Below are positions 1 to 64,000 of a stretch of DNA of 64,000 nucleotides, one piece after another. The stretch is from Bacteroidales bacterium (GTDB lineage Bacteria; Bacteroidota; Bacteroidia; Bacteroidales; P3), in contig JAGBJI010000010.1 of the NCBI GenBank assembly GCA_017934545.1, forward strand, positions 32,396 to 96,395. Direction: 5' to 3'. Under the pieces are notes generated by a model. That model saw only the letters and a list, made by a program, of their open reading frames with translations, was not told the DNA's origin and made no database searches. Made by a program: the position numbers and the translations under genes. The first letter of the stretch is position 1. Each line of letters opens with the position of its first letter.

Positions 1-879
1 ATAGAAAAACCCGGTTATGCAATAGAATATGACTATTTTCCTCCTACACAACTGCATCATACATTGGAAACCAAACTGATTGAAAACCTTTATTTCGCAG
101 GGCAAATCAACGGTACAACGGGCTACGAAGAGGCCGCATGCCAAGGATTGGCGGCGGGAATAAACGCAGTGCTGAAACTGAACGGACAGGAACCCTTTGT
201 GCTTAAACGCAATGAGGCATATATAGGAGTATTGATAGACGATTTGGTGACCAAAGGTGTAAACGAACCTTACAGAATGTTCACATCAAGGGCGGAATAC
301 AGAATATTGCTCCGCCAAGACAATGCCGACGAACGTTTGACGTTGAAAAGCTACAACATTCACCTTGCTTCCAAAGAACGTTTAAAGATTTTGGAACGCA
401 AAATCAACGCCCGCAACCAATTGATATCGTTTATGAAATCAACCAACGCCTCTCCAGACCAGGTCAACGCAACTCTTACGCTTCACGGCAGCACGGAAAT
501 AGCAAATCCTGCGAAAATATCTTCTTTGCTTCTGCGTCCGCAGATACAGATACAGGATTTGACGGATTGTATCCCCGCCTTATCGGAACAGATAAACAAG
601 ATAAACAAAAACTTACGCAAAGAAGCTCTCTGCCTTGCCCAAACATGTATAAAATACGAGAACTACATCATCAAAGAACAGGAAACCGTTGACAGAATGA
701 ATAAATACGAAGACCTTGTAATCAAGGATGATTTTGACTATAATAAGTTGAAATCACTGTCTTTTGAGGCACGGGAAAAACTATCGGCAATACGGCCGAA
801 AACCATTGCCCAAGCCTCAAGGATAAGCGGTGTTTCCCCTGCCGATATTTCTGTTTTGATTTTATATATTTCAGGTTAA
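1..879 (+). CDS. mnmG: tRNA uridine 5-carboxymethylaminomethyl modification enzyme MnmG/GidA, C-terminal part (5' end lies outside the window)
   Basis: Frame 1 is open from base 1. Translation [13 protein letters not shown]...[19 protein letters not shown]...[15 protein letters not shown] matches GidA-family conserved blocks. Confidence 0.9.
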
Positions 880-984
880 AACCACAGCCTTGCTGCAAAA
901 AAAACAACACACAATTGCAATCCGTTTTTCTGTCATGCGAACGGATTGCATTTATTTTAAATTGCAATGGATTTTAAACTCTTA

Positions 985-1323
985 TTATCTTACGGCGGTG
1001 CTTTGTTGTATCACAACGGCGGTGCCTGATGTTGCCACCATAAGCATTGAATTGCCGTTGCCCAATGTTTCGTAATCTATATCTATTCCCACAACGGCAT
1101 TGGCACCCATCTTTTCAGCCCTTTGAACCATCTCCTGCATTGACGTATCTTTTGCCTGTGCAAGCACTTGTTCATATTTGCTGACTCTTCCGCCCACTAC
1201 ATCACGTATTCCTGCGAAAAAATCCTTGACAATATTGGCTCCTATAATGGTTTCGCCAGTAACTATGCCTTTGTATTCCTTGATTATATAACCGTCTACG
1301 GCAGGTGTTGTGCTTAAAATCAT
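985..1323 (-). CDS. YbjQ/UPF0145 family protein
   Basis: 112 aa. GIVTGE...[19 protein letters not shown]...Y...A...[15 protein letters not shown] is the typical YbjQ pattern. Confidence 0.8.
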
Positions 1324-1423
1324 AATCTTTTGTTTTTAAAATTAATTACCCGTGCAAAAATAACAATAAAAATTGAATTAACGCCGAACGCCCGGCGGCA
1401 AAATGCGTCTTCATTGTTTTTAA

Positions 1424-1542
1424 TTCAGAAAAGAAAAATAAAAAACATATGTATTTTTATAAAAAAACATATGAATTTTAATCAAAAAACATATGTTTTT
1501 GAAACGAAAAACATATGTTTTTTTTAATTGGTTTGAGAAAAC
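1424..1542. repeat. Intergenic phased CATATG element, copy A
   Basis: Four AAAAACATATG(T)TTTTT-type units with CATATG at 1446, 1468, 1490 and 1512 (exact 22-bp spacing). Flanked by TTCAGAAAAG-like arms. Near-identical copies at 15748-15873 and 60360-60478. Confidence 0.85.
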
Positions 1543-1648
1543 AATTTTGGCAGACATGGAATAAAAGGCGGATTTGCAACAAAAAATTTCATCAGTTGTT
1601 ATTTTATTATTAAATTTGCAATTTGAAATTTTTGCAAGGCATATAACA

Positions 1649-1906
1649 ATGACAACATTAGAGAGGAAAACGTCGCTTATCCATACTTTTGACAAAATAA
1701 TCAAAAGCAATGATGATTTGTTAATGGAACAGATAAGTATTGCAATAAACAAGATATTGAATTTGTCCGACCGTAATGATATTATTACGGAAAATGACAT
1801 GGAGATAACGCCTTTTGTTGCAAGTATCGGGCAGAATCTATCACTCCCTGATGATTTTGATTACGACAAAGAACGCTTTGATTATTTATCACGTAAATAC
1901 AATTAA
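1649..1906 (+). CDS. Putative antitoxin partner of the downstream PIN toxin
   Basis: Small ORF (start chosen at ATG 1649) ending 4 nt before the PIN gene start. No recognisable family, so the call rests on position only. Confidence 0.45.
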   Translation: MTTLERKTSLIHTFDKIIKSNDDLLMEQISIAINKILNLSDRNDIITENDMEITPFVASIGQNLSLPDDFDYDKERFDYLSRKYN

Positions 1907-1910
1907 ACAA

Positions 1911-2327
1911 ATGAACGTATTTATTGATACAAACATAATGATAGACGTTCTTTCAAAGAGAGATGAATTTTATTTACCTGCCGCCCGTATCGTTTCTTTG
2001 GCGGATAACGGCAAGATAGACTTGTTTGCTTCCTCGCTTTCGTTTGCCACTTCAAGCTATATGCTGTCCAAACATAACAAAGAGATGGATGTAATCAGGG
2101 AATTGGAGAAATTTGCAACTCTGTGCTATGTCACTCCTGTCGATTACAGAACTGTTTTCAGTGCATTCAAAAGTGATTTTTCCGACTTTGAAGATGCCCT
2201 GCAGTATTTTTCTGCACAAAGGTGTGATGCTGATGTTATTGTTACGCGTAACACGAAAGATTTTGCGAAAAGTGCAATACAGGTTATGGAGCCGCAGGAA
2301 TTTTTGGATAGTTTAATAAGAAAATAA
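1911..2327 (+). CDS. PIN-domain ribonuclease toxin (VapC-like)
   Basis: MNVFIDTNIMIDVL N-terminus (acidic D in the IDTN motif). C-terminal EDALQY...DADVIVTRNTKDF is typical of PIN toxins. Confidence 0.8.
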   Translation: MNVFIDTNIMIDVLSKRDEFYLPAARIVSLADNGKIDLFASSLSFATSSYMLSKHNKEMDVIRELEKFATLCYVTPVDYRTVFSAFKSDFSDFEDALQYFSAQRCDADVIVTRNTKDFAKSAIQVMEPQEFLDSLIRK

Positions 2328-2371
2328 CGTTAAAAATAATTTTATAAATTAAAGTAACAATTATAATAAAA

Positions 2372-5300
2372 ATGGCAAGAGAAAAGAAATTCTTAACTTG
2401 TGACGGAAACCAAGCCGCAGCTCACGTAGCGTATATGTTTTCTGAGTGTGCAGCTATTTATCCTATCACTCCGTCATCTCCGATGGCCGAATATGTAGAC
2501 GAATGGGCAGCCAACGGAAGAAAAAACTTATTTGATGAAACAGTTAAATTGGTAGAAATGCAATCAGAGGCCGGAGCAGCAGGTGCAGTTCACGGTTCTT
2601 TGCAGGCAGGTGCTTTGACAAGTACATTTACTGCTTCACAGGGATTGCTTTTGATGATACCTAATATGTATAAAATCGCAGGCGAGATGTTGCCGGGCGT
2701 ATTCCATGTAACTGCAAGAACGATTGCTTCGCATGCTTTGTCTATCTTCGGCGACCACAGCGATGTTTATGCTTGCCGTCAGACAGGATTTGCAATGCTT
2801 TCGTCTGCATCCGTTCAGGAAGCTATGGATTTGGCAGGCGTTGCACACTTGGCAGCAATCAAAGGCCGTATTCCATTCTTACATTTCTTTGACGGATTCC
2901 GTACTTCCCACGAAATACAGAAGATAGAGGCTCTTTCAAACGAAGATATGATGCCTTTGGTAGATTGGGAAGCGATAAAGAGATACAAAGACAACGCATT
3001 AAACCCTGAACATCCCGTAACAAGAGGAACGGCACAGAACCCTGACGTATTCTTCCAAGCAAGAGAAGCCATCAATCCTTATTACGAGGCTATCCCTGAC
3101 ATAGTAAATTACTATATGCAGGAAGTAGGAAAGATTACCGGCAGAACACACAAACCGTTTGAGTATTACGGAGCGGAAGATGCCGAGAACGTAATCATTG
3201 CAATGGGTTCCGTTTGCGATACTATCAAAGAAACAATAGATTATTTGGCAACCAAAGGCGAGAAATTGGGACTTGTAACCGTACATCTTTACCGTCCGTT
3301 CTCCGCTAAATATTTCTTAAGCGTTTTACCTAAGACAGTGAAAAGAATATGCGTTCTTGACCGTACGAAAGAATGCGGTGCAACAGGTGAGCCTTTATAT
3401 TTGGACGTAACGGAGGTAGTAAAGAACCAATGCCATTGCTCTGAAAAACCGTTGATTATCGGCGGACGTTACGGATTGAGTTCCAAAGACACAACTCCTG
3501 CACAGATATTGGCAGTTTATGAGAACTTAAAATCCGAGAATCCGAGAAATCAATTCACGGTAGGTATCGTTGATGACGTTACTAACTTATCATTAAACGT
3601 TGGCGAAGAAGTTTCAATGGCTACCGCAGGTACATTTGAGGCTAAATTCTACGGTTTGGGTGCTGACGGTACTGTCGGAGCAAACAAGAATTCCATTAAG
3701 ATTATAGGAAACAACACAAATAAATATTGTCAGGCTTATTTCTCTTATGACAGTAAGAAATCAGGCGGATTTACTTGCTCACACTTACGTTTCGGTGACA
3801 ATCCTATCCGTTCTCCTTACTTGGTAACCACTCCAGACTTCGTGGCTTGCCATGTATTCTCTTACTTACGTCAGTACGAAGTATTGAAAGGAATAAAGAA
3901 AAACGGTACATTCCTTTTGAACTCAATGTATGATGCACAGGAAACAGTAAAACATTTGCCTGCAAAAGTAAAGAAAATACTTGCTGCAAACGATATTAAT
4001 TTCTATATCATTAACGCAACGAAGATTGCAGAAGAAATAGGATTGGGTAACCGCACGAACACTATACTTCAAAGTGCGTTCTTCAAGATTGCAAATGTTA
4101 TTCCTTACGACCTTGCAGTAACTAAGATGAAAGAAGCCATCGTTAAATCTTACGGTAAGAAAGGCGAGAATATAGTTAATATGAACTATGCCGCAGTAGA
4201 TAGAGGCGGTGATGTTGTTAAAGTTGAGGTTAAGAAAGAATGGTTGAATGAAGACGAGAGCAAAGACGCTGTTGCAAACAATCATCCTGACTTTATAAAG
4301 AATGTTGTTGATGTTATCAATGCACAGGAAGGAGATTCTTTGCCTGTTTCTGCATTCGTCGGAAGAGAAGACGGTACATTCCCTAACGGAACTTCAAAAT
4401 ACGAAAAACGCGGTATAGCATCTCACGTTCCTGAGTGGATTCCTGCTAATTGTATCCAATGTAATCAATGTGCTTTGGTTTGTCCTCACGCTGCAATACG
4501 TCCGTTCCTTATCAACGCAGAAGAAGAACAATTACTTCCTGTCGGAACAGAAACTTTGAAAGCAACAGGTAAAGAGTTTGCAGATTTACGCTTCCGTATG
4601 CAAGTTTCTCCTTTGGATTGTACGGGTTGCGGCAACTGTGCAGACGTTTGTCCTGCCAAGACAAAAGCTTTGGAGATGAAACCTTTGACAGAAGATAACG
4701 CAGACAAAGAACGTTGGAACGTTATCGTAGAGAAAGTAAGCAACAAAGCCGAATTAACCGACATAACAAAGAATATCAAAAACTCTCAATTCTCACAACC
4801 TTTGTTTGAGTTCTCGGGTGCATGTGCAGGTTGCGGTGAAACACCTTACGTTAAACTTATTTCCCAATTGTTCGGACCGAGAATGATGGTGGCAAATGCA
4901 ACAGGATGTTCTTCAATTTATTCTGCTTCTTGTCCGTCTATGCCTTACACAACAGACAAGAACGGAAGAGGACCTGCTTGGGCTAACTCTTTGTTTGAAG
5001 ACTTCGCTGAGTTCGGCCTTGGTATGGCAACGGCTACAAGAAAGATGAGAGAAAGAGTTGTTGCTAAAACAGAAAAACTTCTTTCTTTCCCTTGGTTAAA
5101 CGAAAGAACAAGAAATGTTGCTCAAAAATGGTTAGACAATAGAGATTTGACAACTAACGAAGCATTTACTATTGCTAAAGAATACGAAGAGGCTTTAGCG
5201 TGGGGAGTTGCTACTATTGACGAAACTATAGCATACATTGAGAGTCAGCAGGCTGAACATGCTAATGAAGAATTTGGCGATTTAGGTATTACATTTGCGG

Positions 5301-6076
5301 AGTATCTTACTAAATTGAAAGAAGCAAAAGCAAATGGTACATTGGAATATTGTCCTTGTCCTGCATGTACAACTTGCAGAGAGTTATTGGATTTGAAGCA
5401 ATACTTCGTAAAGAAATCACAATGGATAATAGCAGGCGACGGTGCTGCATACGATATTGGTTACGGTGGATTAGACCACGTTATTGCAAGCGGTGAAAAC
5501 GTAAATATCTTGGTTGTTGATACGGAGGTTTATTCCAACACGGGCGGACAGGCTTCAAAGGCTACTCCTGTGGGAGCAATAGCAAAATTTGCTGCATCAG
5601 GAAAACGCGTTAAGAAGAAAGACCTTGGTATGATAGCAACTACTTACGGTTATGTTTATGTTGCACAGGTTTCAATCGGAGCAAATCCTGCACAATATAT
5701 CAAAGCATTGCGTGAGGCAGAAGCATACGACGGACCGTCTTTGATTATTGCTTACGCTCCTTGTATCAACCACGGTATTAAGGCAGGTATGGGCAAAACA
5801 CAGGCAGAACAAAAGAAAGCAGTTGAATGCGGTTATTGGCACTTATGGAGATACAATCCTGAACTTGCAGAGCAAGGACAAAATCCGTTCACTTTGGACT
5901 CTGCGGAACCTGATTGGAGCAAGTTCCAAGCATTTATTGACGGCGAAGTGCGTTACAATTCATTAAAGAAAGCATTCCCTGAAGAAGCAGCCGAATTGTT
6001 CAAAGCGTCAGAGGAAAATGCAAAATGGCGTTACAACTCTTACAAACGTATGGCTTCTATGAATTGGGGCGAATAA
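2372..6076 (+). CDS. nifJ: Pyruvate:ferredoxin (flavodoxin) oxidoreductase
   Basis: 1234 aa. Two 4Fe-4S ferredoxin motifs (CIQCNQCALVCP and CTGCGNCADVCP). TPP-binding GDGAAYDIGYGGLDH block. Overall PFOR architecture. Confidence 0.95.
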   Translation: MAREKKFLTCDGNQAAAHVAYMFSECAAIYPITPSSPMAEYVDEWAANGRKNLFDETVKLVEMQSEAGAAGAVHGSLQAGALTSTFTASQGLLLMIPNMYKIAGEMLPGVFHVTARTIASHALSIFGDHSDVYACRQTGFAMLSSASVQEAMDLAGVAHLAAIKGRIPFLHFFDGFRTSHEIQKIEALSNEDMMPLVDWEAIKRYKDNALNPEHPVTRGTAQNPDVFFQAREAINPYYEAIPDIVNYYMQEVGKITGRTHKPFEYYGAEDAENVIIAMGSVCDTIKETIDYLATKGEKLGLVTVHLYRPFSAKYFLSVLPKTVKRICVLDRTKECGATGEPLYLDVTEVVKNQCHCSEKPLIIGGRYGLSSKDTTPAQILAVYENLKSENPRNQFTVGIVDDVTNLSLNVGEEVSMATAGTFEAKFYGLGADGTVGANKNSIKIIGNNTNKYCQAYFSYDSKKSGGFTCSHLRFGDNPIRSPYLVTTPDFVACHVFSYLRQYEVLKGIKKNGTFLLNSMYDAQETVKHLPAKVKKILAANDINFYIINATKIAEEIGLGNRTNTILQSAFFKIANVIPYDLAVTKMKEAIVKSYGKKGENIVNMNYAAVDRGGDVVKVEVKKEWLNEDESKDAVANNHPDFIKNVVDVINAQEGDSLPVSAFVGREDGTFPNGTSKYEKRGIASHVPEWIPANCIQCNQCALVCPHAAIRPFLINAEEEQLLPVGTETLKATGKEFADLRFRMQVSPLDCTGCGNCADVCPAKTKALEMKPLTEDNADKERWNVIVEKVSNKAELTDITKNIKNSQFSQPLFEFSGACAGCGETPYVKLISQLFGPRMMVANATGCSSIYSASCPSMPYTTDKNGRGPAWANSLFEDFAEFGLGMATATRKMRERVVAKTEKLLSFPWLNERTRNVAQKWLDNRDLTTNEAFTIAKEYEEALAWGVATIDETIAYIESQQAEHANEEFGDLGITFAEYLTKLKEAKANGTLEYCPCPACTTCRELLDLKQYFVKKSQWIIAGDGAAYDIGYGGLDHVIASGENVNILVVDTEVYSNTGGQASKATPVGAIAKFAASGKRVKKKDLGMIATTYGYVYVAQVSIGANPAQYIKALREAEAYDGPSLIIAYAPCINHGIKAGMGKTQAEQKKAVECGYWHLWRYNPELAEQGQNPFTLDSAEPDWSKFQAFIDGEVRYNSLKKAFPEEAAELFKASEENAKWRYNSYKRMASMNWGE

Positions 6077-6117
6077 ACGTTTGATTGTTTTATAGAGATT
6101 ATAAATATAAAACTAAA

Positions 6118-6150
6118 GGTGCAGAAACGAATTCTGCACCTTTTACTTTT
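6118..6150. terminator. Rho-independent terminator between convergent genes
   Basis: Stem GGTGCAGAA (6118-6126) pairs with TTCTGCACC (6132-6140), followed by TTTTACTTTT. An A-run lies on the other side. Confidence 0.55.
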
Positions 6151-6189
6151 AACTCTGATTTTTGTTTATTGAAAAAAACGGCTTTGCTG

Positions 6190-7011
6190 CTACTGAACAA
6201 TAAATTTGCCCGAAGTGTTGCCGTAACGGTATATATATGTACCTTTTTTATAGTCCGAAGTGTTTATCCTTATCTGTTTGCGGCTTGGGTCCAACAGATA
6301 ATTCTCCACAACTCTGCCTTGCATATCCGTTATCTGCATATTTTGCATCTGACCCTGTATGTCGTATTCCAACGTTACGCTGTGCCGTGCAGGATTAGGA
6401 TATACTTTTGAATTATTGTTATATGCCACAGAAGAAACGGAAGATTCTGCACTGCTATGAAGCGTAAACACTTTTGCAATATAATCTATATATCCGCCCT
6501 TGCCACTATATTTTTCCAAATTAACAATACATTTATTCCCTGTTATATACGGCGGATAACTTTTGCTAATCTCACAATCCGTAGGAAATGAATACAAACA
6601 TTCGCCGTCTTCATTATAAATTCCTTCAACTGTATTGTGATCAGTGTAACCTGACTCTGTCTGATATTCATATATTATTCTTGCAACAAATTCGTATTTA
6701 TTATTGTTTGTAAACATATCGTTTGTCATACAGTATACATGCGCTATTCGTACGTTAGTTGCAGAAGAAGGTACGGGAATATTCACTGTTTTAACGCATT
6801 CCATCTTTTGATTGTATATTTTCAATACATCCATGCTGTTTTGTTTGTGTACTATGGAATACGAAACTCCGTTGCAATACGGTGCAGGCATTAAGTATTC
6901 ATCTTTGATTGTAAGAATATCTTCTTCGTCCAATTGATTTTGTGCTGCTGCATTGCCGCAAAATATCAGCAATGCTGTCAGAGTTAAAAGTTTTAATGTA
7001 CGGTTTGCCAT
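6190..7011 (-). CDS. Secreted protein with T9SS (Por) C-terminal sorting domain
   Basis: N-terminal signal peptide. C-terminal KVYPNPARHSVTLEY...GTYIYRY...GKFIVQ resembles the T9SS CTD. Confidence 0.7.
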   Translation of the reverse strand: MANRTLKLLTLTALLIFCGNAAAQNQLDEEDILTIKDEYLMPAPYCNGVSYSIVHKQNSMDVLKIYNQKMECVKTVNIPVPSSATNVRIAHVYCMTNDMFTNNNKYEFVARIIYEYQTESGYTDHNTVEGIYNEDGECLYSFPTDCEISKSYPPYITGNKCIVNLEKYSGKGGYIDYIAKVFTLHSSAESSVSSVAYNNNSKVYPNPARHSVTLEYDIQGQMQNMQITDMQGRVVENYLLDPSRKQIRINTSDYKKGTYIYRYGNTSGKFIVQ

Positions 7012-7288
7012 ACCGAAAAATGTTTTTCCCGTGATTTCTAAAGGAAAGGATATTCCTTTATATCCTATATTTAATAATACAAATAAAGCGTGAAATCACT
7101 TTTGAATTATATCTCCAACCAAGGTGTGTGAGAAAAATGAATTACCTACATAGTAAGATATAATTATAGCAGAAATCACGCCATAAAAGGCGTATAGACT
7201 ACTATGCTAAAACTTGACTATTTAAAGTTCTCACACTTTTGGTTGCAAGTTATAAAGCAAAACGCTTTTGCTTATCCCCCGATAAGCA

Positions 7289-7319
7289 CCTGCAAAAGTA
7301 CAAAGAAATTTTTAATTCA
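7289..7319. repeat. 31-bp direct repeat, left copy, flanking the YoeB cassette
   Basis: CCTGCAAAAGTACAAAGAAATTTTTAATTCA is identical to 7968-7998. On the minus strand it contains TACTTTTG (TAnnTTTG -7 box). Confidence 0.9.
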
Positions 7320-7344
7320 AGCAACAAAACCTGTTTTTTAAAGA

Positions 7345-7380
7345 AAAAAGTCTGCCGGAATAAAATTCCGCAGACTTTTT
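7345..7380 (-). terminator. Terminator downstream of the yoeB-like gene
   Basis: AAAAAGTCTGCCGGAAT / ATTCCGCAGACTTTTT hairpin with a 1-nt bulge, flanked by A and T runs. Confidence 0.55.
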
Positions 7381-7406
7381 ATGGCTTATGGTTTATTCAA
7401 AAACGT

Positions 7407-7679
7407 TTATTTATCGCCGTAATGCCCGTATGACGAAATCACAATTACGACAATCTCAAAATCTTCTATCTCATAGACCAAACGATGCTTGCTTGTAATA
7501 CGGCGTGACCACTGATTTGCTCTGTTGCCCCGCAATTGTTCGGGATGCCCCGTGCCTTTGGTAGGGTGTTCCTGCAATTCTTCCAACAGTTTTTCCGCTT
7601 TTTCAAAGGCTTTGGGTTCATTGCGGCGTAACAATGCCAAATCCAAGTCCGCCCGTTTTGAGAATTTCAGTCTGTACAT
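7407..7679 (-). CDS. yoeB: Txe/YoeB family type II toxin
   Basis: 90 aa. ...HPTKGTGHPEQLRGNRANQWSRRITSKHRLVYEIED...ISSYGHY matches the YoeB/Txe signature. Confidence 0.85.
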   Translation of the reverse strand: MYRLKFSKRADLDLALLRRNEPKAFEKAEKLLEELQEHPTKGTGHPEQLRGNRANQWSRRITSKHRLVYEIEDFEIVVIVISSYGHYGDK

Positions 7680-7684
7680 AGTTT

Positions 7685-7951
7685 TTACAACGAATTAAGG
7701 TGTTGCTTTAATTCTTCCCTTGTGGAAACCAAAGTATAGTTTCCGTTGTTTACATCCTGCACAACACCGTCAACCATTGCAAAAAACTCTTGCTCACTCA
7801 TGCAAGTTCCGTCTTCAATATTCTGCCGTGCAATTTTTTGCTCTTCTTGTTTGATGTAGTTGTCAAATTTCTTCAAAAGAGCGGCATTGCTTATGTTCAT
7901 AACCCGTTCAATAATATTGTAACGCTGTCTTTCTATTGTTAACGAACCCAT
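7685..7951 (-). CDS. Putative antitoxin of the YoeB-like toxin
   Basis: 88-aa ORF ending 5 nt upstream of the toxin start. Positional inference only. Confidence 0.5.
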   Translation of the reverse strand: MGSLTIERQRYNIIERVMNISNAALLKKFDNYIKQEEQKIARQNIEDGTCMSEQEFFAMVDGVVQDVNNGNYTLVSTREELKQHLNSL

Positions 7952-7967
7952 AATATCTCCTGTTTTG

Positions 7968-7998
7968 CCTGCAAAAGTACAAAGAAATTTTTAATTCA
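7968..7998. repeat. 31-bp direct repeat, right copy; probable promoter of the TA operon
   Basis: Identical to 7289-7319. The minus-strand TACTTTTG box (7972-7979) lies about 21 nt upstream of the antitoxin ATG at 7951. Confidence 0.85.
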
Positions 7999-8120
7999 CA
8001 ATGATTGCCCGCACTAAAATCAATGTTTTACACGTAAATAACATCAAGTATTTGAAACGTTTTTATTGTTCAATAATATAAAAACAAGGCTTCGTTTTTG
8101 CCTTAATTGATAAAAACACT

Positions 8121-8268
8121 GCCCTACGGCACTTGGTTTTTGCCCTTTCAGAAAAGAGAAATAAAAAAATCAGATTTTTTTACTAAAAAAACCTATTTTT
8201 TTGCATCAAAAAATGTGTTTTTTTTTGAGTTTACTTTCAGAAAGGGCAAAAACCAAACGCCGCAGGGC
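8121..8268. repeat. MITE-like intergenic element with ~34-bp terminal inverted repeats (family 2, copy D)
   Basis: GCCCTACGGCACTTGGTTTTTGCCCTTTCAGAAA ... TTTCAGAAAGGGCAAAAACCAAACGCCGCAGGGC. The interior has three A6-7/N5-6/T6-7 units. Related copy at 29385-29538. Confidence 0.8.
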
Positions 8269-8421
8269 AATACAAAAGTGCAAAGGGGCGGACGTATATT
8301 ATAAAAAAGAAAAAACTATGTGTATATTGCGGAGTTTAACGGCTGCATATGTAAAAGGTAAAAAAGGGGATAAATTTTGCAAAATAAAAAATCTTTTTTG
8401 TTGAAGTTGAAAGAAAATTAC

Positions 8422-8429
8422 TATCTTTG
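8422..8429 (+). promoter_or_regulatory. Bacteroidetes -7 box (TATCTTTG) upstream of glyA
   Basis: Matches TAnnTTTG. Lies about 52 nt upstream of ATG 8481. Confidence 0.5.
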
Positions 8430-8480
8430 CAAGTTAAAATCAATAACAGTATTGTATATAACAATAAAATTAAAGATAAA

Positions 8481-9761
8481 ATGACAAAAGACACGCAAAT
8501 ATTTGATTTGATTGCACAGGAACGTGCAAGACAAACCAAAGGAATAGAGTTGATTGCTTCCGAAAACTTTGTAAGCAACCAAGTGATGGAAGCAATGGGT
8601 TCGGTTATGACGAACAAATACGCAGAAGGTTATCCGGGAAAACGTTATTACGGCGGTTGTCAGATAGTTGACCAATCCGAAACAATAGCAATAGAAAGAG
8701 CAAAACAGTTGTTCGGTGCTTGCTGGGCTAACGTGCAGCCGCATTCAGGAGCTCAGGCTAACTTGGCAGTATTCTTTGCTTGTTTGAATCCGGGTGATAC
8801 TTTCATGGGATTGGATTTGAACCACGGAGGACACCTTTCGCACGGTTCGCCTGTAAACATCTCCGGTACGTATTACCGTCAGGTTGCCTACGGAGTAAAA
8901 GAGGAAACGGGAACCATAGATTACGATATGATGGAAGAAGTAGCCAAGAGAGAAAAACCGAGATTGATTATCGGCGGTGCATCTGCTTACTCAAGAGAAT
9001 GGGATTGGGCAAGAATGCGTAAGATAGCCGACGAAATCGGAGCAATATTGTTGGCTGACATATCACACCCTGCAGGTTTGATAGCAACGGGTGAATTGAA
9101 CAATGCCGTTAAATTCTGCCACATAGTTACGACTACGACCCACAAAACCTTAAGAGGCCCGCGCGGCGGTATGATTATGATGGGCGAAGACTTTGAAAAC
9201 CCATGGGGAAAGAAAACTCCGAAAGGTGCAGTGAAGATGATGTCCGCATTGTTGGACTCTGCAGTGTTCCCGGGCATACAGGGAGGTCCGCTTGAGCATG
9301 TTATAGCTGCCAAAGCCGTTGCTTTCGGCGAAGCACTTACACCTGAATACCACGAATATATAAAACAAGTACGCAAAAATGCTTCTACCATGGCTGCGGA
9401 ATTCGTAAAAAGAGGTTATAAGGTAATTTCGGGCGGAACGGACAACCATTTGATGTTGATAGATTTGAGAACCAAATTCCCTGAACTTACGGGAAAAGTT
9501 GCCGAGAACACATTGGTACGTGCCGACATAACAATCAACAAGAACATGGTGCCGTTTGATTCACGCAGTGCGTTCCAAACATCCGGCTTGCGTGTGGGAA
9601 CACCTGCAATCACTACGCGTGGTTTGAAAGAAGATGCTATGCCTGAAATCGTTTCAATGATAGATGCAATACTTTCGGACGTTGAAAACGAAACATTGAT
9701 TGACAACACAAGAAAGAAAGTTAACGATATGATGCAAAACCGTCCTCTGTTTGCTTGGTAA
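8481..9761 (+). CDS. glyA: Serine hydroxymethyltransferase
   Basis: Start chosen at [35 protein letters not shown] and [14 protein letters not shown] (PLP-Lys) motifs. Confidence 0.95.
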
Positions 9762-9785
9762 ACAAGGATTGTCATCACATTCAAG

Positions 9786-9825
9786 GCAGGCGGAAAAACT
9801 GGTTTTTCCGCCTGCTGTTTTTTAT
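9786..9825 (+). terminator. glyA terminator
   Basis: GCAGGCGGAAAAA / TTTTTCCGCCTGC 13-bp stem followed by TGTTTTTT. Confidence 0.7.
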
Positions 9826-9958
9826 AAATACTGTTACATTTCCCGTTTTTTATAATTGATTTGTCCTGCAAGGCAAAAACAACCATCTTTTCACGCAAAA
9901 GGATATTCTTTCCGGCGTATCGGCGTCTTATTTTTGCAAAACAAATGTTTTTAATGCG

Positions 9959-10777
9959 ATGAAAAGATATTGTTTGTGGCTGTTTTGTACGGCCGTGTTG
10001 ATGTTACAGAGTTGTACGGAGGAGTTTGACTATTCCGTATACTCGGAACATGTGGACGCAAAGCGGAAGAATACCACCGAAAAGAATATTGCAAAACTTG
10101 AAAAACAGAACCGAAAAGAATTTTCGGAGTTTTCCGTTTTTTTGATTTCGGACACACATCTGTATTATCACAGGCTGCGTCAGGCAAAAGACAAAATAAA
10201 CGCTTTAAGCCATGAGGCGGACTTTGTTATTCACTGCGGAGATATTTCAAACGAGGGTCTGTCAAAGGAATATGAGTTTACGTGGGACATAATGGACGGA
10301 ATACGTCTGCCATATCTGACCGTGATAGGCAACCACGACCTTGTGGCTAACGGAAGAAGTATTTACCGAAAAATGTTCGGCGAAGAAAATTATACATATG
10401 TATATAAAAACTGCAAATTCGTATTCTTTGACGACAATGTTTGGGAAAACACCGTAAAAGACCCTGACTTTGAATGGATGGAAAAAGAGTTGAGCGACAC
10501 CTTGGGGCAATATACCCACGTAGTTCTTGTATGCCATGTGCCGTATACCGATGAAATGTTTTATCCTACGCAAAAGCATGCGTTCAAATCCATAATTGAG
10601 AAAAGCAAAGTCAACCTCTGCATCCAGGGACACCGACACCACCCCGAGATAATCAAGGATACGGTCAATGAAAACAGAATCATAACTTATCTAATCACGG
10701 GCAGCGTCCACGACAGGCAACTACGCCGCTTGGACATCAAGCAAGACACGGTTATAATCAATGATATAAAATTTTAA
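9959..10777 (+). CDS. Metallophosphoesterase family lipoprotein
   Basis: Signal/lipobox (LMLQSC). Calcineurin-like motifs ISDTH, GDISNEG, GNHD, CHVP and GHRHH. Confidence 0.8.
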   Translation: MKRYCLWLFCTAVLMLQSCTEEFDYSVYSEHVDAKRKNTTEKNIAKLEKQNRKEFSEFSVFLISDTHLYYHRLRQAKDKINALSHEADFVIHCGDISNEGLSKEYEFTWDIMDGIRLPYLTVIGNHDLVANGRSIYRKMFGEENYTYVYKNCKFVFFDDNVWENTVKDPDFEWMEKELSDTLGQYTHVVLVCHVPYTDEMFYPTQKHAFKSIIEKSKVNLCIQGHRHHPEIIKDTVNENRIITYLITGSVHDRQLRRLDIKQDTVIINDIKF

Positions 10778-10781
10778 AACC

Positions 10782-11411
10782 ATGAAACCACGCAATACCA
10801 CTGTGTTTCTTTCCTTGTTTTTTGCCGCAACAACGGTTTTTTCACAAGACCTAACGGACAAAAGCGAAACTTCGGCGGAAAGACAAAAGCCTTATTGGTT
10901 CGTACCTTCATATTTAAACATGCAGTATGCGGGTAACACGGGATTTTTATCTGCTTGTGCGGGCTACGAACTATATAAGGATAAATTGTTTTTTGATTTC
11001 GGTTACGGATATACACCTTCGTCAAAATCAGGAACTGATATCCACAACCTGATTGCAAGAATAAATTACAGACCGTGGAGAAAAAATTTCGCATTGTCAG
11101 ATTACAATTTCTCGTTCAACCCGTTTACCGTCGGTTTAGCCGTTACCCGCCAAATAAAATCAGATTATACTTGGGACAAATTGCCCAACTATTACCCCGA
11201 AGGTTACTATCATCAAAATGCAGTCAGATTGCACCTCAATTTAGGGCTAAACCTTAATTGCAATTTCAACAAAACCAAGTTTGATATCTATTGGCAAGTG
11301 ACTTCAAACGACGTTTACTTTTCGTATATCGCATATTACTGCCATGATAATTGGATTCATTGGCACAAAATTTTCTCCCAAACCATCGGAATAAACTTTT
11401 ATTTGTTTTAA
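10782..11411 (+). CDS. Hypothetical exported (outer-membrane-like) protein
   Basis: Signal peptide, aromatic/Gly-rich alternating pattern, C-terminal F. No family recognised. Confidence 0.4.
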   Translation: MKPRNTTVFLSLFFAATTVFSQDLTDKSETSAERQKPYWFVPSYLNMQYAGNTGFLSACAGYELYKDKLFFDFGYGYTPSSKSGTDIHNLIARINYRPWRKNFALSDYNFSFNPFTVGLAVTRQIKSDYTWDKLPNYYPEGYYHQNAVRLHLNLGLNLNCNFNKTKFDIYWQVTSNDVYFSYIAYYCHDNWIHWHKIFSQTIGINFYLF

Positions 11412-11435
11412 AGCATACATCAACTACATTCGGTT

Positions 11436-11870
11436 ATGATTACAACAAAACTAAATAACATTCTGTCAAAACGTTTTTTGTTTTTTCTTGTGTCGGTCAG
11501 CCTTTTTGCCGACGTATATTCACAGGAAAATACTTACAAAGGCGTAATGCAGGTCAACAACATAACAAGGCAGGACATTATTGTCAAAACCGTTGAGAAT
11601 GAAAACAAGATAAGCGGGACTATTTACAAGATGCGGGTGGCAAAACATCTGAATCTGACCGTGGATGTCAGCATAGAAGCATTGAATTTAACTCAAAAGG
11701 ACGGCAAAAAATATATAAACGGCAAAAACACAGTCCCCACCGTGAATAACAAACGTATAGATAAAATCAAGGTAAAGCAATTCGACGGAGTTATAATCAA
11801 CGATGAATTGCAATTTACGCTTACCTTTGCCGACAAAACCATGCATTACAAAGGCAAGCGTATAAAATAA
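11436..11870 (+). CDS. Hypothetical exported protein
   Basis: Signal peptide. No family recognised. Confidence 0.4.
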   Translation: MITTKLNNILSKRFLFFLVSVSLFADVYSQENTYKGVMQVNNITRQDIIVKTVENENKISGTIYKMRVAKHLNLTVDVSIEALNLTQKDGKKYINGKNTVPTVNNKRIDKIKVKQFDGVIINDELQFTLTFADKTMHYKGKRIK

Positions 11871-11875
11871 AACTT

Positions 11876-12310
11876 TTAATTGCGGCCTGTATGTCCGAAA
11901 CCGCCCTCTCCGCGTTCAGTATCGGTCAATTCTTCAACCTCCGATACTGTTACTGATGCGTGCTGTGCTATAACCATCTGTGCTATTCTCTCACCTGAAT
12001 TGATTGTAAACGGCGTATCGGACAGATTAATCAACAATACCTTTATCTCTCCTCTGTAATCAGCGTCAATAGTTCCGGGAGAATTCAGTACGGTTATACC
12101 GTTTTTCAATGCCAAACCGCTACGCGGGCGTATCTGTGCTTCATATCCGGGTTGCAATTCCATAAACAATCCCGTCGGAACAAGCATCCGCTGCATTGGT
12201 TGCAACACTATAGGCTCGGTTAAGTACGCCCTTAAGTCCATACCTGCCGATTGCGGCGTTTCGTATTTAGGCAAAGCGTTGTTGCTTCTGTTTATTATCT
12301 TGAGTACCAT
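11876..12310 (-). CDS. dut: dUTP diphosphatase
   Basis: Start at ATG 12310 (MVLKIINRS...). [24 protein letters not shown] and [11 protein letters not shown] motifs. Confidence 0.9.
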
Positions 12311-12315
12311 ATATA

Positions 12316-12852
12316 TTATTTTATTAAGATTTGTTTTACGGTTTCCCAAAGCACAATTCCGCAAGATACACTCACATTGAACGAATGTTTGGTGCCGAAC
12401 TGCGGAATTTCAATCACACCGCCGCAGGCGTCAATCACATCCTGCGACACTCCTTCCACTTCGTTGCCGAGTACTAGCGCCAAAGGCAACCGGTTGACCG
12501 CAAAATTTTGAAGCGGTATTGAGTTTTCGGTTTGCTCAAGTGCATACACACTATAGCCTTGTGCCTTTAAAGCATTGACACATTCAAGAGTTGATTCTGC
12601 ATATTGCCATTTCACGCTCTGCGTAGCACCCAATGCCGTCTTGTTTATCTCTCTGTGGGGCGGTGTAGCCGTAATTCCGCACAAAAATATCTCTTCCAAG
12701 CGGAACGCATCGGCGGTTCTGAACACTGAACCTATGTTTGACATGCTGCGTATGTTGTCCAAAACCAACACAACTGGCGTTTTGTCCGAAGATTTAAACT
12801 CTTCCACGCTCATACGTCCCAATTGCTGCATTGAAAGTTTACCGTGTGACAT
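12316..12852 (-). CDS. SpoU/TrmH-family RNA 2'-O-methyltransferase
   Basis: [21 protein letters not shown]...[11 protein letters not shown]...[24 protein letters not shown] are the SPOUT class motifs. Confidence 0.8.
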
Positions 12853-12857
12853 GGTGT

Positions 12858-13856
12858 TTACTGTTTTTTGTTGATTATACGGAAGCCTATTTGGGCATAA
12901 GTCTGGTCATCATAATCGTAAAGAGGCAAAAAATACTGCACCTTTTTGATTATTTCAAGGTTAACGGGATTTATCTGCCAATTTTCCGCCACTCTGACTG
13001 CACTTATATCCTCCGCAATAATATCGGAATACGTATCAATAAGGGTATCTGTGCCTGTCATATCATTATAAACCAATATTGTCCGCTTCAATACGAACAA
13101 CCCGTCAATTTCACGCGAAGATTTAAACTCCGAACCGTCGGAACGGTAAACGTGCAACTGTTTGCTTTGCGTTTGTTCCACAATATTTGAGGTAAAAGGC
13201 ATCTTTACGGGATATTTAAGCTTCAATACACTCAACACAGTGTCGGGTATATGCAATACAGTATCCGAAACTAAAGTTTGTTTTGTCTTGTCCGAAGGTT
13301 TTGCGTTTTTGTTTTGCAAAACAAAATTCTCAACCGTGCTGTCTTTAGGGAAAATCCAAAACAACGGCATTCTGACCGTATCGTTTTCATCTTCTGCAAA
13401 CGACTTGTAATGCACTATATACGGGCAATAAGCCAGCACTTTTTTCTCAATGGATAGCGAAGAAAACCTGTACGTAACGGCTTCTTCAAAATCGTAAGCC
13501 GAGATATACGGTATTATATAGTCCAATGCGTTTTGTTTGGTCAGCGTTGTACCCTGTTGCTGCTCAAAAAGAATGATACGGTTTATGACCGTGTCCAAGT
13601 TCAATTCCCTTTTGCGTATATCGTATATACGTATGCGTTTGCTCTTTACTGCATCCAATATGGTTTTTGCCAATTCCTCGCGGAAATAACCCGTAATGTG
13701 TTCGTACTTATTGGGGTTTAACGTGTGCGAAGTTTCCCATTGCGGATTGAACACCCCTACCTGACAGTTTTCATATTCAATACTGTAATCGCTTTTTTGT
13801 GCAAAGAGCGTCACACATACAGTCAACAATATATTCAATGCAAATATTTTCTTCAT
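12858..13856 (-). CDS. Exported protein, GldN-like (tentative), paralog 1
   Basis: Signal peptide. Blocks ...KKVLAYCPYI... and MPLFWIFPKD resemble my recollection of GldN (LLGICPLV..., ELFWVWYP). Paralogous to the upstream ORF. Confidence 0.35.
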   Translation of the reverse strand: MKKIFALNILLTVCVTLFAQKSDYSIEYENCQVGVFNPQWETSHTLNPNKYEHITGYFREELAKTILDAVKSKRIRIYDIRKRELNLDTVINRIILFEQQQGTTLTKQNALDYIIPYISAYDFEEAVTYRFSSLSIEKKVLAYCPYIVHYKSFAEDENDTVRMPLFWIFPKDSTVENFVLQNKNAKPSDKTKQTLVSDTVLHIPDTVLSVLKLKYPVKMPFTSNIVEQTQSKQLHVYRSDGSEFKSSREIDGLFVLKRTILVYNDMTGTDTLIDTYSDIIAEDISAVRVAENWQINPVNLEIIKKVQYFLPLYDYDDQTYAQIGFRIINKKQ

Positions 13857-13862
13857 CTTTTT

Positions 13863-14870
13863 CTAATCTTTTCTTATGTAAAACAAAGGGTAAAACCCGT
13901 GGAACTGCCCGTCCGAGCCGTAAACCCTGACTACGGGAGCAAGATAGTTGGTATGCTTGAAAAACATATTGTTTTGCCTGTCGTAATATATTTCTTCACC
14001 GAAACGCAAATTGTCTATATCTTCGGTAGAGTACGTTAGGCTGATGACAGTGTCGCTTTCCGTCACATTGTTATCGGGCAATGTGTTGACAATGGTTGTT
14101 GACATGGTATGCTTGCGGCGTTTTTCCAATTCCGCAGCAGTGTATGGTTGGTCTGCATCGGGACTTTCGTACGAGGCAATCTCTTTAGAAGAAGTCTTTG
14201 TTAACAATCGGTCAAAAAACGGCACGGAATACTCCGCCTCCAAGTTGGAATCCCACCAACGGTAAGGCGTTGTGTTGTATATAGGCATGGTGTAGTGCAG
14301 ATTGCGTGAGATAAGCAAAGTGTCTTTTGATATTTTGCTGTTTTTGTCTGCACGTATCCAGCCCAATTCAAACGCAAAAGCCGTAACGGCTTGCAGCTCG
14401 TCGCCCGCTAAAGTTACGGAATCCCTTTGTATAACGGGACAGAAAGCATTTACTTGCTTGTTTATCAACATTGTTTTCTCGTCGTAGGTCCACTCTTCTT
14501 CAAAACGTATAGCCCTAATCTCGTTTTCCAATACGTTTTGTACGTCTTTGGCGGAATATTTTTTCAAATCAAACTCCGTAAGCGACTTTGTCAAGTTTTT
14601 CATCACCGTATCCCAAACAAGAGTGTCGCCCCTGAATGAATACAAAACTGCTTTCTTTTTTTTCAAATCCGAAATAAGTCCGTCCATTGCTTCCCAAAAG
14701 AAGCGTTTGTTGACCTTATAATCGTATACCACTGAATCCTGTTTAACGGAAGACTGCACTTTGTTGTCTGTCAACTGCACCGTGTATACTATTTTCTTGG
14801 TTAAAAGCCTTTGTTGTGCGTTGAGAGTAAAAGCAAACAACAAACAAAGGGCAAAAAATATCTTTTTCAT
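13863..14870 (-). CDS. Exported protein, GldN-like (tentative), paralog 2
   Basis: Signal peptide. IRFEEEWTYDEKT...VNAFCPVI and C-terminal YPLFYIRKD. Same architecture as 12858-13856. Confidence 0.35.
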   Translation of the reverse strand: MKKIFFALCLLFAFTLNAQQRLLTKKIVYTVQLTDNKVQSSVKQDSVVYDYKVNKRFFWEAMDGLISDLKKKKAVLYSFRGDTLVWDTVMKNLTKSLTEFDLKKYSAKDVQNVLENEIRAIRFEEEWTYDEKTMLINKQVNAFCPVIQRDSVTLAGDELQAVTAFAFELGWIRADKNSKISKDTLLISRNLHYTMPIYNTTPYRWWDSNLEAEYSVPFFDRLLTKTSSKEIASYESPDADQPYTAAELEKRRKHTMSTTIVNTLPDNNVTESDTVISLTYSTEDIDNLRFGEEIYYDRQNNMFFKHTNYLAPVVRVYGSDGQFHGFYPLFYIRKD

Positions 14871-15010
14871 TTGTACAAATGCTTAACAATACTTCGGCAA
14901 AGGTAATACATTTATTTAAAATGCAGGATTGTATAAGTTTAAAAAGAATCTTTATTCAATTAATCCCGCACTCCGCTCTGTCAAACAACGGAAATAAAAA
15001 TATTCTTATA

Positions 15011-15052
15011 CAAAAACAAAAAAAAACGGTTGCAAAGTTAACTTTGCAACCG
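15011..15052 (-). terminator. hsp20 terminator
   Basis: Perfect palindrome CGGTTGCAAAGTTAACTTTGCAACCG (15027-15052), followed on the minus strand by a T-run. Confidence 0.7.
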
Positions 15053-15083
15053 TTGATAATAATGATTTTATTGACTTATTCTA

Positions 15084-15506
15084 TTAACCTGCTATTGCAA
15101 TTGTACGGACTTCGTTTTTGTTTTCATCCTGCACTTTAGGCAGAACAACCGTCAACACTCCGTCGTTTACTTTTGCCTCAATAGCATCTTTGTTAACATC
15201 TTCCGAAAGCAAGAAAGTTTTTTCAAATTCGGTGAACGAAAATTCTTTTCTCAAATACTTCTCGTCTTTGTTTTCCGCCTCTGATTTGTTTTCAAACTTT
15301 ATGTTCAAGTCGCCTTCTTTGGTCAAAGACACGTTGAAATTTTCTTTCTTGGCTCCTGCTGCCGCCAATTCCACACGATACTCTTTATCATTCTCAATAA
15401 CATTGATTTTAGGCATGGTTTCTTTGAATGCAGGCATGCAACTGATGTTAAACAAACCGTCAAACATTTCCGGTAAATAACCGTTTCTTCTCATTACAGG
15501 TAACAT
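15084..15506 (-). CDS. Hsp20/alpha-crystallin small heat-shock protein
   Basis: 140 aa. PKINVIENDKEYRVELAAAG...F...F.L...V....I.A...DGVLTVVLPK is the alpha-crystallin domain pattern. Confidence 0.9.
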   Translation of the reverse strand: MLPVMRRNGYLPEMFDGLFNISCMPAFKETMPKINVIENDKEYRVELAAAGAKKENFNVSLTKEGDLNIKFENKSEAENKDEKYLRKEFSFTEFEKTFLLSEDVNKDAIEAKVNDGVLTVVLPKVQDENKNEVRTIAIAG

Positions 15507-15747
15507 AACTTATTTTCTCCTATTTTTTATTGTTAATAATTTTTGTTTCTCCAAGTCTTAATGTTTGTTTCAGACTTGCAAAAACGTATTTTCAAATCCA
15601 ATGCCAATGCTTAAATTTGCCAAAATGTCTGATAATTAGATGTTTACTATGACATAACGACAGTTTTATGCACATTTTGTCACTTTTTTTCAGTTGTTTT
15701 CACAACTTTTACCCTATTCTGCCCTATAAAAACCTCAATTAAAAAAA

Positions 15748-15873
15748 TCCTTTTCAGAAAACGTAAAAAAAAACATATGTATTTTTTCAAAAAAACATAT
15801 GAATTTTAATCAAAAAACATATGTTTTTCGTTTCAAAAACATATGTTTTTTATTTTTAGTTTCTCAAAAGGAT
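15748..15873. repeat. Intergenic phased CATATG element, copy B
   Basis: CATATG at 15774, 15796, 15818 and 15840 (22-bp spacing). The core is nearly identical to copies A and C. Lies between the divergent hsp20 and nitroreductase genes. Confidence 0.85.
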
Positions 15874-15905
15874 TTGGCGGAAAAAACACCGAACGGATTT
15901 TTTTG

Positions 15906-15913
15906 TAAATTTG
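15906..15913 (+). promoter_or_regulatory. -7 box (TAAATTTG) upstream of the nitroreductase gene
   Basis: TAnnTTTG match about 30 nt upstream of ATG 15944. Confidence 0.5.
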
Positions 15914-15943
15914 CATTGTAAAAAATCTAAAAACGCTTAAACA

Positions 15944-16693
15944 ATGGAAGATATGCTGTTGATGCGTAAAAGCATCAGAAAATACAAATCAGAACCTATA
16001 CCCGAGCAAACGTTGGATTATATACTTCAGGCAGGTATACGGGCGTCAAATTGCGGCAACATGCAGTTGTATTCCGTTATCGTAACCGAAGACAAACAGA
16101 GAAAAAAGGCATACGCTCCGCTTCATTTCAATCAAAGTATGGTTGAAGATGCGGCAGTTGTGCTTACCGTCTGTGCGGATGTGAACAGGTTTAACAAATG
16201 GTGTGAAATAAATTCCGCCGACAAGAGTCTGAACAATTTTCTTTTCCTTAATATTGCCACCATTGACGCAACCATCATGGCACAGTCCATGACCGCAGCG
16301 GCGGAAAGCAAAGGTTTGGGCGTTTGTTGGCTGGGTACGGTCAACTATATGGCGGATAAGATTGCGGAATTTTTCAATCTGCCGCAGGGCGTTGTACCCG
16401 TAGCATGTCTGACTGTGGGTGTACCTGACGAAAACCCTGAACCAACCGAACGTTTACCGCTCAATGCAGTGGTTCACAAAGAGGTTTACCGCGATTATTC
16501 CCCGCAGGAAATAAAAGACATGTACAAAGACATTGAACAAAATCCCGTAAACATACAATATGTAAAGGAAAACAATTTGGAAAATCTTGCACAGGTTTTC
16601 TCGCAGGTACGATATGCCAAAGCGGGAAACGAAGAATTTTCAGCCAGATACAGACAATTTGTTGAAAAAACCTTCATTGATGGCAAATTGTAA
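15944..16693 (+). CDS. Nitroreductase family protein
   Basis: RKSIRKY...P......IL.AG.RASN.GNMQ...VIV...... and C-terminal GLG.CWLG pattern. Confidence 0.8.
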   Translation: MEDMLLMRKSIRKYKSEPIPEQTLDYILQAGIRASNCGNMQLYSVIVTEDKQRKKAYAPLHFNQSMVEDAAVVLTVCADVNRFNKWCEINSADKSLNNFLFLNIATIDATIMAQSMTAAAESKGLGVCWLGTVNYMADKIAEFFNLPQGVVPVACLTVGVPDENPEPTERLPLNAVVHKEVYRDYSPQEIKDMYKDIEQNPVNIQYVKENNLENLAQVFSQVRYAKAGNEEFSARYRQFVEKTFIDGKL

Positions 16694-17702
16694 GGAGCTT
16701 TCTTTCGGCAAAAACTTGGTTTTTTCGCTTACGGGGTCGTCGCACGGGGAATACACGGGCGGTATACTTTGCGGTATTCCCAAAGGCGTGAAAATAGATG
16801 AAGAGTTTTTGAACATGCAATTGCAACGCAGGCGTCCCGGAAAGTACGGCACAAAGCGTAAAGAGGACGATTGCCCGGAGTTTTTGAGCGGTATTACCGG
16901 AGGAATCACTAACGGAGAGAAGTTGGAGTTCAGAATAAAAAACCAAGACGTAAGAAAGCAGGATTACAAAGACTTTGAAGGATGGTTCCGTCCCTCACAT
17001 GCCGATTATCCGTACTATATTAAATACAAAGAAGACAGTTTGCAGCACAAGGATATGGCGTCGGCACGGATGTATCTGCCAGTTACGGTGGCAGGAACAA
17101 TAGCACGCATGTGGCTTTTGCTGCAAAACGTACGCATAGATGCCAAAGCGGTACGCATAGGAGGCATTGACACCGACGGCAATGAAGATAAAATAAACTT
17201 TTTAATTGAACAAACCTTAAAAAACGGCGACACCTTGGGCGGCAGGATAAGATGCAGCATCACGGGAGTGAGAGCGGGACTGGGCGAGCCCGTGTTTGAC
17301 AAGATTTCTTCGTCGCTTGCCAAGGCAGTGATGAACATTCCCTCGGCGGTAAGTTTCGCAATGGGCGATGTTTTATGCCGTGAAGATTTGACAGGAAGCA
17401 CGGACATTGACAATTGGACAACGGGGCAAGAAGGCAAAACCGAAGATTTTAAAACCTCAACCAATCATTGCGGAGGGGTAAATGCGGGTATAACCAACGG
17501 AATGCCGATAGTATTTTACGCAGGCTTCCACGCAGTGCATACACTTGGCAAAGCAATGACGCTTATAAGCAAAGACGGGGAATTGAAACAACAATCCATA
17601 AACGGAAGGCATGACATGTGTGCCGTATTGCGTACGCCTGTCATCGTGGAATCGGTTGCGGCGTTGGTCATTGCCGATTATATGTTGGTGAAAACTGATT
17701 AG
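16680..17702 (+). CDS. aroC: Chorismate synthase (divergent)
   Basis: Start chosen at MANCKE (ATG 16680, overlapping the upstream stop by 14 nt). SSHG, LQRRRPG, FLSGI..G.TNG, RPSHADY and GRHD motifs. Confidence 0.75.
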   Translation: MANCKELSFGKNLVFSLTGSSHGEYTGGILCGIPKGVKIDEEFLNMQLQRRRPGKYGTKRKEDDCPEFLSGITGGITNGEKLEFRIKNQDVRKQDYKDFEGWFRPSHADYPYYIKYKEDSLQHKDMASARMYLPVTVAGTIARMWLLLQNVRIDAKAVRIGGIDTDGNEDKINFLIEQTLKNGDTLGGRIRCSITGVRAGLGEPVFDKISSSLAKAVMNIPSAVSFAMGDVLCREDLTGSTDIDNWTTGQEGKTEDFKTSTNHCGGVNAGITNGMPIVFYAGFHAVHTLGKAMTLISKDGELKQQSINGRHDMCAVLRTPVIVESVAALVIADYMLVKTD

Positions 17703-17706
17703 GAAA

Positions 17707-18450
17707 ATGAAAAATATAAAATCAATGAATATGAAAACAATAAAAATATTGTGTATTGCGGCTACTTTGTGTCTGTTTGCGGCATGCAGCAACAATACTG
17801 ACACATACCGTTTGAGCGGAAAGTTGGAAAACTGCGACGAATGCACTTTGTATTTGATGGAAATGCAGTCGCAGGGCGTCAAAGCGTTGGATACCATCAA
17901 GGCAAATAAGAACGGAAGTTTTTCGGTTGACGAACGCCTTGACTACGAGTCCATTTTCTTGCTTCAAGGTCCGTCTGATTATATAATGATATGCCCTAAA
18001 AAAGGAGAGAAAATAAACATCGCAGCCGACTATGCCTCATTGTCGTCAACGTACAATGTAAAGGGAAGCGAAGAAAGTTCCAAACTCAAACTGTTAAGCG
18101 ACAAACAAATAATGACACGTGTTGCACTTAAAGCCATGTACGACCAACTGAACATGGCTGACGCTGACAGTTACGACACAGTACGGCAGGAGATTGCCGC
18201 CAAGTATAAAATGCTGCGTGATAACCAACGTTCTTTTCTAATCAATTATATAAACACCAACAAGGGCAGTCTTACCACTTTGGTGGCTTTGTACAGAAAT
18301 ATGGAGAACAGCCCGTTGATAGATTTCAAAACTGATTTGGATGTTTACAAAAATGTGCTTGACGGATTGAAAAAAACATACCCCGACAACGTAAACACAA
18401 AAAACTTGGAGCAGTTTATCAATCAGGCCGAACAGTTGCAGAACAAATAA
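17707..18450 (+). CDS. Hypothetical lipoprotein
   Basis: Lipobox LFAACS. The N-terminal YRLSGKLEN... beta-rich region is followed by a helical region. No firm family. Confidence 0.4.
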   Translation: MKNIKSMNMKTIKILCIAATLCLFAACSNNTDTYRLSGKLENCDECTLYLMEMQSQGVKALDTIKANKNGSFSVDERLDYESIFLLQGPSDYIMICPKKGEKINIAADYASLSSTYNVKGSEESSKLKLLSDKQIMTRVALKAMYDQLNMADADSYDTVRQEIAAKYKMLRDNQRSFLINYINTNKGSLTTLVALYRNMENSPLIDFKTDLDVYKNVLDGLKKTYPDNVNTKNLEQFINQAEQLQNK

Positions 18451-18468
18451 CAACAATCCGTCAACACA

Positions 18469-19212
18469 ATGGAGAGAAAAAACATTTACTTTGTCAGCGA
18501 TTTCCATTTCGGTTTGGAATCTGCGGAAAAGGAACGGATAAAAGAAGACAAAGCCGTCAGGTTTTTGCAAAGCATTGCCGCAGATGCAAAACGTGTGGTG
18601 CTGCTTGGTGATATATTTGATTTCTGGTGGGAATACAAGGCGGTAATTCCAAAAGGTTTTGTGCGTTTTCAGGCACAAATAGCCGATATGGTGCGGCAGG
18701 GAATAATTGTAGACTATTTTGTGGGCAACCACGACCTATGGCAAAACGATTATTTTGCAAAAGAACTCGGCGTAAACATATACCGCAAAAAATATCAGGC
18801 ATTTGTCTTTGACGAAAAAACCTTTGTCTTGGGTCACGGCGACGGTTTGGACCCCATGGACATAGGTTACAAAATCATGGACGCAGTTTTTTCGGCACGA
18901 ATCTCCCGTTGGTTGTTTTCTTTGCTGCCTTCATCTGCGGCAATCGGCATTGCACGGTATTTCAGCCGCAAAAACCGCCGCCGGCACAAGAAATACGACA
19001 CCCACGATTACAAAGAAAAAGAACCTATGTATATTTTCTGTCAAAACTATCTCAAACAATCGCATGCCGACTTCTTTGTGTTCGGTCACCGTCACATAAA
19101 AAACGTGTTGCCTGTCGGAAAATCTTCGCTTTATGTCAACACGGGGGCGTGGATAGAGCAAAGTCCGTATGCCGTATGGGACGGAAAGGATTTGAAACTG
19201 AATTCTTTTTAA
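18469..19212 (+). CDS. lpxH: UDP-2,3-diacylglucosamine diphosphatase-like metallophosphoesterase
   Basis: YFVSDFHFG, LLGDIFDFWWEY, GNHDLW, GHGDG and FGHRH motifs. About 247 aa. Confidence 0.75.
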   Translation: MERKNIYFVSDFHFGLESAEKERIKEDKAVRFLQSIAADAKRVVLLGDIFDFWWEYKAVIPKGFVRFQAQIADMVRQGIIVDYFVGNHDLWQNDYFAKELGVNIYRKKYQAFVFDEKTFVLGHGDGLDPMDIGYKIMDAVFSARISRWLFSLLPSSAAIGIARYFSRKNRRRHKKYDTHDYKEKEPMYIFCQNYLKQSHADFFVFGHRHIKNVLPVGKSSLYVNTGAWIEQSPYAVWDGKDLKLNSF

Positions 19213-19333
19213 TCAAAAAATGCAGTTTCGGTTATTACTATAAGAAAAAAAATTTATATTTTTGCAAACTGTTTGATTCTTTCCGCACTTTTTCTTCTTT
19301 GAAAAATAGGTTGACGGAAAACAAACTGGCACA

Positions 19334-19412
19334 GGGCAAAATTCTTTTCTGAAAAGAAAAAATTGAATTCAGAAAAGAAAAAATTCTTTTCTGAAAAGGA
19401 TTTTTACCCGAC
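19334..19412. repeat. Short variant of the TTCAGAAAAG/CTTTTCTGAA intergenic element family
   Basis: GGGCAAAATTCTTTTCTGAAAAGAAAAAATTGAATTCAGAAAAGAAAAAATTCTTTTCTGAAAAGGATTTTTACCC. Nested palindromes share arm motifs with the other copies. Confidence 0.6.
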
Positions 19413-19465
19413 GGCTTTTTGAAAAAGAGCAATAATAATAGTTAACAATAAATAATGATAAAACA

Positions 19466-20572
19466 ATGAAAACTACACCGTTTACAGAAAAACACATAGC
19501 ACTCGGTGCTAAAATGGCAGAGTTTGCAGGTTACAACATGCCTATATCATATACAGGATTGGTTGAAGAACATCACAACGTAAGAAAAAACGTAGGTGTT
19601 TTTGACGTTTCGCACATGGGAGAATTCCGTGCAAAAGGACCGAAAGCACACGACTTTATCCAATACTGCACATCAAACGACATAAACACATTGTTTGACG
19701 GCAAAGTTCTTTACACCGTTCTTCCTAACGGCAAAGGCGGTATCGTTGACGATATGCTTGTATACCGTATAAGCAAACAGGAATATTTTATGGTGCCTAA
19801 TGCAGCCAACATAGACAAGGATTGGGCTTGGATGAGCAAGATTGCTGCCGATATGGGCTTGCAGGTCGGAAAAGATTTCACCAACGAAAGCGATTTTTAC
19901 GGACAATTGGCAGTTCAGGGTCCTAATGCATTGAAGGTTATGCAGAAGTTGACCGACACCAAAGTTGAAGATATGGAGTATTATACGTTCAAATTCTTAA
20001 CTCTTGCAGGTGTTGAAAACGTTTTGTTGTCAACTACGGGCTACACGGGAGCCGGCGGATGTGAAATATACTTTGACAAAAAATACGCAGACAAGATTTG
20101 GGATGCAGTGTTTGAAGCAGGTAAAGAGTTCCAAATCATGCCTGCAGGTTTGGGATGCAGAGATACTTTGCGTTTGGAGATGGGATTTTGTTTGTACGGT
20201 CACGAAATAGACGACGAAACCTCGCCTATAGAAGCAGGACTTAACTGGTTGACCAAATTCGTTGACGGTAATGATTTCATAGACCGCAAATATTTGGAAG
20301 ACCAAAAGGCTAACGGAGTTAAGAAAAAACTTGTAGGATTCGAAATGGTCGGCAAAGGCATTCCGCGTAACGGTTACAACGTTTGCGACAAAGACGGCAA
20401 CGTTATAGGTCAAGTGCGTTCCGGAAGCCCTTCTCCGTCAACGGGCAAAAACATAGGCACAGCCCACGTCAAAACGGAGTTTTCCAAAAAAGACACTCCT
20501 ATATATATAGAGGTAAGAAACAAATTGGTTGAGGCAAAAGTTGTGAAAATGCCTTTCTACAAACCTGAATAA
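19466..20572 (+). CDS. gcvT: Glycine cleavage system aminomethyltransferase
   Basis: MKTTPFTEKH..LGAKM.EFAGY.MP..Y, VGVFDVSHMGEF and RDTLRLE motifs. Confidence 0.93.
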   Translation: MKTTPFTEKHIALGAKMAEFAGYNMPISYTGLVEEHHNVRKNVGVFDVSHMGEFRAKGPKAHDFIQYCTSNDINTLFDGKVLYTVLPNGKGGIVDDMLVYRISKQEYFMVPNAANIDKDWAWMSKIAADMGLQVGKDFTNESDFYGQLAVQGPNALKVMQKLTDTKVEDMEYYTFKFLTLAGVENVLLSTTGYTGAGGCEIYFDKKYADKIWDAVFEAGKEFQIMPAGLGCRDTLRLEMGFCLYGHEIDDETSPIEAGLNWLTKFVDGNDFIDRKYLEDQKANGVKKKLVGFEMVGKGIPRNGYNVCDKDGNVIGQVRSGSPSPSTGKNIGTAHVKTEFSKKDTPIYIEVRNKLVEAKVVKMPFYKPE

Positions 20573-20596
20573 TAAAAATATAATTGCTTGATAACA

Positions 20597-20631
20597 GGGC
20601 AGACACTTGATGTAAGTCTGCCCTGTTTATT
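20597..20631 (+). terminator. gcvT terminator
   Basis: GGGCAGAC / GTCTGCCC stem followed by a T-rich tail. Confidence 0.6.
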
Positions 20632-20645
20632 GTAAACCTTCAGCA

Positions 20646-21680
20646 ATGAAAGCATTTAATAAAACCAAACCTAAAAAACTTTCCCGCCTCAAACATTTGA
20701 GCCTTTTGCTGTGCATGATGCCCATCATAACCGACGCACAGGAAGAGATAATAATGTTTCATAATGTTGAGAATTTGTTTTATCCGCAAAACGACCCGCA
20801 GACTCTTGATGATGATTTCACCGTTGAAGGCAAAAAACATTGGACTTACAAAAAGTACAACGCCAAATTGAATGCGTTGGCAAAGACATATATTTCGGTG
20901 GATTCCGCAAAAATGCCCGCCGTTATCGGATTGTGCGAAATAGAAAACGACACCGTGTTGGATGCTTTGGTGCATTCAACCCCGTTAAGAAAGACCGGAT
21001 ATAAATACATTCACTATTCCTCGCGGGACATAAGGGGTATTGACGTGGCATTGTTGTACAACCCTGCCAAATTTAAGATTATGGACAGTTATCCATTGTC
21101 GCCCGTAATCCGAAAAGACATGGAACCGACGAGGGACGTTCTGTATGTAAGAGGGTTATTGGGGGAAATTTCGGTCAATCTTTATGTTGTCCATGCACCG
21201 TCAAGGCGTGAACACAACGCAAAGAAAGAATTGAGAAAAGATATTTTTCATATGATTTGTTCCCATGTGGATTCTCTTTCAACACAAGGCGAAAGCAATT
21301 TCATTGTAATGGGCGATATGAACGACAATCCTGCCGACGAAGCCGTTGAACAGGGATTTAACCTGAAAAGCAATGACACTCTGAACGGTTCTTACCTGCA
21401 CAATTTGATGTTAAACAACAAAGACAAATCCGTAGGTTCATATTTCTTTAACGGCAAAGTTCTTAATTTCGACCAATTTTTAGTTTCCTCTCCGATAAAA
21501 GACAGGTTGGTCTTTTCAGGCAATTGCAATGAAACATTTGTTTATAAACCCAAATTCTTAATTTCACAAGACCGTTCCGCACGTTACGATGTGCCGTTTT
21601 CCACTTACCGGGGTATGAAATACGAAGGCGGAGTCAGCGACCACTTCCCTATACTTATGCGTATCAAAGTGGGAAAATAA
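20646..21680 (+). CDS. Endonuclease/exonuclease/phosphatase (EEP) family protein
   Basis: Signal peptide. ...FHNVENLF..., GLCEIEN, VVHAPSR, MGDMNDNP and SDHFPI motifs. Confidence 0.75.
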   Translation: MKAFNKTKPKKLSRLKHLSLLLCMMPIITDAQEEIIMFHNVENLFYPQNDPQTLDDDFTVEGKKHWTYKKYNAKLNALAKTYISVDSAKMPAVIGLCEIENDTVLDALVHSTPLRKTGYKYIHYSSRDIRGIDVALLYNPAKFKIMDSYPLSPVIRKDMEPTRDVLYVRGLLGEISVNLYVVHAPSRREHNAKKELRKDIFHMICSHVDSLSTQGESNFIVMGDMNDNPADEAVEQGFNLKSNDTLNGSYLHNLMLNNKDKSVGSYFFNGKVLNFDQFLVSSPIKDRLVFSGNCNETFVYKPKFLISQDRSARYDVPFSTYRGMKYEGGVSDHFPILMRIKVGK

Positions 21681-21791
21681 CGCTTTGGCATGGTATTTGA
21701 CACTTTACAAACGAAGATACATTATATATTATATAAGGATAAAAAGACAATATTTTTTAACAAAAAAATATTGTAGATAAAAAAAAATTAA

Positions 21792-21799
21792 TATATTTG
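21792..21799 (+). promoter_or_regulatory. -7 box (TATATTTG) upstream of the small lipoprotein gene
   Basis: TAnnTTTG match about 78 nt upstream of ATG 21877. Confidence 0.45.
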
Positions 21800-21876
21800 C
21801 AAAATAAAACAGGGAGTAAGCGAAAATCCCACTTAAAAGAGTAGCGATTTGTTTAATTAAAAAATTTTTTAATAAA

Positions 21877-22131
21877 ATGAAAAAGACATTATTTACATTG
21901 GGAGTTCTAGCAGCATTGACATTAGGACTTACATCATGCGGAAAAAAAGATTGTAACTGCTACGTAGAAGTAGACGGCGAAAAAGTACAAGAATTGTTCA
22001 CAAAAGACAATCCTACTGTAACTGATTTCGACGGAGATTGTGACGAAGTTAAAACTTCTGACCTTTCTGCAGAATGGCGTAACATTGGTGAATTGTTTGA
22101 TGATTTCAAATTAGTTTGCGAAAAAGACTAA
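21877..22131 (+). CDS. Small Cys-rich lipoprotein, paralog 1
   Basis: Lipobox LTSC. The mature part has DCNC...DFDGDCDEVKTSDL...C. Paralogous to 22221-22439. Confidence 0.6.
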   Translation: MKKTLFTLGVLAALTLGLTSCGKKDCNCYVEVDGEKVQELFTKDNPTVTDFDGDCDEVKTSDLSAEWRNIGELFDDFKLVCEKD

Positions 22132-22153
22132 TTTAAATGCTGAAATGAAAGCG

Positions 22154-22192
22154 TACAGGGAGTACTTTACCAAGGGTGCTCCCTGTATTTAT
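22154..22192 (+). terminator. Hairpin after small lipoprotein gene 1
   Basis: TACAGGGAG / CTCCCTGTA stem followed by TTTAT. Confidence 0.45.
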
Positions 22193-22220
22193 AGAAATAA
22201 ACTCAAAACAAAAAACATAA

Positions 22221-22439
22221 ATGAAAGCGATTAAAATATTATTGTCCGCATTCGTTATCTGCATATTGGCAGTTGCATGTTCCGATACCAAAGACTGCAT
22301 CTGTACAACGGAATCGGACGGTGTTCAAAAGCAATCCCCTATGATGGATTGGGACGGAAGTTGCGACAAAATCACGGCTGACGATTTAGGCGTTGACGCT
22401 TTGATAAATCCTTGCGACGATTACAACGGAAGCAAATAA
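22221..22439 (+). CDS. Small Cys-rich lipoprotein, paralog 2
   Basis: Lipobox AVAC. DCIC...DWDGSCDKITADDL...C has the same Cys spacing logic as paralog 1. Confidence 0.6.
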   Translation: MKAIKILLSAFVICILAVACSDTKDCICTTESDGVQKQSPMMDWDGSCDKITADDLGVDALINPCDDYNGSK

Positions 22440-22442
22440 TAT

Positions 22443-23387
22443 ATGAAAGTAAAGAATATAATAGGTACCGCAGTACGGATACTTATAGGATTGGTGTTCG
22501 TCGCTTCTGCGGTTACTAAATATATATCCATAGATGCAGTAGACTTGTTTGTATACGAGCATCAGTTATTTTCTTGGAATGTAACCACATTTGTCACCCG
22601 CTTGTTGATTGCCGCAGAAGGTTGTTTGGGCATTATGCTTTTGGCTGGTATTTACCCAAAAACAGTCAAACGTCTTTCAATAATCATGTTGGCGGGTTTT
22701 ACGGTATACGTATTGCTCAAACCTGTTTTATTCAACGTAGACAGCGAGAACTGTCACTGTTTCGGTACCGTTTTGTTGTTGTCCGACCGTCAGACATTGA
22801 TAAAAAACATTATCCTTTTGACACTTTCTTATTTTATGTTCTGGGATAACGGTTGGCAGGGCAGATTCGGACGGTTTATATATTCTCAACGCAAATATTT
22901 AACAGCGGTAATAATTGCCGTATGTCTGATTGTAGTCAACACGGTTATGATGCCAGAGCCTATAGAAAGAAATCTTTTCCCTAAAAAAGCATCGGTTGAC
23001 CAAGATAAGTTTGAGTTTCTTATGCAGATGGATTCCGTTCAAAACCTTGAAGCCACAAAAGGCAAAAAGATTTTGTGCCTTTACTCAACGGGATGCAAGT
23101 ACTGCAAACAGTCAGCCATACGTTTGGATGTTTTAAGACAGAAATACGACATACCCGACAGCAACTTCGCCCTTGTCTTTTGGGGAAGTCAAAACGGTAT
23201 GGACTCGTTTTTTGTCAAAACAAACACCAAACCGCTGCCTCATACAATGGTTCACCCTATTCCTTTCTTGCAGGCAACCAAAGGCAGACAGCCCGTGGTC
23301 ATATTGTTTAACGAAGGCAAAATAGAGAAGTTGCTGAAATATCCTAACATAAACGAAAAAGACATTAAAAAATTTTTAAATAAATAG
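22443..23387 (+). CDS. MauE/DoxX-like membrane protein fused to a thioredoxin-like CxxC domain
   Basis: Four to five N-terminal TM helices with an NCHCFG motif (MauE-type). C-terminal LCLYSTGCKYCKQ thioredoxin-fold CxxC. Starts 4 nt after the preceding stop. Confidence 0.65.
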   Translation: MKVKNIIGTAVRILIGLVFVASAVTKYISIDAVDLFVYEHQLFSWNVTTFVTRLLIAAEGCLGIMLLAGIYPKTVKRLSIIMLAGFTVYVLLKPVLFNVDSENCHCFGTVLLLSDRQTLIKNIILLTLSYFMFWDNGWQGRFGRFIYSQRKYLTAVIIAVCLIVVNTVMMPEPIERNLFPKKASVDQDKFEFLMQMDSVQNLEATKGKKILCLYSTGCKYCKQSAIRLDVLRQKYDIPDSNFALVFWGSQNGMDSFFVKTNTKPLPHTMVHPIPFLQATKGRQPVVILFNEGKIEKLLKYPNINEKDIKKFLNK

Positions 23388-23413
23388 TACAAACACTTAA
23401 AAAAGCGGAAAAA

Positions 23414-24967
23414 ATGGTTAAGATTCTTTGGGCAGACGATGAAATAGATTTGTTGAAACCTTATATTTTGTTTTTGGAAGCGAAAGATTACAAGGTTATT
23501 CCTGCCACTGACGGACAGGAAGCGTTGGATATTCTTGACAAAGAGAGTGTGGACATAATGTTTTTGGACGAAAACATGCCCGGTCTTAACGGTTTGGAAA
23601 CCTTAACCCGCGTTAAAGCACTGATGCCTTCCCTTCCGGTCATAATGATAACCAAAAGCGAGGAAGAAAACATAATGGAACAGGCAATAGGTTCCAAGAT
23701 TTCCGACTATTTAATAAAACCTGTCAACCCCAATCAGATACTTTTGGTGTTGAAAAAGCATTTGGACACCAAAAAATTGGTCACCCAAACCCAGACAATG
23801 ACTTATCAGCAACAGTTCCGTGATATAAGCATGAGAATAAATCAAGGTTTGGACTATGACCAATGGACAGATTTATACAAGCAAATAGTTCATTGGGAAA
23901 TTGAGTTGGCTGACAGTAACGATGAAGAGATATTTGAAATATTGAAAGAACAGAAAACGGAAGCCAATCAACAGTTTTCAAAATATTATCAGCAAAATTA
24001 CATCACATGGTTGCACGACAATGACGGCAATGCACCGATGATGTCCCACAAGGTATTGTCAAAAGAAGTCTTTCCGTTGTTGAAGAAAAAACAGCGTCCC
24101 GTATTTTTTATAGTCTTGGACAACTTCCGGTTTGACCAATGGCGTGCCTTAAAACCAGAGATAGAGAAACTGTTGATGGTGGAAAACGAAGGCATTTATT
24201 ACAGCATTCTTCCTACGACCACACAATACGCAAGAAACTCTTTGTTTGCCTCAATGCTGCCCGATGATATAAAGAAAAACTATCCTCAATACTGGATAGA
24301 CGAAGACAAAGAGGGTAACAAAAACCAATATGAACCCGATTTAATGAACGAAAATCTTAAACGACACCGCATAAACGTCAACACCACTTATCACAAAGTG
24401 CTTAACGTCACGTACGGCATGAGAATGATAGACATTTTGCCGAACTTTATGCAAAATGATTTCAATGTTATTGTCTACAACTTCATAGATATGCTTTCCC
24501 ATGCAAGAACGGACAGCGATTTGGTGCGGGAATTGGCTTCGGACGAAAACGCTTACAGAGGGGTGACGCTGACTTGGTACGAACATTCCCCGTTAAAAGA
24601 AGTGTTGAAATATCTGTCCGACAAAGACGTTGACGTGTTCATCACCACAGACCACGGAAGCGTTAAAGTGGATACGCCCGTTAAGATAAAATCCAACAAA
24701 GAGGCATCGGTCAACCTGCGTTACAAGATAGGACGTCTGCTGGATTATGACCCCAAAGAAGTCTTTGCCGTAAAAAATTCGCAGGACGTAAGCATACCTC
24801 CTTTGTCTATAATGAGCCAAATGATATTCACACGTGCAAACGATTTCTTTGTATACCCTACGGAATACAACAAATACGTTCAATATTACATGAACACGTT
24901 CCAACACGGCGGAATTTCAATGGAAGAGTGCATGATACCGCTTATTCATTTAGTTCCCAAAGAATAA
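23414..24967 (+). CDS. porX: T9SS response regulator PorX (CheY receiver + PglZ/alkaline-phosphatase-like domain)
   Basis: ILWADDE...FLDENMPG..G receiver domain. C-terminal PglZ-type domain (VLDNFRFDQW...ITTDHGS...FQHGGIS). 517 aa, as for PorX. Confidence 0.85.
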   Translation: MVKILWADDEIDLLKPYILFLEAKDYKVIPATDGQEALDILDKESVDIMFLDENMPGLNGLETLTRVKALMPSLPVIMITKSEEENIMEQAIGSKISDYLIKPVNPNQILLVLKKHLDTKKLVTQTQTMTYQQQFRDISMRINQGLDYDQWTDLYKQIVHWEIELADSNDEEIFEILKEQKTEANQQFSKYYQQNYITWLHDNDGNAPMMSHKVLSKEVFPLLKKKQRPVFFIVLDNFRFDQWRALKPEIEKLLMVENEGIYYSILPTTTQYARNSLFASMLPDDIKKNYPQYWIDEDKEGNKNQYEPDLMNENLKRHRINVNTTYHKVLNVTYGMRMIDILPNFMQNDFNVIVYNFIDMLSHARTDSDLVRELASDENAYRGVTLTWYEHSPLKEVLKYLSDKDVDVFITTDHGSVKVDTPVKIKSNKEASVNLRYKIGRLLDYDPKEVFAVKNSQDVSIPPLSIMSQMIFTRANDFFVYPTEYNKYVQYYMNTFQHGGISMEECMIPLIHLVPKE

Positions 24968-24977
24968 AAACGCTCCG

Positions 24978-25400
24978 ATGGACAAAGAATTCCATATTCA
25001 ATCATTGCAGGATTTGCCCTCTGTTGCCAAAGAATTTCTAAACACTTTCCCCGATTGCAGAATTTTTGCTTTCAACGGCAAGATGGGTGCGGGCAAGACT
25101 ACTTTTATCAAAGCCCTTTGCAATGTTTTAGGAGTTGAAGACAATGTATGTTCACCCTCATTTGCAATAGTTAACGTCTATTTTTCACCATCCTGCCAAG
25201 AGGTTTACCACTTTGATTTCTACCGTTTGACCAATCCCATGCAGGCATTGGACATCGGAACGGAAGAATACTTTTACAGCGGACAATATTGTTTCATTGA
25301 ATGGGGCGAAAACATCGGGGATTTGATACCCGAAGACTGCATATTCGCAGACATTGAAGAACTCAACGGCAAATCAAGGAAAATCACAGTCAGATTATAA
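24978..25400 (+). CDS. tsaE: tRNA t6A biosynthesis protein TsaE
   Basis: 140 aa. GKMGAGKTTFIKAL P-loop, SPSFAIVN.Y, YHFDFYRL and IEWGE motifs. Confidence 0.88.
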   Translation: MDKEFHIQSLQDLPSVAKEFLNTFPDCRIFAFNGKMGAGKTTFIKALCNVLGVEDNVCSPSFAIVNVYFSPSCQEVYHFDFYRLTNPMQALDIGTEEYFYSGQYCFIEWGENIGDLIPEDCIFADIEELNGKSRKITVRL

Positions 25401-25412
25401 CTGAAAACCACA

Positions 25413-26273
25413 ATGCAAACATCAGAAGACAATATAAAAATCACCGAACAATTTATTTCTTTAGAAAAAATAATTGCCTCAAAGAACAAAAACTTACTTC
25501 GGTTTATACCAAAGCCGTTGTTAAACGCTTTCAAAAAATTTATATGTCTTAACAGAATCAATGAAATTATCTATAAATACCGTGACTGCAAGGGCGTTGA
25601 CTTTGCCGATGCGGTACTGAAAGAACTCAACATAACGCTTCAAATCACCAACCCTGACAATATACCGTCGCAAGGACGGCCTATAATTGTGGCAAATCAC
25701 CCGATAGGCTCGGTAGACGGTATGGGGCTGATAAGCACAATGGGGCGTTACCGCCGTGACATACTTTTTCCCGTCAACGATATATTGTGCCAACTTCCGG
25801 GATTAAGAAACGTGTTTGTTCCGATAAACAAATACGGCCGCAATACCGAAAATCACAACGCTCTGAACAATGCTTTCGAGGGCGGAAGTGCCGTATGTTT
25901 TTTCCCCGCAGGCACGGAGAGCAAGATTATTGACGGAAAATTGCAGGACTTTGCATGGAAAAAAACATTTATAACCAAAGCACAACAATTCCGACGCAAT
26001 ATAGTACCCGTTTATATTGAAGGCGGCAACAGCAAAGCCTTTTACAGATTCAGCAAAGTACGCAGATTTTTCGGAATAAAGTTTGACTTGGAAATGATAA
26101 TGCTGCCCCGTGAGTTGTTCAAACAGGCAGGAAAAAGTATAAAACTCACATTCGGAAAAGCCATACCGTACACCGAGTTGGATAAACGGTACAACGCATT
26201 GCAATGGGCAGATAAAATACGCACCTACGTCTATCAACTGCAATCCGACAACAACGCAGTATTTTCAGCATAG
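25413..26273 (+). CDS. Lysophospholipid/glycerol acyltransferase family protein
   Basis: VANHPIGSVDG (HX4D acyltransferase motif) and FPAGTES block. Confidence 0.65.
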   Translation: MQTSEDNIKITEQFISLEKIIASKNKNLLRFIPKPLLNAFKKFICLNRINEIIYKYRDCKGVDFADAVLKELNITLQITNPDNIPSQGRPIIVANHPIGSVDGMGLISTMGRYRRDILFPVNDILCQLPGLRNVFVPINKYGRNTENHNALNNAFEGGSAVCFFPAGTESKIIDGKLQDFAWKKTFITKAQQFRRNIVPVYIEGGNSKAFYRFSKVRRFFGIKFDLEMIMLPRELFKQAGKSIKLTFGKAIPYTELDKRYNALQWADKIRTYVYQLQSDNNAVFSA

Positions 26274-26314
26274 TAACAAAAAATTTTTGCTTTATAAAGA
26301 AAGGAATATAAAAA

Positions 26315-26342
26315 CCCCGCTATCATCAACTATGATGCGGGG
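26315..26342. terminator. Bidirectional hairpin between convergent genes
   Basis: CCCCGCTATCAT / ATGATGCGGGG stem with A/T-rich flanks. Confidence 0.5.
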
Positions 26343-26379
26343 TATTATAGTTTATAGGTATCTCTTTAAGAAAAGTTTT

Positions 26380-27033
26380 TCAGTCTATTATATATGTGTA
26401 GTATAGGGTTGCGGTGTAATTGTTTTGCTTTTCCAAGCGTCCGTTGCTGAAATATTTATCCCATGAGAATTCCGCACCGAATGCGTTGCGGTGGTCCAAA
26501 CTGAACATAAAGCCTACGTGAGGTATAACGCCGAATTTAAATCCGCCTTCCACCTCAAAATCTTTGTAATAGTACTCGTCCAAATTGGTATAGCGGCCTG
26601 TGGTGTAAGTGTTCTCCATCTTTGAGAACGAATAATCATATTTGCCCCACATAACGCTGCCCCCTACTCCTACGTAAGGCTTTACCTTGTTGTTGAAAAA
26701 ATAATAATTGACAAACAATGTCACGGGTATTTCCTGTGCGACGAACAACTGTTTGGTAGGAACGAAATCCCATTTCAGCCATTTGGGCTGATAGCGGCTG
26801 TAACCCATGGATATACCCCACGAAAGTTTTATTTCCTGGTATTGCCATTCGGCTACTATCTTGCCGCCTGCTCCCCATGAGTAGTTGTCTTTAAAATTGT
26901 CCTGCACCAAATGATAACAACCTCTGACGGAAAGGAACAAATCGTAAGGCGAATCGCCCGCACGGTGCCTGTCCTGTGCATTGATACCGGCATATACAAA
27001 GCAAAGTATAAGCGTTATTATTATTTTTTTCAT
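26380..27033 (-). CDS. Outer-membrane beta-barrel protein
   Basis: Signal peptide, alternating aromatic/Gly-rich strands, terminal aromatic-rich strand. Confidence 0.55.
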   Translation of the reverse strand: MKKIIITLILCFVYAGINAQDRHRAGDSPYDLFLSVRGCYHLVQDNFKDNYSWGAGGKIVAEWQYQEIKLSWGISMGYSRYQPKWLKWDFVPTKQLFVAQEIPVTLFVNYYFFNNKVKPYVGVGGSVMWGKYDYSFSKMENTYTTGRYTNLDEYYYKDFEVEGGFKFGVIPHVGFMFSLDHRNAFGAEFSWDKYFSNGRLEKQNNYTATLYYTYIID

Positions 27034-27051
27034 ACCGATGAATAATTTTGT

Positions 27052-28731
27052 TTACTTTTGTTTAGCCCACGAATCTTTCAAGGTTACAGTCCGGTTGAAC
27101 ACCAAATGCTCCTGCGTGCTTGAATCGTCAACGGAGAAATATCCCATGCGTTCAAATTGGAATTTGTCCTGTACTTTGGCCTGTGACAACGAGGTTTCAA
27201 CCTTGCAACCGTTCAATACGGTCAAAGAATTAGGATTTAAATTATCCAAGAATGTCTTTCCCTCTTCCGTTTCATCGGGTTTTTCGGTGATGAACAGACG
27301 GTCAAAAACATTGACTGTCGCATCCAAACAATTGTCAGCGTCAACCCAATGTATCGTTCCCTTGATTTTTCTGCCGTCAGGCGTATTGCCGCCGCGTGTA
27401 AGCGAATCGTATGTACAGTGGACTGCCGTTACGTTGCCCTGCTCGTCTTTTTCACAGCCCGTGCAACGCACAACATAAGCATAACGCAACCTTACTTCGT
27501 TGCCCGGTGTCAAACGGAAATATTTTTTAGGTGCATCTTCCATAAAGTCGTCACGCTCTATGTAAAGGGTTTTTGAAAAAGATATTTTACGCATACCCTT
27601 TGATGCATCCTCGGGGTTGTTTACCGCATCCAATTGCTCGCTTGTGTTTTCAGGGTAATTGTCTATTATAAGTTTTACGGGATTCAACACCGCCATAACC
27701 CTGTCGGCTCTTTTGTTCAAATCGTCACGCAAAGCGTTTTCCAACCTTGAATAGTCTATAAGGTTGTCACGTTTTGCCACGCCTATGTCTTCGCAAAACA
27801 TTCTTATGCTTTCGGGCGTGTAACCGCGTCTTCTCAAACCGCATATTGTCGGCATACGCGGGTCGTCCCACCCCGAAACATAACCTTCTTTGACTAATTG
27901 CAACAGTTTACGCTTGCTCATAACGGTATTGGTTATGTTTAAGCGTGCAAATTCGTATTGGTGCGACGGGTAAATGCCCAACGACTGTATAAACCAATCG
28001 TACAAAGGGCGGTGGATGTCAAATTCAAGTGTACAGATGGAATGTGTGATGTTTTCTATACTGTCGCTCTCGCCGTGGGCATAGTCGTACATAGGGTATA
28101 TGCACCATTTGTCGCCCGTACGGTGATGCGAAGTATGGATTATGCGGTACATTATCGGGTCCCTCATGTTCATATTCGGGTGTGCCATGTCTATTTTCGC
28201 CCTCAAAGTCTTTTCCCCGTCTTTGAATTTGCCCTGACGCATCTGTTCAAACAAGGTTAAATTTTCTTCAACGCTTCTGTCCCTGAACGCAGAATTGACT
28301 CCTGGAGTTTGAACTGTACCCCGGTTTAGGCGTATCTGCTCGGGCGTTTGGTCGTCAACGTATGCAAGACCTTTTTTTATGAGTTCGCAAGCCCATAAAT
28401 ACAATTGTTCAAAATAATCGCTTGCATAATGTTCTTCAGCCCATGAAAAGCCGAGCCATTTTATATCTTCCTTGATAGAATCCACGTATTCGGTGTCCTC
28501 CTTTACGGGATTGGTGTCGTCAAAACGCAGATTCGTAGTACCGCCGTATTTCTTTGCAAGACCGAAATTAATACATATGCTCTTTGCATGTCCTATATGC
28601 AGATAGCCATTAGGTTCGGGCGGAAACCTCGTGCGGACTGCACTGATATGACCCGAACTCAAATCGTTTTCTATTATCTCTTCAAGAAAATTTTTCTGTA
28701 TTTTTTCCGTCGTCTGATTATTTAATTCCAT
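27052..28731 (-). CDS. glnS: Glutamine--tRNA ligase
   Basis: [17 protein letters not shown] (HIGH) and VMSKRKL (KMSKS-type). 559 aa. Confidence 0.95.
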
Positions 28732-28766
28732 CTGTACACTGTTGTTAGCGGTTTAAAAAACGAATG

Positions 28767-29153
28767 TTAGTTGTTTTGTTTCTTCAACAAATCCCTGATT
28801 TCTGCCAATAGTTCCTGGTCTTTGGTAGGAGCAGGCGGTGCAGCAGGCTCTTCTTCTTTTTTCTTTGACAACTTGTTCAAACCTTTAATCATCATAAAGA
28901 TACAGAACGCAATGATAAGGAAATCAACTATGTTTTGGATGAAATTGCCGTAGGCTATACTTGCATCGCCTACCGTTGCTTTCAATCCCGTGAAGTCAAT
29001 TCCGCCCGTAATCACACCGATTAAAGGCATCAATACATCATCAACCAAAGAAGACACTATCTTTCCGAAAGCACCTCCGATAATAACGCCGACAGCCATA
29101 TCAACAACGTTGCCGCGCATTGCAAAATCTCTGAATTCTTTAACTAAACTCAT
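28767..29153 (-). CDS. mscL: Large-conductance mechanosensitive channel
   Basis: Start at ATG 29153. [43 protein letters not shown] is the canonical MscL N-terminus. Confidence 0.92.
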
Positions 29154-29384
29154 AATTACGTTTAATTTTTTTGTGTTTAAAACTATTAAATAATCTATTG
29201 TCGTGCAAAGATAATGAATTTTTATCAAATACAAAGACAAATTGTTGCATATACGGCAAAAAAATTCACCTCAACAGATGTGTTGAAATTTTACTTCAAA
29301 ATGTTAACCTTTTGTTTTTATAACGTTTACGTGCTATCAGAGATTGTTTTCACATTCCTTTTCAAACGCCCTTTGTAAAAACGC

Positions 29385-29538
29385 CGCCGCTCTTTGCGTT
29401 TTGGTTTTTGCCCTTTCAGAAAGTAAAAGCAAAAAAATCACATTTTTTAATGCAAAAAAATAGGTTTTTTGGGTCAAAAAATGTGATTTTTTTAAGATTA
29501 CTTTCGCAAAGGGCAAAAACTAAATGCGAAAAGGCAGC
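29385..29538. repeat. MITE-like intergenic element (family 2, copy E)
   Basis: TIRs ...TTTGCGTTTTGGTTTTTGCCCTTTCAGAAAG / CTTTCGCAAAGGGCAAAAACTAAATGCGAAAAGG. The interior AAAAAATCACATTTTTT...AAAAAATGTGATTTTTT is palindromic. Confidence 0.8.
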
Positions 29539-29547
29539 CGTATATGA

Positions 29548-30873
29548 TTACTCGGCACCTACGGCTTGCCTGTATTTCAATGTTTTTATCTGCAAATCGG
29601 CTTTTGCGTCCTGCAAATCATTCTGCGATTGAACAAGCAACATCTGCGACTGCAACAAATCGGACATCGTTACCGTGCCTGCTTTAAAGAAGTTCTGATG
29701 ATTACGCAGGTTTTCCTCTGCCTGTTCAACGCTTTTCTGCATTACCTGCACTTGTTTGGTTGCGGCACTCATTTCGTTGTACGTTTGACGGATGCGGAGT
29801 TGAAGTTTTTGCGTGTTATCCTCCAATTCGTTTTGTGCAGCAATGATTTCCAAATTCTTTTTCTTAATTCTGTGACTGCCTCCCCACCAATCGCTGATAG
29901 GAACGCTGACAGTGGCAAAGACAAAACCGCGTTTGTAATCTTTATCCATTAAATTATTGTACGCATACGCAGCACCAACGGCAACACTTGGCAGATTACT
30001 TCCCGTTTCTATCTTTTTCAGCAACTCTTTCGCCTCTACGTTCTTTTTCAACAGTTGATATTCGTTAGTGTTCGTTACATCGGCATTAAGCAACTCTGTT
30101 TGCACCTGCGTGCAGTCATAAACCAATGTCATATCTTCACCAAACGCCACTCCCATGTGTTGGGCCAAAAGCATTTTGCTCAGTTTCAATCCGTCTTCAA
30201 GGCGTATCTTGTTTACCGCCATCTCATTGAGTTTCAAATCTACCTGAAGCACATCGTTATTTGTGCGTATTCCCGCCTTTACGGCAAGGTTTACGTCCCG
30301 CTTTATTGAATTTAACATTTCTATTGCGGCATCTACGGTCTTTAGTTTGTTTTCCAAATTCACCACCTGCCAGAAATATGTTTCCGAAAGCAAATTTATC
30401 TCGTTTTTAGTCAGATTATATTTCAACGAATCCGCTTCCAAGCCCACTCTTGCGAGCTTATTACCGTTTATTATCCTGCCTCCTGCGAATATGGGTTGAA
30501 CTGCCGACACCGAAGCAATTATTCCGTCATCTATATAGCCCGACTGTTGCGGCACAAAGGCACCCAGCGACGGCATGGTCTGCAAAATATTCTGCATAGC
30601 CATCATCTGTTCCTGCGACATGTTGATTTCAATTAAATCTTTGTTGGCTTTGAACGCTCCGCCCGTAGCACTGACCTGTGGAAAATAGTTAGTAAATGCT
30701 TCCTTTTGCGTTTGACGGCTTTGTTGCAGCGAAATGTCGGCGTTTTTCAACGTCAGGTTGTTTTTCAAGGCCGAATCCTTTACTTGATTTAAGGTATAAG
30801 TCTGTGCATTTATACATATCGGTGCAACAAATACTGATATTATTAATATAATTATTGAATTTATCTTTTTCAT
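29548..30873 (-). CDS. TolC-family outer membrane efflux protein
   Basis: Signal peptide. Two-repeat coiled-coil OEP architecture. The start ATG overlaps the stop of the upstream RND fragment (ATGA). Confidence 0.85.
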   Translation of the reverse strand: MKKINSIIILIISVFVAPICINAQTYTLNQVKDSALKNNLTLKNADISLQQSRQTQKEAFTNYFPQVSATGGAFKANKDLIEINMSQEQMMAMQNILQTMPSLGAFVPQQSGYIDDGIIASVSAVQPIFAGGRIINGNKLARVGLEADSLKYNLTKNEINLLSETYFWQVVNLENKLKTVDAAIEMLNSIKRDVNLAVKAGIRTNNDVLQVDLKLNEMAVNKIRLEDGLKLSKMLLAQHMGVAFGEDMTLVYDCTQVQTELLNADVTNTNEYQLLKKNVEAKELLKKIETGSNLPSVAVGAAYAYNNLMDKDYKRGFVFATVSVPISDWWGGSHRIKKKNLEIIAAQNELEDNTQKLQLRIRQTYNEMSAATKQVQVMQKSVEQAEENLRNHQNFFKAGTVTMSDLLQSQMLLVQSQNDLQDAKADLQIKTLKYRQAVGAE

Positions 30874-31042
30874 AACTGATTCTTGTTTTCTTTTTTACTG
30901 ATTAAGGCGTAGGCAACGGGCAGCACGGTTAGAATAAAAAACATTGTAAGTATAGTTCCGTAACATATAACTGCACCCATCGGCATCCACAAAGAACTTT
31001 TGCCTAATATCATCGGTATAACTCCCATACTTGCCCACGCAG
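30870..31042 (-). pseudogene. 3' fragment of the RND efflux transporter gene, separated from its 5' part by the mobile element
   Basis: Minus-strand translation AWASMGVIPMILGKSSLWMPMGAVICYGTILTMFFILTVLPVAYALISKKENKNQL* continues, in frame, the ORF that breaks at 55245. Confidence 0.85.
31028..31042. repeat. 15-bp direct repeat (attL core) of the mobile element
   Basis: TACTTGCCCACGCAG is identical to 55245-55259. Confidence 0.9.
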
Positions 31043-31387
31043 CATTTATATAATCTTCACTTACAGCACTTTAAGCATTTGAACGGTACAAGTAAGAAAA
31101 TGCAATTACTCATCCGCCATGCTTGTGTGTAATTTCCAGTCTTTCAAAGTCTGCGAAAGTGTCCACTTGACCTCTCGTTTGCAAAGGTAGTCAAATTCCC
31201 GCAAACAGAGGTCGTTTTTATGTCTAAAAATCATTAAATCGGCAAATCATTATCTATTTTTGCCAAGATACTGTTGTTTTGCGAGTAATTTAGCGCAAAA
31301 ATCCAAATAAATACGAATATTGAGAGAAATTTATATAAAATTGTGCGGTTTTCCCTTTAAAAATTTGGATAATTGAAAGAAAAAGGG

Positions 31388-31395
31388 TATTTTTG
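31388..31395 (+). promoter_or_regulatory. -7 box (TATTTTTG) upstream of abiEi
   Basis: TAnnTTTG match about 38 nt upstream of ATG 31433. Confidence 0.45.
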
Positions 31396-31432
31396 CGGAA
31401 AATTTCCCGTCATATTCGTAAAAATAGAGAAG

Positions 31433-32194
31433 ATGGCAACAAAAATACAGCAAATATTAGAGCAAGTTCCACACGACTCGGTATTATTCGGTTCTTGGCT
31501 TTCAAGTCAAGGATTGGATGCTCGTGGGCAGCACTCTTATATGAAGAGCGGATGGCTCGACCGTATATCCCAAGGAGTGTATAAAATACATGGTTCATCG
31601 CCAACGCTGATGGCTGCAGTATCATCTTATAACACGCAACTTTCTAAACAATGCATAGTAGGTGCTTATACTGCTTTGGAAATGCGTGGGTACTCTCATT
31701 ATCTCTCAATGGGAAAGCCTATGGCATTCTTGTTTACTAACAAAAGAAATAAGTTGCCTTTGTGGTTACTAAAGGAGGAGTGGGATATGACCATAAAATA
31801 TATGACCACCTCTTTTCTGGGTGATGAACTATTAGGTGTAGAAACAATGACCGTAGAGCAACATGATTTGCTTGTATCTTCTCCTGAACGTGCCATACTG
31901 GAGTGTCTGAACTTGCCAGACGCATCATCTTCTTTGCTTGACATCTATTATATAATGGAGAGCATGATGACATTACGTCCTAAACTTGTACAGGCATTGC
32001 TGGAGGCATGCACTTCACAGAAAGTGAAACGCCTATTCCTCTATATGGCAGAAAAGGCAAATCATTCCTGGGTCAAGGCCTTGAAACTTGAGAACATCAA
32101 TTTGGGTACATCGAGGTTTATGATAACAGCCACAGGAAAGTACATCAACAAGTATAATATGACAATATCCAAAGAACTTGCAGAATATGAATGA
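31433..32194 (+). CDS. abiEi: AbiEi-family antitoxin / transcriptional regulator (type IV TA)
   Basis: Start chosen at MATKIQQIL. N-terminal wHTH-like region. Paired with, and overlapping, a downstream AbiEii nucleotidyltransferase gene. Confidence 0.7.
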   Translation: MATKIQQILEQVPHDSVLFGSWLSSQGLDARGQHSYMKSGWLDRISQGVYKIHGSSPTLMAAVSSYNTQLSKQCIVGAYTALEMRGYSHYLSMGKPMAFLFTNKRNKLPLWLLKEEWDMTIKYMTTSFLGDELLGVETMTVEQHDLLVSSPERAILECLNLPDASSSLLDIYYIMESMMTLRPKLVQALLEACTSQKVKRLFLYMAEKANHSWVKALKLENINLGTSRFMITATGKYINKYNMTISKELAEYE

Positions 32195-33110
32195 CAACAT
32201 AAAATCAAGTGTTTATGCACAAAAGGTAGAACTACTGCTTCGCCTTATTCCGATTGTGATGGACGAGGGAGTATTTGCTATACATGGTGGTACAGCCATC
32301 AATCTGTTCCTGAAAGATTTACCCCGCTATTCGATAGATATTGACTTGACGTATATACCATTGGCTGACAGAAAAAACAGTTTGGACGACATCAACTTAC
32401 ACCTGAAATCCATTGCTGATAAGGCAAAGAAAGCATTCAAAGGGATGCACATTGTTCCAAACTTCAGTACGTGTAAATTGCTGTGTGAGTATCGAGGAAA
32501 GCAAGTAAAAATAGAGGTGAACCAGACAAAGAGGGGAATTATCGGTGGTGATTGTCTGTCTATACCATTGAGCGAGAAGGCACAAAGCGAGTTTTCTCTT
32601 TTTTGTGAAGCCAAAGTTGTGCCTTTAACTCAGTTGTATGGTGGTAAGATTGCTGCGGCACTCTCTCGTCAACATCCACGTGATTTATTTGACGTGAAGT
32701 ACATGGATATTCCTCTAAGCGAATGTCGTGAGGGGTTCATCTTCTGTTTGTTGGGAAGTGACAGACCGATATATGAGTCTTTTGCTCCAAGTCTGATTGA
32801 CCAGCGTGAGGCTATGGAGAACCAGTTCTCTGGAATGACAGAAATCCCCTTTACATACGAAGAGTTTGAAGAGACTCGTACAAAGCTCATCCACGATGTC
32901 AAATCACTCATGACGGAAGAAGATAAGAAGTTTCTAATCAGTTTTGAATCTGGCCAGCCAGAATGGGGCGGATACGAATTTGAATGCTTCAAGGATTATC
33001 CATCGGTACAATGGAAACTCCTTAATTTGAAGAAACTGGCTAAGCAGAATCCTCAAAAGTTGAGCAAAGAAGTTAAGAAACTGAATGCTATTTTGAAACA
33101 TAGTATGTAA
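32178..33110 (+). CDS. abiEii: AbiEii/AbiGii nucleotidyltransferase toxin
   Basis: HGGTAINLF...SIDIDLTY NTase motifs and ...QHPRDLFDV block. 17-nt overlap with abiEi. Confidence 0.78.
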   Translation: MQNMNDNIKSSVYAQKVELLLRLIPIVMDEGVFAIHGGTAINLFLKDLPRYSIDIDLTYIPLADRKNSLDDINLHLKSIADKAKKAFKGMHIVPNFSTCKLLCEYRGKQVKIEVNQTKRGIIGGDCLSIPLSEKAQSEFSLFCEAKVVPLTQLYGGKIAAALSRQHPRDLFDVKYMDIPLSECREGFIFCLLGSDRPIYESFAPSLIDQREAMENQFSGMTEIPFTYEEFEETRTKLIHDVKSLMTEEDKKFLISFESGQPEWGGYEFECFKDYPSVQWKLLNLKKLAKQNPQKLSKEVKKLNAILKHSM

Positions 33111-33135
33111 ACAAATTGGAAAGGTTGATAAGCGT

Positions 33136-33684
33136 ATGTCAAAGACAGAAGTCAAGAAATACATCAAGTCGCTGGAACGCGGCTCTTTGGAAGAGTTGGT
33201 GATGGACTTGTATTCGGCTCGCAAGGAGGCGAAGGAGTATCTGGAGTATGTGATAAAGCCCAACGACAGAGGCAAGTTGGAGCAATACAGGGAAGTCATA
33301 ACGAAAGAGTTCTTCCCGAGTCGTGGAGAGCCAAAGATGCGTTTCTCCGTGTGCCGTAAAGCCGTGTCAGAATACAAGTCGCTCGACCCTGCACCAGAGT
33401 TTCTTGCCGACTTGATGCTCTATATCCCAGAGTGTGCCAGCGAGATAGCAGACAACTACGGCGATATGTGGGAGCAGTTCTATGATGCCGCCGAGAACAA
33501 TTTCAAGGCTGCTATGAAGTATATTAGTGAACACCATCTGCAAAGCCAGTTCCAGAAGCGGATAGATATTCTACTGCATAACAGCGAATCCTCTGGCTGG
33601 GGCTTCCCTGATACGATGTGGGATATTTACTATGAGTATTCAGAAGTGAGCGAAGAACTGAATAAGTCTTTGTGCAGTCAGTAA
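33136..33684 (+). CDS. Hypothetical helical protein (uncharacterised family)
   Basis: 182 aa, no signal peptide. Clean ORF with ordinary codon usage, GC-richer by eye than the next gene. Confidence 0.5.
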   Translation: MSKTEVKKYIKSLERGSLEELVMDLYSARKEAKEYLEYVIKPNDRGKLEQYREVITKEFFPSRGEPKMRFSVCRKAVSEYKSLDPAPEFLADLMLYIPECASEIADNYGDMWEQFYDAAENNFKAAMKYISEHHLQSQFQKRIDILLHNSESSGWGFPDTMWDIYYEYSEVSEELNKSLCSQ

Positions 33685-33839
33685 CATTGTCTGTAGCATA
33701 ATGTCAGTGCTATTATGGGCATAATAAGGATGGGGATTGCATCTAAAGACAGGCTTCTTCAGTTAAAATTGACTTAAAATCGCTTATATGCACTAATGTT
33801 CGCAACTATTTTCGTAACTTTACTGCAAAAAATTTAAAT

Positions 33840-35111
33840 ATGACAGCTATTGTAGGGACAATAAACAGAAGAGGTGTTGCTTTTGCAGCAGATAGTGCAG
33901 CGACACATACAATATCTTCAAAGCATAAGATTACAAATCATGCAAACAAGATATTTGAGTTGTCGAAATACCATCCTGTCGGGGTTGCATTATGTGGAAA
34001 CCTTGACTTCTTAGGACTTCCATGGGAAGATATAATTAAGTTGTTTAGATCAAAGATGAAGCGTAAAGGTTATAAAACATTGAAGGAGTATTCTGACGCA
34101 TTCTTTATCTTTGTCCGGACAAACATCATGTCTGGTTTAAAAAACGACCAAAAACGAAATCTGGAAGTTATAGTAAATGGTTTTCTCAACGAGATTGTGA
34201 ATCTCTCAAGAAATGACCTTGAAGAAAAGAAGTTAGAGGTCAAAGATGAAACGATGTTTCCTATGTTCATAGAGAGACTTGACTATTTTGAAGATATGTA
34301 TAAGGGGAAAGAAACAAATAGGGATTTTTCCTCATACACATTAGATAAATTCAAGGTGTACTCTGATGAAATTGTTAGTAGGCTATTAAGTCCATTAACT
34401 ACCAATCCATTATGTCCTATAGAATTTAAAGAAAAGTTTGTTCAGTCTTTGTATTATATTATTATTTCCCAAATCCATGTTTATTTAGTTAATACAGAAT
34501 TGATATTCTGGGGATATGGTGATGATGAAATATTTCCTTCGTATTATTCCTATGTTATCAGTTCTGCATTTGATGATAGAATTAAAATTACCCTTAAGAG
34601 CCAATATGCGGTCTCTAATGATAGAATAGCCTGTGTTGAGCCATTTGCCCAAACAGATGTAGCAAATACTGTTGTAAGGGGAATCGATGCCGATTTACGA
34701 ATGAAATTCTATGAAAGTTATAATGCATCAATTACTATGTTTCGTGATGAAATTGTCTCAAAGTTAGAGTTGGCTGGTGCACCAATGAAACTAAAAGAGG
34801 TTTTGACATCGTTAGATATGAATTTATATACAAATACTTTTGTTGATGGTATGGAAGCATATATCCAAGACAATTATATACAGAAACTTGTTGATACTGT
34901 AGCATATCTTAGTAAAGAAGATCTTGCCGATATGGCAGAGAGTCTTGTGCGTATGACATACTTAAAGAGACGAATAACTTCAGAAGAAGAAAGTGTCGGA
35001 GGTCCTGTGGATGTTGCGGTTATAACTAAAGGAGATGGTTTTATTTGGCTTAAATGTAAGCACTATTTTGAAGCTGAACTAAATCCACATTTTTTTAACG
35101 TTCTAAAATGA
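33840..35111 (+). CDS. Proteasome-beta/HslV-like Thr-nucleophile (Ntn) hydrolase with a large internal insertion
   Basis: Met-Thr start (MTAIVGT...). Asp at position 17 counted from Thr1 (FAADSAAT). Lys in NKIFEL. ELIFWGYGDD strand. C-terminal SVGGPVDVAVITKGDGFIWL parallels the archaeal beta-subunit SGGMIDVAVITRKDGYVQL (recalled from memory). 423 aa, versus about 200 for a beta subunit. Confidence 0.55.
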   Translation: MTAIVGTINRRGVAFAADSAATHTISSKHKITNHANKIFELSKYHPVGVALCGNLDFLGLPWEDIIKLFRSKMKRKGYKTLKEYSDAFFIFVRTNIMSGLKNDQKRNLEVIVNGFLNEIVNLSRNDLEEKKLEVKDETMFPMFIERLDYFEDMYKGKETNRDFSSYTLDKFKVYSDEIVSRLLSPLTTNPLCPIEFKEKFVQSLYYIIISQIHVYLVNTELIFWGYGDDEIFPSYYSYVISSAFDDRIKITLKSQYAVSNDRIACVEPFAQTDVANTVVRGIDADLRMKFYESYNASITMFRDEIVSKLELAGAPMKLKEVLTSLDMNLYTNTFVDGMEAYIQDNYIQKLVDTVAYLSKEDLADMAESLVRMTYLKRRITSEEESVGGPVDVAVITKGDGFIWLKCKHYFEAELNPHFFNVLK

Positions 35112-35118
35112 TTTGATT

Positions 35119-35274
35119 ATGATGACGATATATAGTGAATCCTTAGAAATTAATAATAATGCTATCCCTGCAGAGAGTAATAACGTACAACAATCAGCTT
35201 TGGATGTATCTTTAACGACTATGCGTAATCAGTTAAAAAATGATTTGCAAGAAATAGACACCATTAAGTGGTAA
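35119..35274 (+). CDS. 51-aa ORF immediately downstream of the Ntn-hydrolase-like gene (absent from the ORF track)
   Basis: ATGATG start 8 nt after the upstream stop. MMTIYSESLEINNNAIPAESNNVQQSALDVSLTTMRNQLKNDLQEIDTIKW*. Same AT-rich composition as the upstream gene. Confidence 0.35.
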   Translation: MMTIYSESLEINNNAIPAESNNVQQSALDVSLTTMRNQLKNDLQEIDTIKW

Positions 35275-35322
35275 TGACATTTTACTAATGCTTAGGGACA
35301 AATTTTGAGTGCTTTAATTTTC

Positions 35323-35340
35323 CGATAAATCAGAATTTAG
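35323..35340. repeat. Shufflon recombination core s1 (CGATAAATCAGAATTTAG)
   Basis: Same orientation as 38911-38928. Reverse complement of 36080-36097 and 39561-39578. Confidence 0.85.
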
Positions 35341-35728
35341 CGACACCTGACCGTTCGTCAAGAGTGGCAGGAGTTCGTCGCACTGCTTAATCAAGTTATT
35401 ATTTTCTTCAATGTTCGCATCTATTTTCGCGTACAACTCGTTTACTCTGTCAAAGAATTTATAGACAACGCTTTCTTGAGGTTTAATCCACTTATTTGCA
35501 ATAAATGTTTCGGTCATAAAGTTTTTAATACCACTTGTTTTTCCTTCATAATTGAACATTACGCCATTGTCATAAAACATTTTCCAAACGTAAAAGAAAT
35601 ACGAGGAATAACGTGTATCTGAGAAACTAAAAGCATGACAGAAATTAGAGCACGTCAAACTGCCTCCATTTCTTCGGATAACGCCTGGAGTGATAAGAGC
35701 ACTTCGACCCGTAGCCTGTACAGGACTA

Positions 35729-35738
35729 CCCCCCCCCC
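35729..35738. repeat. C10/G10 homopolymer in the silent hsdS cassette
   Basis: Ten consecutive C on the plus strand. It is the site of the frame break between the two partial ORFs. Confidence 0.95.
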
Positions 35739-36079
35739 TGACACTTCTATAACAACATCCCAAGCAGAAAGCAACTTTGACATGTTCGCTTTTTTAATGT
35801 ATCGCTTTGGAAGATAATTTAGTTTCACTATGTCCGCTCCTCTGATACAGCCTATTTCAATTGGTGTGTTTGGTGTTTGTTCATCTGCTCCCCAATCGCC
35901 AGTATTGTTCTTACTTATAAATTCATTCATCCTACAAACATTCCATGTATCTGGTATATTCATTTGAAGCTCTTCATTCCAAACCATCGCACCGCCACTT
36001 GACTTGTACGGCTTGCCCTCCTCATTCGGGAAGTCAAACTGCACAAACCAGTAGTCGTAGAGTTGCTTGGCGAGTGCTT

Positions 36080-36097
36080 CTAAATTCTGATTTATCG
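36080..36097. repeat. Shufflon recombination core s2 (CTAAATTCTGATTTATCG)
   Basis: Reverse complement of s1 and s3. Direct with s4. Confidence 0.85.
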
Positions 36098-36134
36098 TTC
36101 TTTATATATTATATAGGACATAAATTAGGCAAAT

Positions 36135-37126
36135 ATGAGAGAAAGTATTATTCAGGCAATCGTCGCGGATATGCAGCGCGACTTGGACTGCCGACAAATG
36201 GCAAGGCTGAAAGCCGTGCTTATCAAAGAACTGCAAGATGTGGAGATAACCGAGTGTGCCAATAGGAATGAGCAACGGAAAAAGGAGAACGCGGAACTGT
36301 TGGATAGTTTCCTGTCTGCCAAGAAGGTCGAGGGTTGCTCTGAGAAAACGCTGTCTTATTATCGGCATACTATAAACGATTGCTGCTGACGGTGGCTGTG
36401 GCTGTGTACCATGTGACTACCAGCGATATTCGTCAATACCTCTCTGATTACCAGGAAGAAAAAGGAAGCAGCAAAGTTACGATTGACAATATGCGGCGTA
36501 TTTTCTCCAGTTTCTTTGCGTGGCTGGAAGATGAGGACTACATCGCCAAAAGTCCCGTGCGCCGTATTCACAAGGTGAAAACCGACTCGTTGGTGAAAGA
36601 AGTGTTGAGTGATGAGCAGTTGGAGCAACTACGGGATAATTGCACAAACATACGTGATTTGGCTATCATTGATATCCTTTCTTCTACAGGTATTCGTGTG
36701 GGGGAACTGGTGAAACTTAATCGTTCAGACATTGATTTCCATGAACGCCAATGTGTGGTCTTTGGCAAGGGAAATAAAGAGCGTATGGTCTATTTCAATG
36801 CGCGAACCAAACTGCATCTGCAACAATACCTAAAGTCCAGAACGGATAGCAATTCTGCTCTGTTTGTTTCCCTGTTGTCACCCCACAACCGCTTAACCAT
36901 TAGTGGGGTGGAAGTCCGTATTCGCGGAATGGGCAATCGTTTGTCAATCCCCAAAGTCCACCCACACAAGTTTCGTCGCACCCTTGCGACGATGGCTATA
37001 GACAAAGGGATGCCCATAGAGCAGGTGCAGCGGCTATTAGGGCATGTGCGCATCGACACCACGCTACATTACGCCATTGTGAACCAAAACAATGTTAAAA
37101 TGGCGCATAAAAAGTATATTGGCTAA
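36135..37126 (+). pseudogene. Shufflon-associated tyrosine recombinase, split by a 1-nt frameshift near 36372-36385
   Basis: The N-terminal ORF (36135-36389, ...EGCSEKTLSYYRHTIN) and C-terminal ORF (36380-37126) are in different frames. The C-terminal ORF has ...TTSDIRQYL...GIRVGEL...HPHKFRRTLAT...LLGHVRIDTTLHY (R..HxxR..Y catalytic pattern). Confidence 0.75.
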
Positions 37127-37158
37127 GCCCATTTCGCCTATATTTCAGGGAAAAGTTG

Positions 37159-37166
37159 TAACTTTG
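37159..37166 (+). promoter_or_regulatory. -7 box (TAACTTTG) upstream of the yhcG-like gene
   Basis: TAnnTTTG match about 18 nt upstream of ATG 37184. Confidence 0.4.
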
Positions 37167-37183
37167 CACCAAAATGGTGCAAT

Positions 37184-38362
37184 ATGGCAGAAAACAATAA
37201 AGGAGAAAAAGGCGTATCAAGCTCAAACATTTTCCATGCAGTGATTGGAAAATCTGAAGCAGGTTCTCTTCCTGATGGGTATGAATTATGGCGAAAAGAA
37301 ATCATTGCACTCATAGAACAAGCGAAGTACAAGGCTGCTTTGAGTGTCAATTCCGAGTTACTGTCACTCTATTGGAAAATTGGTACAGACATCATCAAGA
37401 AACAGAAGGAACAGGGCTGGGGTACTCAGGTAGTTGAACAATTAGCGAAGGATTTATCAGTCCGCTTCCCAGATGATAGGGGCTATTCTGCTCGTAATCT
37501 GTGGAATATGAAAAGGTTCGCCCATGAATATCCTGATTTCCCATTTCTGCAAGTGCTACTTGCAGAAATTCAAAACGTCCCAATTCTACAAGTGGCACTT
37601 GCAGAATTAAAGGAAGCTGGCAAAGACTATGTGCAAGTGCCGCTTGCACAAATCACATGGTATCATCACATATCCTTGATTCCGAAGGTCAAGGAAGTAG
37701 GCCAGCGCGCATTCTACATCATGGCTACGGCACAGGAAGGCTGGAGCCGCGACGTGATGCTCATGCAGATTGACAATGGTTATATAGAGGCAAAGGGCAA
37801 ATCTATCAATAATTTTTCTGCTACACTGCCGCCCGTACAGTCAGACTTGGCACGCTACACCTTCAAAGACCCTTACAATTTCAGTTTCTTGGGTACTGTT
37901 GCACTGCAAAATGAACTTGACATCGAGAAGAAACTGACAGAGAAGGTCACCGATTTCCTCTTGGAAATGGGTAAGGGTTTCTCTTTTGTCGGTAGGCAAT
38001 ACCACTTGTCTGTTGATGGTGACGATTACTATATCGACATTCTGATGTACCACTTGAAACTGCACTGCTATGTGGTTGTGGAATTGAAGGCAGTCGAATT
38101 TATTCCAGAGTTTGTCAGCAAGCTGAACTTCTATATCTCTGCTGTTGATGAATATGTGAAAGCACCAGAAGACAAGCCTACTATCGGATTACTACTGTGC
38201 CGCACTAAGAGCGACACGAAGGCTCGCTTCGCACTTCGCGGCATCACCCAGCCATTGGGTATTGCCCAATACGAGACAGAAAAACTGTTTGCCGATGTTG
38301 CATCGTCCCTGCCGCAAATAGAGGAACTGGAAGATAATATGGAAAAGGAAAACGAGCGATAG
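37184..38362 (+). CDS. YhcG/DUF1016-family PDDEXK nuclease
   Basis: N-terminal ...LYWKIG..I...Q...GWG..VV.QLAKDL...FP...G.S..NLW.M..F helical domain. C-terminal ...FSFVGRQYHL...DYYIDILMYHLKLHCYVVVELK PD-(D/E)xK core. Confidence 0.8.
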   Translation: MAENNKGEKGVSSSNIFHAVIGKSEAGSLPDGYELWRKEIIALIEQAKYKAALSVNSELLSLYWKIGTDIIKKQKEQGWGTQVVEQLAKDLSVRFPDDRGYSARNLWNMKRFAHEYPDFPFLQVLLAEIQNVPILQVALAELKEAGKDYVQVPLAQITWYHHISLIPKVKEVGQRAFYIMATAQEGWSRDVMLMQIDNGYIEAKGKSINNFSATLPPVQSDLARYTFKDPYNFSFLGTVALQNELDIEKKLTEKVTDFLLEMGKGFSFVGRQYHLSVDGDDYYIDILMYHLKLHCYVVVELKAVEFIPEFVSKLNFYISAVDEYVKAPEDKPTIGLLLCRTKSDTKARFALRGITQPLGIAQYETEKLFADVASSLPQIEELEDNMEKENER

Positions 38363-38363
38363 G

Positions 38364-38978
38364 ATGGAACTGAAAATTATAGGCACTATAGAACGGTTTA
38401 TCTCTGGAGATTGGGGAGAAGAACAATATTCAGAACACACACCATGTAAGGTCGTGTGTGTGCGTGGTGCAGACATTGTACCCATAGAAAGCAATGACTT
38501 CACACATATTCCCACACGATATATTAGCAAGCATTCGTTTCGCACCAAATGCTTGCAAGCAGGTGATATTGTTGTTGAGAAGTCAGGTGGCAGTCCTACC
38601 CAATCAACGGGACGGGTTGCCTATATATCTCAGGAACTGATAGATGCTGTTGGTTCCGTAGTGTGCTCAAACTTCTGTATCGCCTTTAGGGTTAAAGACA
38701 AGTGGAACCCGCTCTATATCTACTACTATCTGCAATGTGTATATAACAACGGCGTATTCTTTAACTTTGAAGGAAAGACTTCGGGTTTGAAGAATCTTCA
38801 ATTGGAAGCAGCCTATCAAGCAGTTCCAATTGAAGATATAGATAAAACGGAACAAGACAAGGTTGTTGCCGTTTTAGACGGTATCCATCGTAAAATAAAT
38901 ATTAACCGTGCGATAAATCAGAATTTAGCGACACCTGACCGTTCATCAAGAGTGGCAGAAGTTCGTCGCGCTGCTTAG
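38364..38978 (+). CDS. hsdS': Convergent hsdS half-gene (alternative N-terminal TRD ending in the central NRAINQNL core)
   Basis: ATG 2 nt after the yhcG stop. TRD related to the 35314-36097 cassette (GDWG...RGADIV...SGGSPTQSTGR...CSNFC...EGKTSGLKN). The reading frame enters the 27-bp IR at 38902-38928 in the same codon phase as hsdS. Confidence 0.7.
   Translation: MELKIIGTIERFISGDWGEEQYSEHTPCKVVCVRGADIVPIESNDFTHIPTRYISKHSFRTKCLQAGDIVVEKSGGSPTQSTGRVAYISQELIDAVGSVVCSNFCIAFRVKDKWNPLYIYYYLQCVYNNGVFFNFEGKTSGLKNLQLEAAYQAVPIEDIDKTEQDKVVAVLDGIHRKININRAINQNLATPDRSSRVAEVRRAA
38902..38928. repeat. 27-bp perfect inverted repeat, left arm (contains core s3)
   Basis: TTAACCGTGCGATAAATCAGAATTTAG is the exact reverse complement of 39561-39587. 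Confidence 0.95.
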
Positions 38979-40119
38979 TCAATTCCTCACATTCGTTTTT
39001 TACTTGTTTTATCTTGTAAAACAGTGGTGTAATTGCTTCATCGAACTTCTGTAGCAAACTAATGTCGGGCAGTAATACTGATATGGAATACAGAGTTGAT
39101 GCGGTCATACTTGGTACTCCTGTGCCAGAGTCCCATATTGTAAAGTCAATGTCCTTGATAGTAAAGAAAACATATTTAGCACAATGAGGAACTTTCATTT
39201 CTGAATAAAACATTGTGTCAACCGTCCAAAAGGTTTCGTTTACATACATGATGTTGTTTAACGTACCCTTTCTTGGCATTAAGACTGACTCCCCCGTATA
39301 TAAGCTCTCATTTACCCTACGCATTTCACCACCGCTACCATAAACAGGATATAATCCAGATGCCAAGTGCTTATGGTCACGTCCGTTTTTTATGGTCAAA
39401 AAATGCTCTAACGTACAATTATTCCATCCATCAGGTATTTCACGTTTTAGTTTCTCATTCAATACCATAGCACCACCACTACTTTTGTATGGTTTGCCTT
39501 TCTCGTTGGGGAAGTCAAACTGCACAAACCAGTAGTCGTAGAGTTGTTTGGCGAGTGCTTCTAAATTCTGATTTATCGCACGGTTAAGGGCAATCTTCTT
39601 GTCTAATGCCGAGAAAATTTCGCCAATACGCTTTTGCTCCTCTAACGACGGGAGCAATAAAGGCATATTTTCAAGAGTATCAATCGATAGCGTATATCTC
39701 ATACCGCTACCTGTAGCATTCAGTTCAAAATATCTCTGTATATAGGCAGAGTGCATAAAAGCATTGAGATACTTTCCGCATAGTTTTGTCTCGTCAGGAG
39801 TAATCAGGGCACAATGATAACCAAGCAGCACATTATCGAAGTTATCAGCAATATAGGTCGGGATACCAATGTCATCCCTCGTCTCACTATCCTTGGTGAA
39901 GGCTACTTGTCCTTTCTTGATAGTGAACTTTTTTATTTCCTTAGTATTTGCCGAAGCTTCCATAAATGAGCTTGTCATTTCTCTTGTAATAGCCCAATTA
40001 TGATACACATCTGTAAAGTTGCATAATTTTACAGGCGTTTCGTTTTCCTTCGTCTTTTTATCAACGCTGCTTATCTCAACCTTAGCAACGTCAGATAACT
40101 TGTATCTTATAAGTTTCAT
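38902..40119 (-). CDS. hsdS: Type I restriction-modification specificity subunit
   Basis: 405 aa. Two TRDs separated by LNRAINQNLEALAKQLYDYWFVQFDFP and ending in LPLLMNGQVSLNSDL. Downstream of hsdM in the same orientation. Confidence 0.9.
   Translation of the reverse strand: MKLIRYKLSDVAKVEISSVDKKTKENETPVKLCNFTDVYHNWAITREMTSSFMEASANTKEIKKFTIKKGQVAFTKDSETRDDIGIPTYIADNFDNVLLGYHCALITPDETKLCGKYLNAFMHSAYIQRYFELNATGSGMRYTLSIDTLENMPLLLPSLEEQKRIGEIFSALDKKIALNRAINQNLEALAKQLYDYWFVQFDFPNEKGKPYKSSGGAMVLNEKLKREIPDGWNNCTLEHFLTIKNGRDHKHLASGLYPVYGSGGEMRRVNESLYTGESVLMPRKGTLNNIMYVNETFWTVDTMFYSEMKVPHCAKYVFFTIKDIDFTIWDSGTGVPSMTASTLYSISVLLPDISLLQKFDEAITPLFYKIKQVKNECEELTKQRDELLPLLMNGQVSLNSDLSHG
39561..39587. repeat. 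27-bp perfect inverted repeat, right arm (contains core s4)
   Basis: CTAAATTCTGATTTATCGCACGGTTAA, in the central conserved region of hsdS. Confidence 0.95.
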
Positions 40120-40131
40120 AACTCAATTTCT

Positions 40132-40929
40132 TTAGAAAGGCAAGTTGTCATCATCCCACACAGGAGATGCACTATTTGCCTCAGAGGGGTATTTCGTTTT
40201 ATAGTAATTCAAAAGGAATAAGCCAACCGTTGTTACTGCGTTTATTATAAAATAGGCATATATGGAGTCTGTGACAATATAATTCCCATCTACCTTTCCA
40301 TGGAGTATGGTCTTGTCACTGCGCAAGTCTTCTATAGCTCTACCACAGTTAATTAAGGAACTTGCTATTGTCCTGATTTCAGTTGGACAGGAGCTGTCTG
40401 TATTTAACTGAAAAGCCTTGCAAATTGATTTTATCAGAGAAGATAATGTGTCCTTATCCCATTGTATACTAATTCTTTTGTCTTTGAGTATTTCCTTGAT
40501 AATACTCTCTAATGCAGAATTTGCCAACCCAATGGCAAGGCTTGGGTCTTCCTCAACGTTTTTAAATGCTTTGTCAAAGGTTTGACTGGCCATTTCATAA
40601 CTTGATTTAAGTTCATTCTTGAATGTAGGAATGCATGGAACATAATCAGGAGTTTCAATTCCAAGATCAATAGCCATTTTTATTAAGGTTTCCCCATCTA
40701 CGTAATGCAAAGTTTTCTTTACATCAATCTTTTTGCGCTCATTGTCTTTGAAAACGATAGGGAAGTTCTCGTTGTCCCCAAAAGAATCATATATTTCATG
40801 CCACTTTTCTATATAATTCTCAACATCATCATAGCTTCTGTATAGTTCAAATAAGCGGTCATTGATGTTTTGGATGATGCTCATTTGATATTTTGGAGAA
40901 ATCTTGGTGTTCATCTCAGTAGTTCTCAA
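40132..40929 (-). CDS. Abortive-infection family protein (Abi_C-like C-terminus) embedded between hsdM and hsdS
   Basis: C-terminal ...AIEDLRSDKTILHGKVDG... resembles the Abi_C LR....HG motif. AT-richer by eye than the flanking hsd genes. Confidence 0.5.
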   Translation of the reverse strand: MRTTEMNTKISPKYQMSIIQNINDRLFELYRSYDDVENYIEKWHEIYDSFGDNENFPIVFKDNERKKIDVKKTLHYVDGETLIKMAIDLGIETPDYVPCIPTFKNELKSSYEMASQTFDKAFKNVEEDPSLAIGLANSALESIIKEILKDKRISIQWDKDTLSSLIKSICKAFQLNTDSSCPTEIRTIASSLINCGRAIEDLRSDKTILHGKVDGNYIVTDSIYAYFIINAVTTVGLFLLNYYKTKYPSEANSASPVWDDDNLPF

Positions 40930-40940
40930 TTAAATATAAA

Positions 40941-42599
40941 TCAATTGTCTGCCAATTTCAGGGATGCCAACTGCTCCATAATTTCCTCTTCCAAGCGGTG
41001 GCTCACGGCAAACTGTTCGGTTAGTGTCTGTTTGTAGTTGGCAATGCGGCTGTTGAATTCTTCTTCCGTAATATCCACATAGTCAATCTTGATGTCAAAA
41101 TACTGTCCAGCAGAGAGACTGTAGTTCTTTTCCTTAATCTCATCGTAAGTAACGGCTACTGAGAAATCATCAACGGATTGCTTGTCAAGGAACGTGTTGA
41201 CAATCAAATCTACTTCCGCATCAAGCAGGCGACGCTTCTGGTTGTTGCCCTCTTTGTACTCTTCGCCCAGCTTGCTGGCATCAATCAGGATAACCTTGTC
41301 GGCTTTTGCCGACTTGTCGAAGAAGATGACAGACACATTGGTGCCTGTCGTGGCAAACACATTGCTGGGCATAGACACACAGCCATAGACCCAACGTTCA
41401 TCGACAATGCGCTGGAGGATGCGTTTCTCCACACCACTCTTGGCAGTAATGAAACCAGTAGGAATCACTACAGCAGCCTTTCCACCATTCGTCTTTAGTG
41501 AGTTTAGCACATGTTGGAGAAAGCATGTGTAGATAGCCATCTTGGGCTTGTTGGGGTCAACCTTAGTAACGGCATTGGGAACACCTGCCCAAAAGCGGAT
41601 GGAATCAGAGGCTAAGGTGTCGCGGTATTCTGGGAAGTCAAGTTTGAAAGGAGGATTGCTGACAATGAAGTCAAACTTCTTTAAGGTGCCGTTGCTCTCC
41701 TTGTGCGAAGGTTCTGTCAGTGTGTTACCCTGCACCACATTTGGCAGCGAGGCTGAGAGGTTGTTGAGGATGAGATTTAAGCGCAGCATCTCGCTCGACT
41801 TCTCAGAAATGTCCTGACTGAATATGGAACAACGGTCTTCCCCAATTTGGTGAGCCAAAGCCATGAGCAAGGTACCCGTACCAGCGGATGGGTCGTAGCA
41901 GGTGATACCACGAAGGTTAGTGTCACGACCAACCAGCAGCCGAGCCATCACCTGCGCAATGGCACGTGGGGTGTAGTATTCTGCGTATTTCCCCCCCCCT
42001 CCGGCATTGTTAAAGCCTTTCAGCAGATGCTCAAAAATGCGAGAAAAGAAATCGTACTTCTCAGCAAACACCTCTTCAAAGTTGAACGATGCCACATTGC
42101 GCATTAGCGATTTGGCAAACTCGTCACGCTTCTGTGTGTCGGTGACGTAGGTTGTAACAGGACTGAAAATGTTTACTTTGCTCTTGCCCGATGTGGTGAC
42201 AGAAAATGTTTCAGCGTTCACACTGGCTATATCAATCAGCGTGGCATCGAGCATGGTTGAAAAGTCTCCTTTCGTGGCTGAATTATAGAGATGGGACAAG
42301 GTGTGCTCTGGCTTTAGCCGTGGCACTGATGCTGGCAGATAGCTAAAGAGGTCTTCAACATCTCCATCGGTAAAGGTGTCATACTCTGCATCCCATTTCT
42401 CCGCCTTCGACAGTCGGTCGCCATAGACGGGATTACGTTTGGCTTCGTAACCGAACTTGTCGTTGAAGAACTTATAGAGGAACATTTCTGTCACGATTTT
42501 GTATTCGCTGCCCGTTCCTGCCAGTCCGAATGCTCCTGTTGTACTCTTCAGAGAGTCAATGAGGGCAATGGTTGCTTCTGTTATGTTGATACTGCTCAT
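40941..42599 (-). CDS. hsdM: Type I restriction-modification DNA methyltransferase subunit
   Basis: GKYAEYYTPR, DPSAGTG (motif I) and SNPPF (motif IV, N6-adenine MTase). Confidence 0.93.
   Translation of the reverse strand: MSSINITEATIALIDSLKSTTGAFGLAGTGSEYKIVTEMFLYKFFNDKFGYEAKRNPVYGDRLSKAEKWDAEYDTFTDGDVEDLFSYLPASVPRLKPEHTLSHLYNSATKGDFSTMLDATLIDIASVNAETFSVTTSGKSKVNIFSPVTTYVTDTQKRDEFAKSLMRNVASFNFEEVFAEKYDFFSRIFEHLLKGFNNAGGGGKYAEYYTPRAIAQVMARLLVGRDTNLRGITCYDPSAGTGTLLMALAHQIGEDRCSIFSQDISEKSSEMLRLNLILNNLSASLPNVVQGNTLTEPSHKESNGTLKKFDFIVSNPPFKLDFPEYRDTLASDSIRFWAGVPNAVTKVDPNKPKMAIYTCFLQHVLNSLKTNGGKAAVVIPTGFITAKSGVEKRILQRIVDERWVYGCVSMPSNVFATTGTNVSVIFFDKSAKADKVILIDASKLGEEYKEGNNQKRRLLDAEVDLIVNTFLDKQSVDDFSVAVTYDEIKEKNYSLSAGQYFDIKIDYVDITEEEFNSRIANYKQTLTEQFAVSHRLEEEIMEQLASLKLADN
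41991..41999. repeat. C9/G9 homopolymer inside hsdM (in frame, encodes GGG of NAGGGGKY)
   Basis: Nine consecutive C on the plus strand. Confidence 0.95.
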
Positions 42600-42604
42600 A
42601 ATCG

Positions 42605-45600
42605 TTAATATGCGTAATTGTATTGTTGTAGATATTCTGTGGTTATCAGGTTATTGATGTACTTGCGGTCTTGCAAGTCTGCCCGAATGTTCATATCGAA
42701 GAGTTCCTTGCCTACGATAGCAAGAATGTCCCGCTTGAAGGCTTCCTCATTATCCAGAATGTTGATGTTGAGGAATAACATGGTGTCAATGGCTGATTTC
42801 ATCTGTGCCAGATTTTCTGCTATCTCATATTCATGGGTAGAGATGATGGGGCGTTCACGGTGATGGTTCGCCTCTTCCAGACGCTTGTGGATGCGGACAA
42901 ATCGCTCGTCGCCTTTATACTTTTTCTTCAAGACATTGTTGCGACGGTTGATTTCCCGAATCTTCTTCATCACTTCTTCCATATAGGCGATACTTTCACG
43001 GGCTTCGTTGGTGCTTTGCGGAACAAACCCACGCTTTCGGAAATATTCGCGGAACTCGTCGGCAAGAATCACATATTGTTCTTCTTTCTGGTCGAAGTTG
43101 GCTTCAAACTCTGCTTGGACACGCTCGCAACGTTCACGGATGTCGTTGACGATGATGCGCAGTTCCTCAGGCACTCCTTTCTTAAACTCAAATTCAAGTT
43201 CAGACAGTGCCACATTAATAATGCCAGAGACATCTGCCTTGTGTTCTGTGCTTTCAAGCAAATTGATACGCTCTATACGGTGGGTTACTTCGGTAATCAG
43301 CGTAGGTATGGCGCCAATAGGCAGCTTCCTCAGTTGCTTCTTGGTCTCGTCATCGCCAAAGGAGCGCACCTGATTGATCATGGCTTTGGCTTCTGCCAGC
43401 GTGTTACGCAGTTCATAGAGACTGTCTTTCGACTCTACTTCGTCAATCTCTTTGCGGAATTCCTCCAGATTGTCGGTCGTAAAGTTGAAGAGCAGGCTCT
43501 TGACTTGTTTGATTTTCTCTTCTACTTCCTCTTTGTCAACCAAGACGACTTGCCCGATGGGCTGTTCTTGGGGTGCATCTTCGTCGGAAGTCCTGTTCAG
43601 TTCCCGGAGATAGCGGTCATTCGTAGCATCGAAGTTCTCCTTGATGTTGACGAAATCAACCACATATCCATATCTGAAGTCTTTGTAAGGGCGGTTGACG
43701 CGAGTCAGAGCTTGGAGCAGGTCGTACCCGTCAAGAGAACGACCGAGATACAGTTTCTTCAGGCGTGGGGCATCAAAGCCTGTAAGCAGCATCTTATTGA
43801 CAATCAAAATATCCACATCCATCAGTTTCTTAAAACCGTCAATATACTCTTTTCGTTCCAGTTTGTCACCTTCATCATGTAGGATAAGTGATGCGGTCAG
43901 GGGTTTGTAACTGTCGGCAACAAGCATCGGCTCGGCTGCCATGCCCAACTGTTCTTCGTGTGCCAAGGTTACTTGTTTAGCCCGATGGAACCTCTGTTGC
44001 CAAAGACGGTACAGTTCACGGGCTTGTGGATTGGTCTTACACACAATCATGGCACCAACGCTATTGTCAGCCTGTTCAGTTCTAAATCGCCTGAAATCGG
44101 CAATGATGTAGTCTAAAAGCGCATTTAGATAACTCTCGTGCTCTATAATCTTGTTGCGGTCAATGTCGCTCTTCTTGACTTCTACACTACCAGCAAGTTC
44201 GTCGAGGATGCTTTCTATTCGCTCCTTATAGATGGTCTCAACGGGTTCTCGCATCAACTTTCGTGTATATCCGTCGGCAATGGACTTGTCGTAATAGTAG
44301 GTGTGAATGTATTTGCCGAACACACGCCACGACTCACGTTCTTCTTTAAGCAGGGGTGTACCCGTCAAAGCCAGTTTTACAGCGTCTTTGTCCGCTTCCA
44401 ATAGGTTGGCGAGAAAACTGCCCTGTGGATTATAGCCTCGGTGTGCCTCGTCTATAAAGAAGATGCGCTGAAGGTGAGTGTTGTAGTTGGTATCAATCTT
44501 TACCTTTTGCTTGTCCTCTTTGAACTTCTGGATATTAACTACCATGATTTCGAGCCGTCCATCGCTATTCTCTGTGATGGATGTATTGCCAATGTCCTTC
44601 ATCAATTCGTCACGGCTCTTGGCATTACGGACAACAAGCCCACGGGCGGCAAATTCGTCCGTTGCCTGTTCCATCAGGTCTATGCGATCTACGATGAAGT
44701 AGAATTTGGCGATGGTGTCTCGACGGGCAAAATAGTCTGTTAAGCATTTAACAGAATAATAAGCCAAAGCCGTTTTGCCGCTTCCTTGCGTGTGCCAGAT
44801 GATGCCACTCTTTGTGCCATTGTCTAAAGTCTTTTGGATAGCCAGCGACGCAAAGAGTTGCTGGTAGCGCATGATGTGCTTCTGCAGTTCCGTTCCTTGT
44901 GTTCCATCTTCCAAATCAATCTTCTTCTCCACATATGCAATACCGTAGCGGAGCAGATACAACAAACGCTCCCTACACAACATGGAGGTAATGATGCGAT
45001 TGGTGGGCGTATCAACCCGCTTGTTGGTTTGGTATTCATCGAGATTCTTGATAACGATACAGTTGCGGTGTTTCAATACTCTGTTTTCCACCTCGTCCAA
45101 AAGCGGTCGGTAGTGATAGTTTGCCACGAAGTCTTTATTTTCCTCCCTGAACACATTGAAGAATGCCTTTCCCTTTGCTGTGCAACAATAAAATGCGCCT
45201 TGTATGGGTACTCGGTTGTCATTGTCGTACTCTTGATTGTTGGAGAAAATCATGAGTTGTGTAATGTTGAAGAAACGACGGAAGCTGCTTTTACTCATAC
45301 GCTTGTTGATGCGCTCTCTTTCTGCCAGAATCCCCTCGTGGTTGTTGGGCTTCTTCACCTCGATAAACACCAAAGGAAGTCCATTGATAAAGCAAGTGAT
45401 GTCTGGGGGGGGGAAATTGTCATCAGTGTCCTTGTTATCGCAAGTAAGTTCAGTAGTGACATGCCAGTCATTATTTTCGGGATGGTCGTAGTCAATGAGT
45501 TTGATGCCGCTGTTTGCAGACAATAGCTGGTAGAACTCCCTTCCTAAATCGTCATTGTTGGCAATGCCCACAATTTTGGACAGCAGAATGGAAACCTCTG

Positions 45601-45769
45601 AACCGGAGATACTTGGATTAAGTCTCTTGACAGCCTCTAAAAAGACATCAACGATGATGTTTGTCTGTGTGTCAAGCACACGAATGTCGTCCAAATAGGT
45701 ATATCCCAACTTGCACAGATGTAGTGCCGCAGGTACTTGTACTCTTGTGTTCTCGTTGAAATTACTCAT
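42605..45769 (-). CDS. hsdR: Type I restriction enzyme endonuclease/helicase subunit
   Basis: 1054 aa. N-terminal nuclease region (FINGLPLVFIEVKK). SF2 helicase motifs (HTQGSGKT, FIDEAHR and TGTP). The start overlaps the stop of the upstream HTH gene. Confidence 0.93.
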   Translation of the reverse strand: MSNFNENTRVQVPAALHLCKLGYTYLDDIRVLDTQTNIIVDVFLEAVKRLNPSISGSEVSILLSKIVGIANNDDLGREFYQLLSANSGIKLIDYDHPENNDWHVTTELTCDNKDTDDNFPPPDITCFINGLPLVFIEVKKPNNHEGILAERERINKRMSKSSFRRFFNITQLMIFSNNQEYDNDNRVPIQGAFYCCTAKGKAFFNVFREENKDFVANYHYRPLLDEVENRVLKHRNCIVIKNLDEYQTNKRVDTPTNRIITSMLCRERLLYLLRYGIAYVEKKIDLEDGTQGTELQKHIMRYQQLFASLAIQKTLDNGTKSGIIWHTQGSGKTALAYYSVKCLTDYFARRDTIAKFYFIVDRIDLMEQATDEFAARGLVVRNAKSRDELMKDIGNTSITENSDGRLEIMVVNIQKFKEDKQKVKIDTNYNTHLQRIFFIDEAHRGYNPQGSFLANLLEADKDAVKLALTGTPLLKEERESWRVFGKYIHTYYYDKSIADGYTRKLMREPVETIYKERIESILDELAGSVEVKKSDIDRNKIIEHESYLNALLDYIIADFRRFRTEQADNSVGAMIVCKTNPQARELYRLWQQRFHRAKQVTLAHEEQLGMAAEPMLVADSYKPLTASLILHDEGDKLERKEYIDGFKKLMDVDILIVNKMLLTGFDAPRLKKLYLGRSLDGYDLLQALTRVNRPYKDFRYGYVVDFVNIKENFDATNDRYLRELNRTSDEDAPQEQPIGQVVLVDKEEVEEKIKQVKSLLFNFTTDNLEEFRKEIDEVESKDSLYELRNTLAEAKAMINQVRSFGDDETKKQLRKLPIGAIPTLITEVTHRIERINLLESTEHKADVSGIINVALSELEFEFKKGVPEELRIIVNDIRERCERVQAEFEANFDQKEEQYVILADEFREYFRKRGFVPQSTNEARESIAYMEEVMKKIREINRRNNVLKKKYKGDERFVRIHKRLEEANHHRERPIISTHEYEIAENLAQMKSAIDTMLFLNINILDNEEAFKRDILAIVGKELFDMNIRADLQDRKYINNLITTEYLQQYNYAY
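45405..45413. repeat. G9/C9 homopolymer inside hsdR (in frame, encodes PPP of DDNFPPPD)
   Basis: Nine consecutive G on the plus strand. Confidence 0.95.
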
Positions 45770-45978
45770 AGATGTCTGATGTTATTACTTATCAAATTCT
45801 GTACTTGCACACCAAGACAGTCTGCAATTTGGAATAGGGTTTCAAGGCTGGGCTGACTGGTGTTAGTACACCATTTTGAAACTGTGGCTTCGTCTTTGCC
45901 CAGTTGTTCTGCCAACCATCTGTTGGTGCGTTTGGTTTCGGCAAGCACCACTTTTAGGCGATTCATATCTCTTGTCAT
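45766..45978 (-). CDS. XRE-family helix-turn-helix protein, translationally coupled to hsdR (possible controller protein)
   Basis: 70 aa. LKVVLAETKRTNRWLAEQLGKDEATVSKW is the HTH_3 pattern. ATGA overlap with hsdR. Confidence 0.75.
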   Translation of the reverse strand: MTRDMNRLKVVLAETKRTNRWLAEQLGKDEATVSKWCTNTSQPSLETLFQIADCLGVQVQNLISNNIRHL

Positions 45979-46004
45979 ACCTTATTATATATACAATGTG
46001 GGTA

Positions 46005-46012
46005 CAAAGATA
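46005..46012 (-). promoter_or_regulatory. -7 box (TATCTTTG on the minus strand) for the HTH-hsdRMS operon, with a second identical box at 46025-46032
   Basis: Plus-strand CAAAGATA occurs twice, 20 bp apart, just upstream of ATG 45978. Confidence 0.4.
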
Positions 46013-46159
46013 GATAAAAATTTCCAAAGATAGGAGAAAATAAGAGAAAAACATCATCAATTAGTGAAAAGTTTTGCGTTTTAGGCAAATTATGAAGGTC
46101 TATGATATGGAATCGGCCCCAAGCCAATCATAGACTTGGGGCTGAAACTTGTAGAAAGG

Positions 46160-46570
46160 TTAATCTTCAAGTTGCTCTGCCAGTTCCTCACCGAGTGGGG
46201 CGAAGTAAAAGGTGCTGTGCTTGATGGGTACTTCCATCAGATTCAGATGGCTGTTAAGTTCCTCGTTGTTCTCAATGGCAAGGAATTCATACCCATAGCG
46301 AGGGGCAACCTGATTCAAGAACTTGGCGAGATTGCGGACGTTGCGCTTCTCGTGGGTCTTGAAGTTGGCTGTGACGAGGATAATGCACTTGTCAGGCAGT
46401 CCGTCGCGTCCTTTACTTCTCTCCCAGAAGCGGACGTAAAGGCTAATGCCATTCTCACGGATAGACACATTGAAGCCAACTTGATGTCTCTCAAATGCGA
46501 TGTCGTCCATACTGATGCCGTAGTTCTGATAGAAATACACGGCGATGTCAAATACTAAATTCTTGTTCAT
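46160..46570 (-). CDS. Hypothetical protein
   Basis: 136-aa clean ORF between the R-M operon and the relaxase gene. No family recognised. Confidence 0.4.
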   Translation of the reverse strand: MNKNLVFDIAVYFYQNYGISMDDIAFERHQVGFNVSIRENGISLYVRFWERSKGRDGLPDKCIILVTANFKTHEKRNVRNLAKFLNQVAPRYGYEFLAIENNEELNSHLNLMEVPIKHSTFYFAPLGEELAEQLED

Positions 46571-46626
46571 AACTTGAAAAATTAAATGGTTAGAAATATA
46601 GGTTGATTGTGTGGTGTGGCTTCTGA

Positions 46627-47646
46627 TTATATTCTTCTGCCACGTTTCTTCTTTTTCTTTAGCCGCTGTTGCTCTACGGCAAATGCAGCCTCTTGTGCTG
46701 CGGTGGCATCATAGCCAGACGGGGTGAACAGTCCACCGATTCCAGAGGCAACACTCTCAATGCTACTTTCCTCGTGCCTCGGTTTCGGTTCTTCCCGTTG
46801 TATAGGAGCCGCTTGCGGTCGGGGTGCTGCCATTGGACGATGCGGTTCATAAGTGTGCTGCGTTTGCTGATACTTCTCCTTGAATTTCTTGTTTCGTTCC
46901 AGTCGTTTCTCAATGTTAGCAAAACTGAACTTACGGTCAATCTTCGAGCCAGAGAACACATGCTTACCCTTGATGCGCTCGAACTTGTTCGCTTCGCTTG
47001 CGAAGAACTTCACACCATCAATCTTATCACCAGTTCTGCTGTACTTGAATTCTGTCATTATCCCTTGCTTGTGAAGGGCTTCACGAAGTTGCTCCCACGA
47101 AGTGGCTTTGGGTAGTTCCTGTTTCAATGCCTCGTAGATGTCGTACTTGGCTCTGTCATGTGGGCGCAATCGCTCTGTGTTCACATGCTCCTTACCGTCT
47201 GCCATATATAGCCCGTACTTTTCTGTCAGTGCTTTGCAAACCTTTTCATTGCGATAGCGGTCATTCTTGTCGGAAATAGTCTTGCCGTTGTTATCCACTC
47301 GGTTGAATACGATGTGGCAATGTGGGTGATTGCGGTCAGTATGGCGGGCTATGATAAACTGTGTATTTCGGATGCCCATCTTTTCCATGTACTCGTAAGC
47401 AATTTTTACCATTAGCCTGTCATCGTTCCGCAGGCGGTCACCATCCTCTGGCGAGAAACTGAGGGAGATATGCCCAACGGTATTCTTCACCTTGTCGTTG
47501 AGCAACGTCTGTAACTCAAACTGCTCTGCCATTTCTTCGGGAGTGCCAGATACACCCTCGCTGGCAAGAAGTCGTGCCTTATCCTCACGAAGTACATAAC
47601 TTACGCAACCAGCAAACTCAGAACCTTTAGTTATCTTTCCTATCAT
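46627..47646 (-). CDS. Relaxase/mobilization nuclease
   Basis: GHISLSFSPED...ARHTDRNHPHCHIVFNRV (HxH relaxase motif). Lys/Arg-rich C-terminus. Confidence 0.85.
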   Translation of the reverse strand: MIGKITKGSEFAGCVSYVLREDKARLLASEGVSGTPEEMAEQFELQTLLNDKVKNTVGHISLSFSPEDGDRLRNDDRLMVKIAYEYMEKMGIRNTQFIIARHTDRNHPHCHIVFNRVDNNGKTISDKNDRYRNEKVCKALTEKYGLYMADGKEHVNTERLRPHDRAKYDIYEALKQELPKATSWEQLREALHKQGIMTEFKYSRTGDKIDGVKFFASEANKFERIKGKHVFSGSKIDRKFSFANIEKRLERNKKFKEKYQQTQHTYEPHRPMAAPRPQAAPIQREEPKPRHEESSIESVASGIGGLFTPSGYDATAAQEAAFAVEQQRLKKKKKRGRRI

Positions 47647-47944
47647 CCTTTATCTGCTTTACGATTTGTGAAATACGTGCTGCCAGACTGCGGCAGTCAT
47701 CGGCAATCATTCCAAAGCCATAGGCGTTTGCCTGTCTTGCCAACTGGTTAAGGTTGGTGGCTTCGCCCATCAGGTTTCTTAACACGACAAGCGTATTCCT
47801 ATCAATGCGTTCCTTGACGTGTCCGTTCTTAATCAGTGAGCGAACAACTTCACTCTGGGTTCTTCCACTCTGTCGGGCGAGTGCCTTCAGCCAGTAGTTT
47901 TCCTGCTCTGTCAGTCGGAGCGAGATTGTCTTTGCTTTCTTCAT
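47627..47944 (-). CDS. MobC-like relaxosome accessory protein
   Basis: Start at ATG 47944. RHH-like ISLRLTEQENYWLKALA... and ...TNLNQLARQAN motif. Overlaps the relaxase start. Confidence 0.7.
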   Translation of the reverse strand: MKKAKTISLRLTEQENYWLKALARQSGRTQSEVVRSLIKNGHVKERIDRNTLVVLRNLMGEATNLNQLARQANAYGFGMIADDCRSLAARISQIVKQIKDDRKDN

Positions 47945-48084
47945 TTCCTTGTCTGATTTTGGTGAATAATGTTTGTGACCATCGGGAGCCTCCAGCCTTT
48001 TGGGGTGGCAAGTGGGGAGGTGAATATAATACACCGCCATAAACTTGCTATCCCCAAAATGTTCCCCAATCGTCTTTCTCGGTC

Positions 48085-49170
48085 TCATAGGCGCAAGCCC
48101 TTTCTCTTGCCATCAGTCATTCCGTCAGTCATGTTGTTAATGGGCTGTTTAACTGGTTGTAATTGCAACTGATTTATCAATTTATCAATTGACTGATTTG
48201 TCAGTCTCATCTGTTCCAGTTTGCCCTCCTCGGTCTCAATGTTAAGCAGGAAGTCGGCAATGTCTAGTCCCTGCTTTCGCTGTTCATCCGTCGCTGTCCG
48301 TTCCAAATAATCATACAACTGTGCATGGATGCCGAGTTGTCTCATCACAGGAATCTTGCCCCTCCAGTAGTCCGTCGCTCCGAGGTCGGGGAAGAGTGAG
48401 ACAGTCCGTCCACGGAGAACGCTCAGGCATTCCTCATTGAGACATCCGTTCTTTCCGCCAGATGCTATCCATGTGAAATATGGAAGATGGACGGTGCAGA
48501 CAAGAGCCGTCTTTTCGCTCTCCACCAACGCAACGGGCTTCTCCTTTTCTGCATCCAGCAGGTGCTCACCGAAGAAGCATTGATGAAGATTGAAGTCCGA
48601 AAGGTGCAGGGCAGAGTGTGCCCATGTAACATGGCAGAACGGCAGCTTCACTCTCTTGCCTGTCAGCGGATTGTAAAGAATTATCTTACCCGTCCGCGCC
48701 TTGCCCTCTTTATCAATCTGCCAGAAAACGGTTGCCCCTTGCCAGTGTCTGGAGGTGCCGACATGGTATCTCCTCATCAGTTTCATTGTCTGCTCCCTAC
48801 CAAATTTGAGGGATAGAAAGCGGAAGAGATTGTTAGCCTCATAGTGCTGCATACTGGCTTCCACCAATTCCGAAGGGATGTAAGAGATTGGTTTGGGATG
48901 CTCTGTGATGTGTGGAGTATAGAGAGGCTTCTTTCCTCCTGCCAGTTGTTCTTGGGCAAACGGATTGTCCTTGAAGTAGTCGCTGGGGGTATAGTGATAC
49001 CCACAACGCTGCTCATGGTCGCATCGACCGACATAGGGAGGGAACTGTATCTTTCCTTCTGTGTCGATATACCTTGAAAAGCACCGCTTCTGTTTGCACT
49101 CTGGGCAGGTGTGTCTGGTGCTGATGCCTTTATAGGGCTGTAGTCTGAATCTGTATGTACTCGTATTCAT
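48085..49170 (-). CDS. Zinc-finger/Toprim-like (primase-like) protein of the IME backbone
   Basis: N-terminal CPECKQKRCF...C.H..RCGYH zinc ribbon. C-terminal acidic Toprim-like region (LVESEKTAL...LFPDLG). Confidence 0.55.
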   Translation of the reverse strand: MNTSTYRFRLQPYKGISTRHTCPECKQKRCFSRYIDTEGKIQFPPYVGRCDHEQRCGYHYTPSDYFKDNPFAQEQLAGGKKPLYTPHITEHPKPISYIPSELVEASMQHYEANNLFRFLSLKFGREQTMKLMRRYHVGTSRHWQGATVFWQIDKEGKARTGKIILYNPLTGKRVKLPFCHVTWAHSALHLSDFNLHQCFFGEHLLDAEKEKPVALVESEKTALVCTVHLPYFTWIASGGKNGCLNEECLSVLRGRTVSLFPDLGATDYWRGKIPVMRQLGIHAQLYDYLERTATDEQRKQGLDIADFLLNIETEEGKLEQMRLTNQSIDKLINQLQLQPVKQPINNMTDGMTDGKRKGLRL

Positions 49171-49275
49171 TGATGCTTGAACCTTTCTTCTTTTTTATCC
49201 TCCGCACTTTCCGCATTTTCTGCATTTTGACGGGTCAAAGTGTGGAAAGTGCAGAAAGTGCGAGGGGGTGAAACC

Positions 49276-50640
49276 TTATATTTTCGTGTATTCCCCGTGC
49301 CGTTCCCGTTTGAACAGGATACCGATGTTCCGACTGAGAAAATCTTTGAAAGCCCTCTCTTTCATCCCTTCCCTGTCTGCCAGTTCCAGTCCCTCGGCAG
49401 TCGTGAATTGGCTTGGCAGTTGGTGGAGGATGGCGAGTTGCTGCATGGTCAGTGATTCCTCGTTCATAATTCCTTGCACATTGAGGGCTGTCATTCGGAA
49501 ATACTCGGTCAGCAAGATTGCCTTCTCTACTGATTCCCTGTCAATGGCATCTTTGTCAGCCTCTCCACAAGCCCATCGTGCCAGTTGCAGAATCAGGCAG
49601 AAGCGAATAAGGTAGGTTTCCAATTTACAGTAGATGCCCACAATGACCTCACTTGTTTCAGTATCGCACATTTCGGCTAATCTGTGCTGATATTCGTAGA
49701 GGGCTGCACGAGCCTCTGGCAGAAAGCACAGAATCTTGTACGGGTTCTCATTGCACGGCATAAAGTCAAGTGCTATAAGTCTTGAAAGAATGTCTGCCCA
49801 TTGCTGGTCGATGTCCTCTGAGAGTTCACGGTCATTCCAGCGTATCTTCTGCTGGTCGGATGGAAGGACAAACAGGATGCGGTCAATGAATCCGTTACAT
49901 GAACGCTCGCCTTTAGCCAGTTCGCCCAACACTTTCTTCTGGATGGTGCCGATGACGGAGATATATGGTCGCTTGATGAATACTGAACTCCTTGCGCTCT
50001 TGCGGTCGGAAATAGTTGTCTTGGCACTGAAGACAGAAAGCCAGAACTGTTCTTCGGAACCGTTGTTGTAGCGGTTGAAGTTCTTGAACCATGCCGACAG
50101 TTCATCAGCCCACAGACAAAGCCCACGCTGATTCTGTGCGTGTATCAGGCTCAGACCTTCGGGGGTGATGTCGGATACAAGGAACCGTTTGCGGACTGGC
50201 TCTTGTGGATATTCCTCCAGTCCAGCCTCGTTACGCTCCTTACGGGTCATCTGCACCATCTTCTCAAATTCCATGTACTCCTGCTCAAATTGCAGGTTCT
50301 GCTGATAGTCGTAGGCAAGAAACGGCTTCATGGCAAAGGATAGGGGATGGCTCTTGTTGGCTACTGGTCTTCCGACGAGTGCCATATAGAGGATGGCACT
50401 CTCCAACCAGCCGCTTTTCACCTGTACCAGATGCGTGTTGCCAATCCCGACGGCTATGGCGGTCAGCATGGAGGCTGCCACATAGTCGATGGGAAAACTC
50501 TGGCACTCATGCAACTCTGTGATGATGTGCTGAATGGGCTGCGGAAAGACACTGACGGGGAAGTCGGTGCCGCTCAATCGTAGTCCGAAGTCCGTTGCAT
50601 TGGCAAGGATGCCTTGTGGGGTAAGGATATTCTTCTCCAT
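49276..50640 (-). CDS. DUF3987-like (VirE/primase-helicase-associated) protein
   Basis: 454 aa. Position and size are typical of Bacteroidales IME/CTn backbone genes. Family assignment is from memory only. Confidence 0.45.
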   Translation of the reverse strand: MEKNILTPQGILANATDFGLRLSGTDFPVSVFPQPIQHIITELHECQSFPIDYVAASMLTAIAVGIGNTHLVQVKSGWLESAILYMALVGRPVANKSHPLSFAMKPFLAYDYQQNLQFEQEYMEFEKMVQMTRKERNEAGLEEYPQEPVRKRFLVSDITPEGLSLIHAQNQRGLCLWADELSAWFKNFNRYNNGSEEQFWLSVFSAKTTISDRKSARSSVFIKRPYISVIGTIQKKVLGELAKGERSCNGFIDRILFVLPSDQQKIRWNDRELSEDIDQQWADILSRLIALDFMPCNENPYKILCFLPEARAALYEYQHRLAEMCDTETSEVIVGIYCKLETYLIRFCLILQLARWACGEADKDAIDRESVEKAILLTEYFRMTALNVQGIMNEESLTMQQLAILHQLPSQFTTAEGLELADREGMKERAFKDFLSRNIGILFKRERHGEYTKI

Positions 50641-50646
50641 AAGACA

Positions 50647-51015
50647 TCAACGATTTAGAAGTGACTTGGGCTTGTGACGGACACCACTTTGCATAGAATC
50701 CAGCATTTCATCATAGGTCTGCTGGCTGGTTGCTTTGCGTCCATTCTCAATCCATTGCAATAGTTCATCCTCGTAAAAGTAGAGTTTCTTACCTTTCTTG
50801 TAGGCAGGAAGCACACCTTTACGGACAAGGTTATAGATGGTGGGCTTGGCTTTCTTCAAGATAGTACAAGCCACGTCCACCTCTACAGGTTTACGCTCTT
50901 TAGGTGTCTGAACTGGTTGGAGTTTGGACACCATCACAGATAACTCTTCGACCTTTTCGGTCAGATAAGCCACCGCCTGCGGCAACTCATCAAATGAAAC
51001 TTTTTCTTTTTGCAT
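50647..51015 (-). CDS. Excisionase-type helix-turn-helix protein
   Basis: Start at ATG 51015. ...KPTIYNLVRKGVLPAYKKGKKLYFYEDELLQWI is the MerR/Xis-type HTH_17 pattern. Confidence 0.7.
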   Translation of the reverse strand: MQKEKVSFDELPQAVAYLTEKVEELSVMVSKLQPVQTPKERKPVEVDVACTILKKAKPTIYNLVRKGVLPAYKKGKKLYFYEDELLQWIENGRKATSQQTYDEMLDSMQSGVRHKPKSLLNR

Positions 51016-51195
51016 AACACGAAATTTGAATTTCGGCTGCAAAGGAAAAAGGTTATCTATTAGTGACCAAATTCACTGAAAAGTAACTATCTGATAACCA
51101 AATGATGAAAAATCACCGTTTTGATTATCAGATAGTTATTGATGGTAATCGTTGCTGATATTTTATGATTTCCTACGTTTGTGATGGTTCAGAAA

Positions 51196-52167
51196 TTACT
51201 TGATACCATTCCATTTCTTTCTCTTTTCTGCTTGTTCCTCTTTCTTTATCCTGATTTCTGGAACATATTCGGGAATCAGACCTTTGTCTTTACTCGACTG
51301 CTTGCGTATAAGCGTTTCAAGACTGACATTCTCCAACTGCTGGGCAAACACTACTTTCACAAAACTGGCTCTGTGCTTGCCTGTGGTAAGACGGAAATAC
51401 TGACTAAGGTGTCCTGCGAGGTGGGCATAGTCGATGGACTTCAACTGTGACGATACCTTTAAGGACTTTACTTGTGGGAAAACGTATCTGTGCCCTTCCT
51501 CTTTGGGGAGGAAGAAGTCTGGTGAATCTTGAAAGTCAATGATATATTGGCAAAGTTGCTCAACATCCTCGTTACTGGAGATGTAGGGTGCCATCGTAGT
51601 TTTTACAAATTTGATGGCTGCATCAAGATTTTTCTGGTTTAACTTGCGTCTTTCTTGAATATCTTTCTCACGTATCTTCTCTAACTCGTCAGAAGTTGCT
51701 TGGCTGGTGCTAATGGTAGTAAGATTGGTGCTGCTGGCAGTGTTGGCTTCTCCATCGTATGCCGCCGTTTCAAATTCTTCTGGCTCATAAAACTCATAAT
51801 CAACCTCACCTTTTGCAGCCAGTTCAGACATTGTGGGTATTTCATCTTCTGACAGTTCTTCCGTTGGAATGTATTTGTCTTGCTCTGGCTCATCAAATTC
51901 ACAATCTTCGTAACGCACAGGATAGGCAATTATCGTAAAGAAGCGTTCTTTGATTTTCTTGCCAATGATAGGGGTTACTTCGTCAATGAACTGCTGGAAG
52001 ATGAAGTACATAGCCACAACAAAGAGAAAGATGACAGTGAAAATGACGTTGGCACTAAAGTCATCGAAACCCTTTGTGAGAGCAATAAGTCGTCCAGCCA
52101 TAGCCAGAACTGCACTTAGTAGAGCGATAAGTGCCCAGATGGGCGCACTTTCATATTTACGGGTCAT
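51196..52167 (-). CDS. Hypothetical membrane protein with an acidic linker
   Basis: Two N-terminal TM helices, then an E/D-rich low-complexity segment. Confidence 0.4.
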   Translation of the reverse strand: MTRKYESAPIWALIALLSAVLAMAGRLIALTKGFDDFSANVIFTVIFLFVVAMYFIFQQFIDEVTPIIGKKIKERFFTIIAYPVRYEDCEFDEPEQDKYIPTEELSEDEIPTMSELAAKGEVDYEFYEPEEFETAAYDGEANTASSTNLTTISTSQATSDELEKIREKDIQERRKLNQKNLDAAIKFVKTTMAPYISSNEDVEQLCQYIIDFQDSPDFFLPKEEGHRYVFPQVKSLKVSSQLKSIDYAHLAGHLSQYFRLTTGKHRASFVKVVFAQQLENVSLETLIRKQSSKDKGLIPEYVPEIRIKKEEQAEKRKKWNGIK

Positions 52168-52300
52168 GTATTGTCTATATTACACTTTTGGGGCGCAAAA
52201 TTACAAAAAATCTCGCAAATAGCCAAAGAGTGCAATACTCTAATACGGAAAAGGTGGAAGAACTTGATGTATATTCTCCCACCTTATTATATATAGGGCT

Positions 52301-52687
52301 TCAACTGGATTTCCGAGTGAAGTCCACATCGTTCACGATGATGCAAATATGCTCGTATGGATTCCGTTCATATGCCTTATTCATCATGTATCGACGGAAT
52401 ATCAAGGCATTTCGGCAGGGTAACTTGTACGTCAGATAGAGAATTAGATCCAAATTATATACATCAATCGTCCATCCCTGCTTCTCATGTCTGGGGTATG
52501 GCACTCTCTCCATCGTTTCATGCTCATACAATTCTTTATTCTTGTAGATAGAATGGATAGTGCGATAGATGGTTGCCTCTGGCAGTCCGAACATATCAGA
52601 GATTTCTTCCCTTGTCATCCATACATCTTTGAGAGGCATTGAGACTCTGCCTCCTTCTGTCATTCTGATGATATTTCTTCTTTTCAT
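52301..52687 (-). CDS. Hypothetical small DNA-binding-like protein
   Basis: 128 aa. ...MTREEISDMFGLPEATIYRTIHSIY suggests an HTH. Confidence 0.4.
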   Translation of the reverse strand: MKRRNIIRMTEGGRVSMPLKDVWMTREEISDMFGLPEATIYRTIHSIYKNKELYEHETMERVPYPRHEKQGWTIDVYNLDLILYLTYKLPCRNALIFRRYMMNKAYERNPYEHICIIVNDVDFTRKSS

Positions 52688-52696
52688 TGCTGTGTA

Positions 52697-53809
52697 TTAT
52701 TTGAGGGTGATACGATTAACGGTTTCTCTCTTCTTGTCGCTCACGAGGTCGGCATATATCTGGGTGGTTGCCACGTTTTTGTGGGTCATCATCTTTGATA
52801 TGGTATAAATGTCTGTGCCAGCCGTAACCTGTAAAACTGCATAAGAGTGGCGAAAACAGTGGAAAGACATCGACTTGGTGATGCCTGCCGATTTCAGCCA
52901 TTCCTTCAAAGGGTATTGCGCCATGCTACGCTTAAATCCTTTGAATACGGTGCCAGTGCCTGGTTCTCCACAAAGTTCGTAGGCTTCCATGCTGATGGGC
53001 AGGGTTGCTTCTGTCTGTGTCTTTTGGGTACGGATGCGGATGCAATAGCCTCGGTCTGGTGCCATCTGGATGTGTTCCCACTTCAAGTTGAGAATATCGC
53101 TGATGCGTAATCCTGTCAGGCAAGAGAACAAAGAGGCGGCTTTCAATACAGGTATCTTGCAGGGGGTAGCGGCTAACTTCTTTAGTTCGTCACCAGTCAG
53201 GTACTCTTTCTTTACTTGGTTTTCTTCGATGCGGTCAAGATAGTCGTTGATGTTCTCACGGAGATACTTGTCACGGTGGGCTTGCTTCAGTAGTGAACGG
53301 AACACGCCCCAATAGGCAGACGCACTATTCCTATTGAGAGGTCTATCAGTATGCTTTAGACTGTGGGCATTCAAAAGATATTCACGGAACTTGTTGCAGA
53401 ACTCTACCGTAATGTCCTCAAACGTACATTTGCCATGAACAAAGAAATCGAAATGCTGATAGACGAAATCCCACTTATCTTCTTTCTTGTCGGCTATCTT
53501 GCGGAAGTAGGCTAAGAAGTCTTGGCGCATACGGTGCTTGTCGAGGAATCCAAATTCCTCGTTGATGAGCGAAGTCACCCGAATGCAGCGGATGGCTTCT
53601 GCCTTGTTAAGCATCTCGATGTTAAAGTTCCGCTCTATCTCATTCTTTGGATGGGCATAGATGTAGATGCCCAGATACTCCCTGCGACTCATTGCCATCG
53701 TCTCTGGATTGCGGATGGCAGGGTAATAGTCGAGGTAAAGCGAAATCTTCTCGTTACGAATGGCTCTCTGGCGGAGCGTTACCTTTGTGCAAACATGTCT
53801 TGTGCTCAT
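52697..53809 (-). CDS. int: Tyrosine-type integrase of the IME
   Basis: Start at ATG 53809. C-terminal catalytic pattern ...GLRISD...FHCFRHSYA...MTHKNVATTQIYA (R, HxxR, Y). Confidence 0.88.
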   Translation of the reverse strand: MSTRHVCTKVTLRQRAIRNEKISLYLDYYPAIRNPETMAMSRREYLGIYIYAHPKNEIERNFNIEMLNKAEAIRCIRVTSLINEEFGFLDKHRMRQDFLAYFRKIADKKEDKWDFVYQHFDFFVHGKCTFEDITVEFCNKFREYLLNAHSLKHTDRPLNRNSASAYWGVFRSLLKQAHRDKYLRENINDYLDRIEENQVKKEYLTGDELKKLAATPCKIPVLKAASLFSCLTGLRISDILNLKWEHIQMAPDRGYCIRIRTQKTQTEATLPISMEAYELCGEPGTGTVFKGFKRSMAQYPLKEWLKSAGITKSMSFHCFRHSYAVLQVTAGTDIYTISKMMTHKNVATTQIYADLVSDKKRETVNRITLK

Positions 53810-53904
53810 AATTTGTTGTATTAAGTGATTGATAATGATATATTTGTAATTTTCGTGCAAAGTAAAATGGTTATCCATTAGTTACCAAAATCACCGAATA
53901 ATAA

Positions 53905-54834
53905 CTATTTCTCTGGTTTCAGTATCTTGCCGTTTCGGTGCTTGAACATCACGTTATCGAATATCTTTCGGGGGATTTTTGAGAACTTGCCAACCTTGAT
54001 ACGCTCAACATGATAGGTTTTTAGGATATAACTGAGTTGGTCTTTCGTCAGGTTGTACTTCTCCTTTATCTCGTCTTGGGTGTATAGGTCGGGGTCAGTG
54101 CCATCACCCAGTAATCCCTTTTTGCTGTCAATGTGCATCTTGGAGTAAAGTGGGCTATAACGCTGCTTCTCTTTGTCTTTGATGCGTGGGATGCTGTGGC
54201 GCATGACAAAGGAGATGACAGCGGTATAAGACATATTGAATTTCTCCATGATTTCCTCCACAGAGTACCAATCCTCACGGTTGTATGTTGCTTTGAGGTC
54301 GGCAAAGTATTTGTGAATGAGTTCACGGCTATAGAAAACGTTGCGCCCATCGTAGATTTTTGGAATGTCGTAACGGTTGCATCTGCCAATGACAGCTTTC
54401 TTTCCTATGTTATACATCTTCATTATCTCTTGGGTTGAATAGACTTCACTCTTGGGCTTGTTGGCTCTGGAGTTCTTGCGCTTGCTATATTCTGGGGCTT
54501 CATCAAACATCTTTTCTATGTCAGTACGTCTGATGATGGTCTTGCCTCGGAACTGGCGAGCCTTTAATTCTTTCCTTGCCAGATAACGATAGACTGTGCT
54601 TCGGTCTATACTTAGCAACTTGGCAACTTCTGTTGGGGTGAGAAAGTTTTTCTTACTCACCATAGGGATGTAGTCGCTGTTCTTCAGCAACTCCACCTCG
54701 TACTCTTTCATCTTCTTCATTCGCTCCTTATGCTTATAAGCGGTATCAATACACTGCTTTGAGCAGAATCGGGCGTTGAAACTGTGGGCTATAAACTTTT
54801 TTCCGCACCACTGGCATTTCTTTTCGATGTCCAT
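53905..54834 (-). CDS. Zinc-ribbon plus multi-HTH DNA-binding protein (excision/regulatory candidate)
   Basis: N-terminal CQWCGKKF...CSKQC. LTPTEVAKLLSIDRSTVYRYL HTH, with further HTH-like repeats. Confidence 0.5.
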   Translation of the reverse strand: MDIEKKCQWCGKKFIAHSFNARFCSKQCIDTAYKHKERMKKMKEYEVELLKNSDYIPMVSKKNFLTPTEVAKLLSIDRSTVYRYLARKELKARQFRGKTIIRRTDIEKMFDEAPEYSKRKNSRANKPKSEVYSTQEIMKMYNIGKKAVIGRCNRYDIPKIYDGRNVFYSRELIHKYFADLKATYNREDWYSVEEIMEKFNMSYTAVISFVMRHSIPRIKDKEKQRYSPLYSKMHIDSKKGLLGDGTDPDLYTQDEIKEKYNLTKDQLSYILKTYHVERIKVGKFSKIPRKIFDNVMFKHRNGKILKPEK

Positions 54835-54961
54835 AATTTCCTGTTTTTATACTGTTGTTACTTTGATTGCGCATAAGCGTGATTTGTGGGGCAAAACACT
54901 TTTATACGCTATAGGTCTTCGGCTTTCACAGTGTCAAACCTTTTTATTTTTACTCGCCTTA

Positions 54962-55060
54962 AAGTGTTGCATAGCGTCGCACTTGTGCCCTCAATAGCGT
55001 TTTCGGGTTTTCAAATAGTGTTGCATGATGTCGCATTTTTAGATGGCGTTTGTTCCCTAA
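54962..55060. repeat. Clustered short direct repeats near the IME right end (candidate arm-type Int/Xis sites)
   Basis: AGTGTTGCATAGCGTCGCA (54963-54981) and AGTGTTGCATGATGTCGCA (55017-55035). AATAGCG(T/A)TTT at about 54994 and about 55049. Confidence 0.45.
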
Positions 55061-55244
55061 ATAGCGATTTGCCCCATTTGCGATTGTCCGCTGACAACCT
55101 CCGAGGTACAAATGTGGTACAAAAACAGGCTAAAAAAAGAAATTCAACGATTGGCATCGATGAATTAGGAAATAAATAAAGCACTCATTTAAAGTGCCTT
55201 ATGTGATGATTAGTGATAAATGGTAATCGTTGGTAATTGCGAAT

Positions 55245-55259
55245 TACTTGCCCACGCAG
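55245..55259. repeat. 15-bp direct repeat (attR core) of the mobile element
   Basis: TACTTGCCCACGCAG is identical to 31028-31042. Confidence 0.9.
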
Positions 55260-58176
55260 AAGTTAAAAATATCGGACGCATACGGCGTTTTGCCGACAGG
55301 AATATGGCATCTTGCGGCGATAGATTGTCTTTGTGCTGCAATTCTATCGCATAGTCGTACATGATTATGGCGTTTCTGACCAATATTCCCATCAATGCAA
55401 TTATTCCCAAGAAACATGTGATTGACAAATCCACGCCTGCGATTATCATTCCTACACTCGCACCCGACAAAGTCAATAACAGTGAACACAAAAGCAAGAA
55501 CGCCAACGACAATTTCTTAAAGTGGAACACCAAAATAAAGAAGATAATTACAACAGCAATGATTAAACCGCCGATAATCTTCGGCATATTGTCGGAATTG
55601 GACTCATAATCGCCGCCGTATGTGATGCTCACGCCGTCAGGTAAAGATATTTTGTTTATTTGTGCGATAAGAGCGTCAAAAACTGCGGCGGTGTTTTCGC
55701 CTCTTTTCACTTCGCTCAACACTGTTGCCGTCCTGACGCCGCCTCTTCGGGAAATTTGTCCGTAATGATACGACGTGTTAATGTCGGATATGCTCCGAAG
55801 CGGAACATTAGTCAATCCGCCCGCAACGGGTATCAACTCATTTTTCAAATCTTCGGTAGTGTTGCTGTCAGAAGTCATGCTCTTCAAACAAATCGGCGTT
55901 TTGTAATCATTATTATATATCTCCGCCAAAGGAAAACCGGAGGAATTGTAACGCATTGCAAGAGTTAGTTGCAACGTTGTAGGACTTATGCCCATCATTT
56001 GCGATTTGCTTTCGTTCAAATCAATATCCACCGCAGGTAAATAACCGTTGAAATCATTGCGTACAAGAGTCAGGTTTTCGTTTTGACGCATAAGCAGTGT
56101 GATAGTATCCACCGCCTTTTTGATTTGTGTTAAGTCTTCGCCGGAAACACGTACCTCAATAGGATTACTTGCATCGCCGTACATTATTTGTTTGAATTTA
56201 ACATACGCATCAGGGAAGAAGGTTTGATATTTATTGGTGTATTCGTCCAAAAGTTCCACCGTAGTTTTAATTCCTTTTGTATTGACAATAAATTGTGCGT
56301 AGTTCTTATCGGCAAATTGCGGTGCATAACCTGCTTGAAACCTCGGAGAAGACATACCTTTGAACGAACAAATGCTTGTAATCCTCTTGTCCTTTAAAAG
56401 TATCTTCTCCAAACTGTCTGCAATAGCCGTAGTTCTTTCAAGTGAAGCCCCTGTCGGCAAATATATTTCCACGGCAAACTGGTCGCGGTCTGCGGCAGGC
56501 ATAAGTTGTTGCTTGTGATTCACAAATAAAAAAGCACCGAGAAAAATACTTATCACACCAATAAATATAGTTATCGTCTTGTGATTAAAGCACGCCGTGA
56601 TAACTTTATCGTAGAACGTTTGGATAAAATCCAAGAAGTTGAATTTCTTTTTTGTGCTTGCGGTTTCGTTTTTCCTTGCCGTCGCTTCGTCAATAAAGAA
56701 GTATTGCATGAAAGGTACTAACATCTCGGCAACAATTAAAGACACAAACAAGATAAGCGTAACTGCCCAAGGGAATGAATAAACAAAATCGTGTGTAATT
56801 CCTTTCATCGTGATAAGGAATGGGAAGAAGGTAACGCTTATTGCCAACGTTGCCGAAAGAATAGACTTAAAGAAATGCGTTGCACTCTGCACCGCCGCCG
56901 TTTTTCTGTTGGCGCCTTCTTTCAGTTGTTCTACGTAAGCGTCTATAATAACTATGGAATTATCTACAATCATTCCAAGCGTAACAATTAACGCCGCAAG
57001 AGTAACTGTATTCAACTCCACGTTAAAGAAGTTAAACAATCCGAGAGAAATAAATATTGTAATAGGGATTGTAGAAGCCGCAACCAACGCAACACGCATC
57101 GGCATAAGTAAAAGTACAACCAAGATAACCGCTCCTATTGCTATCAACAGTTCTTTTAAAAACGTCCAAACGCTGTCATTAACTACTTTCGGTTGGTCGG
57201 TAATGGTTGTCATCTTTACGCTTTGCGGCAGTTCCTCTTCAAACTCTGCAAGAATCTTTTTAACATCCTGCCCCATCTTAACTATATTCCTGCCTTCTTT
57301 CATCTCAATTGAGAGAACCAAACATTTAGTTCCGTTGTTTGTAATGTAAGAATCGGGCTTCGGATACTCCTTTTTAACTTTTGCAATGTCTTTAATACGG
57401 ATTTGATTGCCCGCAATGTCGGAATAAACAGTCATATTCTCCACATCACTTACCACATTAAGCGACTGAGTTACATAAACAGGCATCTCACTGCTGTTAT
57501 CCTTGACACTGCCTGCCATTGTAGTGAAACCGTTATTCAAAAGATTCATTGCAATTATCTTGTCGTTGATACCGTATGACGCAAGACGTTTATTATCCAA
57601 GTAAATACTTATCTGTTCGTTCATCTTGCCGATAACGTTCAGCCTTCCGACGCTCTCAATTGTGTAAAGTCTGTCTTCCAAAGCCTTCATGTATTCGTCA
57701 AGTTCCTTATACGTCTTGTCACTGCTCTCCATAGCAATCAAAAGTGCCGAAGTATCGCCGAAATCATCTATGACACGGACGGCAAGTACGCCTTTGGGAA
57801 GTGAAGATTTGAAAGTATTGATACCGTGTTTGAATTTATTCCAAAAAGTATCCTTATCGCCGATGTCATCGTTCAATTCAATCTGAATAATACACATTCC
57901 GTTGCGTGAAAACGACTTGGTCTTGGCTTTTTTCACCTCTTTAAAAGAAAAGATATACTTTTCAAGAGGTTTAGTCAGCTCCATCTCAATTTCTTCTGCA
58001 CTCTTACCGGGATAAACCGCCGCAACAATGCCCTGACGTATGGTAAAATTAGGAAATTCATTCTTATTGATACCGTCAAGTGAGTATATGCCGAATGCAA
58101 TCAAGCAACTGACAACAAGGATTACGATTTTGTGATAATCAAACGCCCACTGCACCAATTTTTTTTTGTTTTTCAT
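55245..58176 (-). pseudogene. 5' part (~977 codons) of the RND (AcrB/CzcA-type) efflux transporter gene, disrupted by the IME
   Basis: 988-aa ORF whose last 11 codons (NSQLPTITIYH*) are read from element DNA. 12-TM RND architecture. The in-frame continuation lies at 30870-31042. Confidence 0.88.
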
Positions 58177-58216
58177 AATGTAAAATCTCTTTTTATTGTT
58201 ACACTACTGCGTTTTG

Positions 58217-59239
58217 TTATTCGTAAATATCACTTCCCTGCGATACTTTGTCCTGTCCCTGAACTATAATCTTATCCTGTGACAACAAACCGCCCGTTAC
58301 CTGAACTCCTTTTGCAACATTGCCACCCAAAGTTATGTATTGTTTCTTTGCTTTTGAGTTCTCCACTTTCCAAACAAACGGTTTATTGTCCCAATCTATC
58401 TGAACAATGTCGCAAGGCAGGATAATAACGTCCTGCTGTTCGCTTTCGCTAAGATAAACATCGCAAAGCATACCCGGAAGTAAGGCTTTGTCAGAATTAT
58501 TTACTAATATCTTTACTTCATAAGTACGTGAAAATCTGTCAGCATTAATTCCTTTTTCCGTAATTCTGCCGTTAAACAGTCTGTCACCCAATGCCGCAAC
58601 TTTTATCTTCACATTCTGCCCGACTTTTACGCTGTTTATCTCCTCTTCGGGTAAAGATATTTTGATTTTTACGTTGTTTATTTTAACTAATTTCAATATC
58701 GGAGCATTAGGTGCAAGATTCTCTCCCTGCTGTGCGTACTTCTTTGCAACATAGCCCGAAAACTGTGCATACATTTTAGCATCTTTGAGGGTTTTCATGG
58801 ATATTTGTTCCGAGGAAGTGGCTTGTTGCAATTTGGAAGTTACTTCCTGCCACTGTATATCGGCCAAAGAGCCGCTGTCTTTCAACGTTTTCAAACGGTT
58901 ATATGCGTCTTCGGCCTGGTCTTTCAACGCCTGACTGGCTGAATGTAAGTTTTTGAAATTCTCTTCATCCACTTGGGCGAGCAACTGTCCCTGACTGACA
59001 AACTGTCCTTCCGAAACATAGACTTTTTCCAACTTTCCGCCCGAAAAGAAACTCAAAATAACGCCCTCATCCTCCTCAACAACACCGTTGTACGAGTTTT
59101 AGGCGGAATAATTAAGCATCTCAACCGCTTGGGTCTTTACTTTAACCTTTTGATTTGTGTTTTTACCGTTTTCCTTTTGCGAACAACCTAATGCAAGCAC
59201 CGCAATAAGAGTTGCAATAATGATTTTGTTTATTTTCAT
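58217..59239 (-). pseudogene. RND periplasmic adaptor (membrane fusion protein) gene with an in-frame TAA stop at codon 47
   Basis: ATG 59239 gives lipoprotein signal MKINKIIIATLIAVLALGCS...AVEMLNYSA*. TAA is at 59101-59099 (minus). The same frame continues NSYNGVVEEDEGVILSFFSGGKLEKVYVSEGQ... into ORF 58217-59056. Confidence 0.75.
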
Positions 59240-59410
59240 TGTGATACAATTTTATTATTTTCAAAGACTGTGCAAATTTCTCCATTTTCCACAACAGCGA
59301 AGTGGTCAAAATTCGCCTTAAATTGTGAATACACTCTTCGCATAGGTCATTTTATCCCACTTTTACCACACTTGGAGATATTTTGACCACTTTGCAAAAG
59401 ATTATTGCCG

Positions 59411-59418
59411 TAATTTTG
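59411..59418 (+). promoter_or_regulatory. -7 box (TAATTTTG) upstream of the AraC-family gene
   Basis: TAnnTTTG match about 22 nt upstream of ATG 59440. Confidence 0.45.
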
Positions 59419-59439
59419 CAACCATAAACAGTACAAGCC

Positions 59440-60327
59440 ATGCAAAAAGTAAGTTTAAAAGATTTTTCTTCTGTAGAAAACATTGATTACAACAACGGAG
59501 ATATTTTGATAATGTCCGACATCAGTGAATTGCCGAGAAAAGACAAGGAACTGTTGTTGGACATGGTCACGGTGGTTATATGCTGGCAAGGTCAGATAAG
59601 CGTAAGTATTGAGGGACGGCTGCACCATCTGACTGCAAACAAAGTCCTTATCCTTTCGCCCAATACCTTTGTTGACTCTTATCTGGCAAGCGACGATGCC
59701 GACGTTACGCTTCTGTGTTTTTCGCTGCAACCTTTGGAAAACAACTTAATGCTTAACAAGACCATGATACGTTCACGTTTGTTTATCAAGCAACATCCCG
59801 TGCTGGAAATCACCGACGATTACCGCGAAGAGATGTCTTTGTTTTACTCCATAGTACCTGTGATAAAGGGCAAAGAGAAGAAAAAATACTACAAAGAAAT
59901 TGTGGAGAGTTTGCTTGGTTGTTTGGCATACATGTATCTGTCAATTGTTGAACAACAAATGGAGGGAATGATTGCCAACGACAGCATTGCCGATAAGCAA
60001 GAGTTGTTGTTTGCCGATTTTTTAGACCTTTTGGACAAACACCAAGGCAAACTGCGGAAAATAAACGACATTGCGTCCCTGTTGAACATATCGCCAAAAT
60101 ATCTTTCTTCGTCAATAAAAAAAGCAAGCGGCAAAAATGCACAATATTGGGTGCATATGACGTGTATCAAAGCCATACAACACAAATTGAAATATTCAAA
60201 TAAATCCATCAAAGAGATTTCCTTTGAAATGGGATTCCCTGATTTGTCGTTTTTCGGCAAGTTTTTCAAAACCCAGACGGGCATGTCGCCCAAAGAGTAC
60301 CGTCAAAAATTGGTTCAAACGCCCTGA
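59440..60327 (+). CDS. AraC-family transcriptional regulator
   Basis: C-terminal dual HTH (...IASLLNISPKYLSSSIKK.SG......W......I...LKYSNKSIKEISFEMGF.DLSFFGKFFK..TGMSPKEYR). Confidence 0.85.
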   Translation: MQKVSLKDFSSVENIDYNNGDILIMSDISELPRKDKELLLDMVTVVICWQGQISVSIEGRLHHLTANKVLILSPNTFVDSYLASDDADVTLLCFSLQPLENNLMLNKTMIRSRLFIKQHPVLEITDDYREEMSLFYSIVPVIKGKEKKKYYKEIVESLLGCLAYMYLSIVEQQMEGMIANDSIADKQELLFADFLDLLDKHQGKLRKINDIASLLNISPKYLSSSIKKASGKNAQYWVHMTCIKAIQHKLKYSNKSIKEISFEMGFPDLSFFGKFFKTQTGMSPKEYRQKLVQTP

Positions 60328-60359
60328 ACGGTTTTATGTAACAAGCATTTGAAACATTG

Positions 60360-60478
60360 TTTTCTGAAAAGAAAATAAAAAAACATATGTATTTTTTCAA
60401 AAAAACATATGAATTTTAATCAAAAAACATATGTTTTTTCTTTCAAAAACATATGTTTTTTTTTATGTGTTTTCTGAA
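60360..60478. repeat. Intergenic phased CATATG element, copy C
   Basis: CATATG at 60384, 60406, 60428 and 60450 (22-bp spacing). Arms TTTCTGAAAAG ... TTTTCTGAA. Confidence 0.85.
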
Positions 60479-60575
60479 TCTACCGTCTTAAAGACCGTGT
60501 CTGTACGGCAGGACAATGTCTTTTGATAAACAAAAACATGTAAGGAAGGAAGTTGATTAATTAAAATAATTGATA

Positions 60576-60583
60576 TAATTTTG
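60576..60583 (+). promoter_or_regulatory. -7 box (TAATTTTG) upstream of ansA
   Basis: TAnnTTTG match about 37 nt upstream of ATG 60621. Confidence 0.5.
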
Positions 60584-60620
60584 CGTTATCAAATTGTTAT
60601 CAAAAAACAAATGCAATGCA

Positions 60621-61628
60621 ATGAAGAATATCCTTGTCATCTATACGGGAGGAACCATAGGAATGGTCAAAGACGCCAAAACGGGTGCGTTGTGTCCTTT
60701 TGACATGCACAAAATATATGAAGTGCTTCCCGTTTTGAAAAAAATCAACTGCAATATTGAAACCTATCAATGCAATCCCGTCATTGACTCGTCGGACATG
60801 AACGCTGACAAATGGCTGTTGTTTGCTTCGCTTATCAAACAAAACTACTCCCGCTATGACGGTTTTGTCATCCTGCACGGCACCGACACCATGTCTTATA
60901 CGGCTTCGGCGTTGAGTTTTCTTTTGAAAAACCTTGCCAAACCCGTTATCATCACAGGCAGTCAACTGCCTTTAGGCATGATACGCACTGACGGCAGGGA
61001 CAATATAATATCGGCAGTTGAAATAGCCTCAAACGACAGCGTTGCAATACCCGAAGTCTGCATTTTCTTTGATAACAAACTGTACCGCGGCAACCGCACT
61101 ACTAAAATCAATGCTGAATATTTCGAAGCCTTTTATTCAGGCAACCTGCCTTCGTTGGCAAAGGTGGGCATCAATATATCGTACAAACAACATCTTATCC
61201 TGCCTGTACCCGACAAAGAGTTTAAAGTCTACGACCGTTTGTGCAGGGATGTCATCATAATGAAAATACACCCCGCTATAAGCAAACAATATTTGGACGC
61301 AGTGGGCAACATACCTGAACTGAAAGGCGTGGTGATGGAAACTTACGGCTCGGGCAACGCCCCTACAAAAGATTTTTTCCTTCAGGGAATAAAAAACATG
61401 ATAGACAAAGGCATTACGGTGATGAACGTAACGCAGTGCAAGGCAGGCAGCGTGGAGATGGGACACTATCAGGCAAGTTGCGATTTGCGTGACATGGGCG
61501 TTATAAGCGGCAAAGACATAACCACCGAAGCGGCACTTGCCAAGATGATGTTTGTCTTGGGCAATTTTGATGACAAAGACAAACAAAAAGAACTGTTGAA
61601 CGGCAACTTAAGGGGCGAGATTTCCTAA
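60621..61628 (+). CDS. ansA: Type I L-asparaginase
   Basis: Start MKNILVIYTGGTIGM (catalytic Thr motif). HGTDTM second motif. Confidence 0.9.
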   Translation: MKNILVIYTGGTIGMVKDAKTGALCPFDMHKIYEVLPVLKKINCNIETYQCNPVIDSSDMNADKWLLFASLIKQNYSRYDGFVILHGTDTMSYTASALSFLLKNLAKPVIITGSQLPLGMIRTDGRDNIISAVEIASNDSVAIPEVCIFFDNKLYRGNRTTKINAEYFEAFYSGNLPSLAKVGINISYKQHLILPVPDKEFKVYDRLCRDVIIMKIHPAISKQYLDAVGNIPELKGVVMETYGSGNAPTKDFFLQGIKNMIDKGITVMNVTQCKAGSVEMGHYQASCDLRDMGVISGKDITTEAALAKMMFVLGNFDDKDKQKELLNGNLRGEIS

Positions 61629-61673
61629 CCCTCTGCCCTCAAAGCATTATCTGCACAAATACAAACAAGGACT

Positions 61674-62666
61674 ATGGATTACAAAGCAATATTTGAAAAG
61701 TTTAACAAACTGAACATCCTTATCATAGGGGACGTAATGATTGACTCTTATCAGTGGGGAAAAGTGGAAAGAATATCACCCGAAGCCCCCGTTCCCATTT
61801 GTTCGGTTTCGCATATTGAACACAGATTGGGCGGAGCGGGCAACGTGGCTTTAAACATATTGGCTATGGGTGCTTGTCCCGTACTTTGCAGCGTTGCGGG
61901 CAAAGACAACAACGGTGAAATACTTTTAAATTTGCTTGAATCGCACCGTATGGACACATCGGGTATAATACTGTCCGAACTGCGTCCTACAACCATTAAG
62001 ACAAGAATTATAGGCAACAACGCGCAGATGCTCCGCATTGACAAAGAATCTACAGATGTTCTTTCCAAAGAAGAAGAAAATGCTTTGGCAGAGAGGATAA
62101 CCAAGATTATGACGGACAAAAAAATAGACGCAGTCATATTCCAAGACTATGACAAGGGGGTTATAACCGAAAAAATCATCAAACACACCGTCCGTCTTGC
62201 CAAAGAAAAAAACATACCGACCACCGTTGACCCTAAACACCGCAATTTTTCCTTGTACAAAGGCGTTTCGCTGTTCAAACCCAACCTTAAAGAATTGAAA
62301 GAAGGTCTGAAAATAGAGTTTGCAAAGCCCACTTCGGACAATCTTTCCGATGCTTCGCTGCTGTTGCACGGCAAACAAAACATTGAAAGGGTGTTTATAA
62401 CCTTAAGCGAATACGGAGTGTTTATTGCAGATTATGCAAACGGTGCGGCAAAAACATTTTTGCTGCCCGCACATTTACGCAAGATTGCCGATGTAAGCGG
62501 AGCGGGCGACACGGTGATAAGCGTTGCCACTCTTTGTTTGGCATTGAACCTGCCGTCCGTTGACATTGCAAAGATAAGCAACCTTGCAGGAGGCTTGGTT
62601 TGTGAGAGTGTAGGTGTAAACCCTGTGGACAAAGAACGGCTGTACAAAGAAGTTATCTCGTTGTAA
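61674..62666 (+). CDS. PfkB-family sugar kinase, RfaE/HldE domain-I-like (heptose-7-phosphate kinase)
   Basis: ILIIGDVMIDSY..G.V.RISPEAPVP...RLGGAGNVA and C-terminal DVSGAGDTV motif. Confidence 0.75.
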   Translation: MDYKAIFEKFNKLNILIIGDVMIDSYQWGKVERISPEAPVPICSVSHIEHRLGGAGNVALNILAMGACPVLCSVAGKDNNGEILLNLLESHRMDTSGIILSELRPTTIKTRIIGNNAQMLRIDKESTDVLSKEEENALAERITKIMTDKKIDAVIFQDYDKGVITEKIIKHTVRLAKEKNIPTTVDPKHRNFSLYKGVSLFKPNLKELKEGLKIEFAKPTSDNLSDASLLLHGKQNIERVFITLSEYGVFIADYANGAAKTFLLPAHLRKIADVSGAGDTVISVATLCLALNLPSVDIAKISNLAGGLVCESVGVNPVDKERLYKEVISL

Positions 62667-62693
62667 TCAACATTTGAGGGCGTTATTTTGTCT

Positions 62694-63824
62694 TTACAAC
62701 GCCTTGTATACTTTTCCCGGTTTGGCAATAACGCAATCCGACAGTTCCAAATTAAGCAAAGCGGCTGACAATTCGTTATAAGGCATGGATGTTTTCGCCA
62801 AAAGCGTGTCCACATCTGTTTCCCCCGCTTGTTTTATGGCATAATATACTTGCTTTTCCGCCCCTTTCAACCCCGAGCCTTTGTCTTCAACCACAGGCTT
62901 TGCGGTTTTTTCGCTCTCGGTTTCGTTCCATGACATAAGTTTGGCTATACTTGACACATCGGAAAGTATATGGGCGCGGTTGGATTCTATAAGGAAGTTG
63001 CAACCCTGCGAATTTGCATCGCCCAATCGTCCCGGCAACGCCATCACTTCGCGGTTGTAATCGTTTGCCAACCGTGCCGTAAGCAATGCACCGCCCGTTT
63101 TGGAGGCTTCAACGACGATAACCACATCGCTCAAACCTGCAATGATTCGGTTGCGTGCAGGAAAAAACGACGGAAAAGGCGTGGTACCGGTAAAATATTC
63201 CGTAACCAATCCTCCCTGCATTTCACACATCTGCCGTGCAAGCTCAAAATGTGCGGCGGGATACACTCTGTCCAACCCGTGAGCCAACACGCCGAACGTC
63301 GGAATGTTTCTTGCTATACATGCTCTGTGGGCTGCGGAATCTATACCGTAAGCCAAGCCCGATATAACGCTCACACCGTATTTCTGTAACTCGTTGACAA
63401 TGGTTTCCGTCATTATACGACCGTAATCGCTGCAACGCCTTGAACCCACTATTGCCGCAGTTCTTTTAGCTTCTACGTTGCCCTGCCCCTGTACGAACAG
63501 ACATACGGGTTTGTCAGGTATCTCTTTGAGGCGGGAAGGATAGTTTCCGTCGGTGAAAAAATAAGACTCAATGCCGTACTTCTGCATAAAGTCAATCTCT
63601 TTTTCGCATATACCGAACATTTTGCGTGAAACAATATCCCTGATAGTCTTTTCTTTGTTTCGGAATATTATCCTAAGGTTTGCTTCTTTCTCTTCAAACA
63701 ACGCTCTTGCACTGCCTAAATTTTTTACAATCTCCTGTGCAGTACGCGTACCTATGCCCGAAACTTTTGTAAGTGCAAGTTGATAAACGTCAACCATGTT
63801 CAGATGCTGTTGATTGTTTGCCAT
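62694..63824 (-). CDS. dprA: DNA-processing protein DprA
   Basis: [10 protein letters not shown]......L......[17 protein letters not shown] and SGALLTA motifs. The alternative start MVDVY at 63797 would remove the overlap with maf. Confidence 0.88.
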
Positions 63825-64000
63825 ACCTTGCAGGCTGGCAACCCCATTACATTGTAATAATCACCCTCTATTTTATAAATACCTGCCATGCCTATCCATT
63901 CCTGTATTCCGTACGAGCCGGCCTTGTCAAAAGGACGTTTGGTGCGGATGTAATACTCTATATCCTCGTCTGTCAACTCTCTGAAGTACACTTGGGTGAT
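63800..64000 (-). CDS. maf: Maf-family nucleoside triphosphate pyrophosphatase, C-terminal part (5' end outside the window)
   Basis: The frame is open to base 64000. ...IEYYI....[10 protein letters not shown].........[12 protein letters not shown] is the Maf C-terminus. Confidence 0.85.

Follow-up and report, generated by a model that had tools for sequence, protein, structure and literature searches.

A phase-variable Type I locus of a widespread, known design, probably frozen, in a Bacteroidales genome

The hsdS region described here lies in a 64-kb window (the whole stretch of Bacteroidales DNA that was analysed, 64,000 nucleotides) and represents a phase-variable Type I system of a kind that is known and widespread, but one that is probably frozen in this genome. 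Re-joining of DNA-reading modules by inversion is a known bacterial strategy and is common in gut Bacteroidales. We consider it most likely that the locus belongs to a family in which single TRDs are inverted site-specifically, and that it is now held in the TRD1+TRD2 state. In the mechanism proposed, a locus-encoded Xer-like tyrosine recombinase would invert single-TRD cassettes at a short core, CGATAAATCAGAATTTAG, each cassette (central-region end, C-terminal TRD and tail) sitting between two inverted cores. Two inward-reading N-terminal half genes would face the slot between cores C and D, one per side: the TRD1 half, belonging to the minus-strand hsdR-hsdM-abi-hsdS operon, and the TRD-X half, on the plus strand after recombinase-yhcG. 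The orientation of the cassette would set which half becomes the full-length HsdS, the other staying a ~200-aa half protein. The A-B slot, without an inward reader, would store a spare cassette, and A-D and B-C inversions would swap cassettes between the two slots. Freezing would result from a -1 frameshift in the N-terminal DNA-binding domain of the recombinase together with a +5 G-tract frameshift in the spare cassette; the remaining genes, hsdR, hsdM and hsdS, are all intact and are expected to work with a single unchanging specificity. The features of the locus are listed in Table 1.

Table 1 Positions of the hsdS locus features within the window
Feature	Position	Strand	Remarks
Storage cassette TRD2'	35314–36097	-	Central-region part, C-terminal TRD and tail; frameshifted
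Core site A	35323–35340	+	Left edge of storage slot; left flank intergenic; reverse reading ends SEN and stop
C10 homopolymer (G10 on coding strand)	35729–35738		Frameshifts TRD2'; 5 bases in relatives
Core site B	36080–36097	-	Right edge of storage slot; 37 nt upstream of recombinase ATG
Xer-like tyrosine recombinase pseudogene	36135–37126	+	ORFs 36135–36389 and 36380–37126
YhcG/DUF1016 PD-(D/E)XK nuclease-family gene	37184–38362	+	Accessory; position varies in relatives
N-terminal half hsdS, TRD-X, 204 aa	38364–38978	+	Through core C into hsdS-tail antisense
Left arm of perfect 27-bp inverted repeat	38902–38928		Core C plus TTAACCGTG
Expressed full-length hsdS, 405 aa	38902–40119	-	TRD1 (39588–40119), core D, TRD2, tail through core C
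Core site C	38911–38928	+	Forward, central region of plus-strand half gene; reverse, hsdS C-terminal tail
Invertible C-terminal TRD cassette TRD2	38929–39560	-	Currently completes minus-strand hsdS
Core site D	39561–39578	-	Within central conserved region of expressed hsdS
Right arm of perfect 27-bp inverted repeat	39561–39587		Core D plus CACGGTTAA
Abi_C-domain ORF	40132–40929	-	In operon, between hsdM and hsdS
hsdM (N6_Mtase)	40941–42599	-	
hsdR, 1054 aa	42605–45769	-	

Exactly four copies of the 18-bp core were found in the 64-kb window, at the positions and in the alternating orientation (+ - + -) given in an earlier note on this DNA, with 0.01 copies expected by chance and at least four copies obtained in 0 of 100 shuffles. 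The core forms an imperfect palindrome around an asymmetric spacer, TAAAT-CAGA-ATTTA. Repeat analysis also recovered the perfect inverted repeat that the note had placed around the C-terminal TRD (TRD2) of hsdS, its 27-nt arms enclosing 632 nt. The proposed dual coding of the core held as well: read forward, it encodes AINQNL of the central conserved region and, read in reverse, LNSDLS, followed by two codons and a stop; this stop codon is the antisense of the TTAA with which the half gene on the other strand spells part of its L/I-N codons. With this repeat, four cores and three hsdS pieces, the locus has the inverted-repeat arrangement of an hsdS 'epigenetic inverton' as defined by Huang et al. 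2020.

The genes concerned encode Type I HsdS, as Methylase_S (PF01420) TRDs were detected in two stretches of the 405-aa protein (E 3.8e-19) and in one of the 204-aa half, and hsdM (N6_Mtase) and hsdR are adjacent. The TRD-X half gene has its own ATG, 1 nt past the yhcG stop. Inverting the TRD2 cassette in silico yielded a 407-aa plus-strand HsdS, composed of the new N-terminal TRD, EALAKQLYDYWF... and the same C-terminal TRD and ending SLNSDLSHG and a stop, and left a 202-aa minus-strand half ending NQNLATPDRSSRVAEVRRAA and a stop. Both proteins are in frame and are exactly those that had been predicted. Both orientations are read in frame because the core specifies the central region one way and a dispensable tail the other way. 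Enumeration gave 16 reachable DNA states in which all junctions between N-terminal halves and cassettes are in frame, the frame-keeping expected of an 'epigenetic inverton'. The central helix of the half proteins is cut at NQNL, and TRD-X never reaches the hsdM operon via inversions at these cores in any of the states enumerated. Plus-strand hsdS would presumably be expressed once completed, and the half proteins may be active.

At its two ends, the cassette held in the storage slot, TRD2', duplicates conserved hsdS sequence, as had been claimed. The midpoint end matches the expressed gene over 71 nt with 1 mismatch, inside a longer repeat (D1; 165 nt, 82%), and the tail end matches over 81 nt at 90% (D2). 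The further claim of 2 x 2 specificities fails for this copy, in which TRD2' carries G10 vs G5 in relatives; the cassette is intact in relatives L008-L011 and L106. Since TRD2' is frameshifted, just a single C-terminal TRD out of two is usable now, and simulated products that draw on TRD2' are cut short by the G10 tract.

The recombinase and YhcG genes do sit between cores B and C, as the note had it, but the recombinase is split, a lesion that, like the G10 tract of TRD2', was then overlooked. A single G has been lost between 36374 and 36375, producing a -1 frameshift inside the SAM-like N-terminal domain, so that positions 1-28 and 38-83 of the domain profile are found on two separate ORFs; the ORF of the catalytic domain is intact (Phage_integrase PF00589, E 2.4e-33). 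The recombinase aligns full-length to XerC-like, XerA and XerD structures, and its catalytic-region motifs GIRVGE, GKGNKER, HPHKFRRT, LLGH and TLHY align with theirs. More than 8000 homologues were found, mostly of 330 aa, and relatives L008 and L106 have both an intact 330-aa recombinase and the G5 tract. The split into 84 aa and 244 aa and the G10 tract recur in the independent assemblies L001-L004 (100% or 99.95% identity); the two lesions are therefore real. Inversion in the family is presumably catalysed by the recombinase of the locus. Here, with the gene split by a 1-nt deletion, the locus lacks the functional invertase of an 'epigenetic inverton'. The design and inversion mechanism put forward earlier are backed by the core breakpoints and relatives described below, whereas switching in this genome is made doubtful by the recombinase frameshift.

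The shufflon might still be active here through a paralogous recombinase elsewhere or residual activity of the split enzyme, giving several specificities per population, a reading that we regard as unlikely. No change was found in any of the four cores, and TRD-X, TRD1, TRD2 and the catalytic ORF are all intact, such that either the inactivation is recent or a paralogous recombinase elsewhere may act in trans. Action in trans is plausible given that the recombinase family is very abundant in Bacteroidales and that the same 14-nt core is common to many species. Against this, all assemblies of the strain have the frameshift in the N-terminal domain, decay has set in in the spare cassette, and the 64-kb window holds no paralogue of the family recombinase. 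Furthermore, 0 of 8 predicted recombinant proteins of this strain were found in public data, vs both native proteins on 10 and 16 contigs in one orientation, counts that rest on assemblies, which report the majority form only. A related lineage with an intact recombinase is likewise in a single state in 4/4 contigs, and the uniform orientation is for both reasons weak evidence for locking. We nonetheless favor a switch that is presumably inactive at present.

Comparison of the window with a 97-98% identical relative revealed rearrangement breakpoints exactly on the 18-bp cores. TRD2' lies inverted in the C-D slot of L008-L011, where it completes a 441-aa plus-strand HsdS and the operon gene is a 202-aa half; where neighbouring BLAST segments between these loci and the window overlap, they do so over exactly the 18 nt of a core. 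A comparable picture came from a sister lineage that uses this core too, L097 being 100% identical to L099 and L104 except for a 727-bp cassette inverted between cores, and L102 and L105 having this TRD cassette in the upstream slot instead (relocation). To judge by these alignments, the sister lineage appears to switch actively.

Such rearrangements could also be ascribed to general homologous recombination or gene conversion at the longer hsdS repeats (~70-165 bp) and not to site-specific events at the core. The imperfect repeats D1 and D2 flank the cores, recombinase-independent exchange at long repeats is documented in pneumococcal ivr and tvr (PMC4948785, PMC6265443), and near-identical strains differ in cassette content, a sign that homologous recombination may replace cassettes too. 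In both comparisons, however, the junctions share only the 15-18-nt core. Across dozens of species it is the core, not its flanks, that is conserved at the nucleotide level, at fixed offsets from the recombinase gene, and protein conservation cannot account for the tail-end core, which is antisense to the coding direction. Homologous recombination as the general explanation is accordingly very improbable in our estimation, and site-specific inversion is preferred.

The same layout of storage slot, recombinase, half hsdS, shared slot and converging hsdS-hsdM-hsdR operon was found in dozens of Bacteroidales species, and the locus is not unusual but follows the standard wiring of a very large Bacteroidales recombinase/hsdS family. 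Both converging halves are present in 21 species loci; the end of the full-length gene is at C in 9 of them, at D in another 9 and at neither core in 3, the shared cassette completing the gene on the hsdM strand in 9 genomes and that on the recombinase strand in 9. The stop lies exactly two codons beyond the core at 38/42 sites.

An alternative reading of this wiring is an ON/OFF switch, in which only the hsdS of the hsdM operon is expressed, the flip truncates it to give an off state or a half-HsdS of palindromic specificity, and the plus-strand half is a silent store. A published survey read such loci in this way, as ON/OFF switches that yield a truncated HsdS (Huang et al. 2020, PMC7672463). 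In S. pneumoniae tvr, methylation is driven only by the hsdS adjoining hsdM, the hsdS downstream of the recombinase giving no methylation signal (PMC6265443). We consider the ON/OFF reading possible but on balance doubtful: TRD-X, though unable to enter the hsdM operon, is kept in essentially all loci as an intact ORF of ~160-230 codons with its own start directly after the recombinase or yhcG, the sole full-length hsdS lies on the recombinase strand in half of the species genomes, and both tails are terminated symmetrically. As to precedent for the favored reading, a cassette shared by two genes, mixed-orientation hsdS loci that yield truncated HsdS upon inversion are already in that survey; a simultaneous full-length gene on the other strand is absent from its description of such loci, in the portions available (PMC7672463). 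Wiring in which two convergent half genes share one TRD is under-described.

Alternating short sites served by one tyrosine recombinase are familiar from the R64 shufflon, where the Rci recombinase acts on several short asymmetric sfx sites in alternating orientation and multiple inversions join alternative pilV C-terminal segments to a constant N-terminal part. The present locus resembles R64 in these respects by design, and differs from it in that R64 targets a pilus adhesin, uses another recombinase subfamily and other sites, and has a single expressed reader.

The S. pneumoniae tvr locus (SpnIV; TvrR; Kwun et al. 2018, PMC6265443) likewise has a tyrosine recombinase between the hsdS pieces of a Type I locus and handles N- and C-terminal TRD segments separately, as here, and its N-terminal TRD can dimerise on a palindromic motif. 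Its ~18-bp midpoint and ~70-bp tail-end repeats have a common short core; here, the 18-bp core lies in a 71-165-nt midpoint and a 72-81-nt tail repeat. In tvr all repeats are direct and a circle is excised and reintegrated (PMC6265443), whereas here each core is reversed relative to the next and hsdS pieces are found on both strands; the tail-end core being inverted relative to the midpoint core, single cassettes would flip. The hsdM operon, unlike that of tvr, converges from the opposite strand in Bacteroidales. The tvr attenuator and the Phd/Doc-like tvrAT toxin-antitoxin pair upstream of its recombinase (PMC6265443) are absent here: no tvrAT-like ORFs were found upstream of the recombinase, where core B is only 37 nt from its start. 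The sole link to TvrR is the tvr-like streptococcal locus L090 (hsdM-hsdS-recombinase-hsdS'-hsdR), whose recombinase is 62% identical to that of the intact relative and whose core, 15-18 bp long, has a variant form of the window's core sequence. The window's recombinase would then belong to TvrR-type Clade 2. Clade-2 hsdS loci have the widest phylogenetic spread, Bacteroidetes and Firmicutes included, matching the distribution found here, and were left uncharacterised by the authors of the survey and taken as ON/OFF switches (PMC7672463).

The tyrosine recombinase of S. pneumoniae ivr/cod (SpnIII; PsrA/CreX/IvrR; Li et al. 2016, PMC4948785) is also encoded within the hsdS region, and it catalyses inversion at a 15-bp inverted repeat in the central region that swaps C-terminal TRDs, as is proposed here. 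The ivr repeats lie in two hsdS genes, vs the central region and tail of the same gene here; its inverted segment includes the recombinase gene and at least two TRDs, vs one TRD; and it has one expression site with silent start-less partners, vs two inward-reading half genes. It carries additional long repeats of 85 and 298 bp (PMC4948785). Closer in phylogeny, being of the same phylum, is Bacteroides fragilis BF9343_1755-1760 (Bfa9343I, BfiA; Ben-Assa et al. 2020, PMC7641763; Huang et al. 2020, PMC7672463), where half-gene modules are joined by inversion into several HsdS proteins, as is proposed here; hundreds of comparable full- and half-S-gene loci have been catalogued in Bacteroidetes. 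In B. fragilis, four different inverted repeats of 16-47 bp are used, in contrast to one core at all four sites; a single expression locus lies downstream of hsdM, in contrast to genes converging from both strands; and the recombinase genes are outside the invertible region, in contrast to inside. With its single core and a second N-terminal half that has its own ATG, the present locus is not a shufflon of the B. fragilis type.

Half proteins have precedents, as a single-TRD HsdS can dimerise to give a symmetric specificity (the NgoAV poly-G variant and deletion derivatives of EcoR124I and EcoDXXI) and a G-tract in hsdS can toggle full-length vs truncated forms (PMC7394358, PMC6265443). Those truncations arose by slippage or engineering, not by a cassette flip, and the window's G10 lies in a silent cassette.

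In the neighbouring region, the minus-strand genes are flanked by 5- and 12-nt gaps, with TATCTTTG motifs upstream of hsdR, and yhcG is preceded at a distance of 25 nt by a TAACTTTG motif. An unrelated AbiEi/AbiEii pair is located 3 kb from the recombinase region.

The 18-bp core CGATAAATCAGAATTTAG was found four times in the 64-kb window, at 35323 (+), 36080 (-), 38911 (+) and 39561 (-), for a chance expectation of 0.01; these copies are referred to as A, B, C and D. Around C and D the match lengthens to a perfect inverted repeat of 27 nt (38902-38928 and 39561-39587), with 632 nt between its arms. The earlier note had predicted from these repeats an hsdS shufflon with one invertible target recognition part (TRD), and all of its coordinates proved correct. 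An 81-nt 'tail-end' repeat is common to A and C (90% identity) and a 165-nt 'midpoint' repeat to B and D (82%, with one mismatch in its last 71 nt). In the forward direction the core specifies AINQNL, part of the central conserved helix, and in the reverse direction LNSDLS, after which come two codons and a stop. The 9 nt of the 27-bp repeat outside the core are the L/I-N-R codons of both half genes, in which TTAA gives a TAA stop on the opposite strand. The minus-strand hsdS consists of TRD1 and, in the C-D slot, the cassette TRD2; a spare cassette (TRD2') and a plus-strand N-terminal half gene (TRD-X) lie nearby, hsdS and TRD-X being convergent and overlapping. The hsdR-hsdM-Abi_C-hsdS operon is tight, with 5- and 12-nt gaps flanking hsdM and hsdS, and two TATCTTTG motifs are present upstream of hsdR. 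The Abi_C-domain ORF is also kept in four related contigs, L008-L011 (251-261 aa).

Features of the restriction-modification locus and of the element that carries it (positions within the window)
Feature	Position	Strand	Remarks
AbiEi/AbiEii	31433-33110		in element
DUF6155			in element
423-aa ORF, no named function	33840-35111		element
TRD2', second C-terminal cassette	between A and B, upstream of recombinase	-	
Tyrosine recombinase gene	36135-37126	+	
yhcG	37184-38362	+	
TRD-X, 204-aa N-terminal half hsdS	38364-38978	+	start 1 nt past yhcG stop
hsdS, 405 aa	38902-40119	-	
Abi_C-domain ORF	40132-40929	-	between hsdM and hsdS
hsdM	40941-42599	-	
hsdR	42605-45769	-	operon with hsdM, Abi_C ORF and hsdS
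Relaxase	46627-47646		element
Zn_ribbon_16/DUF6371	48085-49170		element
DUF3987	49276-50640		element
Tyrosine integrase with Arm-DNA-binding domain	52697-53878		element
HTH_17 protein	53905-54834		element

Inversion of 38929-39560 in silico reproduced exactly, and in frame, the ORFs that had been predicted to follow it: a 407-aa plus-strand HsdS joining TRD-X to TRD2 and ending in SLNSDLSHG, and, on the minus strand, a half protein of 202 aa that ends in NQNLATPDRSSRVAEVRRAA. When inversion between oppositely oriented cores was computed exhaustively, 16 DNA states were obtained, across which each N-terminal half joins either cassette in frame or stays a half. In this enumeration, TRD-X never enters the hsdM operon via inversions at cores A-D. 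Given that TRD-X and TRD2' are 41% identical, we infer that a fusion of the two may recognise a near-symmetric site.

The window's copy of the switch is most likely frozen. The recombinase ORF is split, with its first 84 codons in one frame, the other 248 in another, and the Pfam SAM-like domain divided between the two pieces (positions 1-28 on one, 38-83 on the other); alignment with an intact 330-aa relative places one missing G between 36374 and 36375. In TRD2' the frame is broken by a C10 tract (35729-35738), against five bases in relatives. Both splits had been missed in the first reading of the locus, which otherwise described a real arrangement and understood it well. Sequencing error as the source of the two frameshifts was ruled out, since both lesions occur identically in several independent short-read assemblies from other samples (the same-strain contigs L001-L004, 100% or 99.95% identical); they are thus mutations. 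The contigs L106 and L107, 99% identical over the region, have an intact recombinase and C5, indicating that the lesions are recent. On the coding strand of this silent cassette, the run is a G10 homopolymer expanded from the G5 of relatives. In Neisseria (NgoAV), G-tract slippage in hsdS is a phase-variation device; the tract in TRD2' more likely marks decay than switching of this type.

To look for other states of this strain, ten proteins predicted for all states were matched by exact sequence against ~15 billion proteins. Both native proteins were matched, on 10 and 16 contigs (MAG annotated 'Bacteroidales bacterium'), and none of the eight predicted recombinants was matched in the same lookup. 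The TRD-X+TRD2 chimera had no near-exact relative (best 73-82% identity), this combination existing only in more distant lineages. Among JGI metagenome contigs, no match was obtained for the recombinant junction or for the C-left flank plus core; as even the native junction was missing, this lineage is not represented among those contigs and the lack of matches is uninformative. In Logan assemblies, contigs break at the cores, which was rejected as a sign of heterogeneity: exact repeats there reach 31-34 nt, which suffices to break contigs built with k of about 31.

Relatives point to the cores as crossover sites, the clearest case being the sister lineage L096-L105. Its recombinase (P0044, 84% identical) is invariant over 23 contigs from different samples and associated with the same 14-nt core. 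L097 is 100% identical to L099 and L104 apart from an inverted 727-bp single-TRD cassette between cores, and in L102 and L105 this cassette occupies the slot upstream of the recombinase. In these comparisons the last base of the 18-mer moves with the cassette and its first three bases remain with the flank, so that the exchange falls inside ATAAATCAGAATTTA. Closer to the window, L008-L011 are 97-98% identical to it across the locus and have an intact recombinase. In them, the C-D slot is occupied by an intact TRD2' that faces the other way and, joined to TRD-X, makes up a plus-strand HsdS of 441 aa; the gene in their hsdM operon is a 202-aa half. Neighbouring BLAST segments between the window and these contigs overlap by exactly the 18-nt cores. 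Except for a different cassette in the other slot, their layout is that of model state 14, which three inversions separate from the arrangement in the window.

In near-identical strains the same slots, with the same conserved ends, were also found to hold other C-terminal cassettes, intact and of a third and a fourth TRD type (L002:7797-8581; L008:5041-5790). Cassette content thus also turns over, probably through homologous exchange. In L002, a different cassette follows site C and the contig stops 126 nt after a degenerate D-like core whose flank is unrelated, reflecting either a strain variant or an assembly join. Two lineages, L096-L105 and L106-L107, have lost the adjacent hsdS-hsdM-hsdR yet retain the recombinase, the half hsdS and cassettes as a module; a DUF6371 gene flanks D in L096-L099, and the cassette is still found in three positions. 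L106 and L107 match window 35320-38928 at 99% identity and lack 6.8 kb of DNA, the loss starting 5 nt after core C and reaching into the 5' part of hsdR. An origin of this deletion by site-specific excision at the core was rejected, its junction being offset from core C by those 5 nt and nothing resembling a core being present at the other end. The 5 nt remaining after the core (AGCAC) resemble a midpoint-type flank, hinting that the cassette may have faced TRD-X before the deletion.

The recombinase family comprises >8000 matches at E below 1e-40, mostly of 330 aa, and 553 relatives were confirmed in species-representative genomes. The best 80 of these 553 include Prevotella, Bacteroides, Parabacteroides, Alistipes, Odoribacter, Muribaculaceae and Capnocytophaga, together with Ruminococcus, Lachnospiraceae and Streptococcus at 62-66% identity. 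Variants of the core (TAAAT-NNNN-ATTTA) occur at fixed offsets from the recombinase, ~-780 (+), -57 (-), +1550 (+; +2750 with yhcG) and +2300 (-). Thirty loci resemble the window in having hsdM downstream and on the opposite strand, and 13, mostly from Firmicutes, have it upstream on the same strand, where it reads into site A. Open frames of 150 codons or more run into both C and D in 21 loci; of these, nine have the full-length gene ending at C (hsdM strand), nine at D (recombinase strand) and three at neither, and the stop lies exactly two codons past the core at 38 of 42 sites. The family's normal wiring is thus one invertible TRD placed between two convergent half genes, with both cassette orientations common in nature. 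In 12 species loci (L020-L026, L028, L047, L055, L056 and L074; site B ~-57 from the recombinase start), the reverse reading of core B stays open in frame through the whole recombinase gene (341-348 codons), which explains many 530-577-aa 'Methylase_S + integrase' database proteins; such a reading might, for example, couple translation of the recombinase to the orientation of the cassette. In the window, this reading is out of frame with the recombinase. As a rule for annotation, when ~200-aa 'half' hsdS genes or 530-577-aa 'TRD-recombinase fusion' ORFs occur close to a recombinase of this kind, they represent switch states, neither pseudogenes nor true fusions.

The window locus belongs to a known and widespread kind of system. 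Phase-variable Type I systems alter genome-wide methylation and phage and plasmid restriction in clonal populations and are abundant in gut Bacteroidales. Variation through inversion of hsdS is firmly documented for Mycoplasma pulmonis, for the ivr/cod locus of S. pneumoniae, where PsrA acts on the 15-bp IR1 (PMC4948785), and for B. fragilis, which has four different repeats and one expression locus (PMC7641763). Wide surveys of it list 827 loci in REBASE (PMC7672463), ~6% of REBASE Type I systems (PMC7394358) and 1399 candidate loci in Bacteroidetes (PMC7641763). The closest repeat logic is that of pneumococcal tvr, with ~18-bp midpoint and ~70-bp tail-end repeats sharing a common core (PMC6265443); unlike the alternating cores of the window, the tvr repeats are all direct, leading to excision and reintegration (PMC6265443). 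A streptococcal locus with tvr-like gene order (L090) has a recombinase 62% identical to the intact relative of the window's enzyme; its core is an 18-bp variant, and its tail repeat of 69 nt is present as inverted repeats.

Sites, reading frames, breakpoints and the two orientations are direct observations; how the switch works is deduced from homology. The recombinase aligns to XerC-like, XerA and XerD proteins, with catalytic-region motifs conserved; by homology, such an enzyme would recombine the cores, whose asymmetric CAGA spacer would set site orientation. The C-D slot would be an expression slot with two readers and the A-B slot storage, A-D and B-C inversions exchanging cassettes between them. 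We tentatively propose that the family may be a two-reader toggle, in which one C-terminal TRD cassette is time-shared by two convergent, separately transcribed N-terminal half genes and each flip swaps one full-length and half-length HsdS pair for another, in place of switching one expression site, the core being coded on both strands, one way as central helix and the other as a throw-away tail whose stop is antisense to the partner's L/I-N codons. The published alternative reads such loci as ON/OFF switches: in their survey of 827 REBASE loci, Huang et al. describe loci with TvrR-clade recombinases and hsdS 'in mixed coding orientations', where inversion 'would mostly yield truncated HsdS', and did not analyse them further (PMC7672463). 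These loci very probably represent the window's recombinase family. The plus-strand gene may be expressed. In favour of this count the conservation of TRD-X with its own start though it never reaches the hsdM operon, the presence of the only full-length hsdS on the recombinase strand in half of genomes and, weakly, a Bacteroides-type -7 motif 25 nt before yhcG; against it counts pneumococcal tvr, in which methylation is driven only by the hsdS adjoining hsdM (PMC6265443). Half HsdS proteins can work as dimers in other systems (PMC7394358, PMC6265443), and the central helix is here cut at NQNL, which makes the activity of the window's halves uncertain. Were both strands expressed and half proteins to dimerise, one inversion would alter up to two methylation specificities. 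If the toggle holds, the published ON/OFF reading of these 'peculiar' loci would be wrong, and the family comparison (>550 species representatives, states about evenly split) offers a testable alternative to it. By itself the window locus adds little, as this copy has decayed and is cargo of a mobilizable island; it retains some interest only because of the family's convergent two-reader wiring and dual-coded core, which are under-described and testable.

Within the window's yhcG, a 29-nt unit occurs three times at 37539-37651, its copies also pairing as inverted repeats; L008 has one unit fewer (371 vs 392 aa) and L009 a larger deletion inside the gene. The related locus L013 has, between hsdS and hsdM, a second yhcG copy and an inverted duplicate of the 3' end of the recombinase gene (322 nt, 87%; 7670-7991 and 12156-12477), with a B-like core present and the storage cassette absent. 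The restriction-modification locus is cargo of a ~24-kb integrative mobilizable element (window 31000-54900), and the 64-kb window contains no tRNA genes. An AcrB-type pump gene (55210-58176) borders the element on one side and the pump's outer-membrane partner (29548-30873) on the other, and a 52-aa ORF at 30870-31028 looks like a displaced AcrB C-terminus.
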